A program made the position numbers and the translations under genes. A DNA stretch of 44,094 nt from an uncultured Candidatus Binatia bacterium (lineage in GTDB: Bacteria; Desulfobacterota; Binatia; UBA9968; JAJDTQ01): positions 1 to 44,094 of the forward strand of contig CBDCAF010000017.1 in the NCBI GenBank assembly GCA_965213675.1, read 5' to 3'. The notes under the pieces are model-generated. The model was not told the origin of the DNA and made no database searches. It worked only from the letters and a program-made list of their open reading frames with translations. This document shows, in pieces, positions 1 through 44,094 of this stretch; positions within the stretch are counted from its first letter, which is position 1; every line of letters begins with the position of its first letter.

Positions 1-1
1 G

Positions 2-577
2 CGGCAGGTCCGGCGATGCGCTACGTCCGAGGTCCAGGGAAAAGGTTTCGGTGCGGGCCGGTTCGACGCCTTGGGTAGTCTGGGCCAGGAACACCGCAGT
101 GCGAAGCCCCGCGCGCATGAGCGCCAGGCCAAACTCGCCTGGGTCGGACCCCTCCCGCGCCTTGGGCAGCACCACCAGCCCGGGCATTTGGCCGAACCGG
201 CTGAGTTCGCTGCCGGGGCCGCACATGTCGATGATGGCCTCCTCGGACCGGGGCAGGGAACCGGACGTCACCACGGCCACGCCGTCCAGCGCGTGGGTGC
301 GGCCGAGGCCGCACTGGTACAGCGGTCCGAGGCTGCCGGGGAACGCGCCGCCGCGTTCCGGGTCCTTCCAGCGCGGCTCGACGATGTCCACCACGTGGAG
401 CACCCGGGTGCGCTCGCCGGGCCGGACGATGCTCAGCTCGACGTCATCAATGAGCGGTTCGGCCAGCAGTTCGGCGCGCAGCGCCTCGCGGTTGACAATG
501 AGTTCGCCTTCCCGATATTCGGTGTGGGCACCCCAGGAAAGGGACCGGACAGGGTAATGGGCCAGCTCGAAATCCAC
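2..577 (-). CDS. Glycine/sarcosine/betaine reductase component B subunit family protein (GrdE/PrdA-like), runs off the window edge
   Basis: Not in the ORF track; read manually on the minus strand. AGGAGGT RBS then GTG at 577 gives MDFELAHYPVRSLSWG...ELSIVRPGERTRVLHVVDIVEPR...GAFPG...GLGRTHALDGVAVVTSG...EEAIIDMCGPG, matching GrdE-type blocks (RPGE, VIEPR, GRTH.L.GVAV, IIDM.GPG). Confidence 0.75.
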   Translation of the reverse strand, partial: MDFELAHYPVRSLSWGAHTEYREGELIVNREALRAELLAEPLIDDVELSIVRPGERTRVLHVVDIVEPRWKDPERGGAFPGSLGPLYQCGLGRTHALDGVAVVTSGSLPRSEEAIIDMCGPGSELSRFGQMPGLVVLPKAREGSDPGEFGLALMRAGLRTAVFLAQTTQGVEPARTETFSLDLGRSASPDLP

Positions 578-613
578 GCGACCTCCTGGTGTCATCCGTT
601 GAAGGCAATCCCC

Positions 614-1621
614 TTGTATCAAACCCGGCCGCGCAGTGCGAGCAACCCGAACGAGGCCCCGCTGGAACCCAACCTCCCCATCTGCGACCCGCACCATCAC
701 CTGTGGCGGCGCCCCGACAACCCGTACCTGCTCGACGATTTCCTGCGCGACGCCTCGGCCGGCCATCGCATCGTCTCCAGTGTGGCGGTGGAGTGCGGGG
801 CGATGTACCGCGAAGAAGGGCCGGTGGAGTTACAGCCGGTGGGCGAGACGGAGTTCCTGGAGGGCATCGCAGCCAAGAGCTCGTCCGCGGGTACGCCCGC
901 AACCGTAGCCGCCGCCATCGTGGCCTACGCCGACCTGGCCGTGGGCGACGGCATCGCGGCCGTACTTGAAGCGCACCTGGAGGCCAGCCCCACCCGGCTG
1001 CGCGGCATCCGCTATTCCACCATGTGGGACGCCTCGGACTCGTTCCGGAGCGTGCCGCGGCCCGGCCTGTTGCGGGACGCCGCGGTCCGGAAGGGCTTCG
1101 CGCGTCTGCAGCACCTCGGGCTGAGCTTCGACGCCTGGCTCTATCACCCGCAGATTCCCGAGCTGGTGGAGTTGGCCCGGGACTTCCCGGCGGTGCCCAT
1201 CATCCTCGACCACATCGGCGGACCCCTGGGACTCGGACCCTACGACGGCAGGCGCGACGAAGTGTTCCAGGCGTGGAGCGCCGACATCACCGCGCTGTCG
1301 TCCTGCCCCAACGTCGTGCTCAAGCTGGGCGGCGTCGGGTCGCTCCGCTCCGGCTACGACTGGCACAAGTGCGGGCCCAGGCCCGGCTCCGCCGAATTGG
1401 CCGAGGCCATGCGGCCCTACTTCGAGCACTGCATCGAGAAGTTCGGCGCCGGCCGCTGCATGTTCGAAAGCAACTTCCCGGTGGACCGGGTGTCCTACTC
1501 CTACGTATCCATCTGGAACGCATTCAAGATCATGTCGCGGGGGTACTCCGACGCGGAACGACCAGCACTGTTCCACGACACCGCCGCGCGGGTCTACCGG
1601 CTCGACCGCGGCACAGCCTGA
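614..1621 (+). CDS. Amidohydrolase_2 family protein (lactonase-like)
   Basis: ICDPHHHLW metal motif, LSFDAWLYHPQ, IILDHIGGP, FGAGRCMFESNFPVD. The start is uncertain (TTG 614 chosen); the longer 71-start ORF overlaps the opposite-strand gene. Confidence 0.85.
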   Translation: MYQTRPRSASNPNEAPLEPNLPICDPHHHLWRRPDNPYLLDDFLRDASAGHRIVSSVAVECGAMYREEGPVELQPVGETEFLEGIAAKSSSAGTPATVAAAIVAYADLAVGDGIAAVLEAHLEASPTRLRGIRYSTMWDASDSFRSVPRPGLLRDAAVRKGFARLQHLGLSFDAWLYHPQIPELVELARDFPAVPIILDHIGGPLGLGPYDGRRDEVFQAWSADITALSSCPNVVLKLGGVGSLRSGYDWHKCGPRPGSAELAEAMRPYFEHCIEKFGAGRCMFESNFPVDRVSYSYVSIWNAFKIMSRGYSDAERPALFHDTAARVYRLDRGTA

Positions 1622-1688
1622 GCCAGTGGGATTGGCGCGGAGGCATCGAATCCCGTCACTGACAGGGGAGTGCTACCAAGCTCCGTAT

Positions 1689-1756
1689 CGTCATTCCCGC
1701 GAAAGCTTGCCCTCGCCCCCGATCGGGGTCGAGGGCAAGCTTTCGCGGGAATGACG
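1689..1756. repeat. 68-bp near-perfect palindrome (CGTCATTCCCGCG...CGCGGGAATGACG REP-like repeat)
   Basis: Perfect 27-bp arms 1689-1715 and 1730-1756 around CCCCCGATCGGGGT, with a single mismatch overall. A related copy lies at 30761. Confidence 0.9.
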
Positions 1757-1825
1757 GAAGAGAAATGAGACTGACGAAGGAGATAGGCGCCTCCTTCACG
1801 ACTCCACACAGAGGAGACATAGCCA

Positions 1826-2635
1826 ATGGCCGACGACAAGGTTCTCTACGAAGTAAAGGAGCAGACCGCCTGGATCACCCTGAACCGCCCGGAGGCGCTG
1901 AACGCCATCAACGAGGAGATGCGGCAGCTCATCATGGAGTACTGCGCCCGGGCGGAAGCGGACCGCGACGTCCAGGTGGTGCTCTTCCGGGGCGCCGGCG
2001 AGAAGGGCTTTACCGTGGGCGGCGACATCAAGGAGCGGGCCAGCCGCAACGCCGAACCGGCAGCGGCGTCTCCGCTGGAGGCCCGGCAGGCCAAGCAGGC
2101 TCCGGGGGTCCATTCGCCCATCGACGCCGTGGCCTTGGTGCAGAAGCCCACCATCGCGCTGTTGCACGGCTACGCGGTCGGAGCCGGCTTGTTGATCGCC
2201 ATGGCCTGCGACATCCGCATCGCCGCGGAGAACGCCCGCATGGGCGTGACCGAGGTCCGGCTCGGCTTCATGCCGGCATCGGGCGGGACGCAGCGACTCG
2301 CCCGACTCGTGGGCGCCGCCAAGGCCCTGGAGATGTGTCTGTCCGGGGCGTTGGTGGACGCTCAGGAAGCGTACCGCATCGGACTCGTCAACAGGCTGGT
2401 GCCGGTGGATGGGCTGACGCGCACCGGCGAGGAGATGGCGGCATCCTTCGCCAAGGGTGCTCCCCTGGCCCTGCGGTACATCAAGGAGTCCGTCCACAAG
2501 GGCCAGGGCCTGCCGCTGGAGCAGGCGCTGCGCCTGGAGTCCGACCTCGCCACCCTGGTCCTCACCACCGACGACAGCAAGGAAGGGCCGCGGGCCTTCG
2601 TCGAGAAACGGCCGCCGAAGTGGCAGGGCCGTTGA
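1826..2635 (+). CDS. Enoyl-CoA hydratase/isomerase family protein
   Basis: ITLNRPEALNAI, FTVGGDIKE, KPTIALLHGYAVGAG, ACDIRIA, EVRLGFMP, EGPRAFVEKRPPKW. GAGGAG RBS upstream. Confidence 0.95.
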   Translation: MADDKVLYEVKEQTAWITLNRPEALNAINEEMRQLIMEYCARAEADRDVQVVLFRGAGEKGFTVGGDIKERASRNAEPAAASPLEARQAKQAPGVHSPIDAVALVQKPTIALLHGYAVGAGLLIAMACDIRIAAENARMGVTEVRLGFMPASGGTQRLARLVGAAKALEMCLSGALVDAQEAYRIGLVNRLVPVDGLTRTGEEMAASFAKGAPLALRYIKESVHKGQGLPLEQALRLESDLATLVLTTDDSKEGPRAFVEKRPPKWQGR

Positions 2636-2709
2636 TTCGGAACCCGACTTCGGTATACAGCACACGGCTACGGACCCCGGTCCGGTACTACCCGTAAAGG
2701 AGCCGGGAA

Positions 2710-3741
2710 ATGCTCAGAATCGATGCCGACGCGCACGTTCTCGAAACCGAGGAGACCTGGGAGTTCATGGACCGCGCCGACCGGAAGTACCGGCCCGACG
2801 TCGTCGGCTCCCTGAACGGCTCTGGCGAAGTCGACGAGTACTGGCTGGTAGACGGTACCCTGCGACTCAAGTCCCGCAACGTAGGCAAGGACACGCCGCT
2901 GGAATCCCGCGAACTGCGCGACGTAGCGGTCCGGCTCAGGCACATGGACGAGCTCAAGGTGGACATCCAGGTCATCTTCCCCACCATATTCATCATCCCG
3001 CTGACGCCCCGGCCCGAGATCGAACTGGCGCTGTACCGCAGCTACAACCGCTGGATGGGCGAATGCTGGAAGCAGTCCGACAACCGCCTGCGCTGGGTGG
3101 CGGTGGTGCCGCTGCTGAAGACGGAGCAAGTGTACGAGGAGGCCCGGCAGGCCAGGGAGAACGGCGCGGTGGGCATCTACATGCGCGGCTCCGAGGGAGA
3201 GCGGCTGCTGAGCGATCCCCACTTCTACCCGGTCTACGACGCCGCCGAGAAACTCGACATCCCGGTGTGCATCCACTCCTCCAACGGCAGCCCCGTGCTG
3301 TACGATTACTACAAGTACGAGACCGTGGGCTTCTCGAAATTCAAGCTGGTAGTGGTGGGCGCCTTCCATACCATCATCATGGACAAGATCCCCGAGCGGT
3401 TCCCGAAGCTCAAGATGGCGTTCCTGGAGGTGGGCTCCCAGTGGCTGCCCTACGCGCTGAGCGACCTGTACAAGCGCCACCACATGACCGGCAAGGAGTT
3501 CAGCAAGAAGGAGCTGCTGTCACAGAACCGCATCTGGGTCGGCTGCGAGACCAACGACGATCTGCCCTACGTCATCGACACCGCCGGCGAGGACCACCTG
3601 GTGGTGGGCACCGACTACGGCCACGCCGACAGCGCCACCGAGCTGCTGGCCCTGGACGGGGTCGCCAACGACCCGCGGCTAAGCCCGGAGGTGGCCGCCA
3701 AGATCACCGGGGGAAACGCGCAGGCGCTGTACAACCTTTGA
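2710..3741 (+). CDS. Amidohydrolase_2 family protein (ACMSD/decarboxylase-like), tandem copy 1
   Basis: IDADAHVLE, YNRWM, PVCIH, RFPKLKMAFLE, GTDYGHAD motifs; AAGGAG RBS. Confidence 0.9.
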   Translation: MLRIDADAHVLETEETWEFMDRADRKYRPDVVGSLNGSGEVDEYWLVDGTLRLKSRNVGKDTPLESRELRDVAVRLRHMDELKVDIQVIFPTIFIIPLTPRPEIELALYRSYNRWMGECWKQSDNRLRWVAVVPLLKTEQVYEEARQARENGAVGIYMRGSEGERLLSDPHFYPVYDAAEKLDIPVCIHSSNGSPVLYDYYKYETVGFSKFKLVVVGAFHTIIMDKIPERFPKLKMAFLEVGSQWLPYALSDLYKRHHMTGKEFSKKELLSQNRIWVGCETNDDLPYVIDTAGEDHLVVGTDYGHADSATELLALDGVANDPRLSPEVAAKITGGNAQALYNL

Positions 3742-3763
3742 GATCGGACTGGAGGAAACCGAA

Positions 3764-4795
3764 ATGCTCAGAATAGATGCTGACGCACACGTTCTCGAAA
3801 CCGAGGAAACCTGGGAGTTCATGGACGGCGCGGACCGCAAGTACCGGCCCGAGGTCGTCGGCTCCACCAACGGCTCGGGCTCCGGGGACGAGTACTGGCT
3901 GGTGGACGGAACCCTGCGGCTCAAGACCCGGAACGTGGGCAAGGACACGCCGCTGGAGTCCCGCGAACTGCGTGACGTGGCGGCGCGGCTCAAGCACATG
4001 GACGAGCTCAAGGTGGACATCCAGGTCATCTTCCCCACCATCTTCATCATCCCGCTGACACCGCGCCCCGAGATCGAGCTGGCGTTGTGCCGCAGCTACA
4101 ACCGCTGGATGGGCGAGTGCTGGAAACAGTCCGACAACCGTCTGCGCTGGGTGGCGATGGTGCCGCTCCTCAGCCCGGACCAGGTGCATGAGGAAGCCCG
4201 GCTGGCCAAGGAGAACGGCGCGGTGGGCATCTACATGCGCGGCTCCGAGGGCGAACGGCTGCTGAACGATCCCTTCTTCTATCCAGTGTACGACGCCGCC
4301 GGCCGGCTGGACATCCCGGTGTGCATCCACGCCTCCAACGGCAGCTCCGTGCTGTTCGACTACTACAAGTATGAGCCCGTGGCCTTTTCGAAGTTCAAGC
4401 TGGTGGTGGTGGGGGCGTTCCACACCATCGTCGCGGGCGGAATCCCTCAGCGATTCCCACAGCTCAAAATGGGGTTCCTGGAGGTCAGCGCGCAGTGGCT
4501 GCCCTACGCGCTGACCGACCTGTACAAACGCCCGTACGTAAAGGAGCAGGGGTTCAAACGGAACGAGCTGCTGGCAAAGAACCGGATCTGGGTCGGATGC
4601 GAGACCACCGACGACCTTCCCTACATCATCGACAACGCCGGCGAGGACCACCTGGTGGTGGGCACCGACTACGGCCACGCCGACAGCGCCACCGAACTGC
4701 TGGCCATAGACGGCGTTGCCAACGACCCGCGCCTGAGCCCCGGGGTGGCGGCCAAGATCACCGGCGGGAACGCGCGGGCGCTGTACAACCTTTGA
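3764..4795 (+). CDS. Amidohydrolase_2 family protein, tandem copy 2
   Basis: Same length (343 aa) and highly similar to 2710..3741; GGAGG RBS. Confidence 0.9.
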   Translation: MLRIDADAHVLETEETWEFMDGADRKYRPEVVGSTNGSGSGDEYWLVDGTLRLKTRNVGKDTPLESRELRDVAARLKHMDELKVDIQVIFPTIFIIPLTPRPEIELALCRSYNRWMGECWKQSDNRLRWVAMVPLLSPDQVHEEARLAKENGAVGIYMRGSEGERLLNDPFFYPVYDAAGRLDIPVCIHASNGSSVLFDYYKYEPVAFSKFKLVVVGAFHTIVAGGIPQRFPQLKMGFLEVSAQWLPYALTDLYKRPYVKEQGFKRNELLAKNRIWVGCETTDDLPYIIDNAGEDHLVVGTDYGHADSATELLAIDGVANDPRLSPGVAAKITGGNARALYNL

Positions 4796-4894
4796 GGGTT
4801 GACGAGAAGAGTTCTCCGATCCTGGCCGTTGGAGGATATGTGCCCGTCTGGGGTCGCGAGAAACTCACAGCTTGACCCAGCCTGTTTCTTAATT

Positions 4895-4943
4895 TGCAAT
4901 ATAGCAATTATTTGCTGCACAGCATTTTAACGGATATATTGCA
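4895..4943. promoter_or_regulatory. Inverted repeats in AT-rich promoter region upstream of the AbiEi-like gene (possible autoregulatory operator)
   Basis: TGCAATATA (4895-4903) pairs with TATATTGCA (4935-4943); AGCAA-TTAT-TTGCT lies at 4903-4916. Confidence 0.4.
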
Positions 4944-4994
4944 TTATTTATGGTTTATTAGTAGATATACTGTACAGCGTATCTGCCAATAACA

Positions 4995-6101
4995 ATGCCA
5001 GTCCCTGCGGTCACAGAACGACAACTGGTCGACCAGTTTCTGGAATCTCTTCGAGACTTGCCCGACGTCCGGGTCGTGCAGGTCTTCTTGGAGCCACCTC
5101 GTTTGCCCGGAGCCTCATCAACTCCGCAATATGACGTCAAGTGTAATCTTCGGGTAGCGGGCAAGCTCATCACCCTGTTGGTCGAGGTGACGAAGGTTCT
5201 CTACCCTCGTGATGTTCGCCAGAAACTATGGCTAATCAAGGATTTCAGCCGCGGGCACGCAGATGGAACGCAAGGTCGTGAAACGGTCCCCGTTTTGGTC
5301 GCCGAGTCGATATCCCCGGGAGCCAAGGAACTTCTGAAGAGCCAGCGAGTAGGCTACTACGACGGCGGTGGCAGCCTCTACGTTCCTGCCCAAGGCGTCC
5401 ATCTCTATGTCGACAGGCCGCTCTCTAAGCCTTTGTCGAGATCCATAAGGTCCTTATTCTCAGGACGGCGGGCGCGGGTACTGCATGCGCTCCTTGTTCA
5501 CCACGACGAATGGTACCAAGTCAAAAAACTCGCGCATCGCGCGCGGGTCTCGCCCGCCACTGCGTCGCAGGTGCTGTCCGAGTTGGAGAGGTATGAGTGG
5601 GTGGTCTCTCGTGGCATCGGTCCGAACAAGGAGCGCCAATTGGTCGAACCTGCCGCCCTATTGGACGCGTGGGTCAAACAGCATGCGGCGTCGCCGGCTC
5701 CGCCGATGCGGCGCTTCTTCGTCCCTTCGGTTCGCGCAGAGAGACTGTTCGAAAAGATAGCTCATGTCTTTGCGGCGCATGATGCCGACTACGCAATCAC
5801 TCATGAAGCAGCGGCCCAACGTTATGCTCCGTTCCTGTCAGCCGTCTCACGAGTCCGCTGCCGACTCTTGGCCGGCCAAATCGCAGAACAAGCCCTCCGC
5901 GAGCTCGATGCCCGTGTTGTCAGCGAGGGAATGAACCTGGCGGTGATTGACGTCCAATCGTTGGACGAACTGTTGTTTCGCAATCAACTGGACGGAGTTT
6001 GGCTGGCCAGTCCGGTCCAGGCTTATCTCGATTTGGCGCACGGCGAAGGGCGCACGAAGGAACTGGCGGACCACCTGCGTCGTGAGCGGATCGGTTTTTG
6101 A
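4995..6101 (+). CDS. Type IV TA AbiEi-like antitoxin / transcriptional regulator (central wHTH plus AbiEi_2-like C-terminus)
   Basis: HTH-like region VKKLAHRARVSPATASQVLSELE; LLDAW; YAITHEAAA; ASPVQAYLDL..GEGR..E.A..LR C-terminal block. Its stop overlaps the next ATG (TGATG). Confidence 0.7.
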   Translation: MPVPAVTERQLVDQFLESLRDLPDVRVVQVFLEPPRLPGASSTPQYDVKCNLRVAGKLITLLVEVTKVLYPRDVRQKLWLIKDFSRGHADGTQGRETVPVLVAESISPGAKELLKSQRVGYYDGGGSLYVPAQGVHLYVDRPLSKPLSRSIRSLFSGRRARVLHALLVHHDEWYQVKKLAHRARVSPATASQVLSELERYEWVVSRGIGPNKERQLVEPAALLDAWVKQHAASPAPPMRRFFVPSVRAERLFEKIAHVFAAHDADYAITHEAAAQRYAPFLSAVSRVRCRLLAGQIAEQALRELDARVVSEGMNLAVIDVQSLDELLFRNQLDGVWLASPVQAYLDLAHGEGRTKELADHLRRERIGF

Positions 6102-7015
6102 TGGCGAAGCCTCCGACCATCACCGGGTACAACAGTGCGCAAACACTCGATTGTGAGCGTATCCTTATAACCCTGCTACGCGGACTAGGCCCATGGAAAG
6201 AAAGTATCTTTCTCGTCGGCGGACTGACGCCCCGCTACCTAGTACCGGCCAAGCCACCGGCCGTGGAGCCACATGCCGGCACGGTCGACGTCGACACTGT
6301 CATCGAGCTACAGATCCTGGCCGACACCGCCGGTTATCACACACTTGAGGAAAATCTGCGCAGGATGGGGTTTGAGCGGGCGACGAACGACAGCGGCCAG
6401 AAAGTCTCCTGGCGCTGGGAGAAGCGTACCGAACGGGGCGAGCCCGTGACACTCGAACTGCTAGCGGACGCGCCCGAAATCGCTGGCGGCAAGGTCCAGC
6501 CACTGCCCACGGACGGCAGTATTTCGGCGCTTAACATCCCGCACGCATCCATCGTCTTCGACCTTCACGAAACCACCGCAGTTCAGGCCGAACTACTCGA
6601 CGGCGCAGGGGTCGCGACCGAGAAGATCAAACACGCCAACCTGGTAAGCTTCACTTGCTTGAAGGCATTTGCCTACGACGACCGCTTCGAACGCAAGGAC
6701 GCGCACGATCTAATTTACTGCATCGAGTGGGCGCCTGACGGTCCAGATCGCGTCGCGGAGACTTTCAAGGAAGCCCTCGCCGGCGAGCACCGTGAAGTCA
6801 TTCGGAACGCCTTGGAGATCCTTCGCGATCGCTTCGCGGGGGACAGGCAAGTCGAGGGCTACCAAAAAGACGGTCCGGTCGCGGTCGCTCGTTTCGAACT
6901 AGGCGAGGGTAACGATCCTGATCAACGTGAGGACCGGCTGCGTCGACAACGCGAGGCGAGCGACATAATCGAACAACTCTTGGGCAGGATCGACAACCAA
7001 GCGGCACGCCGCTGA
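6101..7015 (+). CDS. Nucleotidyltransferase, AbiEii-like putative toxin
   Basis: LVGG...HAGTVDVD (GG..TxDxD) and LKAFAYDDRFERKDAHDL motifs; translationally coupled to the upstream gene. Confidence 0.7.
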   Translation: MAKPPTITGYNSAQTLDCERILITLLRGLGPWKESIFLVGGLTPRYLVPAKPPAVEPHAGTVDVDTVIELQILADTAGYHTLEENLRRMGFERATNDSGQKVSWRWEKRTERGEPVTLELLADAPEIAGGKVQPLPTDGSISALNIPHASIVFDLHETTAVQAELLDGAGVATEKIKHANLVSFTCLKAFAYDDRFERKDAHDLIYCIEWAPDGPDRVAETFKEALAGEHREVIRNALEILRDRFAGDRQVEGYQKDGPVAVARFELGEGNDPDQREDRLRRQREASDIIEQLLGRIDNQAARR

Positions 7016-7101
7016 AGGCTGGCCCTCGCTTCCTTGTGCGGCGTCAAAACGCCCGAGCGTTGTACAACCCTTGATTCGTGAGGCGCCCCCTCCCTGTTCC
7101 G

Positions 7102-8421
7102 TCATCCGGCAAGGTAACCCAGCGCGCCGAACCCGAGGCCCATCAGCGCCGCGACGGCCAGGGTTCTCATGAGGGACTGGTGTCGCCAGAGGAGCATGAT
7201 CGCGCTGACGGCGCCGACCGCCACAACCCGCCAGTCCAGGGAATACCAGTCCGGCACCAGGAGCTTGACCGGGCCGCTCTGGTGCGACGACAGCTCGGCG
7301 AACAGGACGTGCAGGCTGAACCAGATAGAGAGGTTCAGGATGACGCCCACCACGGCCGCCGTGATGGCCTCCAGGGCGCCCTTGAGCCGGGGCTGGGCCG
7401 TGAGTTGCTCGATATAGGGGGCGCCGACGAATATCCACAGGAAGCAGGGTGCGAACGTGACCCAGAGCGTGACCAACGCACCGGCAATGCCCATGCTCAG
7501 CCCGCCCGCCCGGTAGCCGGCGATGTAGCCGACGAACTCCGTCACCAGGATCAGCGGCCCCGGGGTGGTTTCCGCCAACCCCAGACCGTCCATCATCTCA
7601 CCGGCCGTCAACCAGCCCTTATGGGTCACCACGTCCTGGGCCAGGTAGGCCAGCACGGCGTAGGCGCCGCCGAATGTGACCACCGCGAGACGGGAGAAGA
7701 AGTTGCCGATCTGGACCAGGATATCGTAGCCGCCCAGCGCCATCAGTAGCAGCACCGGCGTCCACCAGACAGCCATCCATAAAGCCACCGTCCGCGCCGT
7801 GCCGGACACCGATCCGCCACCCCGTCCGGCCGCGGTCTCTGTGGTGCTCTGGCCACCGAGCAGGAGAAATCCGGTCAGGGCGGCTACCAGGATAATGACC
7901 GGGAACGGGACCGACAGAAAGAAGATTCCCACGAAGGCCAGGCCCGCGACGATCCAGTGCACGGCGGAGTGCAGCGCTCGGTTCGCCACCCTCAGCAAGG
8001 CCTCTATCACGATGACCACGACCGCGCCCTTGATCCCCAGGAACAGCGCGGCCACCAGCGGAAGATCGCCCCCGACCGCATAGAGCATCGCCAGCCCGAG
8101 CACCACCAGGGCGCCCGGGACCACGAACAGGAGGCCTGCCACCAACCCGCCGGGCACGCCGCGAAGCTGCCACCCCGAGTAGGTGGCGAGTTGCATGGCC
8201 TCGGGGCCGGGGAGAAGCATGCAGAAGCTGAGGGCGCCCAGGAACCTTGGCTCGTCGAGCCACCGTTCCTCCTCCACCAGGACACGGTGCATGAGCGCGA
8301 TCTGCGCCGCCGGGCCGCCGAAGGACAGGATGCCGATGCGCCAGAATACGGCGAACAGCCGGCGCCAGGTGACGGCTGAGTCCCGACGCACGTCACCGCC
8401 CGGGTCTACGACACCCGCCAT
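7102..8421 (-). CDS. chrA: Chromate efflux transporter (long-chain CHR)
   Basis: SFGGPAAQIALMH, LPGPEAMQLATY, TFGGAYAVLAY, GLGLAETTPGPLI. Confidence 0.95.
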   Translation of the reverse strand: MAGVVDPGGDVRRDSAVTWRRLFAVFWRIGILSFGGPAAQIALMHRVLVEEERWLDEPRFLGALSFCMLLPGPEAMQLATYSGWQLRGVPGGLVAGLLFVVPGALVVLGLAMLYAVGGDLPLVAALFLGIKGAVVVIVIEALLRVANRALHSAVHWIVAGLAFVGIFFLSVPFPVIILVAALTGFLLLGGQSTTETAAGRGGGSVSGTARTVALWMAVWWTPVLLLMALGGYDILVQIGNFFSRLAVVTFGGAYAVLAYLAQDVVTHKGWLTAGEMMDGLGLAETTPGPLILVTEFVGYIAGYRAGGLSMGIAGALVTLWVTFAPCFLWIFVGAPYIEQLTAQPRLKGALEAITAAVVGVILNLSIWFSLHVLFAELSSHQSGPVKLLVPDWYSLDWRVVAVGAVSAIMLLWRHQSLMRTLAVAALMGLGFGALGYLAG

Positions 8422-8468
8422 GTTCTCCTTGCCTCGGGGTCCAGGGGTTTGCCGGCGGACCCGGTGGG

Positions 8469-9344
8469 CTACTCCGCCGCCTCGAGCTTGTCCTGCGTCC
8501 TCAACTCAAAATCCGACGCGTCGTGGCGCTCGCGGAGCTGCTGATCGAGCAGGCCGGATGTCTTGTTGACGATCCGTCCGCGCTTCACCGCCTCGCGCGC
8601 CGCGACTTCGTCGAACCAGCGCAGGACGTTGGTATAGGTTTGGATGTCGAGGAACTCGGCGGCGCCGTAGAGGCTGCCGGTGGTGAGGATGCCGTACCAG
8701 GGCCAGATGGCCATGTCGGCGATGGTGTAGACGTCGCCCGCCGCGTAGCGGTTCTCGGCCAGCCGCTTGTCGAGGACGTCGAGCTGGCGCTTCACCTCCA
8801 TGGTGAAACGGTCGATGGGGTATTCCATCTTGTAGGGAGCGTAGGCATAGAAATGGCCGAAGCCGCCGCCGAGATAGGGGGCGGAGCCCATCTGCCAGAA
8901 CAGCCATGACAGGCACTCGGCACGCTCCGACGGGTCCCCCGGGACGAAGGCGCCGAACTTGTCGGCCAGGTAGAGCAGGATCGAACCCGACTCGAACACC
9001 CGTGTGGGCGCGGGCATGGAGTAGTCCACCAGCGCCGGGATCTTGGAGTTGGGATTGATGGCGACGAACCCGGAGCCGAACTGGTCGCCCTCGCGGATGT
9101 TGATGACCCACGCGTCGTACTCCGCGCCGGTGTGCCCGGCCGCCAGCAACTCCTCCAGCATGATCGTCACCTTGACGCCGTTGGGGGTGCCCAGCGAATA
9201 GAGCTGGAGCGGGTGCTTGCCGCGCGGCAACTCCTTATCATGGGTGGCGCCGGAAACCGGGCGGTTGACGTTGGCGAACCGGCCGCCGTTCTCGCGTTCC
9301 CATGTCCAGACCTTGGGAGGCACGTACTCAGGGGTATCGGTCAT
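8469..9344 (-). CDS. yghU: Glutathione-dependent disulfide-bond oxidoreductase (GST Nu class)
   Basis: YVPPKVWTW, LQLYSLGTPNGVKVTI, NPNSKIPAL, FESGSILLYLA, ERHDASDF. Start is MTDTPEY after AAGAGGA. Confidence 0.93.
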   Translation of the reverse strand: MTDTPEYVPPKVWTWERENGGRFANVNRPVSGATHDKELPRGKHPLQLYSLGTPNGVKVTIMLEELLAAGHTGAEYDAWVINIREGDQFGSGFVAINPNSKIPALVDYSMPAPTRVFESGSILLYLADKFGAFVPGDPSERAECLSWLFWQMGSAPYLGGGFGHFYAYAPYKMEYPIDRFTMEVKRQLDVLDKRLAENRYAAGDVYTIADMAIWPWYGILTTGSLYGAAEFLDIQTYTNVLRWFDEVAAREAVKRGRIVNKTSGLLDQQLRERHDASDFELRTQDKLEAAE

Positions 9345-9406
9345 GGCGTTGTCCTCTTTCTCACACGGTGCCGCGGCCGGACGGACTTGAAATCCGCCAC
9401 TACGGA

Positions 9407-10360
9407 TCATCGAGCCTTGAGCCGCCGGTACCACCCCACGAAGTCCGAAACCGCCGCCGGAATATCGTATTCGGCGTCGAAGCCCAGCTCGGTCTGGGCG
9501 CGGGTGATGTCCAGGAACACCGAGGAGGTCTGCGACGTCGTGGCGCTGGCGTCGATGCTGAGCTTGGCGCCGGGAACCACCTGCTTGAAGATGTCGATGA
9601 GCTCCTGGTTGTCGTAGGGTTTGCCGACGCCGAGGTTGAAGACGCGGCTCTTGACGCCCTCGGTCTGGAGGGCCAGCACCACGCCCCGGGCGGCGTCCTT
9701 GGAATAGAGCCATTCCATGACGCCGGGCGGGACGGTGTGCTCGACGCCGTCCACGGATTTCTCCACCAGGGTGCGGAACATGGCGCTGGGGCGGCCGCCG
9801 CCGCCGGGGATCCAGGGGCCGCACACGTTGGGGAAGCGCACGGCGCGGAAATCCACGCCGTGGGAGCGCGCGTAGTTGTAGCCCAGGTTCTCGCCCGCCC
9901 ACTTGGTGGCGGAGTAGAACGAGCTGGGCCGGGGCAGCGCCTCTTCCTTGCTCTGGTCGCCGTTGTCCTCGCCGCCGGCGATCCCCCGGGCCACGGCCGC
10001 GGTGCTGATCATCACCACCCGCTCGGCGCCGTGGAGCCGCGCCGCCTCAAGGACGTTGGCGGTGCCCATGATGTTCACCTGGATGGCGCCGTAGGGGTTT
10101 TCCTGGGCGCCGGTGCCGAGGTTGGGATAGGCGGCGGTGTGGACGATGCGGGTGATGCCGTGCTCGTTGATCACCTTGCCGAGGTCGAAGGGGTTCAGCA
10201 GGTCGCCGCGAAACAGCGTGACCGCGTCCACGTCCACCACGTCCGCCAGCGCGTTGAGGTTGGGTGCGATGTCGAACAGGACAGGCTTCTCGCCCTGCTG
10301 TACGAGGATGCGCGCGATCTGGGAGCCCACCAGCCCCGCGCCGGTGATCATGGTCGTCAT
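9407..10360 (-). CDS. NAD-dependent epimerase/dehydratase family protein
   Basis: ITGAGLVG, IVHTAA, VNIMGTANVLEAAR, YSATK catalytic YxxxK. GGAGG RBS before ATG 10360. Confidence 0.9.
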   Translation of the reverse strand: MTTMITGAGLVGSQIARILVQQGEKPVLFDIAPNLNALADVVDVDAVTLFRGDLLNPFDLGKVINEHGITRIVHTAAYPNLGTGAQENPYGAIQVNIMGTANVLEAARLHGAERVVMISTAAVARGIAGGEDNGDQSKEEALPRPSSFYSATKWAGENLGYNYARSHGVDFRAVRFPNVCGPWIPGGGGRPSAMFRTLVEKSVDGVEHTVPPGVMEWLYSKDAARGVVLALQTEGVKSRVFNLGVGKPYDNQELIDIFKQVVPGAKLSIDASATTSQTSSVFLDITRAQTELGFDAEYDIPAAVSDFVGWYRRLKAR

Positions 10361-10699
10361 AGGTTGCCTCCGGTGATGGTTTCGCGGGCGAGTGCTCCCG
10401 GCCCGCGTTGCAGAAGTCCTCATAGCACAATGTACTCGTGAGTGCATGAGCCCTAAACACTCGAGACCGTGCGGTTTTAAAATGGTGGGGTCGGCGGGTG
10501 CCGTAGTGGAAAGCCTAGTGGCTCAGCATGAATTCATGCTTCTTGGTCATTCGGAAATCGCACAAACAAAGCACATCTCTTCCAAGAAGGGCATCGAAAT
10601 ACGGCGAGTTCGTCACAAACTCAACTATAGATTGAGGTGGTCCTGGAAAATCGGACAGGTTACTAAGGTGTATTCCACCGACTTAGGGAGGGATACGCA

Positions 10700-10981
10700 A
10701 TGAGCACACGACGACGGTTCAGCGGAGACTTCAAGGCGAAGGTGGCGCTGGAGGCGCTGCGCGGGGACAAGACGATCCAGGAGATCGCTGTGCGGCACAA
10801 GGTTCATCCGAACCAGGTGAGCACGTGGAAGCAGCGTGCGGTGGAGGGGATGAAGGAGGTTTTCACGAAGGGTGCGGAGCGGACGAGGGGCGACCACGAG
10901 GGGGAGGTTCGGGACCTGCACGCGAAGATCGGGGAGTTGACGGTGGAGCGGGATTTTTTGGCCAAAGGGCTCAAGTGGTGA
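10700..10981 (+). CDS. IS3 transposase OrfA (HTH)
   Basis: RRRFSGDFKAKVALEAL...IAVRHKVHPNQVSTWK...LHAKIGELTVERDFL. Confidence 0.93.
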   Translation: MSTRRRFSGDFKAKVALEALRGDKTIQEIAVRHKVHPNQVSTWKQRAVEGMKEVFTKGAERTRGDHEGEVRDLHAKIGELTVERDFLAKGLKW

Positions 10982-11901
10982 GCCGGGAGAAGCGCCGGGG
11001 GATGATCGAGCCCGGCCATCCCAAGCTCAGCTTGAGCCGTCAATGCCATCTGCTTCGAGTGAGTCGATCCTCCGTGTACCACAGGCCCAAGGGCGAGAGC
11101 GCGGAGAATCTGGCGCTGATGCGCCGGATCGATGAGTTGTTTCTGGAGTACCCCTTCTACGGCAGCCGCCAGATGGTCCGCCATCTGTGGCGGGAGCGAG
11201 TCCGAGTGGGTCGTCACCGGGTGCGGCGTCTGATGCGCCTGATGGGTCTACAGGCCATCTACCAGGCGCCGCGGACCACCCGACCGCACCCCGAGCACCG
11301 GGTCTACCCCTATCGGCTCAAGGGGGTCGCCATCGAACGGCCCAATCACGCGTGGACCTCCGACATCACCTATATCCCTGTCCAGAAGGGCTTCCTGTAC
11401 CTGGTGGCGGTGATGGACTGGGCCACCCGCCGGGTGCTCTCCTGGAGGCTGTCGAACACCCTCGATGCCCGCTTCTGTGTCGAGGCCCTCTCAGAGGCTC
11501 TGGAACGCTACGGTCCTCCCGAGATCTTCAACACCGACCAGGGCAGCCAGTTCACCAGCCTGGAGTTCACCTCCGTGCTCAAGGACGCCGGCGTCGCCAT
11601 CTCCATGGACGGCAGGGGCCGGTGCATGGACAACATCTTCATCGAGCGCCTGTGGCGCTCCCTCAAGTACGAGGCCGTCTACCTGCACGAGCTCTCGGAC
11701 GGCTTCGCCGCCCAAAGGACCATCGCCAACTGGCTCCACTTCTACAACACCCAAAGGCCTCATTCCGCCCTCGCCGGCTCCACCCCGGCCGAGGCCTACG
11801 AACGAGGACTCAAGAGGCAGGCCGGACCTCACACCCCGCCCGCCCCTCTGTCAGTTCCATCGGAACACGAAGACGTGATAAACGGGACCTTGGCGGCATG
11901 A
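10978..11901 (+). CDS. IS3 transposase OrfB (DDE integrase core), -1 frame relative to OrfA
   Basis: YGSRQM, WTSDITYI, NTDQGSQFTS, DNIFIERLWRSLKYE, YNTQRPHSAL. GTGA overlap with the OrfA stop; T-run GATTTTTTG nearby is a possible frameshift site. Confidence 0.93.
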   Translation: MSREKRRGMIEPGHPKLSLSRQCHLLRVSRSSVYHRPKGESAENLALMRRIDELFLEYPFYGSRQMVRHLWRERVRVGRHRVRRLMRLMGLQAIYQAPRTTRPHPEHRVYPYRLKGVAIERPNHAWTSDITYIPVQKGFLYLVAVMDWATRRVLSWRLSNTLDARFCVEALSEALERYGPPEIFNTDQGSQFTSLEFTSVLKDAGVAISMDGRGRCMDNIFIERLWRSLKYEAVYLHELSDGFAAQRTIANWLHFYNTQRPHSALAGSTPAEAYERGLKRQAGPHTPPAPLSVPSEHEDVINGTLAA

Positions 11902-12288
11902 TCGAACGTCTGGAATACACCTTAACTCCGCCGCCTTCCTGTCCTACAAACCAGGACCACCTCAGATACGGTGGTTGTAAAGCATCCTTGAAGGGGTACC
12001 ACGCCACCGTCCCCCTCTCGAAGGTCGACGAATAACAGGATGTCAGCGAGGTAGACGTTGGCATCTTCGGTGCCGTGCACCGAACTGATGGACGTCTTTC
12101 CCATGACTCGGAGGCCAGCTTTCTGGGCAACCTCTACCGTGATGCAAGTCCTCGTTGCGCCAGTGTCCACCAGTGCACTCACTCCAAGTGCATCCTTGTG
12201 CAAAGGGGGTTGCTGTGGCGTTGAGGAAGGGCTGGGTTTGGCTATGCCAAATGTGATGATGGGTCCGATTAGAGGATTGAACCTCTTC

Positions 12289-12558
12289 CTAATGGACGGC
12301 ATGCGAGAACCACCCGAGTTCAATCGCCGTATCCGTCACCTCTTGGACGGAATACAGTTCATCATCAAAGTTGCTCTGAGCATACGCGGCTGCCTCTTGT
12401 GCCGTTCCGAAGAAGTCCATGATCTGCTCGTCGCGCAGGAGGGCGAACTGACCTAGGTGAGTCTCTAGAAGTGTTGGGAGTTGCTTGCGGAATGCTGCGT
12501 AGTTCTTGTCTACCGCATTCTGAACGATCTCCCGGGTCGGCTTCACTGCTCTTGCCAT
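12289..12558 (-). CDS. Small hypothetical protein (DUF5678-like) paired with the aspartyl protease
   Basis: AGGAGG RBS; NYAAFRKQLPTLLETHLGQFALLRDEQIMDFFGT; overlaps the protease start. Confidence 0.7.
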   Translation of the reverse strand: MARAVKPTREIVQNAVDKNYAAFRKQLPTLLETHLGQFALLRDEQIMDFFGTAQEAAAYAQSNFDDELYSVQEVTDTAIELGWFSHAVH

Positions 12559-12820
12559 GGTTACCTCCTGGAAGCGCGACACCAGCATGGTTGCAACGGT
12601 ACCGGGTTAAGCCAACCATTCCCAGGTTTTCTCAAAAGTTCAAGGGGCCACTGGTAGCTCTCTGGAATATTGGCAGAAATTTCCCATGCCGAGGCCTCGC
12701 TCGGTCGTGCTCCTCGGGGGGCGTGGGATAGTGCCCTACGGTGGACAAAACGACCCAAAAAGGCATAAGAAGGACCTGAACCAACAAGAAAAAGAGGAGG
12801 ATCGAAACTTGAGCGTAAGC

Positions 12821-13867
12821 ATGCCGACAACTACGACCGGCCTGGACCCGGCCACCGAGATCATCGTATCCGCGGACTCCCACATCATGGAGCCCACGGA
12901 CCTGTGGGTCAAGAACCTCCCCGCGAGCTTCAAGGGCCGCTATCCCGAGTTTCCGCCCCGGAACGCCATCGGCGAGAAGCCCGGCGGCTACGACCCGCGG
13001 GCGCGGGTGGAGGAGATGGCGGTGGACGGAGTGTCCGCCGAGGTACTCTACCCGACCCTGGGACTGCGCCTGTTCGCCCTGGAGGACGCAGAGCTTCAGG
13101 AAGCCTGCTTCGAACTCGCCAACGACTGGCTCATCGACTACTGCAAGGTGCACCCCCACAAGCTCGTGGGCGTGCCGTCGATCTCGCTCTACAACATCGA
13201 CAACGCCATCAAGGAACTGGAGCGCTGCAAGAAGGCCGGGCTGGTGGGCTGCCTGATCTGGCAGGTGCCGCCGGATCACCTCCCCTTCACCAGCGACCAC
13301 TACAACCCGTTCTGGGAGGCGGCGCAGGATCTGCAGATGCCCGTCAACCTGCACATCCTCACGGGGTTCAACTACAGCCGGTACGAAAGAGAGGGCCTGG
13401 ACGTCTACCGCATGACCGTCAACCAGAAGCTGGCGGACGCCGCCAACACCCTGTTCGAGTTGGTCTTCGGCGGCCCCATGTCCAACTATCCGGACCTCAA
13501 GTTCGTGTACGTGGAGAACGAGATCTCGTGGATCCCGTTCTACCTCCACGAGTGGGACAAGTACTTCAAGCGCCACGCCACCAAGGCGCCGCTGCCGCAC
13601 ATGAAGAAGCTTCCCAGCGAGTACTGCAGCGAGCAGTTCTACGCCACCTTCTTCAGCGACCCCACCGGCGGCCGGCTGCTGGACTGGTGGGGCAGCGAGA
13701 CCTGCATGTGGTCCAACGACTACCCGCACGCGGCGTCCACCTGGCCGCACTCGCGCCAGGTCATCACCGACGAGCTCGGACACCTGCCGTCGGACATCTT
13801 CCGCAAGGTGGTGCGCGAGAACGTGCTGAAGCTCTACGACCTCAAGCTGGAGGGCGTCAACGCCTGA
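12821..13867 (+). CDS. Amidohydrolase_2 family protein
   Basis: VSADSHIMEP, DGVSAEVLYPT, PVNLH, MWSNDYPH. The start could be TTG 12809. Confidence 0.9.
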   Translation: MPTTTTGLDPATEIIVSADSHIMEPTDLWVKNLPASFKGRYPEFPPRNAIGEKPGGYDPRARVEEMAVDGVSAEVLYPTLGLRLFALEDAELQEACFELANDWLIDYCKVHPHKLVGVPSISLYNIDNAIKELERCKKAGLVGCLIWQVPPDHLPFTSDHYNPFWEAAQDLQMPVNLHILTGFNYSRYEREGLDVYRMTVNQKLADAANTLFELVFGGPMSNYPDLKFVYVENEISWIPFYLHEWDKYFKRHATKAPLPHMKKLPSEYCSEQFYATFFSDPTGGRLLDWWGSETCMWSNDYPHAASTWPHSRQVITDELGHLPSDIFRKVVRENVLKLYDLKLEGVNA

Positions 13868-13946
13868 GGGAACAGGCGCAGGACCCGCGCGTGCGGGCCA
13901 TCCTCATTGACGGAAAGAACACGAAACGTTCGGAAAGGAGTTCACC

Positions 13947-14435
13947 ATGGAAGCAGTCGCCGAGAAGCAGGAAGTCGAGGAAAGGCCCAAGGCTTACAGG
14001 TATTCGCTGAAGACCCCCTACATGCAGCAGGGCCGGGTCACCCAGCTCGTGGCCAAGACCGACAACATGTGGATCCACACCAAGATCAACTCCGAGGGCG
14101 GCGAGAACGCGGTCCACTGCCACCTGGACGAGGACCATTCCTTCGTGGTGCTGGAAGGCCAGATGTCGGTGTTCGACGAGAAGGGCAACGAGTTGAAGAT
14201 CGACAAGTACCAGGGGATCATGATCCCCAAGGGCGCCTACTATCGTTACCTCAACACCGGCGACGGCAACCTCGTGGTGCTGCGCATCGGTTGCGGCATC
14301 GACGCCACGCCGCCGCGGGGCGACGATGCGCGCCTCGGCCCCGACGGCAAGGAGATCCCCTCCGACTCGGAGGAGAACAAGACCCTGCCGCCCATCGAGA
14401 TGCCCGGCAAGTTCTTCGCGGAATCCGCGGGGTAG
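13947..14435 (+). CDS. Cupin domain protein
   Basis: GGENAVHCHLDEDHSFVVLEG and GIMIPKGAYYRYLN cupin motifs; AAGGAG RBS. Confidence 0.88.
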   Translation: MEAVAEKQEVEERPKAYRYSLKTPYMQQGRVTQLVAKTDNMWIHTKINSEGGENAVHCHLDEDHSFVVLEGQMSVFDEKGNELKIDKYQGIMIPKGAYYRYLNTGDGNLVVLRIGCGIDATPPRGDDARLGPDGKEIPSDSEENKTLPPIEMPGKFFAESAG

Positions 14436-14516
14436 GCAAGGTGGCCGTCCGGATTACATAGCGGATTCGAGGGCGTATCCGAATCTCCGGACGTAACAAC
14501 CTGACGCAGTTTCCCA

Positions 14517-14560
14517 CCGGCGCTTCGGGGACCGGTCCCGCCGGGACCCCGAAGCGCCGG
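14517..14560 (+). terminator. GC-rich hairpin, possible terminator after the amidohydrolase-cupin operon
   Basis: Perfect 14-bp arms CCGGCGCTTCGGGG and CCCCGAAGCGCCGG; only a weak U-tract follows. Confidence 0.45.
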
Positions 14561-14659
14561 AATCTTTCTGCCTGCCAACTTCCGCCGTTGCACTGCCGCT
14601 GTCGCTCGTGAACCCGGTACGCTCCAGCTCACGGGGCGGTACAACGATCTCCCCACTCC

Positions 14660-15643
14660 ATGCTGCACCACACCGGCCAGATCCTCTACAACATCCTGCT
14701 GCCGCTGCTGCTCATGGTGGGCTTCGGCACGCTGCTGCAACGCTACCAGTCGTTGAGCCTGGAAACCCTCGCCCGCATCAGCATGTACCTGCTGGTGCCA
14801 TCGTTCCTGCTGGTGAAGATCTACGACAGCGACATCCCCTGGGGCCAGATCGGGCTCATCGCCTTGGTGTTCCTGATCGTCCTGGGAGTCCTGGGGGTGC
14901 TGCTGTTCACCAGTAGCCGCGCCATCGGCGCGCCCAACAAGACCGTTGCCGCCGTCATCCTCGGCAGCATCGTTTTCAACGCCGGCAACTTCGGCATCCC
15001 GGTGGCCCACCTGCTCTACGTCGAGGGCGGCACGCTGTTCGCGGGCCAGCCCAACACCGAGGCCGGGCTGCACGTGCAGGCACTGGTCGTCATGCTCAGC
15101 AACCTGCTGGTCTGGATCCTGGGCTACGCGGTGCTGGCGGTGGCCAAGGGCGGCCACGCGCGGGAGGCCCTGGGAATCCTCAAGCTTCCCATACCCTACG
15201 CGCTGGTGAGCTCGTTCGTGCTGCGGGAGATCCGTCTGCGATCGTTCAACGGCGTGGACTTCCTGCCGGTGTGGGTGTCCTTTCCGCTGCGCTCGCTGTC
15301 CGGGGCGCTGGTGCCCATGATGCTCGTGGCCCTGGGCGCTCAGCTTGCCAAGGGCGCCCGCTGGCCCCGATGGCGGCAGGTGGCGCCCATCGCGTTCGTC
15401 AAGCTCCTGGCCTTGCCCGTGCTCGTCGGCACCGCGGCATACGCCTTCGGCCTCTGGCCCTGGCCCGGCGCCCACCTCATCATCGGCGCCGCCGCCCCCA
15501 CCGCCGTCAACACCCTCATCCTCACCATCGAGCTCGACGGCGACGCCGAACTCACCGGCGACGTGGTGTTCTGGACCACGATCTTCTCCGGCCTCACCGT
15601 GGCCGGAGTCATCGCCGTGGTGACGGCGCTGGGGGCGGCTTGA
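14660..15643 (+). CDS. AEC (auxin efflux carrier / malate permease) family transporter
   Basis: Multiple TM segments; FNAGNFGIP, PMMLVALGAQL, AAAPTAVN. Confidence 0.9.
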   Translation: MLHHTGQILYNILLPLLLMVGFGTLLQRYQSLSLETLARISMYLLVPSFLLVKIYDSDIPWGQIGLIALVFLIVLGVLGVLLFTSSRAIGAPNKTVAAVILGSIVFNAGNFGIPVAHLLYVEGGTLFAGQPNTEAGLHVQALVVMLSNLLVWILGYAVLAVAKGGHAREALGILKLPIPYALVSSFVLREIRLRSFNGVDFLPVWVSFPLRSLSGALVPMMLVALGAQLAKGARWPRWRQVAPIAFVKLLALPVLVGTAAYAFGLWPWPGAHLIIGAAAPTAVNTLILTIELDGDAELTGDVVFWTTIFSGLTVAGVIAVVTALGAA

Positions 15644-15784
15644 TGCTGTTTGGACCGTGACGTCCACTGTCTCCGCGAGCAGCCTTGACGCAAGGGTTCT
15701 TGAAGAAAGAGAAACCCAAGGAAACCGGTGTATTGCGGGTTGCCCCTTGACTCGCCCGGAGAGTTGTGGCGTCAACGGAACATC

Positions 15785-16492
15785 ATGAACCTTTACGGGG
15801 GAAAAGACCCACGTGAGTTGCCGGCCTATGGAATAGGCGAGGCGGCCCACTACCTACGCATACCACCGAGCACGCTGCGGACGTGGGTTCGTGGGCGAAC
15901 CTATCCGACCGCCCAAGGCGAGCAATGGTCCGAACCGGTGATCAAGCTGGCGGACGAATCGCGTGGCCTTTTATCTTTCGTGAACCTGACAGAGGCGCAC
16001 GTCCTCGAAGCCATTCGACAATGCAAAGTACCGTTCAGAAGCATTAGGCGTGGCCTGGACTATCTCTATCAGCAAACTCCGTCGCCACATCCGTTGGCTG
16101 AAAAGGACTTTGAAACGGATGGTATGGACCTGTTTGTTGACCAACTCGGGGAGGTGGTCAACATAACTCAAGGTGGGCAAATCGGTATACGCGAGTTTCT
16201 TAGAACATACTTGAAGAGAATCGAGCGTGACATGACCGGTATTGCGACGAAGCTCCATCTGTTCAATCGGAGAGACCTGCCGCCCGCCGAAGTCCGCCAA
16301 CCCCGGGTTGTCGTTGATCCGCGTATTTCGTTTGGTCGTCCCGTGTTGGTGGGTAGCCACATAGCAACGAGAGTCGTCTACCAACGCTTCGCAGCCGGGG
16401 ACTCCGTCGAAGAACTCGCTGCCGATTATGCCCGCCCCCCGTCAGACATCGAAGAAGCTATCCGATGCGAGCAATTCGAGCCGGCCGCCTGA
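15785..16492 (+). CDS. DUF433-domain antitoxin (VapB45-like, MerR-type HTH plus DUF433)
   Basis: YGIGEAAHYLRIPPSTLRTW, LSFVNLTEAHVL, HPLA...FETDG, VVVDPRISFGRPV...AGDSVEELAADY. Confidence 0.88.
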   Translation: MNLYGGKDPRELPAYGIGEAAHYLRIPPSTLRTWVRGRTYPTAQGEQWSEPVIKLADESRGLLSFVNLTEAHVLEAIRQCKVPFRSIRRGLDYLYQQTPSPHPLAEKDFETDGMDLFVDQLGEVVNITQGGQIGIREFLRTYLKRIERDMTGIATKLHLFNRRDLPPAEVRQPRVVVDPRISFGRPVLVGSHIATRVVYQRFAAGDSVEELAADYARPPSDIEEAIRCEQFEPAA

Positions 16493-16652
16493 AAATCTCA
16501 CCTTCTTCCTCGATCAATGCCTGGGGGGAAAGATTTTTGCCGCCGCACTGCGCGAACGTGGATTCCAGGTCGAACTGTGCTCTGACGCCGTATCTCTTGT
16601 GACTGCCGCGGACCGCCCGGCACTCTTCGACATGTCCCATCCAGATGCTTGA
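16428..16652 (+). pseudogene. Truncated VapC45-like PIN toxin
   Basis: Overlaps the antitoxin end. TFFLDQCLGGKIFAAALRERGFQVE matches the PIN-like N-terminus, then similarity is lost near 16575 and the ORF stops at 74 aa. Confidence 0.7.
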
Positions 16653-16695
16653 AGATACATAAGCGCACTATTCTGGCTATGTCCGGAGGAATCGT

Positions 16696-17481
16696 ATGAA
16701 ACTTTCAGATCAGATCGCAGTCATCGTCGGCGGTGCCCGGGGCATCGGCGAGGCCATCGCCCACACCTTCGCGGGTGAGGGCGCAAAGATCGTTCTGGTG
16801 GATCTCGAGAAGATGGAGCCGGAGCTCGACGGGGTCGTCCAAGCCATCGGACAGAAGGGCGGCGAGGCCGTAGCCATGACGGCCGATGCCACGGACGCGG
16901 CGCAGATGGACGGGATGGTGGCCGACGTGGTGAGCCGCTTGGGCCGGCTGGACATCCTTGTCAATAGCGTCGGCTTCCGCGGGCCCATGGTCGAGGTGCA
17001 CGAGATCACCGAGGACGAGTGGGATCAGGTCCTCAACGTCAACCTCAAGGCGATCTTCCTCTGCTGCAAGGCGGCGCTGCCGGTGATGATCGAGCAGAAG
17101 CGCGGCAGCATCGTCAGCATCTCCGGCACTGCCGGACGCGAGGGCATGGCCCTGCGCGGCTCCCTGTGCGCTGCCAAGTGGGGCCTTCTGGGCCTCACCC
17201 AGACCATCGCCAAGGAGGCCGGGCCCTCGGGCGTGCGCGCCAACGTCATCTGCCCCGGCGGCATGGACGAAGCCGACCTGCGGGAGATGTACCAGGAGCG
17301 TGCCAAGGGCCTCGGCGTCTCCTTCGAGGAGTTGTGGGAAAACGTCCTGAAGCAGACGCCGCTGCGGAAACACGCACTGCACGAGGAAGTAGCCAACGCC
17401 GCCCTCTTCCTGGCCTCCAGTGATTCGTCGCACACCACGGGGGAGGCGCTGAATGTATCTGGCGGGAGGTTGATGTCCTGA
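16696..17481 (+). CDS. SDR family oxidoreductase (FabG-like)
   Basis: GGARGIG, LDILVNSVG, GVRANVICPG, TGEALNVSGG. The catalytic YxxxK appears as LCAAK. Confidence 0.92.
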   Translation: MKLSDQIAVIVGGARGIGEAIAHTFAGEGAKIVLVDLEKMEPELDGVVQAIGQKGGEAVAMTADATDAAQMDGMVADVVSRLGRLDILVNSVGFRGPMVEVHEITEDEWDQVLNVNLKAIFLCCKAALPVMIEQKRGSIVSISGTAGREGMALRGSLCAAKWGLLGLTQTIAKEAGPSGVRANVICPGGMDEADLREMYQERAKGLGVSFEELWENVLKQTPLRKHALHEEVANAALFLASSDSSHTTGEALNVSGGRLMS

Positions 17482-17752
17482 GTGGGGAGTGCAGGTAAAG
17501 CGGTAGTCGAGAACAATCCGTTGAACCACCGAAAGAAATCTGCGAGACTCGACCCAACAGACACTGGCATCAGTTTTGCGGTTGCATCCATATGTGTGGA
17601 GTCATTCTAAACGAACTGGAACGGTAGAGCCGCCGAGTCTATCAGGGTTGGGAAGGGCCACGGGGGCACCTCATAGACCGAGTAACTTATTGAAAACACA
17701 TCGAAAACTGTATTTCGTAGGCGACGAGTGGGTATCGTATCCAGAAGAGGGC

Positions 17753-18898
17753 GTGTACCTAGACTACGCTGCGACGACCCCTGTTGCACCGGAAGTCGCG
17801 AACACGATGGCCAAGTTTCTGACAGCCGACGGCGTCTTCGGAAACCCGCATTCCGTCACCCACCGCTTTGGGCATGCAGCTTCAGAGGCTATTGAGGAGG
17901 CCCGCGGGCATGTCTCGCGGTTGATCGGCGCAGACGCCGATGAAATCTTCTGGACCTCCGGTGCGACAGAGGCGATCAATTTAGCCATCAAGGGAGTAAT
18001 GCTATCGCCTAGCGTACGCGGTCGGCATCTCCTCGTCTCCTCACTAGAGCATAAGGCAGTACTCGATACCGCAGACTGGCTCTCTGGCCAGGGCGTGGAG
18101 GTGACCTACCTCACACCTGACGCCGATGGCATGATCACGCCGGATGTCGTCCGCGCGGATCTTCGACCGGACACCGCGTTAGTCTCCCTTATGCACGTAA
18201 ACAATGAGGTTGGGACTGTTACTGATATCCCGAGCATAGCGCGCGTGGTACGGAAAAACGGCACACTGTTTCATGTCGACGCCGTACAGAGCGCCGCACG
18301 ACTTCCGATCGATGTCTCGCTCATGGGAGTAGACCTCCTGTCATTGAGCGGCCACAAGATATATGGCCCGAAAGGTGTGGGTGCTCTATTTGTGCGCCGC
18401 TCCGTTCGGCCGTTGCTCATCCCCCAGATCCATGGAGGCGGACAAGAAGCTGGGCTGCGGGCTGGGACGTTGGCGACCCACCAGGTTGTTGGTCTAGGAG
18501 CGGCGGCGCGGCTCACAAACGACTGTCAGAGTAGTGACGCGGAACGAGTGGCAGCCATCGACCGACGCCTCCTTGGCTGGTTGGACGAGATTGGCGGGGC
18601 GGTCGTCAACGGCAACCGTACCGCGCGAGTCCCAGGCATTTTGAACATTGCCTTTCCCGGCGTGGAGGCCGAGTCGCTGATGCTGGCTCTTGGCGATGTT
18701 GCGATCTCGGCAGGTTCCGCATGCACGGCGGCGTCGATTGAGCCATCACACGTGCTGGAGGGACTCGGTGTCACCGAAACGCTGGCACTCTCCTCCGTGC
18801 GATTCAGCGTTGGTCGCTATACTACAGAGGTAGAGGTCGACTTCGTTGGACAACGCGTTAATGACGCTGTGTCAACCCTTCGGAGCATCACGACATGA
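17753..18898 (+). CDS. dndA: Cysteine desulfurase (IscS/DndA type)
   Basis: YLDYAATTP, FGNPHS, WTSGATEAIN, EHKAV, HVDAVQ, SLSGHKIYGPKG (PLP Lys), SAGSAC (catalytic Cys). The dndA name rests on its ATGA coupling to dndC. Start uncertain (GTG 17753). Confidence 0.88.
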   Translation: MYLDYAATTPVAPEVANTMAKFLTADGVFGNPHSVTHRFGHAASEAIEEARGHVSRLIGADADEIFWTSGATEAINLAIKGVMLSPSVRGRHLLVSSLEHKAVLDTADWLSGQGVEVTYLTPDADGMITPDVVRADLRPDTALVSLMHVNNEVGTVTDIPSIARVVRKNGTLFHVDAVQSAARLPIDVSLMGVDLLSLSGHKIYGPKGVGALFVRRSVRPLLIPQIHGGGQEAGLRAGTLATHQVVGLGAAARLTNDCQSSDAERVAAIDRRLLGWLDEIGGAVVNGNRTARVPGILNIAFPGVEAESLMLALGDVAISAGSACTAASIEPSHVLEGLGVTETLALSSVRFSVGRYTTEVEVDFVGQRVNDAVSTLRSITT

Positions 18899-20067
18899 AG
18901 GCGCCGACGAGTTCAACGGCGACCAGTAACAGCCTGACGAGTCTACCTACGCGGCTCAAGAAGATCGCAGAGACCCTCCGACGGGAGTACTGTCGCAAGC
19001 ACGGCCATCCCTGGATTGTTGCTTATTCTGGAGGGAAGGACTCTACCCTTCTCCTACAGATGATTTGGGAAACAGTTGCCGGGCTACCAACAGACCAACG
19101 GCAGCGATCCATCTTCATCGTCGGCAATGATACTCTAGTCGAGTCGCCGCTCGTCATTCGGCATCTCCGAGGATCGCTCAACGTGATTGAGGCCGCCGCC
19201 ACAACACAAGAAATGCCTGTGGACATTCGGGTCACCACACCAGCCATCGATCAGACCTTTTGGGTGAGTGTGATAGGGCGGGGATACATACCTCCCACCA
19301 GGAATTTTCGGTGGTGCACAGACCGAATGAAAATTCGGCCGACTGGCCGTCTGTTGCAAGACATCGTGAGAGAGCATGGGGGGGCCGTTCTCCTAATCGG
19401 TAGCCGCCGGAGCGAGTCACAAAACCGGCAGCGAGGCATGGACCGACGCAAGGTGTCTGCCGGGAAAAGCAATCAACACGACTCTGTGGAGGGCTGTCGG
19501 ATATTCTCCCCGCTTGCCGACCTCAGCGATGAGGATGTCTGGATGGTATTGATGCAGCGCCGCCCACCATGGGGCGGCACCCATCGCCGGCTAATCACTC
19601 TCTATCGTCAAGCCGGAGGGGGCGAGTGTCCACTGGTAATGACACAAGACGACGCACCGTCATGTGGCAGTTCCTCCCCACGATTCGGCTGTTGGACATG
19701 CACGGTGGTCACTAAAGACCGCAGTCTCCGGGGCCTGATCGATTCAGGGCACGAGGAGGCCAAGAAGATGGAAAGCCTGTCGGACTTCCGCGAATGGCTC
19801 ATCGCCTTGCGGGAGGACGACAGCAATCGACTTCCCGTGCGCCGTGACGGTAACCCTCGGAACCGGTCCGACGGCTCCCAGGTGTTCGGTCCATTCACCC
19901 TAGCAGTCCGCCGAACCATTCTTGATCGACTCTTTGCACTAGAGAAAACGGTCGGCGACACCCTCATCAGCCCGGCGGAAATCGAGTGCATCGAAGACGT
20001 TTGGTGGCGTGACGAGATCACCGAAAACGGTCGACTCGCCCTTCTCAAATCCGTACATCCCTTATGA
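18895..20067 (+). CDS. dndC: DNA phosphorothioation sulfurtransferase DndC (PAPS-reductase/PP-loop family, Fe-S)
   Basis: PWIVAYSGGKDST, NDTLVESP, FWVSVIGRGYIPP, FRWCTDRMKIRP, GSRRSES, PPWGG, ECPLV, SCG...RFGCWTCTVV.KDRSL, GPFTL..R. Confidence 0.9.
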   Translation: MKAPTSSTATSNSLTSLPTRLKKIAETLRREYCRKHGHPWIVAYSGGKDSTLLLQMIWETVAGLPTDQRQRSIFIVGNDTLVESPLVIRHLRGSLNVIEAAATTQEMPVDIRVTTPAIDQTFWVSVIGRGYIPPTRNFRWCTDRMKIRPTGRLLQDIVREHGGAVLLIGSRRSESQNRQRGMDRRKVSAGKSNQHDSVEGCRIFSPLADLSDEDVWMVLMQRRPPWGGTHRRLITLYRQAGGGECPLVMTQDDAPSCGSSSPRFGCWTCTVVTKDRSLRGLIDSGHEEAKKMESLSDFREWLIALREDDSNRLPVRRDGNPRNRSDGSQVFGPFTLAVRRTILDRLFALEKTVGDTLISPAEIECIEDVWWRDEITENGRLALLKSVHPL

Positions 20068-21836
20068 CCCAGATCACGTCAGAGGCATTGCTCGTGTCCG
20101 AGCTCTTCCTCAAGGGACGGTTCACAGTGCCGTGGCATCAGCGGTATTACGACTGGACCGTAGAGCAGGTCACCGAGTTGTTGGTCGACCTCAAAGAAGC
20201 CCTGGACGAAGATCGGGCAAGTTACTTCCTCGGGTCCATTATGCTGGTCGCGGGTGAGGATGTTTGGGAAATCAACGACGGTCAGCAGCGCATGATCACC
20301 CTCTCCCTACTCTTTGCTGCATTCGGCCGGCGGTTCGCAAATAACCGCGAAACGGACGCTGGCCGTGAAATGCTCGCGTTGCGCGTACTGTTCGATCGCC
20401 CGGAGAACGCGGTCACCAACTTCGACGACACGACCCGGGATGTGCCTCGCGTCGAACCGCCACGCCAAGACCGATCGCGGTTTACTCAGATTATCCGTGG
20501 CCTCGACATCGGGACGAACGGCAAATTGACCTCCGCCTGGAACGAAGTGGCCCTGTTCGTCAGCGCAATGGGGCCGAGTGAGACCCAAACGTTTTTCGAT
20601 TTCCTGACGCAGAAGGTAGAGATTGGTGTCCTCTACGTCCCCAAGACAGAGGACGCCAATGCCGTTTTCGAAGCCCTCAATGGACGAGGCAAGCGACTGG
20701 ATGACGTTGATCTAATTCGAAACCACCTTTACTCGTACTTCACAGATCCTGCCGACTCAGAGCGGCGCGCCACCGTCCACGAGCAGCTTGAAAGCGTCCT
20801 CGCAACTACTCGAAGCACTACGCGATCCCAAGAGTATTTCCGCTGTTTCTTTCAATGTCGGTACGGCTATCTTCAGAAGACCCGCTTTTATCGCGATACT
20901 CGGGCGAAGATCCGCAATCCTGGGCGACGACCGGATGGAGACAAGCACGTTTACGCGCTAGTCCATGAGCTTGCTAGTCCCGCTGCCGTGGAACTGTTCC
21001 GGACTATCACTGCCACAAACCCAAGCAAGGAACTGCTTAATGCCTTCTGCACGGCGTCCGGCACCACCCGAAACAAACGTAATCTGCCTGTGTTCATTCA
21101 GGAATTGGGTGGTTATAAGGTCGTGCAACCGCTAATGTTTGCATTGTTACGGAAGTTCATTGAAGCCGAAGATCGGTACCGGAGAGCAGTAGCCAAAGCC
21201 GCGCATCACTGCCTCAGCGACCTTTCTTCCTTCGTGATGCGCGTCTCCTTCTGCGGGGCCAAATTCGAACCATCCAGAGTCGAGCCGGGTTTTGCCAATT
21301 GTGCCAGGAGAATCGCGACCAGTAGCAAGGTCGCTGACCTCGACATAAAAACAGATCTCGAAGAATGTGATGACTTGATGATAATGGACGACACACGATT
21401 TATTTCTCGCCTCCTCGATGTTCAGATGACCGATTCCCGGCGAGCCAAACGACTGTTGTTCGGAATCAACGGCAAGCAAGAACGTGAAGGCCGCGCATTC
21501 GACTATGAAGGATGTTCCGTGGAACACATCTTGCCGCAGTCGGAGACCTACTGGTCCGGCTGGACCGGCTTCACGTCGGTGGGATACGACCTCCGGGACT
21601 GGGTTGCTCGAATCGGGAATCTGACATTGCTGGGCGACAGCGGAAATCATGCACGGCACCGTTTCAACGCGAACTTCGCCGCCAAGAAGGCTGTTTTTGA
21701 GACCAGCCCATTTGGAATGACGCGCGATGTAGCTATACATGACGAGTGGACTCCGACGGCGGTGGCCGAACGCTCAAGGGACCTCGCAAAGGCGGCCGCT
21801 CAGGTGTGGTGCTTTTCCGGACGCGAGGAGAGCTAA
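20064..21836 (+). CDS. DUF262 + DUF1524 (HNH) protein, GmrSD/SspE-like modification-responsive nuclease
   Basis: VPWHQRYYDW, YFLGSI, INDGQQR, VFEALNGRGKRL (DUF262); SVEHILPQ and RIGNLTLL...N (DUF1524). ATGA overlap with dndC. Confidence 0.88.
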   Translation: MTQITSEALLVSELFLKGRFTVPWHQRYYDWTVEQVTELLVDLKEALDEDRASYFLGSIMLVAGEDVWEINDGQQRMITLSLLFAAFGRRFANNRETDAGREMLALRVLFDRPENAVTNFDDTTRDVPRVEPPRQDRSRFTQIIRGLDIGTNGKLTSAWNEVALFVSAMGPSETQTFFDFLTQKVEIGVLYVPKTEDANAVFEALNGRGKRLDDVDLIRNHLYSYFTDPADSERRATVHEQLESVLATTRSTTRSQEYFRCFFQCRYGYLQKTRFYRDTRAKIRNPGRRPDGDKHVYALVHELASPAAVELFRTITATNPSKELLNAFCTASGTTRNKRNLPVFIQELGGYKVVQPLMFALLRKFIEAEDRYRRAVAKAAHHCLSDLSSFVMRVSFCGAKFEPSRVEPGFANCARRIATSSKVADLDIKTDLEECDDLMIMDDTRFISRLLDVQMTDSRRAKRLLFGINGKQEREGRAFDYEGCSVEHILPQSETYWSGWTGFTSVGYDLRDWVARIGNLTLLGDSGNHARHRFNANFAAKKAVFETSPFGMTRDVAIHDEWTPTAVAERSRDLAKAAAQVWCFSGREES

Positions 21837-21953
21837 TGGTCAATGAAGTCATATGTATTTGCAGTTCGCTGGTCACAGGCTAACTTCGATGACACAGCAC
21901 ATTTCGCGGGCGGTTATCGAGACATGCCAACGAGATATCGCTGAAGCTGCCGT

Positions 21954-23366
21954 GTGGGTGTGGGTCTTCGAGTGACGCTGGACGTGCAAGATCTCCGGAG
22001 CGCGGCCGAAGATCAACTCATGCTCCCCGCCGCCCTTCACACGTACCAGTGGGAGGGAGTGGCATTCCTGTACCAGTCCACGTCTGCCCTTCTCGCTGAC
22101 GAGATGGGATTGGGAAAAACCGTCCAGGCAGCAATCGCTCTTGCACTTCTCCTCAATGGACAAAAGGGGATCGACCGAGCCCTGATCGTGGCCCCGGCCT
22201 CGCTGACGCTGAACTGGATGTCCGAACTCACTACATGGGCACCGTCACTGGCGACGCGACGGCTTCAGGGCGGGGCCGCCAGCCGGAAGGCATTCTACCT
22301 GCTGCCGATCCCTGTTCTCGTTTCCTCTTACGAACAGATCCGTCAAGACGGACTGGATCAGATTCCCAAAGGCACGTTCGATCTCGTCATCCTGGACGAA
22401 GCGCAACGCATCAAGAACAAGAACTCCGCAACGGCACTCGCCTGCCGGCTGCTGCCGCGAAAACGTGCGTGGGCACTGTCTGCGACGCCGCTCGAAAACG
22501 ACCGCGAAGACGTCGCCTCAATCCTCGCCTTCCTGGACCCCGATATTCGTCGGGATCCCGATGCAACACGGCTGAACAAGAGGCTGGAGGCAATGATGCT
22601 GCGGCGGCGGAAACGTGAAGTGCGGGCCGAACTGCCGGCTGTCATCGTACAGGATCTGTACCTCGAGCTCTCGTCGCCACAAAGGATCGCCTACGACGAT
22701 CTGTGGGCGGCCAGAACGGCACAAATCGGCGGGGAAAAGGAAGACTCCAACGCCGCCATGCTCGGTCTCATTACGCGACTAAAGGTGATCTGCAACTACG
22801 ACGTCGAGAGCGGTGCTTCATCGAAACTGGAGGCCCTCACAGCCATCTGCGAAGGCGCTGGGCAATCGGCGAGGATGATTGTGTTTTCGCAGTTCGTCCA
22901 GACCCTGCGGCAGATTTCCCAGCGGATCGGAATACCCCACGACCTTCTGATCGGATCCATGCCGGCAGCCGAGAGACAGATTTCTATCGACCGGTTCAGG
23001 ACAGGCCAAACACCGCGGGCACTATTGATTTCCCTTCGTGCCGGCGGCGTCGGCCTGAACCTCGGGGAGGCGACCCACGCCGTCCTGTTCGACCGCTGGT
23101 GGAATCCTGCAGTCGAGTTCCAGGCAGTCTACCGAGCGCACCGCTTCGAACGGGAAGGGCCGCTGCATGTCATCCGTTTCCTGGTCCGAGACTCGGTCGA
23201 AGAGCGCATAGCTACAGTGCTCGACCGGAAGGAGGCCCTATTCGACGAGGTCATCGAATCTGTGGGGACGGTGCGCGGGCGACTCACCAAGCGCGAACTC
23301 ATGGAGATTTTAGAACTTGCGGAGGGCACCCTTTCGCCCTCTTCCAATGCAACCGAAGGAGACTAA
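21954..23366 (+). CDS. SNF2-family ATPase/helicase (core domains only)
   Basis: YQWEGV, LLADEMGLGKT, LIVAPASL..NW, ILDEAQRIKN, LSATPLEN, LRRRK, IVFSQF, SLRAGGVGLNL, DRWWNPA, RAHRF. Start uncertain. Confidence 0.93.
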   Translation: MGVGLRVTLDVQDLRSAAEDQLMLPAALHTYQWEGVAFLYQSTSALLADEMGLGKTVQAAIALALLLNGQKGIDRALIVAPASLTLNWMSELTTWAPSLATRRLQGGAASRKAFYLLPIPVLVSSYEQIRQDGLDQIPKGTFDLVILDEAQRIKNKNSATALACRLLPRKRAWALSATPLENDREDVASILAFLDPDIRRDPDATRLNKRLEAMMLRRRKREVRAELPAVIVQDLYLELSSPQRIAYDDLWAARTAQIGGEKEDSNAAMLGLITRLKVICNYDVESGASSKLEALTAICEGAGQSARMIVFSQFVQTLRQISQRIGIPHDLLIGSMPAAERQISIDRFRTGQTPRALLISLRAGGVGLNLGEATHAVLFDRWWNPAVEFQAVYRAHRFEREGPLHVIRFLVRDSVEERIATVLDRKEALFDEVIESVGTVRGRLTKRELMEILELAEGTLSPSSNATEGD

Positions 23367-23370
23367 AGCC

Positions 23371-24189
23371 ATGGCAAAAATCATCGATTACCGCGAAATA
23401 CCCCTCGACGACTTGGTAATTGGTCTGGGACAGGTCCGGACAGAGAACCCGGGGGCCGGCGTTGAGGATCTCGCCGCAAGTATCGAAGCGCAAGGGCTAC
23501 TGCAACCGATCGTGGTTTGCAAGTCGAAACAACAGCCCGGGAAATGGGAGATCCTTACAGGTCAGCGGCGCTTCCTCGCTTACAAGATGCTGAATCGAGA
23601 CACCATCTCGGCCGCCGTGCTTGACAGCCAAGTCGGGCAGGCTGAGGCCAAGACAATCTCCATCACCGAAAACCTAATACGTCGCAAGCTGTCGGGCAAA
23701 GAACTCAAGGATGGAATCCTTTACCTTTACAACATATACGGAAGCGTTCAGGACGTGGTCAAGACAACAGGCCTGCCCCATCGGGAAGTGCGGGACTACG
23801 TAAAGTACCCCCGGCTGGTGAAACAACTGAAGGACTTGGTCGACGAAGGACAAGTTGATGTCAATGCCGCACTGCGTGCGCAGGATTCGGCAACGGACGA
23901 CGACGGCGCGGTCAACACCGACGACGCCCTTGTCTTGGCCCAGGAGATGGCATCGATGTCAGGAGCCCAACGCAAGAAGGTGGAGGAGGATCGAAGAGAC
24001 AATCCCGACAAGTCTGTCGTAGAGGTTATAGAGGGCGCGAAGTCCGGCTCGAAGGTCATCCAGGTTGTCGCTACCGTGACACAGGATACGCATCGTGCCA
24101 TCCAGCAGGTCGCCCGGGAAGAAGGCACCAACCAGGGAGACGCGACCGTCATGCTCATCGAAGAGGCGCTGACCGGCCGCGGACTCTGA
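23371..24189 (+). CDS. ParB/RepB/Spo0J-like protein (ParB N-domain, HTH, possible C-terminal ribbon-helix-helix)
   Basis: IPLDDL, QVR, LAASIEAQGLLQPIVV, EILTGQRRFLA, SITENLIRRKLS; AAGGAG RBS. Confidence 0.85.
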   Translation: MAKIIDYREIPLDDLVIGLGQVRTENPGAGVEDLAASIEAQGLLQPIVVCKSKQQPGKWEILTGQRRFLAYKMLNRDTISAAVLDSQVGQAEAKTISITENLIRRKLSGKELKDGILYLYNIYGSVQDVVKTTGLPHREVRDYVKYPRLVKQLKDLVDEGQVDVNAALRAQDSATDDDGAVNTDDALVLAQEMASMSGAQRKKVEEDRRDNPDKSVVEVIEGAKSGSKVIQVVATVTQDTHRAIQQVAREEGTNQGDATVMLIEEALTGRGL

Positions 24190-24203
24190 GATTAGTAGCC
24201 ATC

Positions 24204-24914
24204 ATGCTCCCAGGTCTGAGCCCTCTAGAACTTGGACGTCTCCGGATGTCGGTCGGCTACGGGAAACATAGAAAGCAGCGTCTACTTTCGCCGGTCGAAG
24301 TCGGTGCATTGCTGCAGCGGGCATGCGATGCCGGCAGTTCACTTGACGAATGTGCAAAGGAGACCTGGATCGACGCGACGGGCGTTAGACGTTTCCTGCG
24401 TATTCTTGACCTCCCGGACGACCTCCGGCACGTGATAAGTTGGGGCAGCCCTCGAGATGCCGTGGGGTTCTCTTGTGCTACCGAACTCACCCGACTTCCG
24501 AAAGCTGACGACCAACGCACGGTCGCCGAAGCGATACTCGCCAACGGCCTGAATAGCAAAGAGGTCCGACAGGTCGTGCAACTGCACGAACGCTCACGAC
24601 GGCCGGTCAGCGAGTGCGTGAAGGAAGTCATCAACATGCGGCAAGCAATCGACCGGCGTTACGTGTTCATCGGCACCATACTTGATCGCGGTGCACAGCG
24701 AGCTCTTGCGGAGCTTCCACAAAGAGAAAGGGATGCAATGTTGGCGGCGGGCGTGGAGAAAATCGGGCTAAAGGGGGCGTCAGGACGCCTAGGCCCCAAA
24801 ATTTTCACCTTGGTCGGGGACGAGGGTTTTGGCGTGTCAATGAAGCATGTCGGCAAGCAAGACATTGAATCTCTGCTGCGCGCCTTTGTTGCGGAGTGTG
24901 TCGCAAATGCCTGA
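24204..24914 (+). CDS. Hypothetical protein resembling the ParB/Spo0J central HTH domain without the N-terminal CTPase domain
   Basis: LSPVEVG..L...GSSLDECA......VRRFLRILDLPDDLRHVI..G.....SCATELTRL...DQRTVAEAILANGLNSKEVRQVV parallels the Spo0J HTH/helical region. Confidence 0.6.
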   Translation: MLPGLSPLELGRLRMSVGYGKHRKQRLLSPVEVGALLQRACDAGSSLDECAKETWIDATGVRRFLRILDLPDDLRHVISWGSPRDAVGFSCATELTRLPKADDQRTVAEAILANGLNSKEVRQVVQLHERSRRPVSECVKEVINMRQAIDRRYVFIGTILDRGAQRALAELPQRERDAMLAAGVEKIGLKGASGRLGPKIFTLVGDEGFGVSMKHVGKQDIESLLRAFVAECVANA

Positions 24915-25929
24915 CCCGATGGTTGACGTGCGGGAGAGTGGCGCTGTCTGCCTCGGCGAGATGGTCGTGTGCGACGGTTTCGCTAATGGCTGCCGCTTCC
25001 GTGTCCAGACACACGTCCATGAAGACCACATGGGTGCGTTCAACAAGAGCAAGGGGCTGCAGGAGTTCCTGCTAAGCCCTGAGACCTATGCTTTGCTCAT
25101 TGCCGAGTACAATGCTGATCTGGAGTACCGAGAGAACTTCCACCCGGTCGAACGCGGTGTCGCGCATGATCTGGGAAAAGGCTTTACGTTACATCTAGTC
25201 CCATCGAACCACATGCTTGGATCGTGTCAGGTTGCCCTGGAGTTGCCAGACGGTCATCGGATTGGATATTCCGGCGACTTCGGATGGCCCCTCGACAACG
25301 TGATCCAAGTCGATGAACTGGTCGTTGACAGTACTTATGGTAACCCCCGTAGCGTCCGAGGTTACACGCAGGACCAAGCGGAAGCCTGCCTGTCTGAAAT
25401 AGTCTGTGCGAGACTACGGCACGGTTCAGTCCATATCCACGCCCACCCCGGAACCATCGAACGCACCTTGCAGGTGCTTGGAGACAACGTGGGCGTTCCC
25501 CTTCTGGCCACCGAGCGGCTAATCCGGCGCGTGCAGGTATACCAGCAGCATGGCCTCGCGCCCGGAGTACTGGTTCCGCTCGATTCCGCCGACGGCAGGC
25601 ACGCCGTGCAACAGCGTTCATATGTGCGGCTCTACTCAAAGGGCGACGGTTTCAAGAACGAGCGAGTCGAGGGGACAATGGTCACCTGTAGCGCGTACAT
25701 GGTCGACCACGACCATCCGCTGAAGGTCTTTTCAGATCGGGCCTATCGCGTGGCCTTGTCGAACCACGCTGATTTCGAAGAAACCCTTGCGTATGTCGCG
25801 GCGACGGGAGCGCAGACGGTAGTCACCGACAACACACGAAACTTCGGCTGTGACTTGGCAATCGCGATCAATGACCGCCTACCCAATGTTTGTGCACAGC
25901 CGTCGACGAACCAGCCCGAACGGGACTGA
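24907..25929 (+). CDS. Metallo-beta-lactamase fold nuclease, beta-CASP-like
   Basis: THVHEDH (HxHxDH), NHMLGS, GYSGDF, VDSTYG, LSNHADF. ATG overlaps the upstream gene by 8 nt. Confidence 0.82.
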   Translation: MPDPMVDVRESGAVCLGEMVVCDGFANGCRFRVQTHVHEDHMGAFNKSKGLQEFLLSPETYALLIAEYNADLEYRENFHPVERGVAHDLGKGFTLHLVPSNHMLGSCQVALELPDGHRIGYSGDFGWPLDNVIQVDELVVDSTYGNPRSVRGYTQDQAEACLSEIVCARLRHGSVHIHAHPGTIERTLQVLGDNVGVPLLATERLIRRVQVYQQHGLAPGVLVPLDSADGRHAVQQRSYVRLYSKGDGFKNERVEGTMVTCSAYMVDHDHPLKVFSDRAYRVALSNHADFEETLAYVAATGAQTVVTDNTRNFGCDLAIAINDRLPNVCAQPSTNQPERD

Positions 25930-26039
25930 TAGCGGTGTCCAGTCCAAGTAATCTTCGACGCCCTTCTACACGTTCACTTGCTCCATCTGTGTCGTCTGCC
26001 TACATGGTCTCAACGACGACCCGGGTGAATTGTGGGCCA

Positions 26040-26290
26040 AGCTTTCCGAGGCAAGTTAAACTCGCGATTCTGATCTTAGCCGGCGGCGACCCCTCTTGGC
26101 CGGCAGGAGCCTCGCGTAGGAGATCCTACAGCCGGTCGAGCGGTGACCGGCCGCGGAGGCTGTCGCGCGTACGGTCCCGGTTGTAGGACGCTTAGCCCCT
26201 CGGCGAGCCTCTCCTCAGGCTCTGTATCCCTCAGATTGACGGTGCGCCTGAACCCTTCGAGTAGGCTGGTTTCATACTTTCGGATCTCGT
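26040..26290 (-). pseudogene. Degenerate IS481-like transposase 3' remnant
   Basis: LEGFRRTVNLRDTEPEERLAE, then a frameshift to YNRDRTRDSLRGRSPLDRL and a stop. Resembles the integrase-core tail (YNxxRPHxSLxGxxP). Confidence 0.4.
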
Positions 26291-26373
26291 GCCCGGTTGC
26301 CAACAGCGGGGTAAGGGAGAAGGGTGTCGGTTTTGCCGCGTCCTCTAAAACACAACAGTGCCCTAGACCGCAC

Positions 26374-26535
26374 CTATATTGCTCCTACACGCCGTAAGTC
26401 GCGAAAGAATTGGGCGATCTCTTCCAGTTTATTCGTGTCATTAGGGTCTATACCGTCCGGATCGAAATGCATTACGTCATTCCGAATTTCCCGTTCCGCT
26501 AGACTCTTGAGTCGTTCGGAGCCTTCAACCGCCAT
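26374..26535 (-). pseudogene. 53-aa ORF with HEPN-like RNxxxH tail, probably an internally deleted larger gene
   Basis: Strong RBS (AGGAGGGGAGG) then MAVEGSERLKSLAE joined directly to REIRNDVMHFDPDGIDPNDTNKLEEIAQFF. Confidence 0.5.
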
Positions 26536-26653
26536 ACAATAGGCCTCCCCTCCTATCTCCTGTTTCCTCAAATTGATTATATCGACCTGCAAATGCCAAG
26601 AATCGAAGCTCTACGGTTACTAAGGCAAATCAAATTCCGCTTCAAGTTTGCAC

Positions 26654-27634
26654 CTACACGTTCACCCGCTTCATGTCCCGCGTCCGGTTCCCGGCGGCGG
26701 CGCCGTAGGGAAGGATGGCGTCCAACCGCTGCAGGTCCTCATCCGTCAACTCCACCTCAACGGCTTTGATGTTCTCCTCCAGGTGCTTGCGGCTTTTGCT
26801 GCTGGGGATGGGGATGATGTCGGGGCCTTGGGCCATGAGCCAAGCCAGGGCAAGCTGGGTCGTGGTGATGCCCCTCTCCCTGGCGACTTCGTCCACTTGG
26901 GCGAGCAGGTCCAGGTTGCGCTCGATATTGCCGGGTTGGAGGCGGGGCTGGTTGCGGCGGTTGTCGCGTTCGGACAGATCGTTCAGGTCACGCACGGCGC
27001 CGGCGAAGAAGCCGCGGCCCAGGGGCGAGTAGGCCATGAGGCCCATGCCGAACTCGCGGCAGGCCTCGATGTTGCCCTGCTCGGGGTCCCGGGACCAGAG
27101 TGAGTATTCGATCTGGAGCGAGACGATGGGGTGGACCTTTTGGGCGCGGCGGATGGAATCGGCGCTGGCTTCGGAGAGTCCGATGTAGCGGGTCTTGCCT
27201 TGCTCCACCAAGCGCGCCATGCCGCCCACCGATTCCTCCACCGGGACGGCGGGGTCGATGCGGGACATGCAGTACATGTCCAGGCAGTCGATGCCCAGCC
27301 GCTGGAGGCTCTCCTCGCAGGTCTGGACGAGGTACTCGGGCGAACTGCCGCCGTCGAGGCCGGTGCCGGCGGCGGACCGCGGGCTGCCGGACTTGGAGTG
27401 GATCACCACCTGGTCGCGCCGGCCCTTGATGGCCTTGCCGATGAGCTCGTGGTTGTGGCCGTTGCCATAGCTGGCGGAGGTGTCCAGGAAATTGATGCCG
27501 AGGTCGAAGGCCCGGTGCAGGGTGGCGATGGATTCATCGTCGTTGCCGGCGCCGTACATGCCCGACATGCTCAGACAGCCGAGCCCCATGGGCGACACCT
27601 TGCAGTCGGTGGTTGCGAACTGGCGGTACTCCAT
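26654..27634 (-). CDS. Aldo/keto reductase
   Basis: MGLGCLSMSGMYG, FLDTSASYG, SLQRLGID, GKTRYIGLSE, QIEYSLWSR, YSPLGRGF; GAGGAG RBS. Confidence 0.95.
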   Translation of the reverse strand: MEYRQFATTDCKVSPMGLGCLSMSGMYGAGNDDESIATLHRAFDLGINFLDTSASYGNGHNHELIGKAIKGRRDQVVIHSKSGSPRSAAGTGLDGGSSPEYLVQTCEESLQRLGIDCLDMYCMSRIDPAVPVEESVGGMARLVEQGKTRYIGLSEASADSIRRAQKVHPIVSLQIEYSLWSRDPEQGNIEACREFGMGLMAYSPLGRGFFAGAVRDLNDLSERDNRRNQPRLQPGNIERNLDLLAQVDEVARERGITTTQLALAWLMAQGPDIIPIPSSKSRKHLEENIKAVEVELTDEDLQRLDAILPYGAAAGNRTRDMKRVNV

Positions 27635-27743
27635 GTGCGTTTCTCCTCGTTGGCGGCGTTCATCCCGCCTGAAGCCGACGTTCCAGACTGTGCCACTACT
27701 ACGTCTTTGGGCGCGGAGAGGCAACGATGTCCAGCGCAACCGG

Positions 27744-28955
27744 TCAGGCGGGCGGATTCCCGGAGACGATGGCGGGGAGGTCGCGCAGCGACACGGCGGT
27801 CACGCCCTCACCGAGGGAATGGCTGGACACGGGCCGGCCGATGACGTAGTGCGGGCCGGGGCGCCAGGGGCTGTTGGACGCGGCCAGCCCGGCGCTCACT
27901 CGCAGCAACCCGCGCGCGTCACGCAGGGTGGGCCGCTCGCTCCACTTGCATTCCATGAAGCCGAGGACGCCGCCGGCGTCGCGCACGAAGTCCACTTCCT
28001 GGCCGCGCTGGTCGCGGTAGTACCAGAAGTTGACAGGCGCGGACTCGGCCTCGTTCAGCTTGCGCATCTCCGCGAACACGAACGTCTCCCATACCGCGCC
28101 CAGGGCCGGCGAGGTGAGCAGCGTGGAGGCGTCGAGCCCCAGCAGAAAGCAGAGCAGGCCGCTGTCGCGGAAATAGACCTTCGGCGTCTTCACCACTCGT
28201 TTGCCGAAGCTCACGTGCCAGGGTTCCAGCAGGACGATCTGGCCGGACGCCTGGAGCACGCTCACCCACTCGCCGATGGTCTTCACCGCCACGCCGGTGT
28301 CCCGTGCGACGTCGCTCTTGTTGAGCATGGCCGCCGAGCGCGCCGCCAGGACGCGAACGAAGCGCTCGAAATCCCGGAGACTCGCCACGTTCAGGATCTG
28401 GCGCACGTCGCGCTCGAGGTAGGTGGCCAGGTACGATGCGAGGAAATCCGTAGCCGGCAGTTCCGGCGCGCGCCACAACTCCGGGAACTGCCCCCGGGCC
28501 ATCAGGCCGGCGAGGCTGGCCGCGTCGTCACCGGTTGGGGTCACGGCGTCGATCTCGTGCAGCGCCAGGTTTTCCAACTCCACGATCCCGCAACGGCCCG
28601 CAAGACTGTCCGAGGTCCCTTTCATGAGCGTGAAGTTCTGGCTGCCGGTGAGGATGTAGCGGCCCATGTCATGGCGACGGTCATCGATGGCCGCCTTCAC
28701 GTGGCGGAACAGGCCGGGCGCGTACTGCACCTCGTCGATGAGCACGGGCGCCGGATGGTGGTGCAGGAACAGGTCCGGATTGCGTTCGGCCTGGTCGGCC
28801 GTGGTGGGGAGGTCCAGGGAGACGTAATGATGATCCGGGAAGGTAGCGCGCATCAGGGTCGTCTTGCCCGCCTGACGCGCACCGGTGACTACCACCGCCG
28901 GAAAGTGCTCCGCGAGCCGGAGCAGCCGGTCAGCCAGAGCCCTGGGGTACTGCAT
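27744..28955 (-). CDS. AAA_14 ATPase with DUF4143 / C-terminal PD-(D/E)xK-like domain
   Basis: TGARQAGKTT, IDEVQY, ILTGSQ, SLAGR, TYLERDV, KTPKVYFRDSGL, EVDFV, MECKW. Confidence 0.9.
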   Translation of the reverse strand: MQYPRALADRLLRLAEHFPAVVVTGARQAGKTTLMRATFPDHHYVSLDLPTTADQAERNPDLFLHHHPAPVLIDEVQYAPGLFRHVKAAIDDRRHDMGRYILTGSQNFTLMKGTSDSLAGRCGIVELENLALHEIDAVTPTGDDAASLAGLMARGQFPELWRAPELPATDFLASYLATYLERDVRQILNVASLRDFERFVRVLAARSAAMLNKSDVARDTGVAVKTIGEWVSVLQASGQIVLLEPWHVSFGKRVVKTPKVYFRDSGLLCFLLGLDASTLLTSPALGAVWETFVFAEMRKLNEAESAPVNFWYYRDQRGQEVDFVRDAGGVLGFMECKWSERPTLRDARGLLRVSAGLAASNSPWRPGPHYVIGRPVSSHSLGEGVTAVSLRDLPAIVSGNPPA

Positions 28956-29053
28956 CCGGATATTATGGGGTTATAGGTAAAATTTGTCCACCAGCTCGCC
29001 TTCACTGTAGCTCCTAGGGCAAAAGTCTCCATGCTTACCTGTCCTGCGGAGTT

Positions 29054-30571
29054 CTAATCTCCAGTACGGTTGGCGAGTCGCTCCGGGTCTTCCACTACCA
29101 GGAACTGTCCCATCATCCCGTTATCTTCATGTTCCATGATGTGGCAGTGGTACATGTAGGGCGTTTCCGGATCGGCATATCGATCGAAGGGCATGATGAT
29201 CCGGACGATGTCACCGGCAGGCACCAGGACCGTGTCCTTCCAGCCGAGCTCGGCGCCGCTGGGCGGTTGGCCGTTGCGGTCGAGAATCTGGAACTGCACC
29301 AAGTGGATGTGGAAAGGGTGAGCCTGACCCCCGCGATTGTCCACTTCCCAGATCTCTATGTCTCCCAGCCGCACCACCTCATCAATTCTCCCCATGTCCA
29401 TGATCTTGCCGTTGATCGGCGGCCCCGGACCCGGTCCGCCTCCAGCAAACCGTCCTCCCTGTGCGCCCTGGATCGGCCCTCCCAAAACCATCGGCCGGGA
29501 TTTCGCGGCTTGTGAGGCATCGATGCGGGAGATGGTGTTGAGGCGCTCCGGCAGTGCGTGGGATGCGCGCTTTGCCGGCCGGGGAACGATCTTCAACAAC
29601 TCCAGGTGCCCGTTGCCGATCCCCCCGAAGAATGCCTCCATCGTCTCCAGCAACCCGGCTTCCGGGTAGCTCTTCAACACCGCCCCGGCGCCATCGCTGA
29701 AGTCCACCAGGATCTCGGCCCGCTCGCCGGGAGCGAGGGTCACGCGGTCGGTTTGGAGGGGGGTCTCGAGGAATCCGCCGTCCGTGGCGATCTGGTAAAA
29801 CGCGCGGTTGTCGTCAAAGCCGATGTAGTAGATGCGCGCGTTCGAGCCGTTCAACAGTCTGAGCCGAATGCGGCGTGACTCGACCTCGATAAACGGACTC
29901 CAGGTTCCGTTGATCAGCATGGTGTCGCCGTAAACGGCACCTTGGTTGATGGCAAAGTCAAACGCACCGTCGTCGTCGAACAGCCGGTCCTGGATCACGA
30001 GTGGGATGTCGTCAACGCCGTAGGTCTTGGGCAGATCCAGCGCCTCGCTGTTCTCGTCGTCGATCCACATGAAGCCCGCGACGCCCTGATAGACGTGCCG
30101 CCCCGTGGCGCCGTGCGGATGCGGGTGGTACCACAGCGGAGCGGCCTGTTGATGGACCTGGAAGCTGGCGGTCCACAATGTCCCGGGCTGGATCTTCTGG
30201 TGCGGCGTGCCGTCCATACGGGCGGGAACGTGCGCTCCGTGCCAGTGCATGGTGGTCATCTCGTCCAGTTCGTTCCGGACGATCAGATCGACGTCCTCGC
30301 CCTGACGCAACCGCAGCGTCGGCCCCAGAAACGGGCCGTTGACGCCGGCCGTCGGCGTTTGCTTGCCCGGCAGGAACTCCCGGCTACCCTCGTCGACGGT
30401 CAGTTGAAACTGCCGGCGTCCGTCCACGACGGTGCCGAACAACTGCTCGGGGATCGCCAGTTTGTTCTCGAAGGCCAACCCGCCGTTAGTGACCCGGATG
30501 AACGTCAGCCAGTAGACCATCACGCCCGCCAACAGGACGACAACCAACAACCCCATCGCGGCGCGCTTCAT
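29054..30571 (-). CDS. Multicopper oxidase (CueO-like)
   Basis: HWHG, WYHPHPHG, HPFHIH and HCHIMEHED.GMM copper motifs; N-terminal hydrophobic signal or anchor. Confidence 0.95.
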   Translation of the reverse strand: MKRAAMGLLVVVLLAGVMVYWLTFIRVTNGGLAFENKLAIPEQLFGTVVDGRRQFQLTVDEGSREFLPGKQTPTAGVNGPFLGPTLRLRQGEDVDLIVRNELDEMTTMHWHGAHVPARMDGTPHQKIQPGTLWTASFQVHQQAAPLWYHPHPHGATGRHVYQGVAGFMWIDDENSEALDLPKTYGVDDIPLVIQDRLFDDDGAFDFAINQGAVYGDTMLINGTWSPFIEVESRRIRLRLLNGSNARIYYIGFDDNRAFYQIATDGGFLETPLQTDRVTLAPGERAEILVDFSDGAGAVLKSYPEAGLLETMEAFFGGIGNGHLELLKIVPRPAKRASHALPERLNTISRIDASQAAKSRPMVLGGPIQGAQGGRFAGGGPGPGPPINGKIMDMGRIDEVVRLGDIEIWEVDNRGGQAHPFHIHLVQFQILDRNGQPPSGAELGWKDTVLVPAGDIVRIIMPFDRYADPETPYMYHCHIMEHEDNGMMGQFLVVEDPERLANRTGD

Positions 30572-30636
30572 ATGACAGATCCCTCCACTAGCCGAATGTA
30601 AGTCCGTATTTCAGTTAGACGGCAACGCGTTCCCGC

Positions 30637-30987
30637 CGTCATTCCTGCGGAAAATGCTGTGCCAATGCTCGCCATGAGGAAACGTAACGAATTCGCCATT
30701 CCCGCGACACAGGCTGTGCCAAACTCCACATGGATGAGAATCGCCACCAATACCCCGGGTCGTCATTCCCGCGAAAGCTTGCCCTCGACCCCGATCGGGG
30801 GCGGGACCAAGGTCGGCGAGGCGGGCAAACGCCCCAGTAGTGCCCCACCACTGCCCCTGGATTCTTCCGCGGGAATGACGGTATGGGGTATCCGTGCCGC
30901 TATGGAGCGGCCGTGCCGGGTACCGAGCGGCGGCGCCAAGTCCTGGTCGAGCGGAGTCTTGACACCGCTTGGTTCGCCGGAATGACG
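30637..30987. repeat. Cluster of nested CGTCATTCC/GGAATGACG REP-like repeats
   Basis: CGTCATTCC at 30637 and 30761; GGAATGACG ending at 30880 and 30987. The stretch starting at 30761 matches the reverse complement of the 1689-1756 element for about 42 nt. Confidence 0.8.
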
Positions 30988-31001
30988 AAGGCGGGCGTCG
31001 G

Positions 31002-32003
31002 TCAGGCCCGGCAGGCTGCCAACTCGGCGTAGTTGGCGAGGCCGAGTTGGCGCTTGCCGGCTTCCAGATCCAGAAGCATGGCCAGGAGGTTGTCGCACAG
31101 CGGCGTGGACAATCCGAGCCGGGCGCTTTCACGCACCACGTGGCCCAAGGTGAACTCGACTTCGAGCCGTGTCCCCGCCAGCAGTTGCCGGAGCGGACCC
31201 TTGAGGTCATCGTCCCGCCAGGACTCGGCGTAGCCGTTCACGATCGCCATGCGAGCTTCCACCGGCTTGTCAGGATGCAAGTCCGGCGGATTGTACTCTC
31301 TCAATGGGATGAACCGGGCGCCGGCGGTCGCGCCCACAGCCACCACCTCGCCCAGGAAATCCACCAGCAGCCGGCGGTCGTCAGGGCTGGCACAGCTTTC
31401 CACCATGGACTTGTTGGCCAGTGAACCGAAATAGCCGTAGCAGGTGTAGGTGAGCTTGCTCCAGAGCACACCGATGATGTTGTCGGTGATCTCGCTGGGG
31501 ATCACCGCGTCGAGCGCGGCGTTGAGCTCTTCCAGCCGCGGCGTGGTGCGGCCGTGGGAATGGCCGATGTAGAGGTGGCCGCGCGTCGCGGTGTGAACCC
31601 GTCCGGGGGCCGTGCGCCGGCTCCCCATTCGGATGCCCATGCCCACGGACCGGTCCGCGCCCACCGCCTCCTCCAGAAGCGGGACGTTGATGCCGTTCTG
31701 CATCGACACCACCAGCGCGCCGTCCTTCAGATGCGGCACAACGGTCTTCAGCGTGTCGCGGGTGTAGTTGCAGCGGACGGCGATGAACGCCGCGTCGAAG
31801 GCGCCCTCGATCTCGTCCGGAGTGACGATGTTCGCCTTCACGTTGAACGCCCCGTCGGGCACGTCCACCTGAAGCCCGTGCTCGCGGATGGCCGCGACGT
31901 GCTCCCGGTCAACGTCCACGAAGGTGACGTCCTGTCCGTCCCGGGCCAGACGTCCGCCGATGATGCCCCCAATGGGACCGGTGCCCATCACGATTGCGCG
32001 CAT
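31002..32003 (-). CDS. Ketopantoate reductase (PanE/ApbA) family protein
   Basis: VMGTGPIGGIIG, SMQNGI, LWSKL, LEVEF. Confidence 0.88.
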   Translation of the reverse strand: MRAIVMGTGPIGGIIGGRLARDGQDVTFVDVDREHVAAIREHGLQVDVPDGAFNVKANIVTPDEIEGAFDAAFIAVRCNYTRDTLKTVVPHLKDGALVVSMQNGINVPLLEEAVGADRSVGMGIRMGSRRTAPGRVHTATRGHLYIGHSHGRTTPRLEELNAALDAVIPSEITDNIIGVLWSKLTYTCYGYFGSLANKSMVESCASPDDRRLLVDFLGEVVAVGATAGARFIPLREYNPPDLHPDKPVEARMAIVNGYAESWRDDDLKGPLRQLLAGTRLEVEFTLGHVVRESARLGLSTPLCDNLLAMLLDLEAGKRQLGLANYAELAACRA

Positions 32004-32196
32004 GGAACCTCCTTGTAATCAGTTAGTTGGCTCGCAAATACCATATACAAGGTCCGACCCCGCCAGTCCCGGTATCCGCAGTACGAATTCCCATCGAACG
32101 GATGGAGGCGACCAGCCGGTCGCCCGTGCAAGACTCGTTCCGGCAAACCGCCTGGCCGACCCTGGAAGCTTGCGTGAATTCCCGCGGCGCAAGCTC

Positions 32197-33282
32197 CTAG
32201 TTGAAGTGGATGACCCCCTTGACGATCTCGTACTTCGCCATGGCCTGCAGCGCTTCGTTCACCTGATCCAGCTTGTACTCGGCGCTGATCATTTCCTCGA
32301 ACGGGAAGGTGTCCTTGCGCGAGGAGAGGAAGTCGATGGCCTGGAGCCAGTGGCGCGGCTCGCCGGAGCGGATGGTGTGCAGGATCATTTCCTGGGGGAG
32401 ATTCTGTACGCCGATGTCGGCCTTGCCGCCGGCGCCGATGTTGACGAAGGTGCCGCCGCCGCGCAGCAGGGTCAGCCCCTCCGGCACGGCCATGTTGTTG
32501 GCCACCTGGATAACCACATCGCCGCCGCGGCCGTCGGTGTGGTCGCGCACCCACTGGCGGCGGTCCCTGGGGTCGGTGACCTCTTCGAGGTTCAGCACCG
32601 CGTCCGCGCCCATGCGCTTGCTCACTTCCAGGCGCGCCGCCGGGGCGCCGATGACCAGCACCTGTTTGGCGCCGTGGTCCTTGGCCACCGCGGTGGCGAA
32701 GTTGCCCAGCGGGCCGCTGCCCTGGATCACCACGGTCTCGTGGCTCTTGATGGCGCCGAGCCGGTCGTAGCCGTGCATGACCGTGCGGTAGGCGCAGGCC
32801 GAGGCGGCCGCGGACGCCGAGGTGACATCTTCGGGCACCTTGATGATCTCGCAGGGCGGCGGCACGTACATGTACTCGGAGACGCTGCCCAGCAGATAAG
32901 GATACTCATCGCTGCGGTTGTGCCCCCAGGAGGCCCGCCCCGGGCAGATGCACGGCTGCAGCGCCACGGTGCAGTAGTAGCAATGGCCGCAGGCGACGTA
33001 GCTCCACACGACGCGGTCGCCGGGCTTCACCGGATTGCCCAGGATGTCGGTGCGCTCGCCGTTGATCTCCTCGATGTAGCCGCACGGCTCGTGCCCGGTG
33101 ATGATGGGCAGCGTGTCGCCACCGCCCAGGGGGCCGTGCCAGCGATGCACGTCGGTGCCGCAGATGGTGGACGCATCGATGCGCACCAACAGCGCGCCCG
33201 GCTCCAGCTCCGGGATCGGCACCTTCTGTATTTCCAGCGGCTCGTTGTGGGATACCACCACGGCGGCGCGGCATTCATCCAT
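32197..33282 (-). CDS. Zinc-binding alcohol dehydrogenase
   Basis: ICGTDVH, GHE, CGHCYYC...C, GSGPLG; AAGGAG RBS. Confidence 0.95.
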   Translation of the reverse strand: MDECRAAVVVSHNEPLEIQKVPIPELEPGALLVRIDASTICGTDVHRWHGPLGGGDTLPIITGHEPCGYIEEINGERTDILGNPVKPGDRVVWSYVACGHCYYCTVALQPCICPGRASWGHNRSDEYPYLLGSVSEYMYVPPPCEIIKVPEDVTSASAAASACAYRTVMHGYDRLGAIKSHETVVIQGSGPLGNFATAVAKDHGAKQVLVIGAPAARLEVSKRMGADAVLNLEEVTDPRDRRQWVRDHTDGRGGDVVIQVANNMAVPEGLTLLRGGGTFVNIGAGGKADIGVQNLPQEMILHTIRSGEPRHWLQAIDFLSSRKDTFPFEEMISAEYKLDQVNEALQAMAKYEIVKGVIHFN

Positions 33283-33330
33283 TGTCGTTCTCCTTCTCGA
33301 GACGTCAGGGGTCCCTGGCGCGTCCATTGT

Positions 33331-33365
33331 AAAAGGGGCAGAGCGTGACCTACGCCCTGCCCCTT
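33331..33365 (-). terminator. Probable rho-independent terminator after amidohydrolase 33394..34503
   Basis: Minus strand AAGGGGCAGGGCGT-AGGTC-ACGCTCTGCCCCTTTT: a 14-bp stem with one G-U pair, ending in a T run. Confidence 0.6.
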
Positions 33366-33393
33366 CAGATTCGGGAAAGCCCAGCGGAACCCG

Positions 33394-34503
33394 CTATGCC
33401 TTGGCCGCGACCTGGGCGCCCGCGGTTGCCGGCTTGTAGAACCGCTCCGCGTTGCGATAGAGCATGGCGGCCTTGTCTTCGCCGGTCATCTCGTCACTCT
33501 CCATGAGCTCGCCGAGGTCATGCATGCAGCTCTGGGTGGTGACCTCGTGGGGGAAGTCCGAGGAGTACAGGAACGGCCGGTGCCCCACGGTCTTGATGGC
33601 GAAGGGCAACGTCAGCTCCTCGGCCTCGATGCCCAGGTAGAAGCGATCCGCCTCGATGAGCTGCTTGATGATCTTGGCCGGGTCCTGGTCCTCGCCGATG
33701 CTGAACTCGCCGTCCGGGATGTACTGGAAGTGCGTCTCGTGGGACGCGTGCAGCCGTTCCAGCAGCATCAGCAGCCAGGCCACGCCGCCTTCGAGGAAGG
33801 CGATGCGCACGTTGGGAAAGCGCTCGAAGATGCCGTTGTAGAGGATGTTGGCACAGTTGAGGGCGATGCCCCAGGGGTGGCCCAGCGCGTGCACGGGCAC
33901 GTACATGTTCATCTGGTCGAGCCCGAAACGGTCGTGGCAGCCGCCATGCACCGCGAGGCAGCAGCCCAGCCGGTCGGCCTCTTCATAGATGGGCCAGTAG
34001 GCCTTGGCGCCCAGCGGCAGCGGCAGGCCGTTGGAGGGCATCATGGCGCCCATCATGCCCAGCTCGGTGACGATGCGGTGCAACTCCTTGGCGGCCTCCT
34101 CCGGGTCCTGCATGGGGATCAGGCCCATGGCGTTGAAGCGCGGGTCGCGCTGCAGGTACGTGTGGTACGCCCAGTCGTTGTAAGCCTTGCAGGCGGCGAT
34201 GGCGTAGTCGAGGCTCACGATCTTCCCGTAGCCCAGCCCCTGGGTCGGATACATCACGGTCCAGTCGATTCCCACGTCGTCCAGGAACTTCATCCAACCG
34301 TCGGGACCCACCTTCTCCCGTCCGTCCCGGAGCGGCGGCGTCTCCACCGCGCGTCCGTCATGAAGATGGTCGATGGGCGGGAAGATGATGCCCTTCTTGG
34401 CGGCGATGTCCCGGTAAGGCCCGTCCATGTGCTCGAGGATTCCGGGGTTGTCCTCCAGGATGTGGCCGTCGCCGTCGATAATGCGTGTATTGAGACCGGA
34501 CAT
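33394..34503 (-). CDS. Amidohydrolase_2 family protein
   Basis: IIDGDGHILE, YNDW, LAVHGG, RFPNVRIAFLEGG, SSDFPHE. Confidence 0.9.
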   Translation of the reverse strand: MSGLNTRIIDGDGHILEDNPGILEHMDGPYRDIAAKKGIIFPPIDHLHDGRAVETPPLRDGREKVGPDGWMKFLDDVGIDWTVMYPTQGLGYGKIVSLDYAIAACKAYNDWAYHTYLQRDPRFNAMGLIPMQDPEEAAKELHRIVTELGMMGAMMPSNGLPLPLGAKAYWPIYEEADRLGCCLAVHGGCHDRFGLDQMNMYVPVHALGHPWGIALNCANILYNGIFERFPNVRIAFLEGGVAWLLMLLERLHASHETHFQYIPDGEFSIGEDQDPAKIIKQLIEADRFYLGIEAEELTLPFAIKTVGHRPFLYSSDFPHEVTTQSCMHDLGELMESDEMTGEDKAAMLYRNAERFYKPATAGAQVAAKA

Positions 34504-34664
34504 GATCGTTCTACCTCCTTCGAATAGCCCCTGTTTTTTTCGTTATACCGCCGCCGACCTTCGTACATCAAGGCATTCGCGCACTTTTCTCCTGCCGCGA
34601 AAGGGGGCGGACCGTGGTCGTTCACTGCCGCAAACCGCCGCGCACCCCGGGCCGCGAATCGCTG

Positions 34665-35294
34665 TTACAGGACCTGGTACACCCAAACCTGATGATGGAC
34701 CTCGGGCTCCCCCTTGGGCATGGGCTGGTACTTCTCCCCCTCCTCCACCAGCCGCCATTTTCCCTCGGTCTCCAGCCACGACTGCTTCTCCCTGAAACCA
34801 TCCTGCTCGTAGGTGTCCGGCCGCAGTGAAAAGACAATGTGTCCGCCCGGACGAGTGACACGCACCAGCTCGTCGAACGAACTGGCCGGCGCGTGCCCCA
34901 CGGTAAAGACGCCCACGCTGATGACCCCGTCGAAGGAGCGCGGCGGGAAGTCCAGCGGCGGACCCATCGCCATCCGGTGGAACTCCTTGTAGACGTCCTT
35001 CCGGGCAGCCTCGTCCAGCATTCCCTGGGACAGGTCCATGGCCACGAGATACTCGAACCCCGCTTCGTGGAGCAGTTCCCCCACGATGCCCGTGCCGGCG
35101 CCCGCGTCGAGGATGCGGCCATGCCTGGGCACCCGTTTGGCGAAAGCATCCACGGCCTTCCGCGGGCTCAACCAGCCGAAGTCGGAGTACAGGTCTTCAT
35201 CGTAGGACCCGGCCCACTTGTCGTACCGCTCCTCCAGCTCGGTGTTGCCCTTCGAGGAATAGATCCACTGGATCACGTTCTTCTTTTCTCGCAT
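34665..35294 (-). CDS. Class I SAM-dependent methyltransferase
   Basis: YDKWAGSYDEDL, ILDAGAGTG, MDLSQGML, RVTRPGG. Confidence 0.9.
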   Translation of the reverse strand: MREKKNVIQWIYSSKGNTELEERYDKWAGSYDEDLYSDFGWLSPRKAVDAFAKRVPRHGRILDAGAGTGIVGELLHEAGFEYLVAMDLSQGMLDEAARKDVYKEFHRMAMGPPLDFPPRSFDGVISVGVFTVGHAPASSFDELVRVTRPGGHIVFSLRPDTYEQDGFREKQSWLETEGKWRLVEEGEKYQPMPKGEPEVHHQVWVYQVL

Positions 35295-35338
35295 GCTGGC
35301 TCCTTCCATCGACGTCTCACTACTCGTCATTCCGTCTC

Positions 35339-36832
35339 CTACGACGTGCTCTCCGGCGGCCGGCGGTGAAGCGTCGCCTGCTCGTAGGCGTACGCCAGCC
35401 GGATCATGCGGCCGTCGTCGTAGGGCCGTCCGAGGAAGCTGACGCCGGCCGGCAGGTGGTCGGCGGTGAAGCCCGCGGGCACCGTCACCGTGGGCACATA
35501 CACCAGGAACGTGTTCAGGTGCGGCGCGCCCTTGTGGTTGACGAAGGGCGGCTTCACGCCGTCGGCGATGAGCGTGGGCTGGTGCTCCACGGCCTTGTGG
35601 ACGATGGCGTCCAGACGGTGCTCGGCCATGGTCTTGAGCAGGTGGATCATCAGGTGGTCCCGGGCCAGCAGGTACTGGTAGTGGTCCGCGGGGTCGGAGG
35701 TGATGCGCAGGCGCGCCTGCACCTGCTCCGTGAGCTTGGAGTAGTCCGGCGACGCCATGGCGTCCGCGCGCGTCCGGTACGGCGGATTGGCGCTGCGGGA
35801 CATGTAGATCCCGAAGGCCCTTTCCCCGGCGGTGGGATCCGCGCAGCGTTTGGCGAGCAGCTCGTTCAATCGCGCCAACTCCACCGGGTCCACCACCTCG
35901 GCGCCGGCCGCTCGCAGTTCCTCGACCGCGTTGTCGAATATCCCGGTAATGCTCTTGAAGTCATCGGCCTCGGGATCAGTGTTGTAGCCCATGGGCTCGC
36001 GCAGGACGCCGATCCGCGCACCGCGCAGCCCGTCGGCGTCCAGGAAGTCCGTGTAGCTCGTCGGCGCGTGGCCGACGCCCCTGGAGGTGATCGGGTCCTC
36101 GCCGTCGTAGCCCACCATCACGTCCAGCAGGGTGGCCATGTCCCGGACCGTGCGGGCCATGGGCCCCAGCGACCCCGCCTCCTGCGGCCAGCCGGAGTAG
36201 ACCCCGCTGCGGCTCACCAGGCCGGCGGTGGGACGCATGCCGGCGATGCAGTTCCAGGTGGAAGGCCGGCGGATGGACGCCAGCCCCTCCTGCCCGATGC
36301 CGACGGCGCCGAAGTTGGCGGAAACGGCGGCGCCGGAACCGCCCGACGAGCCGCCCACGGTGCGTTGCACGTCGTAGGGGTTGCGGGTGGAGCCGAACAG
36401 AGAGCCGTGGGTGTCGCCCGCGCCCAGCTCCCCCAGGGTGGTCTTGGCCAGCACGATGGCCCCCGCCTCCTTGAGCTTTTCCACCACCCGGCAGTCCCGG
36501 TCCGGGTAGTAATCCTTGAACAGCAAGGAGCCCAGAGTGGTGGGCGTCCCCTTGACGTCCGCCTGGTCCTTGATGACCACCGGAACACCATGGAGCGTCC
36601 CGGTCTTCCCCGCGCTCCTGAACGCCGCGTCCAGGCGGTCCGCCTCCTCCAACGCCGCCGGGTTCACCGTGATGATGGAGTTGATCCGGGGGCCGCCGCG
36701 GTCATAGGCCTCGATGCGGTCGATGTACATCTGCGTCAGTTGGCGCGCCGTGAGGCTGCCGGCGGCATACGCGGCGTGGATATCCTCGATGGTGGCTTCC
36801 GGCAGCGTGAACGAGTCTGGGGTCGGGCTCAT
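35339..36832 (-). CDS. Amidase signature family protein
   Basis: LHGVPVVIKD, TRNPYD, GGSSGGSGAAV, ASIRRPS, GPMARTV, AYAYEQAT. Confidence 0.93.
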   Translation of the reverse strand: MSPTPDSFTLPEATIEDIHAAYAAGSLTARQLTQMYIDRIEAYDRGGPRINSIITVNPAALEEADRLDAAFRSAGKTGTLHGVPVVIKDQADVKGTPTTLGSLLFKDYYPDRDCRVVEKLKEAGAIVLAKTTLGELGAGDTHGSLFGSTRNPYDVQRTVGGSSGGSGAAVSANFGAVGIGQEGLASIRRPSTWNCIAGMRPTAGLVSRSGVYSGWPQEAGSLGPMARTVRDMATLLDVMVGYDGEDPITSRGVGHAPTSYTDFLDADGLRGARIGVLREPMGYNTDPEADDFKSITGIFDNAVEELRAAGAEVVDPVELARLNELLAKRCADPTAGERAFGIYMSRSANPPYRTRADAMASPDYSKLTEQVQARLRITSDPADHYQYLLARDHLMIHLLKTMAEHRLDAIVHKAVEHQPTLIADGVKPPFVNHKGAPHLNTFLVYVPTVTVPAGFTADHLPAGVSFLGRPYDDGRMIRLAYAYEQATLHRRPPESTS

Positions 36833-36920
36833 GTCCTCTCCTCTTGGTTCCGTCCCAATTGCTCAAAACTTCCCAAAACGTGTATCACTATCCTCGTCCG
36901 TTGCACACGGAGGGACGATC

Positions 36921-37733
36921 ATGGCCGAAGACCCCAGAAGCGGCTTCACCGAGGTTCAGGGCATCCGGATGCACTACCGGGAGTGGGGCGACCCTGCGGA
37001 CCCGGACCTGCTGCTGGTCCACGGCTGGACCAACTACAGCCTGGGCTGGGCGGGAGTGGCCGAGCACTTCGCCGGCCGTTACCACGTGGTGGCGCCGGAC
37101 CTCCGGGGCCACGGCGAGTCGGACAAGCCCGTGACGGGCTACCGCCTGCGCGACTTCGCGGAAGACGTCCACCAACTCATCGCCAACCTCGAGCTCGAGC
37201 GCCCGGCCTACGCCGGCCATTCCTGGGGCGGGAACATCGGCACCATGCTGGCGGCGGACCACCCCGAAGACATCTCCCGCGCCCTCCTGGAGGACCCGGT
37301 CTACTGGCGCATGCAGCACGCCTTCGTCACCGCCCTGCCCGGCGCCCTGGCGCGGCTCGCGCGGCCCGAGGAGGAAATCCGGGCCGAGGCCAGGGAGCGC
37401 GGACTCTCGCCGGAGCAGGAGGACTGGGAGGTCTACCGCAACCGCCATTTCTCGCCCCACGCCCTGACGCGGCTCCTGACCGACAACCGGGACTGGGCGC
37501 TGGCGTCGGAGGAGCGCCTGCGGCGCATCCAGGTGCCGACGCTGATCCTGGTGGGAGACGCCACGGTGTCGCCGCAGCCCGGCGCCATCCTCGCCCAGGA
37601 ACTGGGCCATCTCAGGAGCATCGCCTCGCCGCAGGTTGTGTTCGAGTTCTGGGAAGGCATCGGCCACATGATGCGCGGCACGCGGCCCGAGGCCTACAAC
37701 GAGCGGCTGGAACAGTGGCTGGCGGGAAGCTGA
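36921..37733 (+). CDS. Alpha/beta hydrolase
   Basis: LLVHGW, DLRGHGES, GHSWGG nucleophile elbow, C-terminal GH; GGAGG RBS. Confidence 0.92.
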   Translation: MAEDPRSGFTEVQGIRMHYREWGDPADPDLLLVHGWTNYSLGWAGVAEHFAGRYHVVAPDLRGHGESDKPVTGYRLRDFAEDVHQLIANLELERPAYAGHSWGGNIGTMLAADHPEDISRALLEDPVYWRMQHAFVTALPGALARLARPEEEIRAEARERGLSPEQEDWEVYRNRHFSPHALTRLLTDNRDWALASEERLRRIQVPTLILVGDATVSPQPGAILAQELGHLRSIASPQVVFEFWEGIGHMMRGTRPEAYNERLEQWLAGS

Positions 37734-37747
37734 ACTAGCGGGGCTCC

Positions 37748-39175
37748 TTGCCCGACTCTACACCACCACCAACCCGGACCTGGTCTAACCCGACGCTGCT
37801 CATCGCAGGGTTCAGCGGCTTGCTGGCGTCTTCGGACACGTCGGTGAACATCGCGTTCCCGGCCATCACCGCGGCGTTCGACATCAACCTGTTGTCCATC
37901 CAGTGGGTGGTGGTGAGCTACGTGCTGACACACGCCAGCCTGCTGCTGGGCTGCGGCCGGCTGGCGGACATCTTCGGCCACTGGCGCATCCTCACCATCG
38001 GCCTCCTGATCAGCGCCGTGGCGTTCGTGGTCTGCGGCTCCGCCCAGACCTTCGCCTGGCTGCTCATGGGGCGGATACTCCAGGGGGTGGGCGTGGCGCT
38101 GGTGTTCGGCGCCGCCCCGGCGCTGGTGACGCTCAGCGTCAGCGGCGACGAGCGTGGACGGGCGCTGGGGTTCTACCAGATGAACATGGCCACCGGGTAC
38201 GCCATGGGTCCGCTGTTGGGGGGCGTGCTGGTGGACGCCTTCGGCTGGCGCGGCGTCTACTTCTACCGGGCGCTTCCCGCCCTGGTCATCGCCTGGTTCA
38301 CCTCCCGCCGCGTGCACTCCGTGGAACGCGCGGCCTCCCGCGAGCGGTTCGACCTTCTGGGGGCCGTAACCCTCACCCTGGCAGCCGGCGCGCTGCTGCT
38401 GGCCATGACCCGGAGCCGCGACCTCGGCTGGACGGATCCGGAGGTACTCGCGCTGGCGCTGACCGGGGCGGTCAGCTTGGTGGTCTTCCTCGTCACCGAG
38501 AATCGGGTGGCCGCGCCCGTCATCAACCTCGACCTGTTCCGCTGGCCGGCCTTCACCCTCGCCAACCTCCTCACCCTGGCGGCCAACGCCACCCGGTTTC
38601 CCATCGGCCTGCTGGTCCCCTACTATGCCGTAAACATCCTGGGCTATCGGGGGGTTGTGGTCGGCCTGCTCCTCTTTGCGCCCGCGGTGATGACCATCTT
38701 CGCCGCCGCCTTCGCCGGCCGGTTGTCCGACCGCATCGGCACCTCCGGGCTGAGCTCCGCGGGGTTGGCCGTCCAGGCCGTGGGCCTGTGGCTGGCCAGC
38801 GGCCTGGACGCAAGCTCCGACTACCCCACCGCGGCCATGTCCCTGGCCCTGGTGGGCCTGGGCCTCGGCACCTTTCAGGTGCCCAACATGAGCTTCGTCA
38901 TGGGCGCCATCCCCCGCGAGCACCAGGGCGTCGCCGGCAGCATCAACCAGATGATGCGCACCGCCGGCATCGTCTTCGGCGTCACCGGCGCCAGCCTGAT
39001 GTTCGAACGCTGGCGCGTCGCCCACGTGGACCTGGGAGAGGTGGCCGCCTTCGTGACCGCCTTCCAGCTTGTCTTCATGACCGCCGCGGTGCTGTGCGGC
39101 CTGGCCGCCGCGGCGTCGCTGTTCCGCCGCCGTGGGAAGAGGGACGGAGCCCAACACGGTGACAACAAACAGTGA
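37748..39175 (+). CDS. MFS transporter (14-TM DHA2-like)
   Basis: DTSVNIAFP, WVVVSYVL, GRLADIFG, GRILQGVG, GPLLGG, GRLSDRIG. Confidence 0.92.
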   Translation: MPDSTPPPTRTWSNPTLLIAGFSGLLASSDTSVNIAFPAITAAFDINLLSIQWVVVSYVLTHASLLLGCGRLADIFGHWRILTIGLLISAVAFVVCGSAQTFAWLLMGRILQGVGVALVFGAAPALVTLSVSGDERGRALGFYQMNMATGYAMGPLLGGVLVDAFGWRGVYFYRALPALVIAWFTSRRVHSVERAASRERFDLLGAVTLTLAAGALLLAMTRSRDLGWTDPEVLALALTGAVSLVVFLVTENRVAAPVINLDLFRWPAFTLANLLTLAANATRFPIGLLVPYYAVNILGYRGVVVGLLLFAPAVMTIFAAAFAGRLSDRIGTSGLSSAGLAVQAVGLWLASGLDASSDYPTAAMSLALVGLGLGTFQVPNMSFVMGAIPREHQGVAGSINQMMRTAGIVFGVTGASLMFERWRVAHVDLGEVAAFVTAFQLVFMTAAVLCGLAAAASLFRRRGKRDGAQHGDNKQ

Positions 39176-39239
39176 TTCAGTACAACGGCCGGGTGGCCGA
39201 CGAGTGCGAGTCAAACACCCGTCCCCAAGGCTTCCGGGG

Positions 39240-39791
39240 TCATGCCAAACCGAGCACTTTCAGCACCGCCGCCAAGCCCTCGTCGCGACGGCAAACGCGC
39301 CGCAGATCATCCAGACCGAACCGCTCTGCCAAAGCGCGGGGCGAGGCAGGTTTCCGATACTCCGGCCATAGCCTGCGAAGTTCTACGTCGACACTACGGG
39401 CCGATAACTGACGGTTCTCGCAGCGGGGATGAAGACGGACCAACAGCCCTTCGATTCTTGGTTTGAGGAAAACAAGGCGTAGGCCTGCGCTACACGCGAC
39501 GGGTTCGGGATCGCGACCATGCCGCTGATCTCGACGCAAGCGGTCGGCGTCGAGCAGCACACAACCATCGGCAAACCGGCCATGTCGCTTCGAACGTTCT
39601 CGATAGCGGACGATTGCATCTTCCACTATCTGAAGGCAGTCCCCGCCGCTGCCGAGGGAGATATCGAGGTGCACGGGCTGTTTTAGTTGATTGCACAACT
39701 GCTGCAACCAAGCGGCGAATGCCCGTTCGCTCTCGCCCTCGGTCCCAACGAAGATGCGCTTGCGGGAGGGAATGGACGGAGGGCGCGGCAT
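39240..39791 (-). CDS. RloB-like protein
   Basis: IFVGTEGESERAF...LLDAD...PRIEGLLVRLH (TOPRIM-like acidic pattern); 3 nt downstream of the ATPase. Confidence 0.7.
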   Translation of the reverse strand: MPRPPSIPSRKRIFVGTEGESERAFAAWLQQLCNQLKQPVHLDISLGSGGDCLQIVEDAIVRYRERSKRHGRFADGCVLLDADRLRRDQRHGRDPEPVACSAGLRLVFLKPRIEGLLVRLHPRCENRQLSARSVDVELRRLWPEYRKPASPRALAERFGLDDLRRVCRRDEGLAAVLKVLGLA

Positions 39792-39794
39792 GCG

Positions 39795-41003
39795 TCAACC
39801 GAACGTGGGAAGTCCACCCAGAACGCCACTACGATATCGCTTGTGGAGGTCTTCCGTCCGGCGGAGGCCGTGCACCTGCTTCGCACCGTACGCCCGGGTG
39901 GCGCCATCCTGGCCCTTTTCGACGATGAAGAGTTCCTCCTTTTCAAGCTCTTCGAGGACGGACTGGTTGTGTAGGGAGCAGATCAACTGAGCGCCGTGGG
40001 GATTGGTCTCGGGACGTTGAAACCACCGCAAGACTTCAGCGACCAACTCCGTATGAAACTCGGAATCCAGGGCGTCCATGATCGCGACGTGACCGGTTTG
40101 GAGCGCAAAGTCGAGCTGGGGGAACACATGCACGAGATGACGGGTACCTGTGGATTCCTGGGAAATGACGACGGGCACGTCCAACCCATGATGATCGCAA
40201 AGCAGTATCGGCTGGCCGTCAGGCAACACGGCGATCCTCAAGGCCTGGATCCCGAGATCGAAACGCTGCAACCGATCGGACAGCTTGTCCAGCAACGCGG
40301 GGCGGTCCCCGTAGAAACGCGTCACTGTTTCGGTATCAGGTCGCCAAGGTGATGAACCAATGAGATTCCTTTGAACGTTCCCGAGATCCTCGGCAATCAA
40401 AGGGAACGGAGCCAACCCCAGACGCGCGAGAGTCGAGATTACCGACGCATTGGCAGGCACGGACGAGAGGCGGTCGTCACCGCGCCGTATTCCGAGGCCG
40501 CTGGCAACGTAGACCGGGCCGTCGCCACGCCGCTCCATCATTCGCCGAGGGCGCCCGTTGGGGAACGTGTGGAGCGTTTCGGCGTAAACCCTCACAGAGT
40601 TGAGGTCGGAACCGTTTCGCTCTAGTTCCAGGGTATACCGGCAGAGGGACGGTTCACCGGAATCCGCGGAAAACCACGCTGCATCGAAGTCCATTTCAAT
40701 CCGTGTTGGAGCGGCCTTCGCCTCCGAAGAAAGAAACGGGAGGAAGTAAGGGATGTTTTGGGACGCACCCAGATCGAACGAACGATGTGCAAACTCGATG
40801 GACTCGGTTATGGCCCGCAGCAATGTCGTCTTACCGGAGCCGTTGGGCCCTACGAAGGCGATCACGCCGGGAAGGCGAACGCCATTCCCCGAATGGGCTT
40901 GCCGGAAACGCGGCAGGTTGGGGCAGGTGCGGGGAATACGGAAATCAAGCTGCACTTCTTCGCGGATGGATTGGAAGTTGCTTATGCGACAACGGTGAAT
41001 CAT
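39795..41003 (-). CDS. AAA_21 / RloA-like ABC-type ATPase
   Basis: NFQSIRE, GPNGSGKTT, ESTGT signature, IMDALD (Walker B variant), QLICSLH, YRSGVLGGLP. Confidence 0.85.
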   Translation of the reverse strand: MIHRCRISNFQSIREEVQLDFRIPRTCPNLPRFRQAHSGNGVRLPGVIAFVGPNGSGKTTLLRAITESIEFAHRSFDLGASQNIPYFLPFLSSEAKAAPTRIEMDFDAAWFSADSGEPSLCRYTLELERNGSDLNSVRVYAETLHTFPNGRPRRMMERRGDGPVYVASGLGIRRGDDRLSSVPANASVISTLARLGLAPFPLIAEDLGNVQRNLIGSSPWRPDTETVTRFYGDRPALLDKLSDRLQRFDLGIQALRIAVLPDGQPILLCDHHGLDVPVVISQESTGTRHLVHVFPQLDFALQTGHVAIMDALDSEFHTELVAEVLRWFQRPETNPHGAQLICSLHNQSVLEELEKEELFIVEKGQDGATRAYGAKQVHGLRRTEDLHKRYRSGVLGGLPTFG

Positions 41004-41162
41004 ATGGGGATCATGACAGATATTCGCCTCGAAGGCAATTTAACTTGGCCCGCACTGATGATTAGAGGAGGTGACGTGAAATAGGACCGTGCATTCTGCG
41101 TTGACATCGCGAGCGCGAACACATAGCGTCCTGGAAATTCTTCACAAGGAGGCTGTCTTCCG

Positions 41163-41507
41163 ATGAGCATCGAACACATCAAACCGCAAGTCTGGAACAG
41201 TCGAGCCGTGGTGCACGGCGACCTGGTATACCTGTCCGGCCTGGTGGCCGACGACAAGTCCCTGTCCACGAAGGGTCAGACCGAGCAGGTGTTAGCCAAA
41301 ATCGACGAGATCCTGGCCCTCGCCGGCACCAACAAGTCCCGCATCCTCACGTCCACCGTCTATCTCGCCGACATCGACGCCAAGGACGAGATGAACGAGG
41401 CCTGGATGGCCTGGATCGACAAGGACAATCTTCCGGCCCGGGCCGCCATCGGCGTGGCGCTCACCCCGGGCACCCAGGTGGAGATCATGGTCTGCGCGGC
41501 GAAGTAG
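41163..41507 (+). CDS. RidA family protein (YoaB-like)
   Basis: SRAVVHG..VYLSGLV, QTEQVLAKID, MNEAW, PARA, VEIMVCAA; AAGGAGG RBS. Confidence 0.92.
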   Translation: MSIEHIKPQVWNSRAVVHGDLVYLSGLVADDKSLSTKGQTEQVLAKIDEILALAGTNKSRILTSTVYLADIDAKDEMNEAWMAWIDKDNLPARAAIGVALTPGTQVEIMVCAAK

Positions 41508-41588
41508 CCTCTTTTCCCCATATCAAGTTTCCCCGGGCCTGACCCGGGGTCCGGGGCCGGGACCCAGTGGCGGATCAGGGCAGCCATT

Positions 41589-41822
41589 TCAGCCGTTCGC
41601 GGCCGACCGCTCCAGCCGCTCCGCCAACCAGAGCTTGATGATCGATTGGCGAGTGACTCCGAGCCTACTGGCCTCCCGGTCCAGGGATTCGACCATCCAG
41701 ACCGGGAAATCCACGTTGACCCGTCGTTGTTTTCGAGCCGGACGACGTGCGGCAGGCAAATCGAGAGCGGCAGTTATGTCCTTGCCGGCGTCGAAGTCGG
41801 CATCAAATTTCTTCGCTCTCAT
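41589..41822 (-). CDS. CopG/BrnA-like antitoxin (ribbon-helix-helix)
   Basis: KKFDADFDAGKDI, RVNVDFPVWMVESLDREASRLGVTRQSIIKLWLAERL; GGAGG RBS. Confidence 0.85.
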   Translation of the reverse strand: MRAKKFDADFDAGKDITAALDLPAARRPARKQRRVNVDFPVWMVESLDREASRLGVTRQSIIKLWLAERLERSAANG

Positions 41823-41839
41823 ATATGGCTACCTCCACC

Positions 41840-41856
41840 GGTATAGAAAATATACC
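41840..41856. promoter_or_regulatory. Palindromic operator-like site upstream of the antitoxin
   Basis: GGTATA-GAAAA-TATACC in an AT-rich patch. Confidence 0.55.
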
Positions 41857-41857
41857 T

Positions 41858-42574
41858 TTATGGATCAGTCTTCAAGCTCGGTTTACGTAGCAAGGTAAGC
41901 GGTGCTTCGTCCGGCGCGATGCACTCGGGCGAGTCGTTCACGGGCGAGTTGACGGCCCGCGAGACGCAGTACCCGTCCATCATTTCGGCGGGGTAGGGTT
42001 TGAGCAGTGGTGACAGCGCCGCCGAGTCGGTGGTGGCGGGATCCAGCCACCTGACCTCATCCTCCGGGCGCAGGATGACGGGCATCCTGTTATGCACCGG
42101 CTCAACGAGGCTGTTGGGGCTCGTGGTGACGATGGTGAACGAGTAGAGGGGGGTGCCGTCGGGCCGGAGCCATCGGTCCCAAAGGCCGGCGAAGGCGAAC
42201 GGCTCGCCGCTTCTGAGGGTGAAGCGCATGGGCGTCCGGACGCGGCCTTCCTTGCGCCACTCGTAGAAGCTGTCGGCCGCCACCAGACAGCGGCGCCTCG
42301 GTAGCAGGTTCCGGAACGCTGGCCGTTGGGCCAAGGTTTCCGCTCGGGCGTTGATAATTGGCTTGGCCGCGTCCCTGGCGTGGTACGGCACAAGCCCCCA
42401 GTGCATCAGCCGCAGGGACCGCGTGTCCGGTGTTGCCGGGTTGACACCCACCACCGGCGCGTCCTGGCTGGGAGCAAGGTTATACCGAGGCGCCGGATCG
42501 AAGTCCGGCTCGTCGATGCCGAAGCGGTCCACTAAAACCTGCAACGTCGCCGTCTGTGTGTAGCGGCCGCACAT
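41858..42574 (-). CDS. SOS response-associated peptidase (SRAP, YedK/HMCES family)
   Basis: MCGRY N-terminus, RYNLAPSQ, INARAET, RRCLV.ADSFYEW, HNRMPVIL, VSRAVN. Confidence 0.95.
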   Translation of the reverse strand: MCGRYTQTATLQVLVDRFGIDEPDFDPAPRYNLAPSQDAPVVGVNPATPDTRSLRLMHWGLVPYHARDAAKPIINARAETLAQRPAFRNLLPRRRCLVAADSFYEWRKEGRVRTPMRFTLRSGEPFAFAGLWDRWLRPDGTPLYSFTIVTTSPNSLVEPVHNRMPVILRPEDEVRWLDPATTDSAALSPLLKPYPAEMMDGYCVSRAVNSPVNDSPECIAPDEAPLTLLRKPSLKTDP

Positions 42575-42972
42575 GGGATGACCGTAGTCCTATTTTGTCA
42601 TGTTTTTCGCGCCGTTGACGCACTGTCGGTCGAATCCGGCGATACCGTGGTCTGAAACCGCCACATGCCTGGCTTCGGCATACGCGTCGACGCCTCCGGA
42701 CGCAAGGTCTGGTGCGTCCAGACGCGCGGTCCTGCGGGCGGACGAGTCGCCGGAATCGGAGCCGCCGCCTGCGCGGTCCCCGCGACCTGACACTGCGTCC
42801 GGGCGCGTTGGTCCGCTTCGTTGCGTAACAGAACGTCAACGAACACTTCCCGTTTTCGACGCAACCGCATCATCGTGACGACACACTGACACGATACCCT
42901 TGCCAAGGAGAATCCGGGGCGAATGACACGGATCTCCGAGCCTTGTCCATGCTCGCAAATGGAGGTGGCAAC

Positions 42973-43857
42973 GTGTCGAATCAGAATGGAACGGCTGCGC
43001 AATTCTACCGCACGGTGTGGCTATCCGACATCCACCTGGGATTTCGCGGATGCAACGCCACGTCCCTGCTGGCCTTCCTCCGTTCGGTGGAATGCGAGTT
43101 TCTCTATCTGGTCGGTGACATCATCGACATCTGGTCCGTGCGAGAGCGGCCCTTCTGGCCCCAGGACCACAATAACATTCTGCGAACGATCCTCGGCAAG
43201 GCCAAATACGGCACCAAGGTGATCTACGTGCCGGGCAACCATGACGAGATGCTGCGGGACTACAACGGCATGGCCTTCGGCAACATCCGCATCGCGGACC
43301 GCATCGTCCACCGCAAGGCCGACGGCAAGCGTTTTCTCGTGATCCACGGGGACCAGTTCGACAGCGTGGTGCGTTCGTCCAGGGCCATCGCGCTGTTGGG
43401 CAGCCACGCCTACGACCTGCTGCTGGGCATCAATACCCGGCTCAACCTGGTCCGCCGCAAGCTCGGTCTCCCGTACTGGTCCCTGGCCGGCGCCATCAAG
43501 CACAAGGTCAAGAACGCCATGCGCTACATCAGCAACTTCGAGGCGGCGGTGTCGTTCGAGGCGGCCCGCCTGGGAGTGGACGGGGTCATCTGCGGACACA
43601 TCCACCGGCCCCAGATCATTCCATTGAACGACATCACCTACTGCAACTGCGGGGACTGGGTGGAGAGCAACAGCGCGCTGGTGGAGCATGACGACGGGAG
43701 CCTGGAGTTGTTGCACTGGCAGGACACGCAACGGATCGGGCAAGGCGACCCGGGAACGGCGCTGGAACCGGTACCGTTGATCGCCCATAACGGCGGTCGC
43801 CACCATCGCAACGCGGTGCTGGAGACGGTCCATACGTTGCGGGGTGACGATTCCTGA
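42973..43857 (+). CDS. UDP-2,3-diacylglucosamine diphosphatase-like metallophosphoesterase
   Basis: LSDIHLG, LVGDIID, PGNHD, IHGDQFD, CGHIH, NCGDWVES. GGAGG RBS before GTG 42973. Confidence 0.9.
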   Translation: MSNQNGTAAQFYRTVWLSDIHLGFRGCNATSLLAFLRSVECEFLYLVGDIIDIWSVRERPFWPQDHNNILRTILGKAKYGTKVIYVPGNHDEMLRDYNGMAFGNIRIADRIVHRKADGKRFLVIHGDQFDSVVRSSRAIALLGSHAYDLLLGINTRLNLVRRKLGLPYWSLAGAIKHKVKNAMRYISNFEAAVSFEAARLGVDGVICGHIHRPQIIPLNDITYCNCGDWVESNSALVEHDDGSLELLHWQDTQRIGQGDPGTALEPVPLIAHNGGRHHRNAVLETVHTLRGDDS

Positions 43858-43919
43858 GGTGACGTTTCGTACGGGGTAGTTGTTGCCGCACCGAATCAGC
43901 GGGCGGGCCAGCGTTGTCG

Positions 43920-44093
43920 TTAAACCGGCACCAGCAGCGCAACGAACCGTTTCGTCCACTCCAGCCATGTGTGTTGCCCGGCGTACGCGACGCAGTCGCC
44001 GGGATCCAGCTCCAGGGCGCCGAGCACCGCGGTGCGCAGGTCGCGGCCCAGCACGCCGGTCTTCCCGTTCCGGACCACGTCCAACGGTCCGGT
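43920..44093 (-). CDS. GT4 glycosyltransferase, 3' end only
   Basis: Read manually: TGPLDVVRNGKTGVLGRDLRTAVLGALELDPGDCVAYAGQHTWLEWTKRFVALLVPV*. Confidence 0.7.
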   Translation of the reverse strand, partial: TGPLDVVRNGKTGVLGRDLRTAVLGALELDPGDCVAYAGQHTWLEWTKRFVALLVPV

Positions 44094-44094
44094 G

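Follow-up and report, generated by a model that had tools for sequence, protein, structure and literature searches.

How might a locus that encodes the sulfur-mobilising and PP-loop enzymes of DNA phosphorothioation, but none of their usual partners, modify or defend DNA? The window, the whole 44,094-nt stretch that was analysed, contains at positions 17753-25929 seven co-oriented, tightly packed genes, for which the junctions (ATGA, ATGA, 117, 4, 14, and -8 nt) and domains proposed in a sequence-only reading were reproduced. The features are as follows.

16696-17481: short-chain dehydrogenase, immediate upstream neighbour
17512-17752, + strand: non-coding, putative leader of the core module, start of an 82% DNA match to locus L005
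17753-18898, + strand: g1, predicted cysteine desulfurase, GTG start
18895-20067, + strand: g2, predicted short DndC, ATGA overlap with g1
20064-21836, + strand: g3, predicted DndI-like nuclease, ATGA overlap with g2
21954-23366, + strand: g4, predicted SNF2-family ATPase, 117 nt after g3
23371-24189, + strand: g5, predicted ParB/Noc-type protein, 4 nt after g4
24204-24914, + strand: g6, ParB-type HTH protein, 14 nt after g5
24907-25929, + strand: g7, predicted beta-CASP nuclease, 8-nt overlap with g6
26654-27739, - strand: aldo-keto reductase, immediate downstream neighbour

Gene content of the cassette

The cassette consists of two modules, the core dndA-dndC-g3 (17753-21836) and the partner g4-g7 (21954-25929). 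All seven ORFs are full length compared with their homologues. A block enriched in A/T-ending codons had been claimed, and indeed GC3 is 0.60-0.69 in the cassette genes versus 0.84-0.93 in the adjoining metabolic genes. The non-coding stretch at 17512-17752 is probably the promoter region of the core module; a sigma-70 consensus scan of it yielded no site. Farther out are an IS3 transposase, 6 kb upstream of the cassette, and a DUF4143 ATPase (PADLOC candidate PDC-S01), 2 kb downstream. Thus, mobile and defence remnants do occur in the vicinity, but they do not border the cassette as had been stated, since its immediate neighbours are the short-chain dehydrogenase and the aldo-keto reductase.

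A DndC scan of species-representative genomes produced 526 relatives, of which the best 80, from 80 species, were examined. With PADLOC, no DndD, DndE, DndB, SspB, or SspC was detected among the seven proteins or in 17 other ORFs of the window. Searches by tblastn with plasmid DndD and DndE found neither in the window nor within 10 kb in any of the 80 loci. Both results agree with the claimed absence of these partners from the window. In the plasmid relatives of the g2 DndC, DndD/DndE genes are adjacent. The 80 DndCs form one clade separate from the plasmid DndCs (SH-aLRT 100).

Core module

Judged by sequence similarity, g1 is a DndA/SspA-like cysteine desulfurase, a PLP enzyme that would serve as the sulfur donor. 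It matches Pfam Aminotran_5 (4.5e-83) and, in PADLOC, both SspA (1.5e-145) and DndA (2.1e-142), while its score against NCBIfam TIGR03235 (DndA) is 378 bits, under the cutoff of 480. Homologues with at least 80% coverage were found in 63 of the best 80 loci.

The predicted product of g2 is a short DndC of 390 aa, a PP-loop ATP pyrophosphatase/sulfurtransferase (TIGR03183, 335 bits, cutoff 290, profile positions 6-341 of 447). Its SGGKDS motif (45-50) and six cysteines (141, 201, 245, 257, 266, and 269) are all invariant in 62 sequences. Residues 21-373 align to 27-401 of the 544-aa E. coli DndC, and hence the last ~143 residues of the latter are unmatched in g2. The DndD-binding surfaces of E. 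coli DndC are described as residues 433-482 and a C-terminal helix (PMC12193691); by this alignment, g2 lacks the C-terminal region by which E. coli DndC binds DndD. However, a short DndC is no proof of independence from DndD, because a 355-aa plasmid DndC, likewise devoid of the long C-terminal region, adjoins DndD and DndE.

The third gene is predicted to encode a DndI-like protein with a DUF262 NTPase and a DUF1524 HNH nuclease domain (Pfam GmrSD_N, 3.3e-25, and GmrSD_C, 1.1e-17). It has a full-length match to Orf5 in PADLOC (9.2e-47), and its DGQQR motif (72-76), H488, and N519 are invariant across homologues. Earlier this protein had been counted among unusual effectors, a view that does not hold: the profile search of PDB retrieves DndI as the closest solved relative (9JFL, 2.8e-29), followed by SspE (3.7e-17), and DndI is a published effector working with Dnd-made phosphorothioate (PT) (PMC11662687). 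In g3, a near-invariant His aligns with the PT-sensing Y25 of DndI. A g3 homologue lies 3' of dndC in 71 of the best 80 loci. In four loci (L029, L033, L042, and L074), g3 is split into two ORFs.

DndC and g3 are also predicted to bind each other. The modelled complex has a median ipSAE of 0.70 (runs 0.68, 0.70, and 0.78), versus 0.25 for the best of three controls. Among solved complexes the ipSAE mark used is reached by 58 of 80, and among mismatched pairs by 2 of 110, counts that apply only roughly here because our own alignments were used. The runs share at least 88% of contacts, with partner pLDDT of at least 78, and place the interface at DndC residues 360-389. A memorised complex is unlikely, since a search of PDB revealed no sequence relatives of this DndC. 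The g3 protein may take part in modification in addition to acting as an effector.

Partner module

The g4 protein appears from its domains to be a minimal SNF2-family ATPase/translocase of 470 aa, reduced to the helicase core (SNF2-rel_dom, 7.9e-45; Helicase_C, 8.8e-19). In PADLOC, only DpdE and ZorD are matched, and only over their C-terminal helicase cores; all NCBIfam scores are far under the cutoffs. The Walker A motif GLGKT (52-56) and DEAQ (148-151) are invariant in 32 sequences. Sequence profiles assign g5 to ParB/Noc-type proteins with an N-terminal CTPase-fold domain and an HTH (ParB_N, 3.2e-13; TIGR00180, 62.8 bits, cutoff 58.45). The profile of residues 6-164 retrieves Noc and ParB structures (5.7e-19), and the motifs GQRR (64-67) and ENLxRR (100-105) are invariant across homologues.

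The g6 protein is a DNA-binding protein that has a ParB-type HTH but no ParB N-terminal domain (HTH_ParB, 1.1e-05, 25.9 bits, cutoff 22.6); its C-terminal part is an alpha/beta domain of unknown kind. About 110 residues of its AlphaFold2 model (pLDDT 92.5) superimpose on the DNA-binding domains of Spo0J, Noc, and ParB (rmsd 2-3 Å, Foldseek E 1.6e-3 to 1e-2), and the best Atlas cluster is 'ParB HTH domain-containing protein' (score 0.94). Although g7 has no Pfam match, its AlphaFold2 model (pLDDT 91.0, pTM 0.88) identifies it as a predicted compact nuclease of the beta-CASP metallo-beta-lactamase (MBL) fold. Foldseek relates it to the beta-CASP nucleases CPSF73 (archaeal and human), Artemis, SNM1A, and Apollo (E 5e-16 to 1e-13, probability 1.00, TM 0.6-0.73). 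Residues H36, H38, D40, H41, H102, D124, D141, and H287 are invariant in 36 sequences. Overall, catalytic residues are invariant in all six enzymes or domains checked, across 32-62 homologues, and such invariance across many phyla points to purifying selection.

Conservation and exchange of modules

Dozens of uncultured bacterial species share the cassette. The SNF2-ParB-ParB(HTH)-beta-CASP genes adjoin dndC/g3 in 40 of the best 80 loci, spanning eight named phyla, with at least three of g4-g7 beside dndC in each, as expected from the claim that the gene set is conserved together. In the window, g3 and g4 are separated by 117 nt; among the 37 loci of the same type that are co-oriented, 29 have a projected gap of zero or less. 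In L007 the partner module is divergent and in L039 partly inverted, yet in both it remains adjacent to the core. Homologues of g6 occur near dndC without g3, g4, g5, and g7 in L017, where the gene is directly 3' of dndC, and in L031.

The slot after g3 is variable. It holds the window's set in full in 40/80 loci and in part in 4/80, a small protein with a DndB-family protein (PF14072, 3.3e-30) in 26/80, PbeABCD-like genes in two (L005 and L073), and other content in eight, two of them at contig ends. On the DndC tree, the slot switched from one module type to another no fewer than 11 times. Pairwise-identity (Spearman) correlation is 0.84 for dndC and g3 and 0.61-0.76 within g4-g7, but only 0.27-0.46 between modules. 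The DNA match to L005 spans 17512-21819 only, that is, the dndA-dndC-g3 module. Such loose co-inheritance, the many exchanges, and the restriction of this match to the core imply that the partner module could act alone. Thus, of the initial view of a single unit, a minimal sulfur-modification module with its effector set, the conservation of the genes stands, whereas the unit itself resolves into two recombining modules.

Comparison with known systems

Full-text literature searches found no description of the seven-gene arrangement, and PADLOC 2.0 contains no model matching g6 or g7, in keeping with the first impression of an unfamiliar arrangement. Neighbourhoods of dndC with DUF262 genes are mentioned in passing (PMC12914056; PMC6790972). 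The IscS-DndBCDE-DndI system of Salmonella Cerro 87, as presented in PMC11662687, shares the cysteine desulfurase, DndC, and a DUF262/DUF1524 NTPase-nickase of ~590 aa. By contrast, DndD and DndE are missing from the window and from the 80 related loci; DndB is absent from the window, while a DndB-family protein occurs in the 26 sister loci; DndC is 390 aa rather than ~540; g3 is directly 3' of dndC and predicted to bind DndC; and the PT-sensing Tyr25 is replaced by His.

The nearest plasmid DndCs (44-49% identity) are likewise short and come from DndCDEA-PbeABCD loci, and the two sister loci with Pbe-like genes carry these after dndA-dndC-g3. However, the plasmid loci have DndD, two of three examined (L001 and L002) have a DndE family protein, and they lack a DUF262/DUF1524 gene; the window has the SNF2-ParB-HTH-beta-CASP genes at the Pbe position. 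Another likeness is to SspABCD-SspE: g1 scores as SspA, and SspE combines DUF262 and DUF1524 as g3 does. Here SspB and SspC are absent, and g2 matches SspD at only 1.1e-05, versus 3e-111 for DndC (PADLOC). TdpABC provides a precedent for PT synthesis by a single gene of the PAPS-reductase type without an SMC-like ATPase, tdpC alone being reported as sufficient (PMC12914056); g2 is a DndC by curated score and is likened to TdpABC by description only. The logic of a motor and a nuclease beside a DNA-modification module is shared with DndFGH, other translocase-nuclease arms, and Dpd, although no homology to DndF, DndG, or DndH was found in the cassette. The g4 core resembles those of DpdE (SNF2) and ZorD, with scores far below the cutoffs (77.7 of 500 and 116 of 1500 bits); g5 matches no model of the ParB-like DpdB, and the cassette has no TGT gene.

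Functional scenarios

With a probability of about 55%, we consider the cassette a two-module defence operon of the restriction-modification type based on PT, with the PT chemistry and the anti-phage role both putative. In our reading, it is an uncharacterised variant of PT-based defence with a new translocase/ParB/nuclease arm, which probably places sulfur in the backbone of the cell's DNA and attacks incoming DNA that lacks this mark. DndA would take sulfur off cysteine, and the short DndC, with its Fe-S cysteines intact, would activate the DNA backbone and insert the sulfur. Instead of a partnership with the SMC-like DndD and with DndE, the C-terminal helix of DndC would dock on the DndI-like NTPase and HNH nickase, which would open access to DNA, select targets, and also nick unmarked DNA. 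The partner module, as one of three interchangeable partners of the core, would most likely add another restriction arm driven by a motor: loading on DNA would fall to the ParB CTP-switch protein together with its HTH paralogue, translocation to the SNF2 ATPase, and degradation to the beta-CASP nuclease. PT on self DNA would halt this arm, as published for DndFGH. Loose co-inheritance of the modules, the gap between g3 and g4, and the replacement of the DndI Y25 by His count against this explanation.

A doubtful, though serious, alternative is that two independent systems are neighbours in a shared island hotspot, dndA-dndC-g3 being a complete PT system and g4-g7 a PT-independent defence. It is favoured by the weaker correlation between than within (0.61-0.84) modules, the repeated swaps, a recombination breakpoint at the g3/g4 junction, the 117-nt gap, and the opposite orientation of the partner module in L007. 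Yet only three module types fill the slot in 72/80 loci, two of which, DndB family and Pbe, are known PT partners; g4 mostly abuts or overlaps g3 in co-oriented loci; g6 homologues accompany dndC even without the other genes; and no g6 homologues occur in 72,556 plasmid records and no g7 homologues in 50,697 phage records, plasmids giving only partial MBL matches to g7 (21-39% coverage, 8 records). That the partner module is itself modification machinery, with the SNF2 and ParB pair replacing DndD/DndE and the beta-CASP protein nicking, seems improbable: 36/80 loci, 26 of which have only the DndB-like and small proteins instead, lack it altogether although their dndC and g3 are just as conserved, and DndC, modelled with g3 as its partner, is predicted to bind there. 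Such a role would suit the need for an ATPase and a DNA-binding/nicking partner noted for Dnd, Ssp, and BREX type 4 PT (PMC12914056), the lack of another ATPase motor in the cassette, and the association of ParB-superfamily proteins with DNA-modifying enzymes, e.g., DpdB with DpdA (PMC12839542).

Still less credit is due to a canonical Dnd system in pieces, completed by dndD and dndE at another genomic site, the local genes being accessory. The short plasmid DndC does work in a locus having DndD and DndE, known systems frequently have dndA apart from the other genes (PMC12914056), and the search covered the window and 10 kb around the loci rather than whole genomes. However, neither partner was seen within 10 kb in 80 loci from 80 species, although both are adjacent in plasmid relatives, the 80 DndCs are a clade of their own, and the C-terminal tail of DndC is predicted to bind g3 instead. 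Finally, it is very improbable that DndA and DndC carry out some other sulfur or adenylation reaction in place of backbone phosphorothioation, or that the locus is a decaying remnant. Many thiolation reactions do use the PP-loop/PAPS-reductase fold (PMC12914056), DndA is under its NCBIfam cutoff, and g3 is split in four loci; on the other side, DndC is above its equivalog cutoff, the motifs are all invariant across many phyla, and the seven window ORFs are full length.

Core Proteins of the Cassette

The locus is best classified as a new variant of DNA phosphorothioate (PT)-based defense, in which a core made up of a short DndC, its DndI-like partner, and DndA, but without DndD and DndE, is joined to a previously undescribed partner module. 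The cassette consists of seven plus-strand ORFs at 17753–25929, namely dndA (g1), a short dndC (g2), and a DndI-like DUF262/DUF1524 gene (g3), which form the core, followed by the downstream module of genes for an SNF2 protein (g4), a ParB protein (g5), a ParB-type HTH protein (g6), and a beta-CASP nuclease (g7). The gene junctions are those given by the sequence-only reading: ATGA, ATGA, 117 nt, 4 nt, 14 nt, and an 8-nt overlap. The proposed block of A/T-ending codons is also seen, GC3 being 0.60–0.69 in g1–g7 versus 0.84–0.93 in the flanking metabolic genes.

The g1 product is a cysteine desulfurase of the class-V aminotransferase fold (PADLOC SspA 1.5e-145, DndA 2.1e-142). The g2 product passes the NCBIfam DndC equivalog TIGR03183 (335 bits, cutoff 290), with a match that spans only positions 6–341 of the 447-position model. 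The motif SGGKDS and six cysteines are invariant in its family, in keeping with the PP-loop and Fe-S cysteines of a DndC sulfurtransferase. The protein aligns only to residues 27–401 of a 544-aa E. coli DndC, whose gene has ORFs of DndD and DndE size downstream. In E. coli B7A DndC, the DndD-binding surfaces are placed at residues 433–482 and in the last (C-terminal) helix by the available part of the source (PMC12193691). The counterpart of this region is absent from g2, the alignment stopping at E. coli residue 401. As a caveat, a plasmid DndC of 355 aa is without this C-terminal part too, yet DndD and DndE adjoin it. Neither a single-sequence nor a profile search gave a solved structural relative of the g2 DndC.

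The g3 product carries the Pfam domains GmrSD_N and GmrSD_C, that is, the DUF262/DUF1524 architecture common to the DndI and SspE effectors, and among solved structures its profile is closest to DndI (9JFL, E 2.8e-29), followed by SspE. The DGQQR motif, H488, and N519, characteristic of a DUF262 NTPase and a DUF1524 HNH domain, are invariant. Retention of Tyr25 of DndI, which belongs to its PT-sensing hydrophobic patch, was ruled out: g3 has a near-invariant histidine (H25) in the aligned position, and hence PT sensing by g3 is not claimable by homology, although other residues may serve as the sensor. In four related loci (L029, L033, L042, and L074) the DndI-like gene is split just downstream of dndC into a DUF262-only ORF followed by the remainder or by other genes; the split may be natural or may reflect decay.

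In the modeled complex of DndC with the g3 protein, the median ipSAE was 0.70 (runs 0.68, 0.70, and 0.78), and the best of three controls gave 0.25. For calibration, 58 of 80 solved complexes scored at this level, as did 2 of 110 mismatched pairs, counts that are a rough guide here because custom alignments were used. Contacts agree by at least 88% between runs, and partner pLDDT is at least 78. The predicted interface includes residues 115–120, 148–160, 318–322, and chiefly 360–389 of DndC, and residues 124–168, 243–248, 305–328, and 365–370 of g3. The modeling supports, rather than demonstrates, binding of DndC to g3.

DndD, DndE, DndB, SspB, and SspC had been reported as absent from the window, and none of the 24 window proteins has a PADLOC match to them. 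A tblastn search with plasmid DndD found no DndD in the window or in 80 related loci; its sole matches were PbeA-like ATPases in two loci (L005 and L073) and short fragments. The same search with plasmid DndE found none in the window or in any of the 80 loci, its sensitivity being limited because this protein is small and fast-evolving.

Conservation across Genomes

A DndC scan of species-representative genomes yielded 540 stretches, 526 of them encoding relatives, and the best 80 of the 526 (56–100% identity) were compared. All 80 loci are MAG contigs, one of them from the window's own genome (L004). By tblastn with the window proteins, among these best 80 of 526, g3 is found at a coverage of at least 80% in 71 loci and dndA in 63; at least three of g4–g7 are found in 40, and partial sets in four more. 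The 40 full sets belong to Pseudomonadota (12), Acidobacteriota (11), Gemmatimonadota (4), Binatota, Thermodesulfobacteriota, and Rhodothermota (3 each), Bacteroidota and Latescibacterota (1 each), and two unplaced genomes. Thus, this neighborhood search with DndC bears out the proposal that the gene set is conserved together, at least three of g4–g7 lying beside dndC in half of the loci compared; the lack of conservation named beforehand as evidence against a system is not what is seen.

The nearest plasmid DndCs are 44–49% identical and belong to canonical loci with DndD and Pbe-like ATPases. Two of the three plasmid loci examined (L001 and L002) encode a DndE family protein, and a small protein is present in L001 and L003.

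Exchange of the Downstream Module

The content of the slot following g3 was read from the clustered ORFs of all loci. In 26 loci the slot holds a DndB-family protein (Pfam PF14072 3.3e-30; PADLOC DndB 2.5e-16), and in 24 of these the preceding gene encodes a protein of roughly 110 aa that matches GIY-YIG_2 at a borderline level. The slot of L005 and L073 holds PbeA-, PbeB-, and PbeC-like genes and a small "modification-associated" protein. The remaining eight loci have other contents, two of them ending at contig ends. A close DndB-like pair occurs in none of the 40 full sets, and a distant pair (23–25% identity) lies farther downstream in three.

Over 35 complete loci (595 pairs), the pairwise identities of DndC and g3 correlate at 0.84 and those among g4–g7 at 0.61–0.76, whereas correlations between the core and g4–g7 are 0.27–0.46. 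On the DndC tree (quick search, LG+G4), the 80 loci group in a single clade, separate from the plasmid DndCs (SH-aLRT 100), and within it SNF2-type and DndB-type loci are interspersed, requiring at least 11 changes. The identity correlations and the interspersed types together indicate two modules. The exchange itself is directly shown by comparison of L005 with the window at the DNA level: only 17512–21819 is common to both, at 82% identity, and Pbe genes follow thereafter. A locus from a second Binatia species (L006) is syntenic over the entire cassette and its flanks.

It is possible that g4–g7 is an independent neighbor of the core, and the low identity correlations across the module boundary are to be set beside this explanation. 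The projected g3–g4 gap, approximate because starts were taken from the alignment, is zero or negative in 29 of 37 co-oriented loci, so that the 117 nt of the window is an exception. Adjacency of the modules is retained in L007, where they are divergent, and in L039, where they are partly inverted. In L017 the order is dndA, dndC, a g6 homolog, and a gene for an HNH protein, without g3, g4, g5, and g7. The tight gaps, the retained adjacency, and the g6 homolog of L017 argue for a functional link. We therefore read the cassette as two co-operating modules, exchanged as modification and restriction modules are elsewhere. The observation made in the sequence-only reading is confirmed, and its interpretation is upheld in part. 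It had suggested a minimal sulfur-modification module with an unusual effector set; its core without DndD and DndE and its undescribed partners stand, but the cassette consists of two exchangeable modules and not of one.

Proteins of the Downstream Module

The g4 product is a 470-aa SNF2 helicase core with invariant Walker A and DEAQ motifs. The g5 product is a ParB_N protein, and its profile matches Noc and ParB across the N-terminal and HTH domains (residues 6–164, E 5.7e-19). Its GQRR and ENLxRR motifs, corresponding to the GxxR and ENLxR boxes, are invariant, which suggests a CTP switch of the ParB/Noc kind. Pairing of a ParB protein with a PAPS reductase is known from IbrA/IbrB.

The g6 product has a weak Pfam HTH_ParB match. 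In its AlphaFold2 model (pLDDT 92.5), a region of about 110 residues overlays the DNA-binding HTH domain of Spo0J, Noc, and ParB with an rmsd of 2–3 Å, at modest Foldseek E-values (1.6e-3 to 1e-2). It contains only the HTH part of ParB, without the N-terminal domain, and an extra C-terminal alpha/beta domain. The suggestion that g6 is a detectable paralog of g5 was dropped, as the hhalign comparison was not significant (probability 3.6%, E 0.012).

No Pfam family matches g7. A family model built from 36 aligned homologs (pLDDT 91.0, pTM 0.88) has its best fold matches in archaeal and human CPSF73, Artemis, SNM1A, Apollo, and RNase J (probability 1.00, TM 0.6–0.73). Residues H36, H38, D40, H41, H102, D124, D141, and H287 are invariant, as in beta-CASP nucleases; we take them to be the MBL motifs (HxHxDH, H, D) and the acidic and His residues of the CASP domain. 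From these fold matches and invariant metal-binding residues, we identify g7 as a compact beta-CASP nuclease. PADLOC 2.0 holds no model for g6 or g7. Searches gave no match for g6 in plasmids or for g7 in phages. Eight partial MBL matches to g7 in plasmids (coverage 21–39%) were rejected as relatives; the two contexts inspected contained copper and nucleotide-metabolism genes and were unrelated.

Comparison with Known Systems

The likeness to Dnd (DndABCDE) is in DndC, whereas DndD, DndE, and the DndD-binding C-terminus of DndC were not found here. As for Ssp, SspB and SspC have no match in the window, and SspD matches at only 1.1e-05. BrxP of type 4 BREX matches g2 at 3.7e-10 in the PP-loop part only, and BrxC, BrxZ, and BrxL were not found in the window. 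The NCBIfam DpdE model scores 77.7 bits versus a cutoff of 500, and the cassette proteins have no TGT or DpdB match. The combination of SNF2, ParB, HTH, and beta-CASP genes with dndC was not found in a full-text literature search, in agreement with the initial impression that the arrangement is absent from described systems.

In the available parts of the sources, DndI is a DUF262/DUF1524 nickase acting with IscS-DndBCDE (PMC11662687); PT synthesis requires dndCD(E), sspBCD, or brxPC, and in Tdp tdpC alone is enough (PMC12914056). The untested candidates listed in the latter study include small clusters in which dndC is accompanied by a P-loop NTPase and by a DUF262 gene, and sponge archaea have dndA-, dndB-, and dndC-like genes with DUF262/DUF1524 (PMC6790972). 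The reappraisal of Dnd, in its available text, is centered on the DndD-DndE pair and does not describe this arrangement (PMC10853773).

We infer both the PT chemistry and the defense phenotype of the locus. Jointly, the data may point to a further type of PT system, a reading to which we assign a probability of about 0.4. In such a system, DndC would work without an SMC-like ATPase or DndE, forming a complex in which a DndI-like NTPase/HNH protein both targets and polices the modification; a new PT-guided restriction arm would combine a ParB CTP clamp and a ParB-HTH paralog with a beta-CASP nuclease and a minimal SNF2 motor, and the whole would have spread horizontally among uncultured bacteria of at least eight phyla.

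This family bears on the way in which PT enzymes locate and open their target sites in DNA, a question studied, to our knowledge, almost exclusively with DndCDE and SspBCD. A widespread family (526 DndC relatives) without DndD and DndE, in which DndC is seemingly docked on a nuclease/NTPase, would be a simpler system for defining the minimal PT-writing parts, and it allows one to ask if writer and reader share one targeting subunit. A set of defense effectors that joins ParB CTP-switch proteins to a beta-CASP nuclease and a stripped-down SNF2 motor would be new. The three partner modules that alternate on almost identical cores provide a natural experiment in the mixing and matching of modification and restriction.

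Genomic Surroundings of the Cassette

The direct neighbors of the cassette are short-chain dehydrogenase and aldo-keto reductase genes. A scan of 15600–26800 gave two promoter-like and nine terminator-like sites, no excess over shuffled sequences (means 3.7 and 9.3). A repeat search found no att-like repeats flanking g1–g7, the window contains no Rfam matches or tRNA genes, and megablast of the entire block against plasmids gave no match. Pfam had zero matches for five further small or unassigned window ORFs.

Two segments close to the cassette differ from the syntenic L006. The stretch of about 700 nt that separates the cassette from the aldo-keto reductase gene (25937–26653) is missing there; it has a 21-nt direct repeat on either side (25966–25986 and 26654–26674, 86% alike), and its small ORFs belong to no family. 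Another segment of about 1 kb (15644–16684), mostly missing from L006, holds a low-GC3 ORF (15728–16492) with HTH_66 and DUF433.

Seven related loci have an HNH_2 endonuclease next to the cassette: L017 (11088–12969), L020, L030, L042, L060, L062, and L078. A PADLOC type IV restriction model matches the N-terminal part of this protein.

Further features of the window are as follows.

4995–7015: two overlapping low-GC3 ORFs of 368 and 305 aa, with no Pfam family and weak matches to PADLOC candidates PDC-M05A (2.6e-05) and PDC-M21B (9.2e-05)
10700–11901: IS3-family transposase in two overlapping frames, an HTH_Tnp_1 ORF (10700–10981) and an rve integrase-core ORF (10825–11901)
27744–28955, minus strand: AAA_14 and DUF4143 ATPase, PADLOC candidate PDC-S01 (1.5e-97)
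39240–41003, minus strand: unit of two low-GC3 genes, the first for an AAA_21 ATPase of 402 aa (PADLOC AbiLi 7.2e-55) and the next a 183-aa ORF without family
2–1621, 2710–3741, 3764–4795, 12686–13867, and 33394–34503: five Amidohydro_2 paralogs within the 44-kb window, amid other catabolic genes

The unit at 39240–41003 is possibly an AbiL-like abortive-infection pair. Several related loci also have a member of the AAA_14/DUF4143 ATPase family close to the cassette.

Follow-up and report, generated by a model that had tools for sequence, protein, structure and literature searches.

The window, a 44,094-nt stretch of DNA from an uncultured Candidatus Binatia bacterium, carries a cassette of seven co-oriented genes (17753-25929). 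With somewhat better than even confidence, it is read here as a phosphorothioate (PT) defence unit that resembles restriction-modification and operates without DndD or DndE, PT formation, nicking and defence all being functions that we infer. The cassette probably tags the DNA backbone of its host cell with sulfur and cuts untagged foreign DNA. Judged from its genes, it is an uncharacterised, DndD/DndE-less variant of putative PT defence, glimpsed in print and never studied. The same cassette occurs across many unrelated bacterial phyla and is not a local accident.

Overlapping genes for a desulfurase, a short DndC and a DUF262-DUF1524 nuclease

The first three open reading frames of the cassette lie on the + strand at 17576/17753-18898, 18895-20067 and 20064-21836. 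The stop codon of the desulfurase gene and the start codon of dndC share an ATGA at 18895-18898 (ACGACATGAAGG), and the dndC stop shares another with the start of the nuclease gene at 20064-20067 (CCTTATGACCC). The original prediction that such overlaps join the three genes was borne out when the sequence was read at both sites, and its domain calls held as well, with matches to Aminotran_5, PAPS_reduct/DndC, GmrSD_N and GmrSD_C. As far as the sequences tell, the overlaps exceed chance, because they are conserved among related loci. The sole intergenic gap within the window cassette measures 117 nt, and thus there is no space for DndE inside it.

The gene at 17753-18898 (+ strand, GTG start) encodes a 381-aa cysteine desulfurase of the IscS/DndA/SspA type, as assigned with Pfam, NCBIfam and PADLOC profiles. 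Its residues 1-363 match positions 1-369 of Aminotran_5 (279.6 bits); the start at GTG 17753 fits this full-length match, and a purine-rich stretch lies immediately 5′ of the codon. NCBIfam scores of 477.5 bits for IscS and 378.9 bits for DndA do not reach the equivalog cutoffs (548 and 480, respectively), and PADLOC gave 483 bits for SspA and 472 bits for DndA. The translation contains both the PLP lysine, in SGHK, and the active-site cysteine, in SAGSAC.

The second gene (18895-20067, + strand) encodes a short DndC of 390 aa, a PP-loop (SGGKDS) sulfurtransferase according to TIGR03183 and PADLOC. Its TIGR03183 score of 335.2 bits is above the curated equivalog cutoff of 290.4 and covers profile positions 6-341 of 447; the domain is also recognised as PAPS_reduct. 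With PADLOC, 370.8 bits were obtained for DndC, 36.7 for BrxP and 23.4 for SspD. The protein lacks the C-terminal extension of ~150 aa that E. coli DndC has, and the nearest annotated plasmid DndCs (44-49% identical), which lie in dnd clusters with DndD, are also short (355-379 aa). SGGKDS is invariant in the alignment of DndC relatives. The conserved cysteines C141/C245/C257/C266/C269 align with C146/C262/C273/C280/C283 of E. coli DndC, which we take to be Fe-S cluster ligands. In Salmonella DndC, the C280S substitution is reported to abolish PT (PMC11662687). The DndC profile found no match among PDB sequences; in a fold search with the AF2 model, which is of moderate confidence (pLDDT 68.5), the nearest solved structures were the [4Fe-4S] PP-loop sulfurtransferases TtuA, NcsA and LarE.

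The third gene (20064-21836, + strand) encodes a DndI/HEC-06-like protein of 590 aa, assigned from Pfam, PADLOC, PDB and Foldseek matches. It consists of an N-terminal DUF262 ParB-like NTPase domain (DGQQR, residues 72-76), a helical middle and a C-terminal DUF1524 HNH domain (EH 487-488, GN 518-519, N535). Both Pfam cutoffs are passed, with 89.8 bits for GmrSD_N (cutoff 33.2) and 64.6 bits for GmrSD_C (cutoff 23), and the DGQQR and HNH residues are invariant in 32 nuclease sequences.

Sequence and model comparisons agree that the nuclease is closest to DndI and HEC-06 and further from SspE. Its best PADLOC profile is HEC-06 (227 and 217 bits, near full length), as against 42.5 bits for SspE over the N-terminus only. 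The sole PDB sequence match is DndI (9JFL). With the AF2 model (pLDDT 89.4), Foldseek gave E 3e-16 and a TM of 0.65-0.67 to this structure at ~18% identity, versus TM 0.45/0.36 for SspE and a weak 0.31 for BrxU. The label "Dnd/Ssp hybrid", under which the unit had been described, is a misnomer, as the SspE matches are weaker by Foldseek TM, PDB and PADLOC alike. The PT-sensing Tyr25 of DndI pairs with H25 of the nuclease in a weak HMMER alignment (14 bits); W24 and H25 are both conserved in at least 90% of the family.

Conservation of the cassette at related loci

A search with two peptide patterns characteristic of this DndC clade yielded 121 confirmed related loci, of which the best 80 were compared; their DndCs are 56-100% identical to that of the window (the locus with 100% identity is the window's own lineage), and they span 11 named phyla. 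Among these best 80 of 121, nuclease sequence lies directly 3′ of dndC in 75 and is intact in 67. The junction is a 4-nt NTGA overlap in 53 (ATGA 32, GTGA 14, TTGA 7) and of another kind in 22, and five loci have no nuclease gene. A desulfurase gene directly precedes dndC in 60 of the 80, with a 4-nt overlap in 42 and a different junction in 18; in the other 20 none is found directly upstream. Pairwise distances of DndC and nuclease correlate (r = 0.82, 68 loci; none of 999 permutations as high), which co-inheritance alone could also explain. In 13 of the best 80 loci dndC is intact and the nuclease gene is not (truncated in 8, absent in 5), so that DndC has been retained, at least for a time, without the nuclease. 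The proposal that the three genes form one unit stands as to the conserved trio; the unit is larger here, since four more co-oriented genes follow up to 25929. The cassette is proposed to be horizontally mobile.

Replacement of DndD and DndE and exchange of downstream modules

The textbook Dnd system requires DndD and DndE. Profile searches (Pfam, NCBIfam, PADLOC) detected no DndD in the window cassette and no DndB in the window. By tblastn with three plasmid DndDs, DndD-like genes were seen near only two of the best 80 of 121 loci, L002 and L068, with weak matches at L037 (partial) and L072. DndE was found by tblastn at none of the 80, in a search whose sensitivity is limited by its one small query protein. 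A dnd cluster on a Mesorhizobium plasmid has the order A-C-DndD-DndE-small-AAA-FtsK-AAA-hyp, and at L068 the order is A-C-nuclease-small-AAA-FtsK-AAA-hyp, with the downstream module as in the plasmid. The nuclease gene thus occupies the usual place of dndD by substitution, as had been predicted.

In the window, the nuclease gene is followed by four further genes on the + strand. The first gene of this accessory module (21954-23366) encodes a Snf2-family helicase/translocase core of 470 aa (Pfam SNF2-rel_dom and Helicase_C), with PDB matches to Snf2/ISWI/Rad54 cores. The second (23317-24189, start codon uncertain) encodes a ParB/Noc/KorB-type protein with a ParB N-terminal domain (ParB_N 50 bits in Pfam, TIGR00180 62.8 bits; PDB matches to Noc, ParB and KorB). 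The third (24204-24914) encodes a second ParB-related protein of 236 aa, which co-occurs with the module. A ParB HTH is its sole recognisable domain (HTH_ParB, 25.9 bits in Pfam), and no match was found in PDB, NCBIfam, PADLOC or PHROG. The fourth (24847-25929, start codon uncertain) encodes a 360-aa candidate nuclease with an MBL, beta-CASP-like fold. This assignment is weak: TIGR04122 (ligase-associated exonuclease) scored 47.9 bits, far under its cutoff of 325, an archaeal CPSF was matched in PDB at E 0.004, and neither a Pfam match at E 0.01 nor a plasmid match was obtained.

In 36 of the best 80 of 121 loci, the four genes of this module follow that of the nuclease in unchanged order, with a median nuclease-to-Snf2 gap of 6.5 nt. 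At other loci, the place of the module is taken by GIY-YIG and DndB genes or by a module with FtsK (small protein/AAA/FtsK/AAA), the latter being carried by L002 and L068. Mapping the two main modules onto the DndC tree requires a minimum of 12 label changes for each. Neither main module is present at 14 of the 80 loci, of which two have the FtsK module and some lie at contig ends. The window also carries AbiLi-like and PDC-S01-like genes.

Predicted DndC-nuclease complex and alternative explanations

Modelling of a DndC-DUF262 complex had been proposed as a check. The predicted DndC-nuclease complex scored 0.62, and the best of three controls scored 0.00. Of 157 solved complexes 116 reached this mark, as did 2 of 215 mismatched pairs; these counts are rough, because the alignments used here were our own. 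Contacts agreed to at least 93% between runs, with partner pLDDT of at least 82. As DndC has no PDB sequence match and resembles only TtuA, NcsA and LarE in fold, no like complex has been solved, and the score is unlikely to reflect a structure already known to the model. A natural fusion protein, P0127 (878 aa), combines a DndC of 42% identity with a DUF262...EHILPQ protein that is collinear with the nuclease of the window; it is the only such sequence, lies on a 5-kb contig and may be a frameshift artefact. At least eight DndC-DndD fusions were also found, which shows that fusion of DndC to a protein it works with does occur. At the predicted interface, residues vary more than the average residue: entropy was as low or lower in 4993 of 5000 random residue sets for DndC and in 4984 of 5000 for the nuclease, the comparison set not being restricted to surface residues. 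The model, together with the one natural fusion, supports binding of DndC and nuclease to each other.

The predicted complex, and the occurrence of a DndC-DUF262 fusion alongside many DndC-DndD fusions, would also suit a nuclease that is chiefly a writer part. On this explanation, which is distinctly less likely yet to be taken seriously, the DUF262-DUF1524 protein, bound to DndC, replaces DndD/DndE (or SspB/SspC) by using its NTPase and HNH nickase to prepare DNA for sulfur insertion, and the downstream modules restrict. The nuclease gene holds the exact DndD-DndE place in the comparison of L068 with the Mesorhizobium cluster, each of the three alternative modules contains a nuclease or a translocase, and these modules are swapped frequently, by the count of label changes given above. 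However, DndI and HEC-06, the closest relatives that have been characterised, act as effectors and not as modification factors. The loci with neither main accessory module (14 of the best 80) and those with dndC but no intact nuclease gene (13) also argue against it, as does TdpC, which is reported to make PT without a partner (PMC12914056).

The lack of conservation at the predicted interface fits with genes that are mere neighbours in a defence island, where a stand-alone HEC-06/GmrSD-type enzyme would lie, with no functional link, beside an orphan DndA-DndC pair marking DNA for other purposes such as epigenetic or redox ones. Defence genes do cluster, the AbiLi-like and PDC-S01-like genes being at hand in the window, and HEC-06 reportedly defends alone (bioRxiv 10.1101/2024.01.29.577857). 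Chance proximity is nonetheless improbable when the nuclease adjoins dndC in 75 of the best 80 loci in 11 named phyla and overlaps it in 53, when distances of the two proteins correlate, and when a complex is predicted and a fusion protein known.

Slightly more improbable still is thiolation of RNA or a nucleobase, instead of the DNA backbone, by the DndC-like enzyme, with the GmrSD-type protein acting as a type IV enzyme against modified foreign DNA. The tRNA thiolases TtuA and NcsA, plus LarE, as nearest solved folds, the moderate confidence of the DndC model and the missing DndD/DndE point in this direction; the DndC score above the curated equivalog cutoff, the nearest plasmid relatives in annotated dnd clusters with DndD, and the DndB-family proteins among the accessory modules point away from it.

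That dndD/dndE were recently deleted or replaced in this genome alone, an idea for which the position of the nuclease gene and nothing more speaks, can be dismissed as highly improbable, since the DndCs of the best 80 of 121 loci form a single clade (SH-aLRT 99, stem length 1.84) apart from the DndD-linked plasmid DndCs and the arrangement is common to 11 named phyla. Close DndC homologues are not always followed by dndD, the nuclease gene being next in 75 of the 80, and on this sequence evidence the arrangement is not a recent dndD loss.

Proposed mechanism

The reading preferred here remains a PT-based defence unit in which the nuclease both partners DndC and restricts. The variable interface, the 13 loci without an intact nuclease and, by a weak alignment, His25 in place of Tyr25 stand against it, and the fusion in its favour, P0127, is one sequence. 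The IscS-type desulfurase would draw sulfur from cysteine, and the short DndC, as an ATP pyrophosphatase, would activate the DNA backbone phosphate and insert the sulfur, as expected from their families. The DndI/HEC-06-like protein would be made in step with DndC via the overlapping codons and, according to the model, may sit on it. By analogy with DndI, it would read PT as "self" and nick unmarked incoming DNA through its DGQQR NTPase and HNH domains; bound to DndC, it would probably also provide the DNA handling done classically by DndD/DndE. The Snf2-ParB-ParB-MBL module would be an exchangeable add-on of a translocase and a second nuclease, replaced in other genomes by GIY-YIG and DndB or by the small-protein/AAA/FtsK/AAA module.

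Comparison with known systems

In having a desulfurase gene followed by dndC, the cassette resembles classical DndA(B)CDE and the DndC-small protein-DndD-FtsK plasmid variant, whose DndCs are also short; L002, L068 and the Mesorhizobium cluster have the small-protein/AAA/FtsK/AAA module in common. Unlike in classical Dnd, a DUF262-DUF1524 gene replaces those of DndD and DndE, and the DndC falls in a separate clade. In the Ssp system, SspA is a desulfurase and SspE, of DUF262 plus DUF1524 architecture, senses PT. The window shares this nuclease architecture and the presence of a desulfurase with SspABCD-SspE, but its PAPS-reductase protein is of the DndC and not the SspD type by the PADLOC scores above, and no SspB or SspC match was found with PADLOC among nine neighbouring proteins. 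From its domains, the nuclease is also like the GmrSD type IV enzymes.

TdpABC is a PT system of thermophiles in which TdpC has TdpA and TdpB as partners, a DUF262-HNH protein not being known among them. PT synthesis by TdpABC is reported to need only the DndC-like TdpC, without DndD/DndE (PMC12914056), and the window DndC would be alike in this respect, as far as TdpC has been described. HEC-06 is reported to be validated as a defence protein acting on its own, with both its DGQQR and E-H-I-x-P motifs required for defence (bioRxiv 10.1101/2024.01.29.577857). Both motifs are present in the window nuclease, for which HEC-06 is the best PADLOC match; unlike HEC-06, which acts alone and is embedded in Hma systems, its gene is coupled to a sulfur-insertion pair.

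Contrary to the original prediction, DUF262-DUF1524 partners are not confined to Ssp, since DndI is the reported partner of IscS-DndBCDE in Salmonella Cerro 87 (PMC11662687; PDB 9JFL). The window differs from that system by being without DndB, DndD and DndE and, by the weak alignment, in having His25 for Tyr25 of DndI. Salmonella dndI is reported to be co-transcribed with dndFGH (PMC11662687), whereas the window nuclease gene is coupled to dndC and its product is predicted to bind DndC. The two systems are alike in combining a desulfurase and DndC with a DUF262 (DGQQR)-DUF1524 (HNH) protein of ~590-600 aa.

Gene organization of the trio and the cassette

The trio of genes encoding a cysteine desulfurase (17753-18898), DndC (18895-20067) and a DUF262-DUF1524 nuclease (20064-21836) seems, on balance and with modest confidence, to be a DndD/DndE-less phosphorothioate (PT) defence unit, in which a DndI-like protein on DndC reads the mark and an exchangeable effector lies downstream. 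The desulfurase would supply sulfur to DndC, and DndC would put the PT mark on DNA. Attached to DndC, the DndI-like protein would sense PT and nick unmarked DNA, and the downstream module would serve as a swappable second effector.

The ATGA stop/start overlaps were confirmed at 18895-18898 and 20064-20067, where they join three plus-strand open reading frames. In profile searches the first of these (GTG start) proved to encode a complete class-V aminotransferase, of IscS/DndA/SspA type; its translation retains both the PLP lysine and the active-site cysteine. The second encodes a DndC of 390 aa that scored 335.2 bits with TIGR03183 (cutoff 290.4), and with PADLOC 370.8 bits for DndC versus 23.4 for SspD and 36.7 for BrxP. 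The third encodes a 590-aa protein with GmrSD_N and GmrSD_C domains (DUF262 and DUF1524). The original prediction of a three-gene unit held as to the joining of these genes but not as to its end, as the unit continues past 21836. After a gap of 117 nt four more plus-strand genes follow, encoding a Snf2 helicase core (21954-23366), a ParB/Noc/KorB-type protein (23317-24189), a protein with the ParB HTH domain only (24204-24914) and, by a weak assignment, an MBL/beta-CASP-like nuclease candidate (24847-25929). The whole cassette (17753-25929) is flanked by ordinary metabolic genes. G+C content is 0.54-0.60 at 16-27 kb versus about 0.63-0.70 over most of the remaining window. A tRNA scan found no tRNA genes in the window, hence no tRNA integration site. 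In a promoter and terminator scan of 16.4-26.8 kb, sites were no commoner than in shuffled sequences, which makes the scan uninformative for this organism.

Other features of the window were recorded. An IS3-type transposase gene (HTH_21, rve, rve_3; 10825-11901, plus strand) lies beside a sharp GC-skew excursion (0.18 at 10-11 kb). Just past the cassette, 27744-28955 (minus strand) encodes an AAA_14 and DUF4143 ATPase with a 325-bit match to PDC-S01, a candidate defence family of PADLOC. At 39240-41003 (minus strand), a region of lower G+C (0.59-0.63), a 402-aa AAA_21 ATPase (PADLOC AbiLi, 184 bits) is followed by a 183-aa protein that matched no family; the two may form an AbiL-type abortive-infection pair. 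A 114-aa open reading frame at 41163-41507 (plus strand) aligns with PADLOC PD-T4-2_B over the C-terminal part of that model (43.9 bits) and adjoins an SRAP (SOS response associated peptidase) gene at 41858-42574 (minus strand). Five Amidohydro_2 paralogues are present in the 44-kb window (71-1621, 2710-3741, 3764-4795, 12686-13867 and 33394-34503).

Distribution of the trio

More than 6000 DndC homologues were found by protein search; the best 120 are all 359-399 aa long and 67-90% identical. A genome scan was carried out with an alignment of 24 DndC homologues as query; 121 loci were confirmed and the best 80 were examined. DndC was the sole anchor of the scan, whose patterns, YIPPTRNF and SPRFGCWT, by design pick out this clade. 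The 80 loci fall into 11 named phyla (Pseudomonadota 25, Acidobacteriota 18, Binatota 9, Chloroflexota 7 and others), with 4 loci unassigned. An identical DndC, with flanking genes 94-98% identical to those of the window, is encoded in an uncultured Candidatus Binatia MAG (OZ244070.1), so that the window stems from this lineage or one very near to it. Several of the records bear names coined for sponge symbionts.

A quick IQ-TREE phylogeny of 87 rows, with SH-aLRT support only, long-branch warnings and a small outgroup, placed the 80 loci in one DndC clade (SH-aLRT 99, stem length 1.84) apart from seven plasmid DndCs. Because the DndC tree does not track the phyla, the sequences point to horizontal transfer. 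The closest annotated DndCs are plasmid-borne, 44-49% identical and 355-379 aa long, and lie beside DndD, a small protein and FtsK. Lone annotated DndC genes were seen on a Streptomyces plasmid (476 aa) and a Hymenobacter plasmid (447 aa), with no DndD, DndE or DUF262 genes within 6 kb.

Among the best 80 of the 121 loci, DUF262-DUF1524 gene sequence lies directly 3' of dndC in 75. Of the 80 loci, 67 have a nuclease gene that is intact (at least 560 aa), 8 a truncated or split one and 5 none; a 4-nt overlap between the dndC stop and the nuclease start is found in 53/80. The desulfurase gene is directly upstream of dndC in 60/80 loci, with a 4-nt overlap in 42/80. In 8 loci truncated DUF262-DUF1524 copies adjoin an intact dndC, and second or split copies occur in L033 (10673-12427, minus strand), L069 (12059-13282), L079 (11424-12170, minus strand), L026 and L030. 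In 7 loci the dndC reading frame stays open for 610-840 aa, giving the look of a desulfurase-DndC fusion. In the three checked by coordinates (L011, L022 and L071) the desulfurase match is in a different frame, and these were rejected as start-codon artefacts of GC-rich DNA.

The DUF262-DUF1524 protein resembles DndI

In 32 nuclease sequences DGQQR (72-76), the QR..W motif, H488 (within the E-H-I-L-P motif), G518-N519 and N535 are invariant, and E487 is at least 90% conserved. The sole PDB sequence match is DndI (9JFL, E 1.2e-8), with collinear N-terminal, middle and C-terminal parts. The AF2 model is confident (pLDDT 89.4). In Foldseek comparisons it matched DndI (9JFL) with E 3e-16 and TM 0.65-0.67, SspE with TM 0.45/0.36 and lower, and BrxU with TM 0.31. 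The top PADLOC profiles were HEC-06 (227 and 217 bits) and 'Orf5' models (up to 158 bits); SspE reached 42.5 bits at the N-terminus only. HEC-06 is reported to be a GmrSD-like protein validated as a stand-alone defence, for which the DGQQR and EH residues are required (bioRxiv 10.1101/2024.01.29.577857). DndI is reported to nick PT-free DNA and to be freed from self DNA by PT-stimulated ATP hydrolysis (PMC11662687). Its PT-sensing Tyr25 pairs with a conserved His25 in the window nuclease family, in a stretch where the alignment is weak.

By analogy with DndI, the nuclease would read the mark. In the main alternative, which we regard as less likely, the protein would instead be a writer helper in the role of DndD/DndE, with restriction left to the downstream modules. 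Reading by the nuclease and help in writing can both be partly true.

Predicted association of DndC with the nuclease

Modelling of the DndC-DUF262 complex, which the original prediction had proposed, favoured binding: the score was 0.62 (runs 0.61, 0.62 and 0.65) versus 0.00 for the best of 3 controls. The score mark is met by 116/157 solved complexes and 2/215 mismatched pairs, counts that are only approximate because our own alignments were fed into the model. The runs share at least 93% of contacts, with partner pLDDT of at least 82. Predicted contacts involve residues 115-120, 148-160 and the C-terminal helix 360-388 of DndC, and residues 124-168, 244-248, 305-331 and 365-367 of the nuclease. 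No resembling solved complex was found in PDB sequence and fold searches. The model supports binding of DndC to the nuclease.

A search for longer DndC relatives yielded 22 proteins. One, P0127 (878 aa), is a DndC fused to a DUF262...EHILPQ protein collinear with the window nuclease. Other fusions were DndC-DndB (one, P0126), desulfurase-DndC (one; P0123 may be a genuine A-C fusion) and DndC-DndD (at least 8). Across 68 loci, the pairwise distances among DndCs rise with those among the nucleases (r = 0.82). Correlations were also found for DndC with the desulfurase (r = 0.86) and with Snf2 (r = 0.74); in each case 0/999 permutations reached the value.

That the genes are mere neighbours is unlikely given the model and the fusion, and several observations do weigh against a link. 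The predicted interface is more variable than average, so that its conservation adds no support for the complex; the fusion P0127 comes from one sequence only, on a single short contig; the distance correlations would be explained by co-inheritance alone; and dndC is intact in 13 loci that do not carry an intact nuclease gene.

DndC and the absence of DndD and DndE

In the DndC alignment the PP-loop SGGKDS and five cysteines are invariant, the latter aligning with C146, C262, C273, C280 and C283 of E. coli DndC. In Salmonella the C280S change is reported to abolish PT (PMC11662687). E. coli DndC carries a C-terminal extension of about 150 aa, whereas the window DndC and the DndD-linked plasmid DndCs do not; because the latter are also short, a short DndC is no peculiarity of this clade. 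The AF2 model is moderate (pLDDT 68.5), and worst in the cysteine loops. The closest solved folds are the [4Fe-4S] PP-loop sulfurtransferases TtuA, NcsA and LarE, and no solved DndC, SspD or TdpC structure was found by PDB profile and fold searches. A DndC substrate other than DNA would be in keeping with these folds; set beside the DndC profile scores, it is quite improbable.

The 80 loci were searched by tblastn with three plasmid-encoded DndD sequences, a single DndE and the accompanying small protein. Only L002 and L068 gave DndD-like genes; L037 and L072 showed weak partial matches. DndE was detected in 0/80 loci with the one query, DndE being short and easily missed. Recent loss or replacement of dndD, the case named in the original prediction as refuting it, is highly improbable, the arrangement being shared by most of the 80 loci, across 11 named phyla.

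Alternative accessory modules

Three alternative modules follow the trio in the 80 loci. The first, Snf2-ParB-ParB-MBL as in the window, keeps the same order and tight spacing in 36 loci. L004 carries it upstream in inverted orientation, and in L036 part of it is inverted. The second consists of a GIY-YIG protein of about 110 aa and a DndB-family (PF14072) protein of about 425 aa (for example L006, 11913-13557); GIY-YIG is present in 21 of the 80 loci and DndB in 29. The third comprises a small protein, an AAA ATPase, FtsK and a second AAA ATPase, then a hypothetical protein, and is joined to the trio only in L068 (12058-17846) and L002 (7104-11934, inverted); on a Mesorhizobium plasmid (L081, 12764-18526) it comes after DndD-DndE. 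A plasmid search with the MBL-like protein gave no match. The two main module labels change 17 and 15 times on the DndC tree, at least 12 changes each being forced by well-supported branches. Modules have thus been exchanged often, close relatives included.

Comparison with known systems

DndI with IscS-DndBCDE is already published (PMC11662687). A 2026 study lists 'DUF262' among dndC neighbourhoods as possible new PT systems without validation, and states that in tdpABC tdpC alone suffices for PT (PMC12914056). A term search of the 2024 Dnd reappraisal (PMC10853773) returned neither DUF262 nor GmrSD. No published account of the trio, its distribution, coupling or accessory modules was found in searches of the main texts of freely accessible papers. 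The trio would count as incomplete, or be overlooked, in marker surveys that call for dndD or a P-loop neighbour.

A bolder reading is a possibility that we hold only tentatively: DndC and the DndI-like protein may be one two-protein machine that writes and reads PT, its NTPase/HNH subunit replacing DndD/DndE and the same complex nicking unmarked DNA, with the cassette a cross-phylum mobile island carrying plug-in effector modules. It could account for a 2016 sponge metagenome study in which the PT system was called enriched yet 'not functionally complete' (PMC5099237). Work on the cassette would also give a function to the trio, which is widespread among uncultured bacteria from at least 11 phyla. 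The physically coupled writer and nuclease could reveal how self-marking is coordinated with restriction, and the compact two- or three-gene system allows one to ask what the minimal PT synthase is. If true, the two-protein machine would be the backbone-chemistry counterpart of single-complex restriction-modification enzymes. Tdp, described in thermophiles, was the first DndD/DndE-free PT route; if the minimal set installs PT, it would be a second, widespread one beside Tdp.
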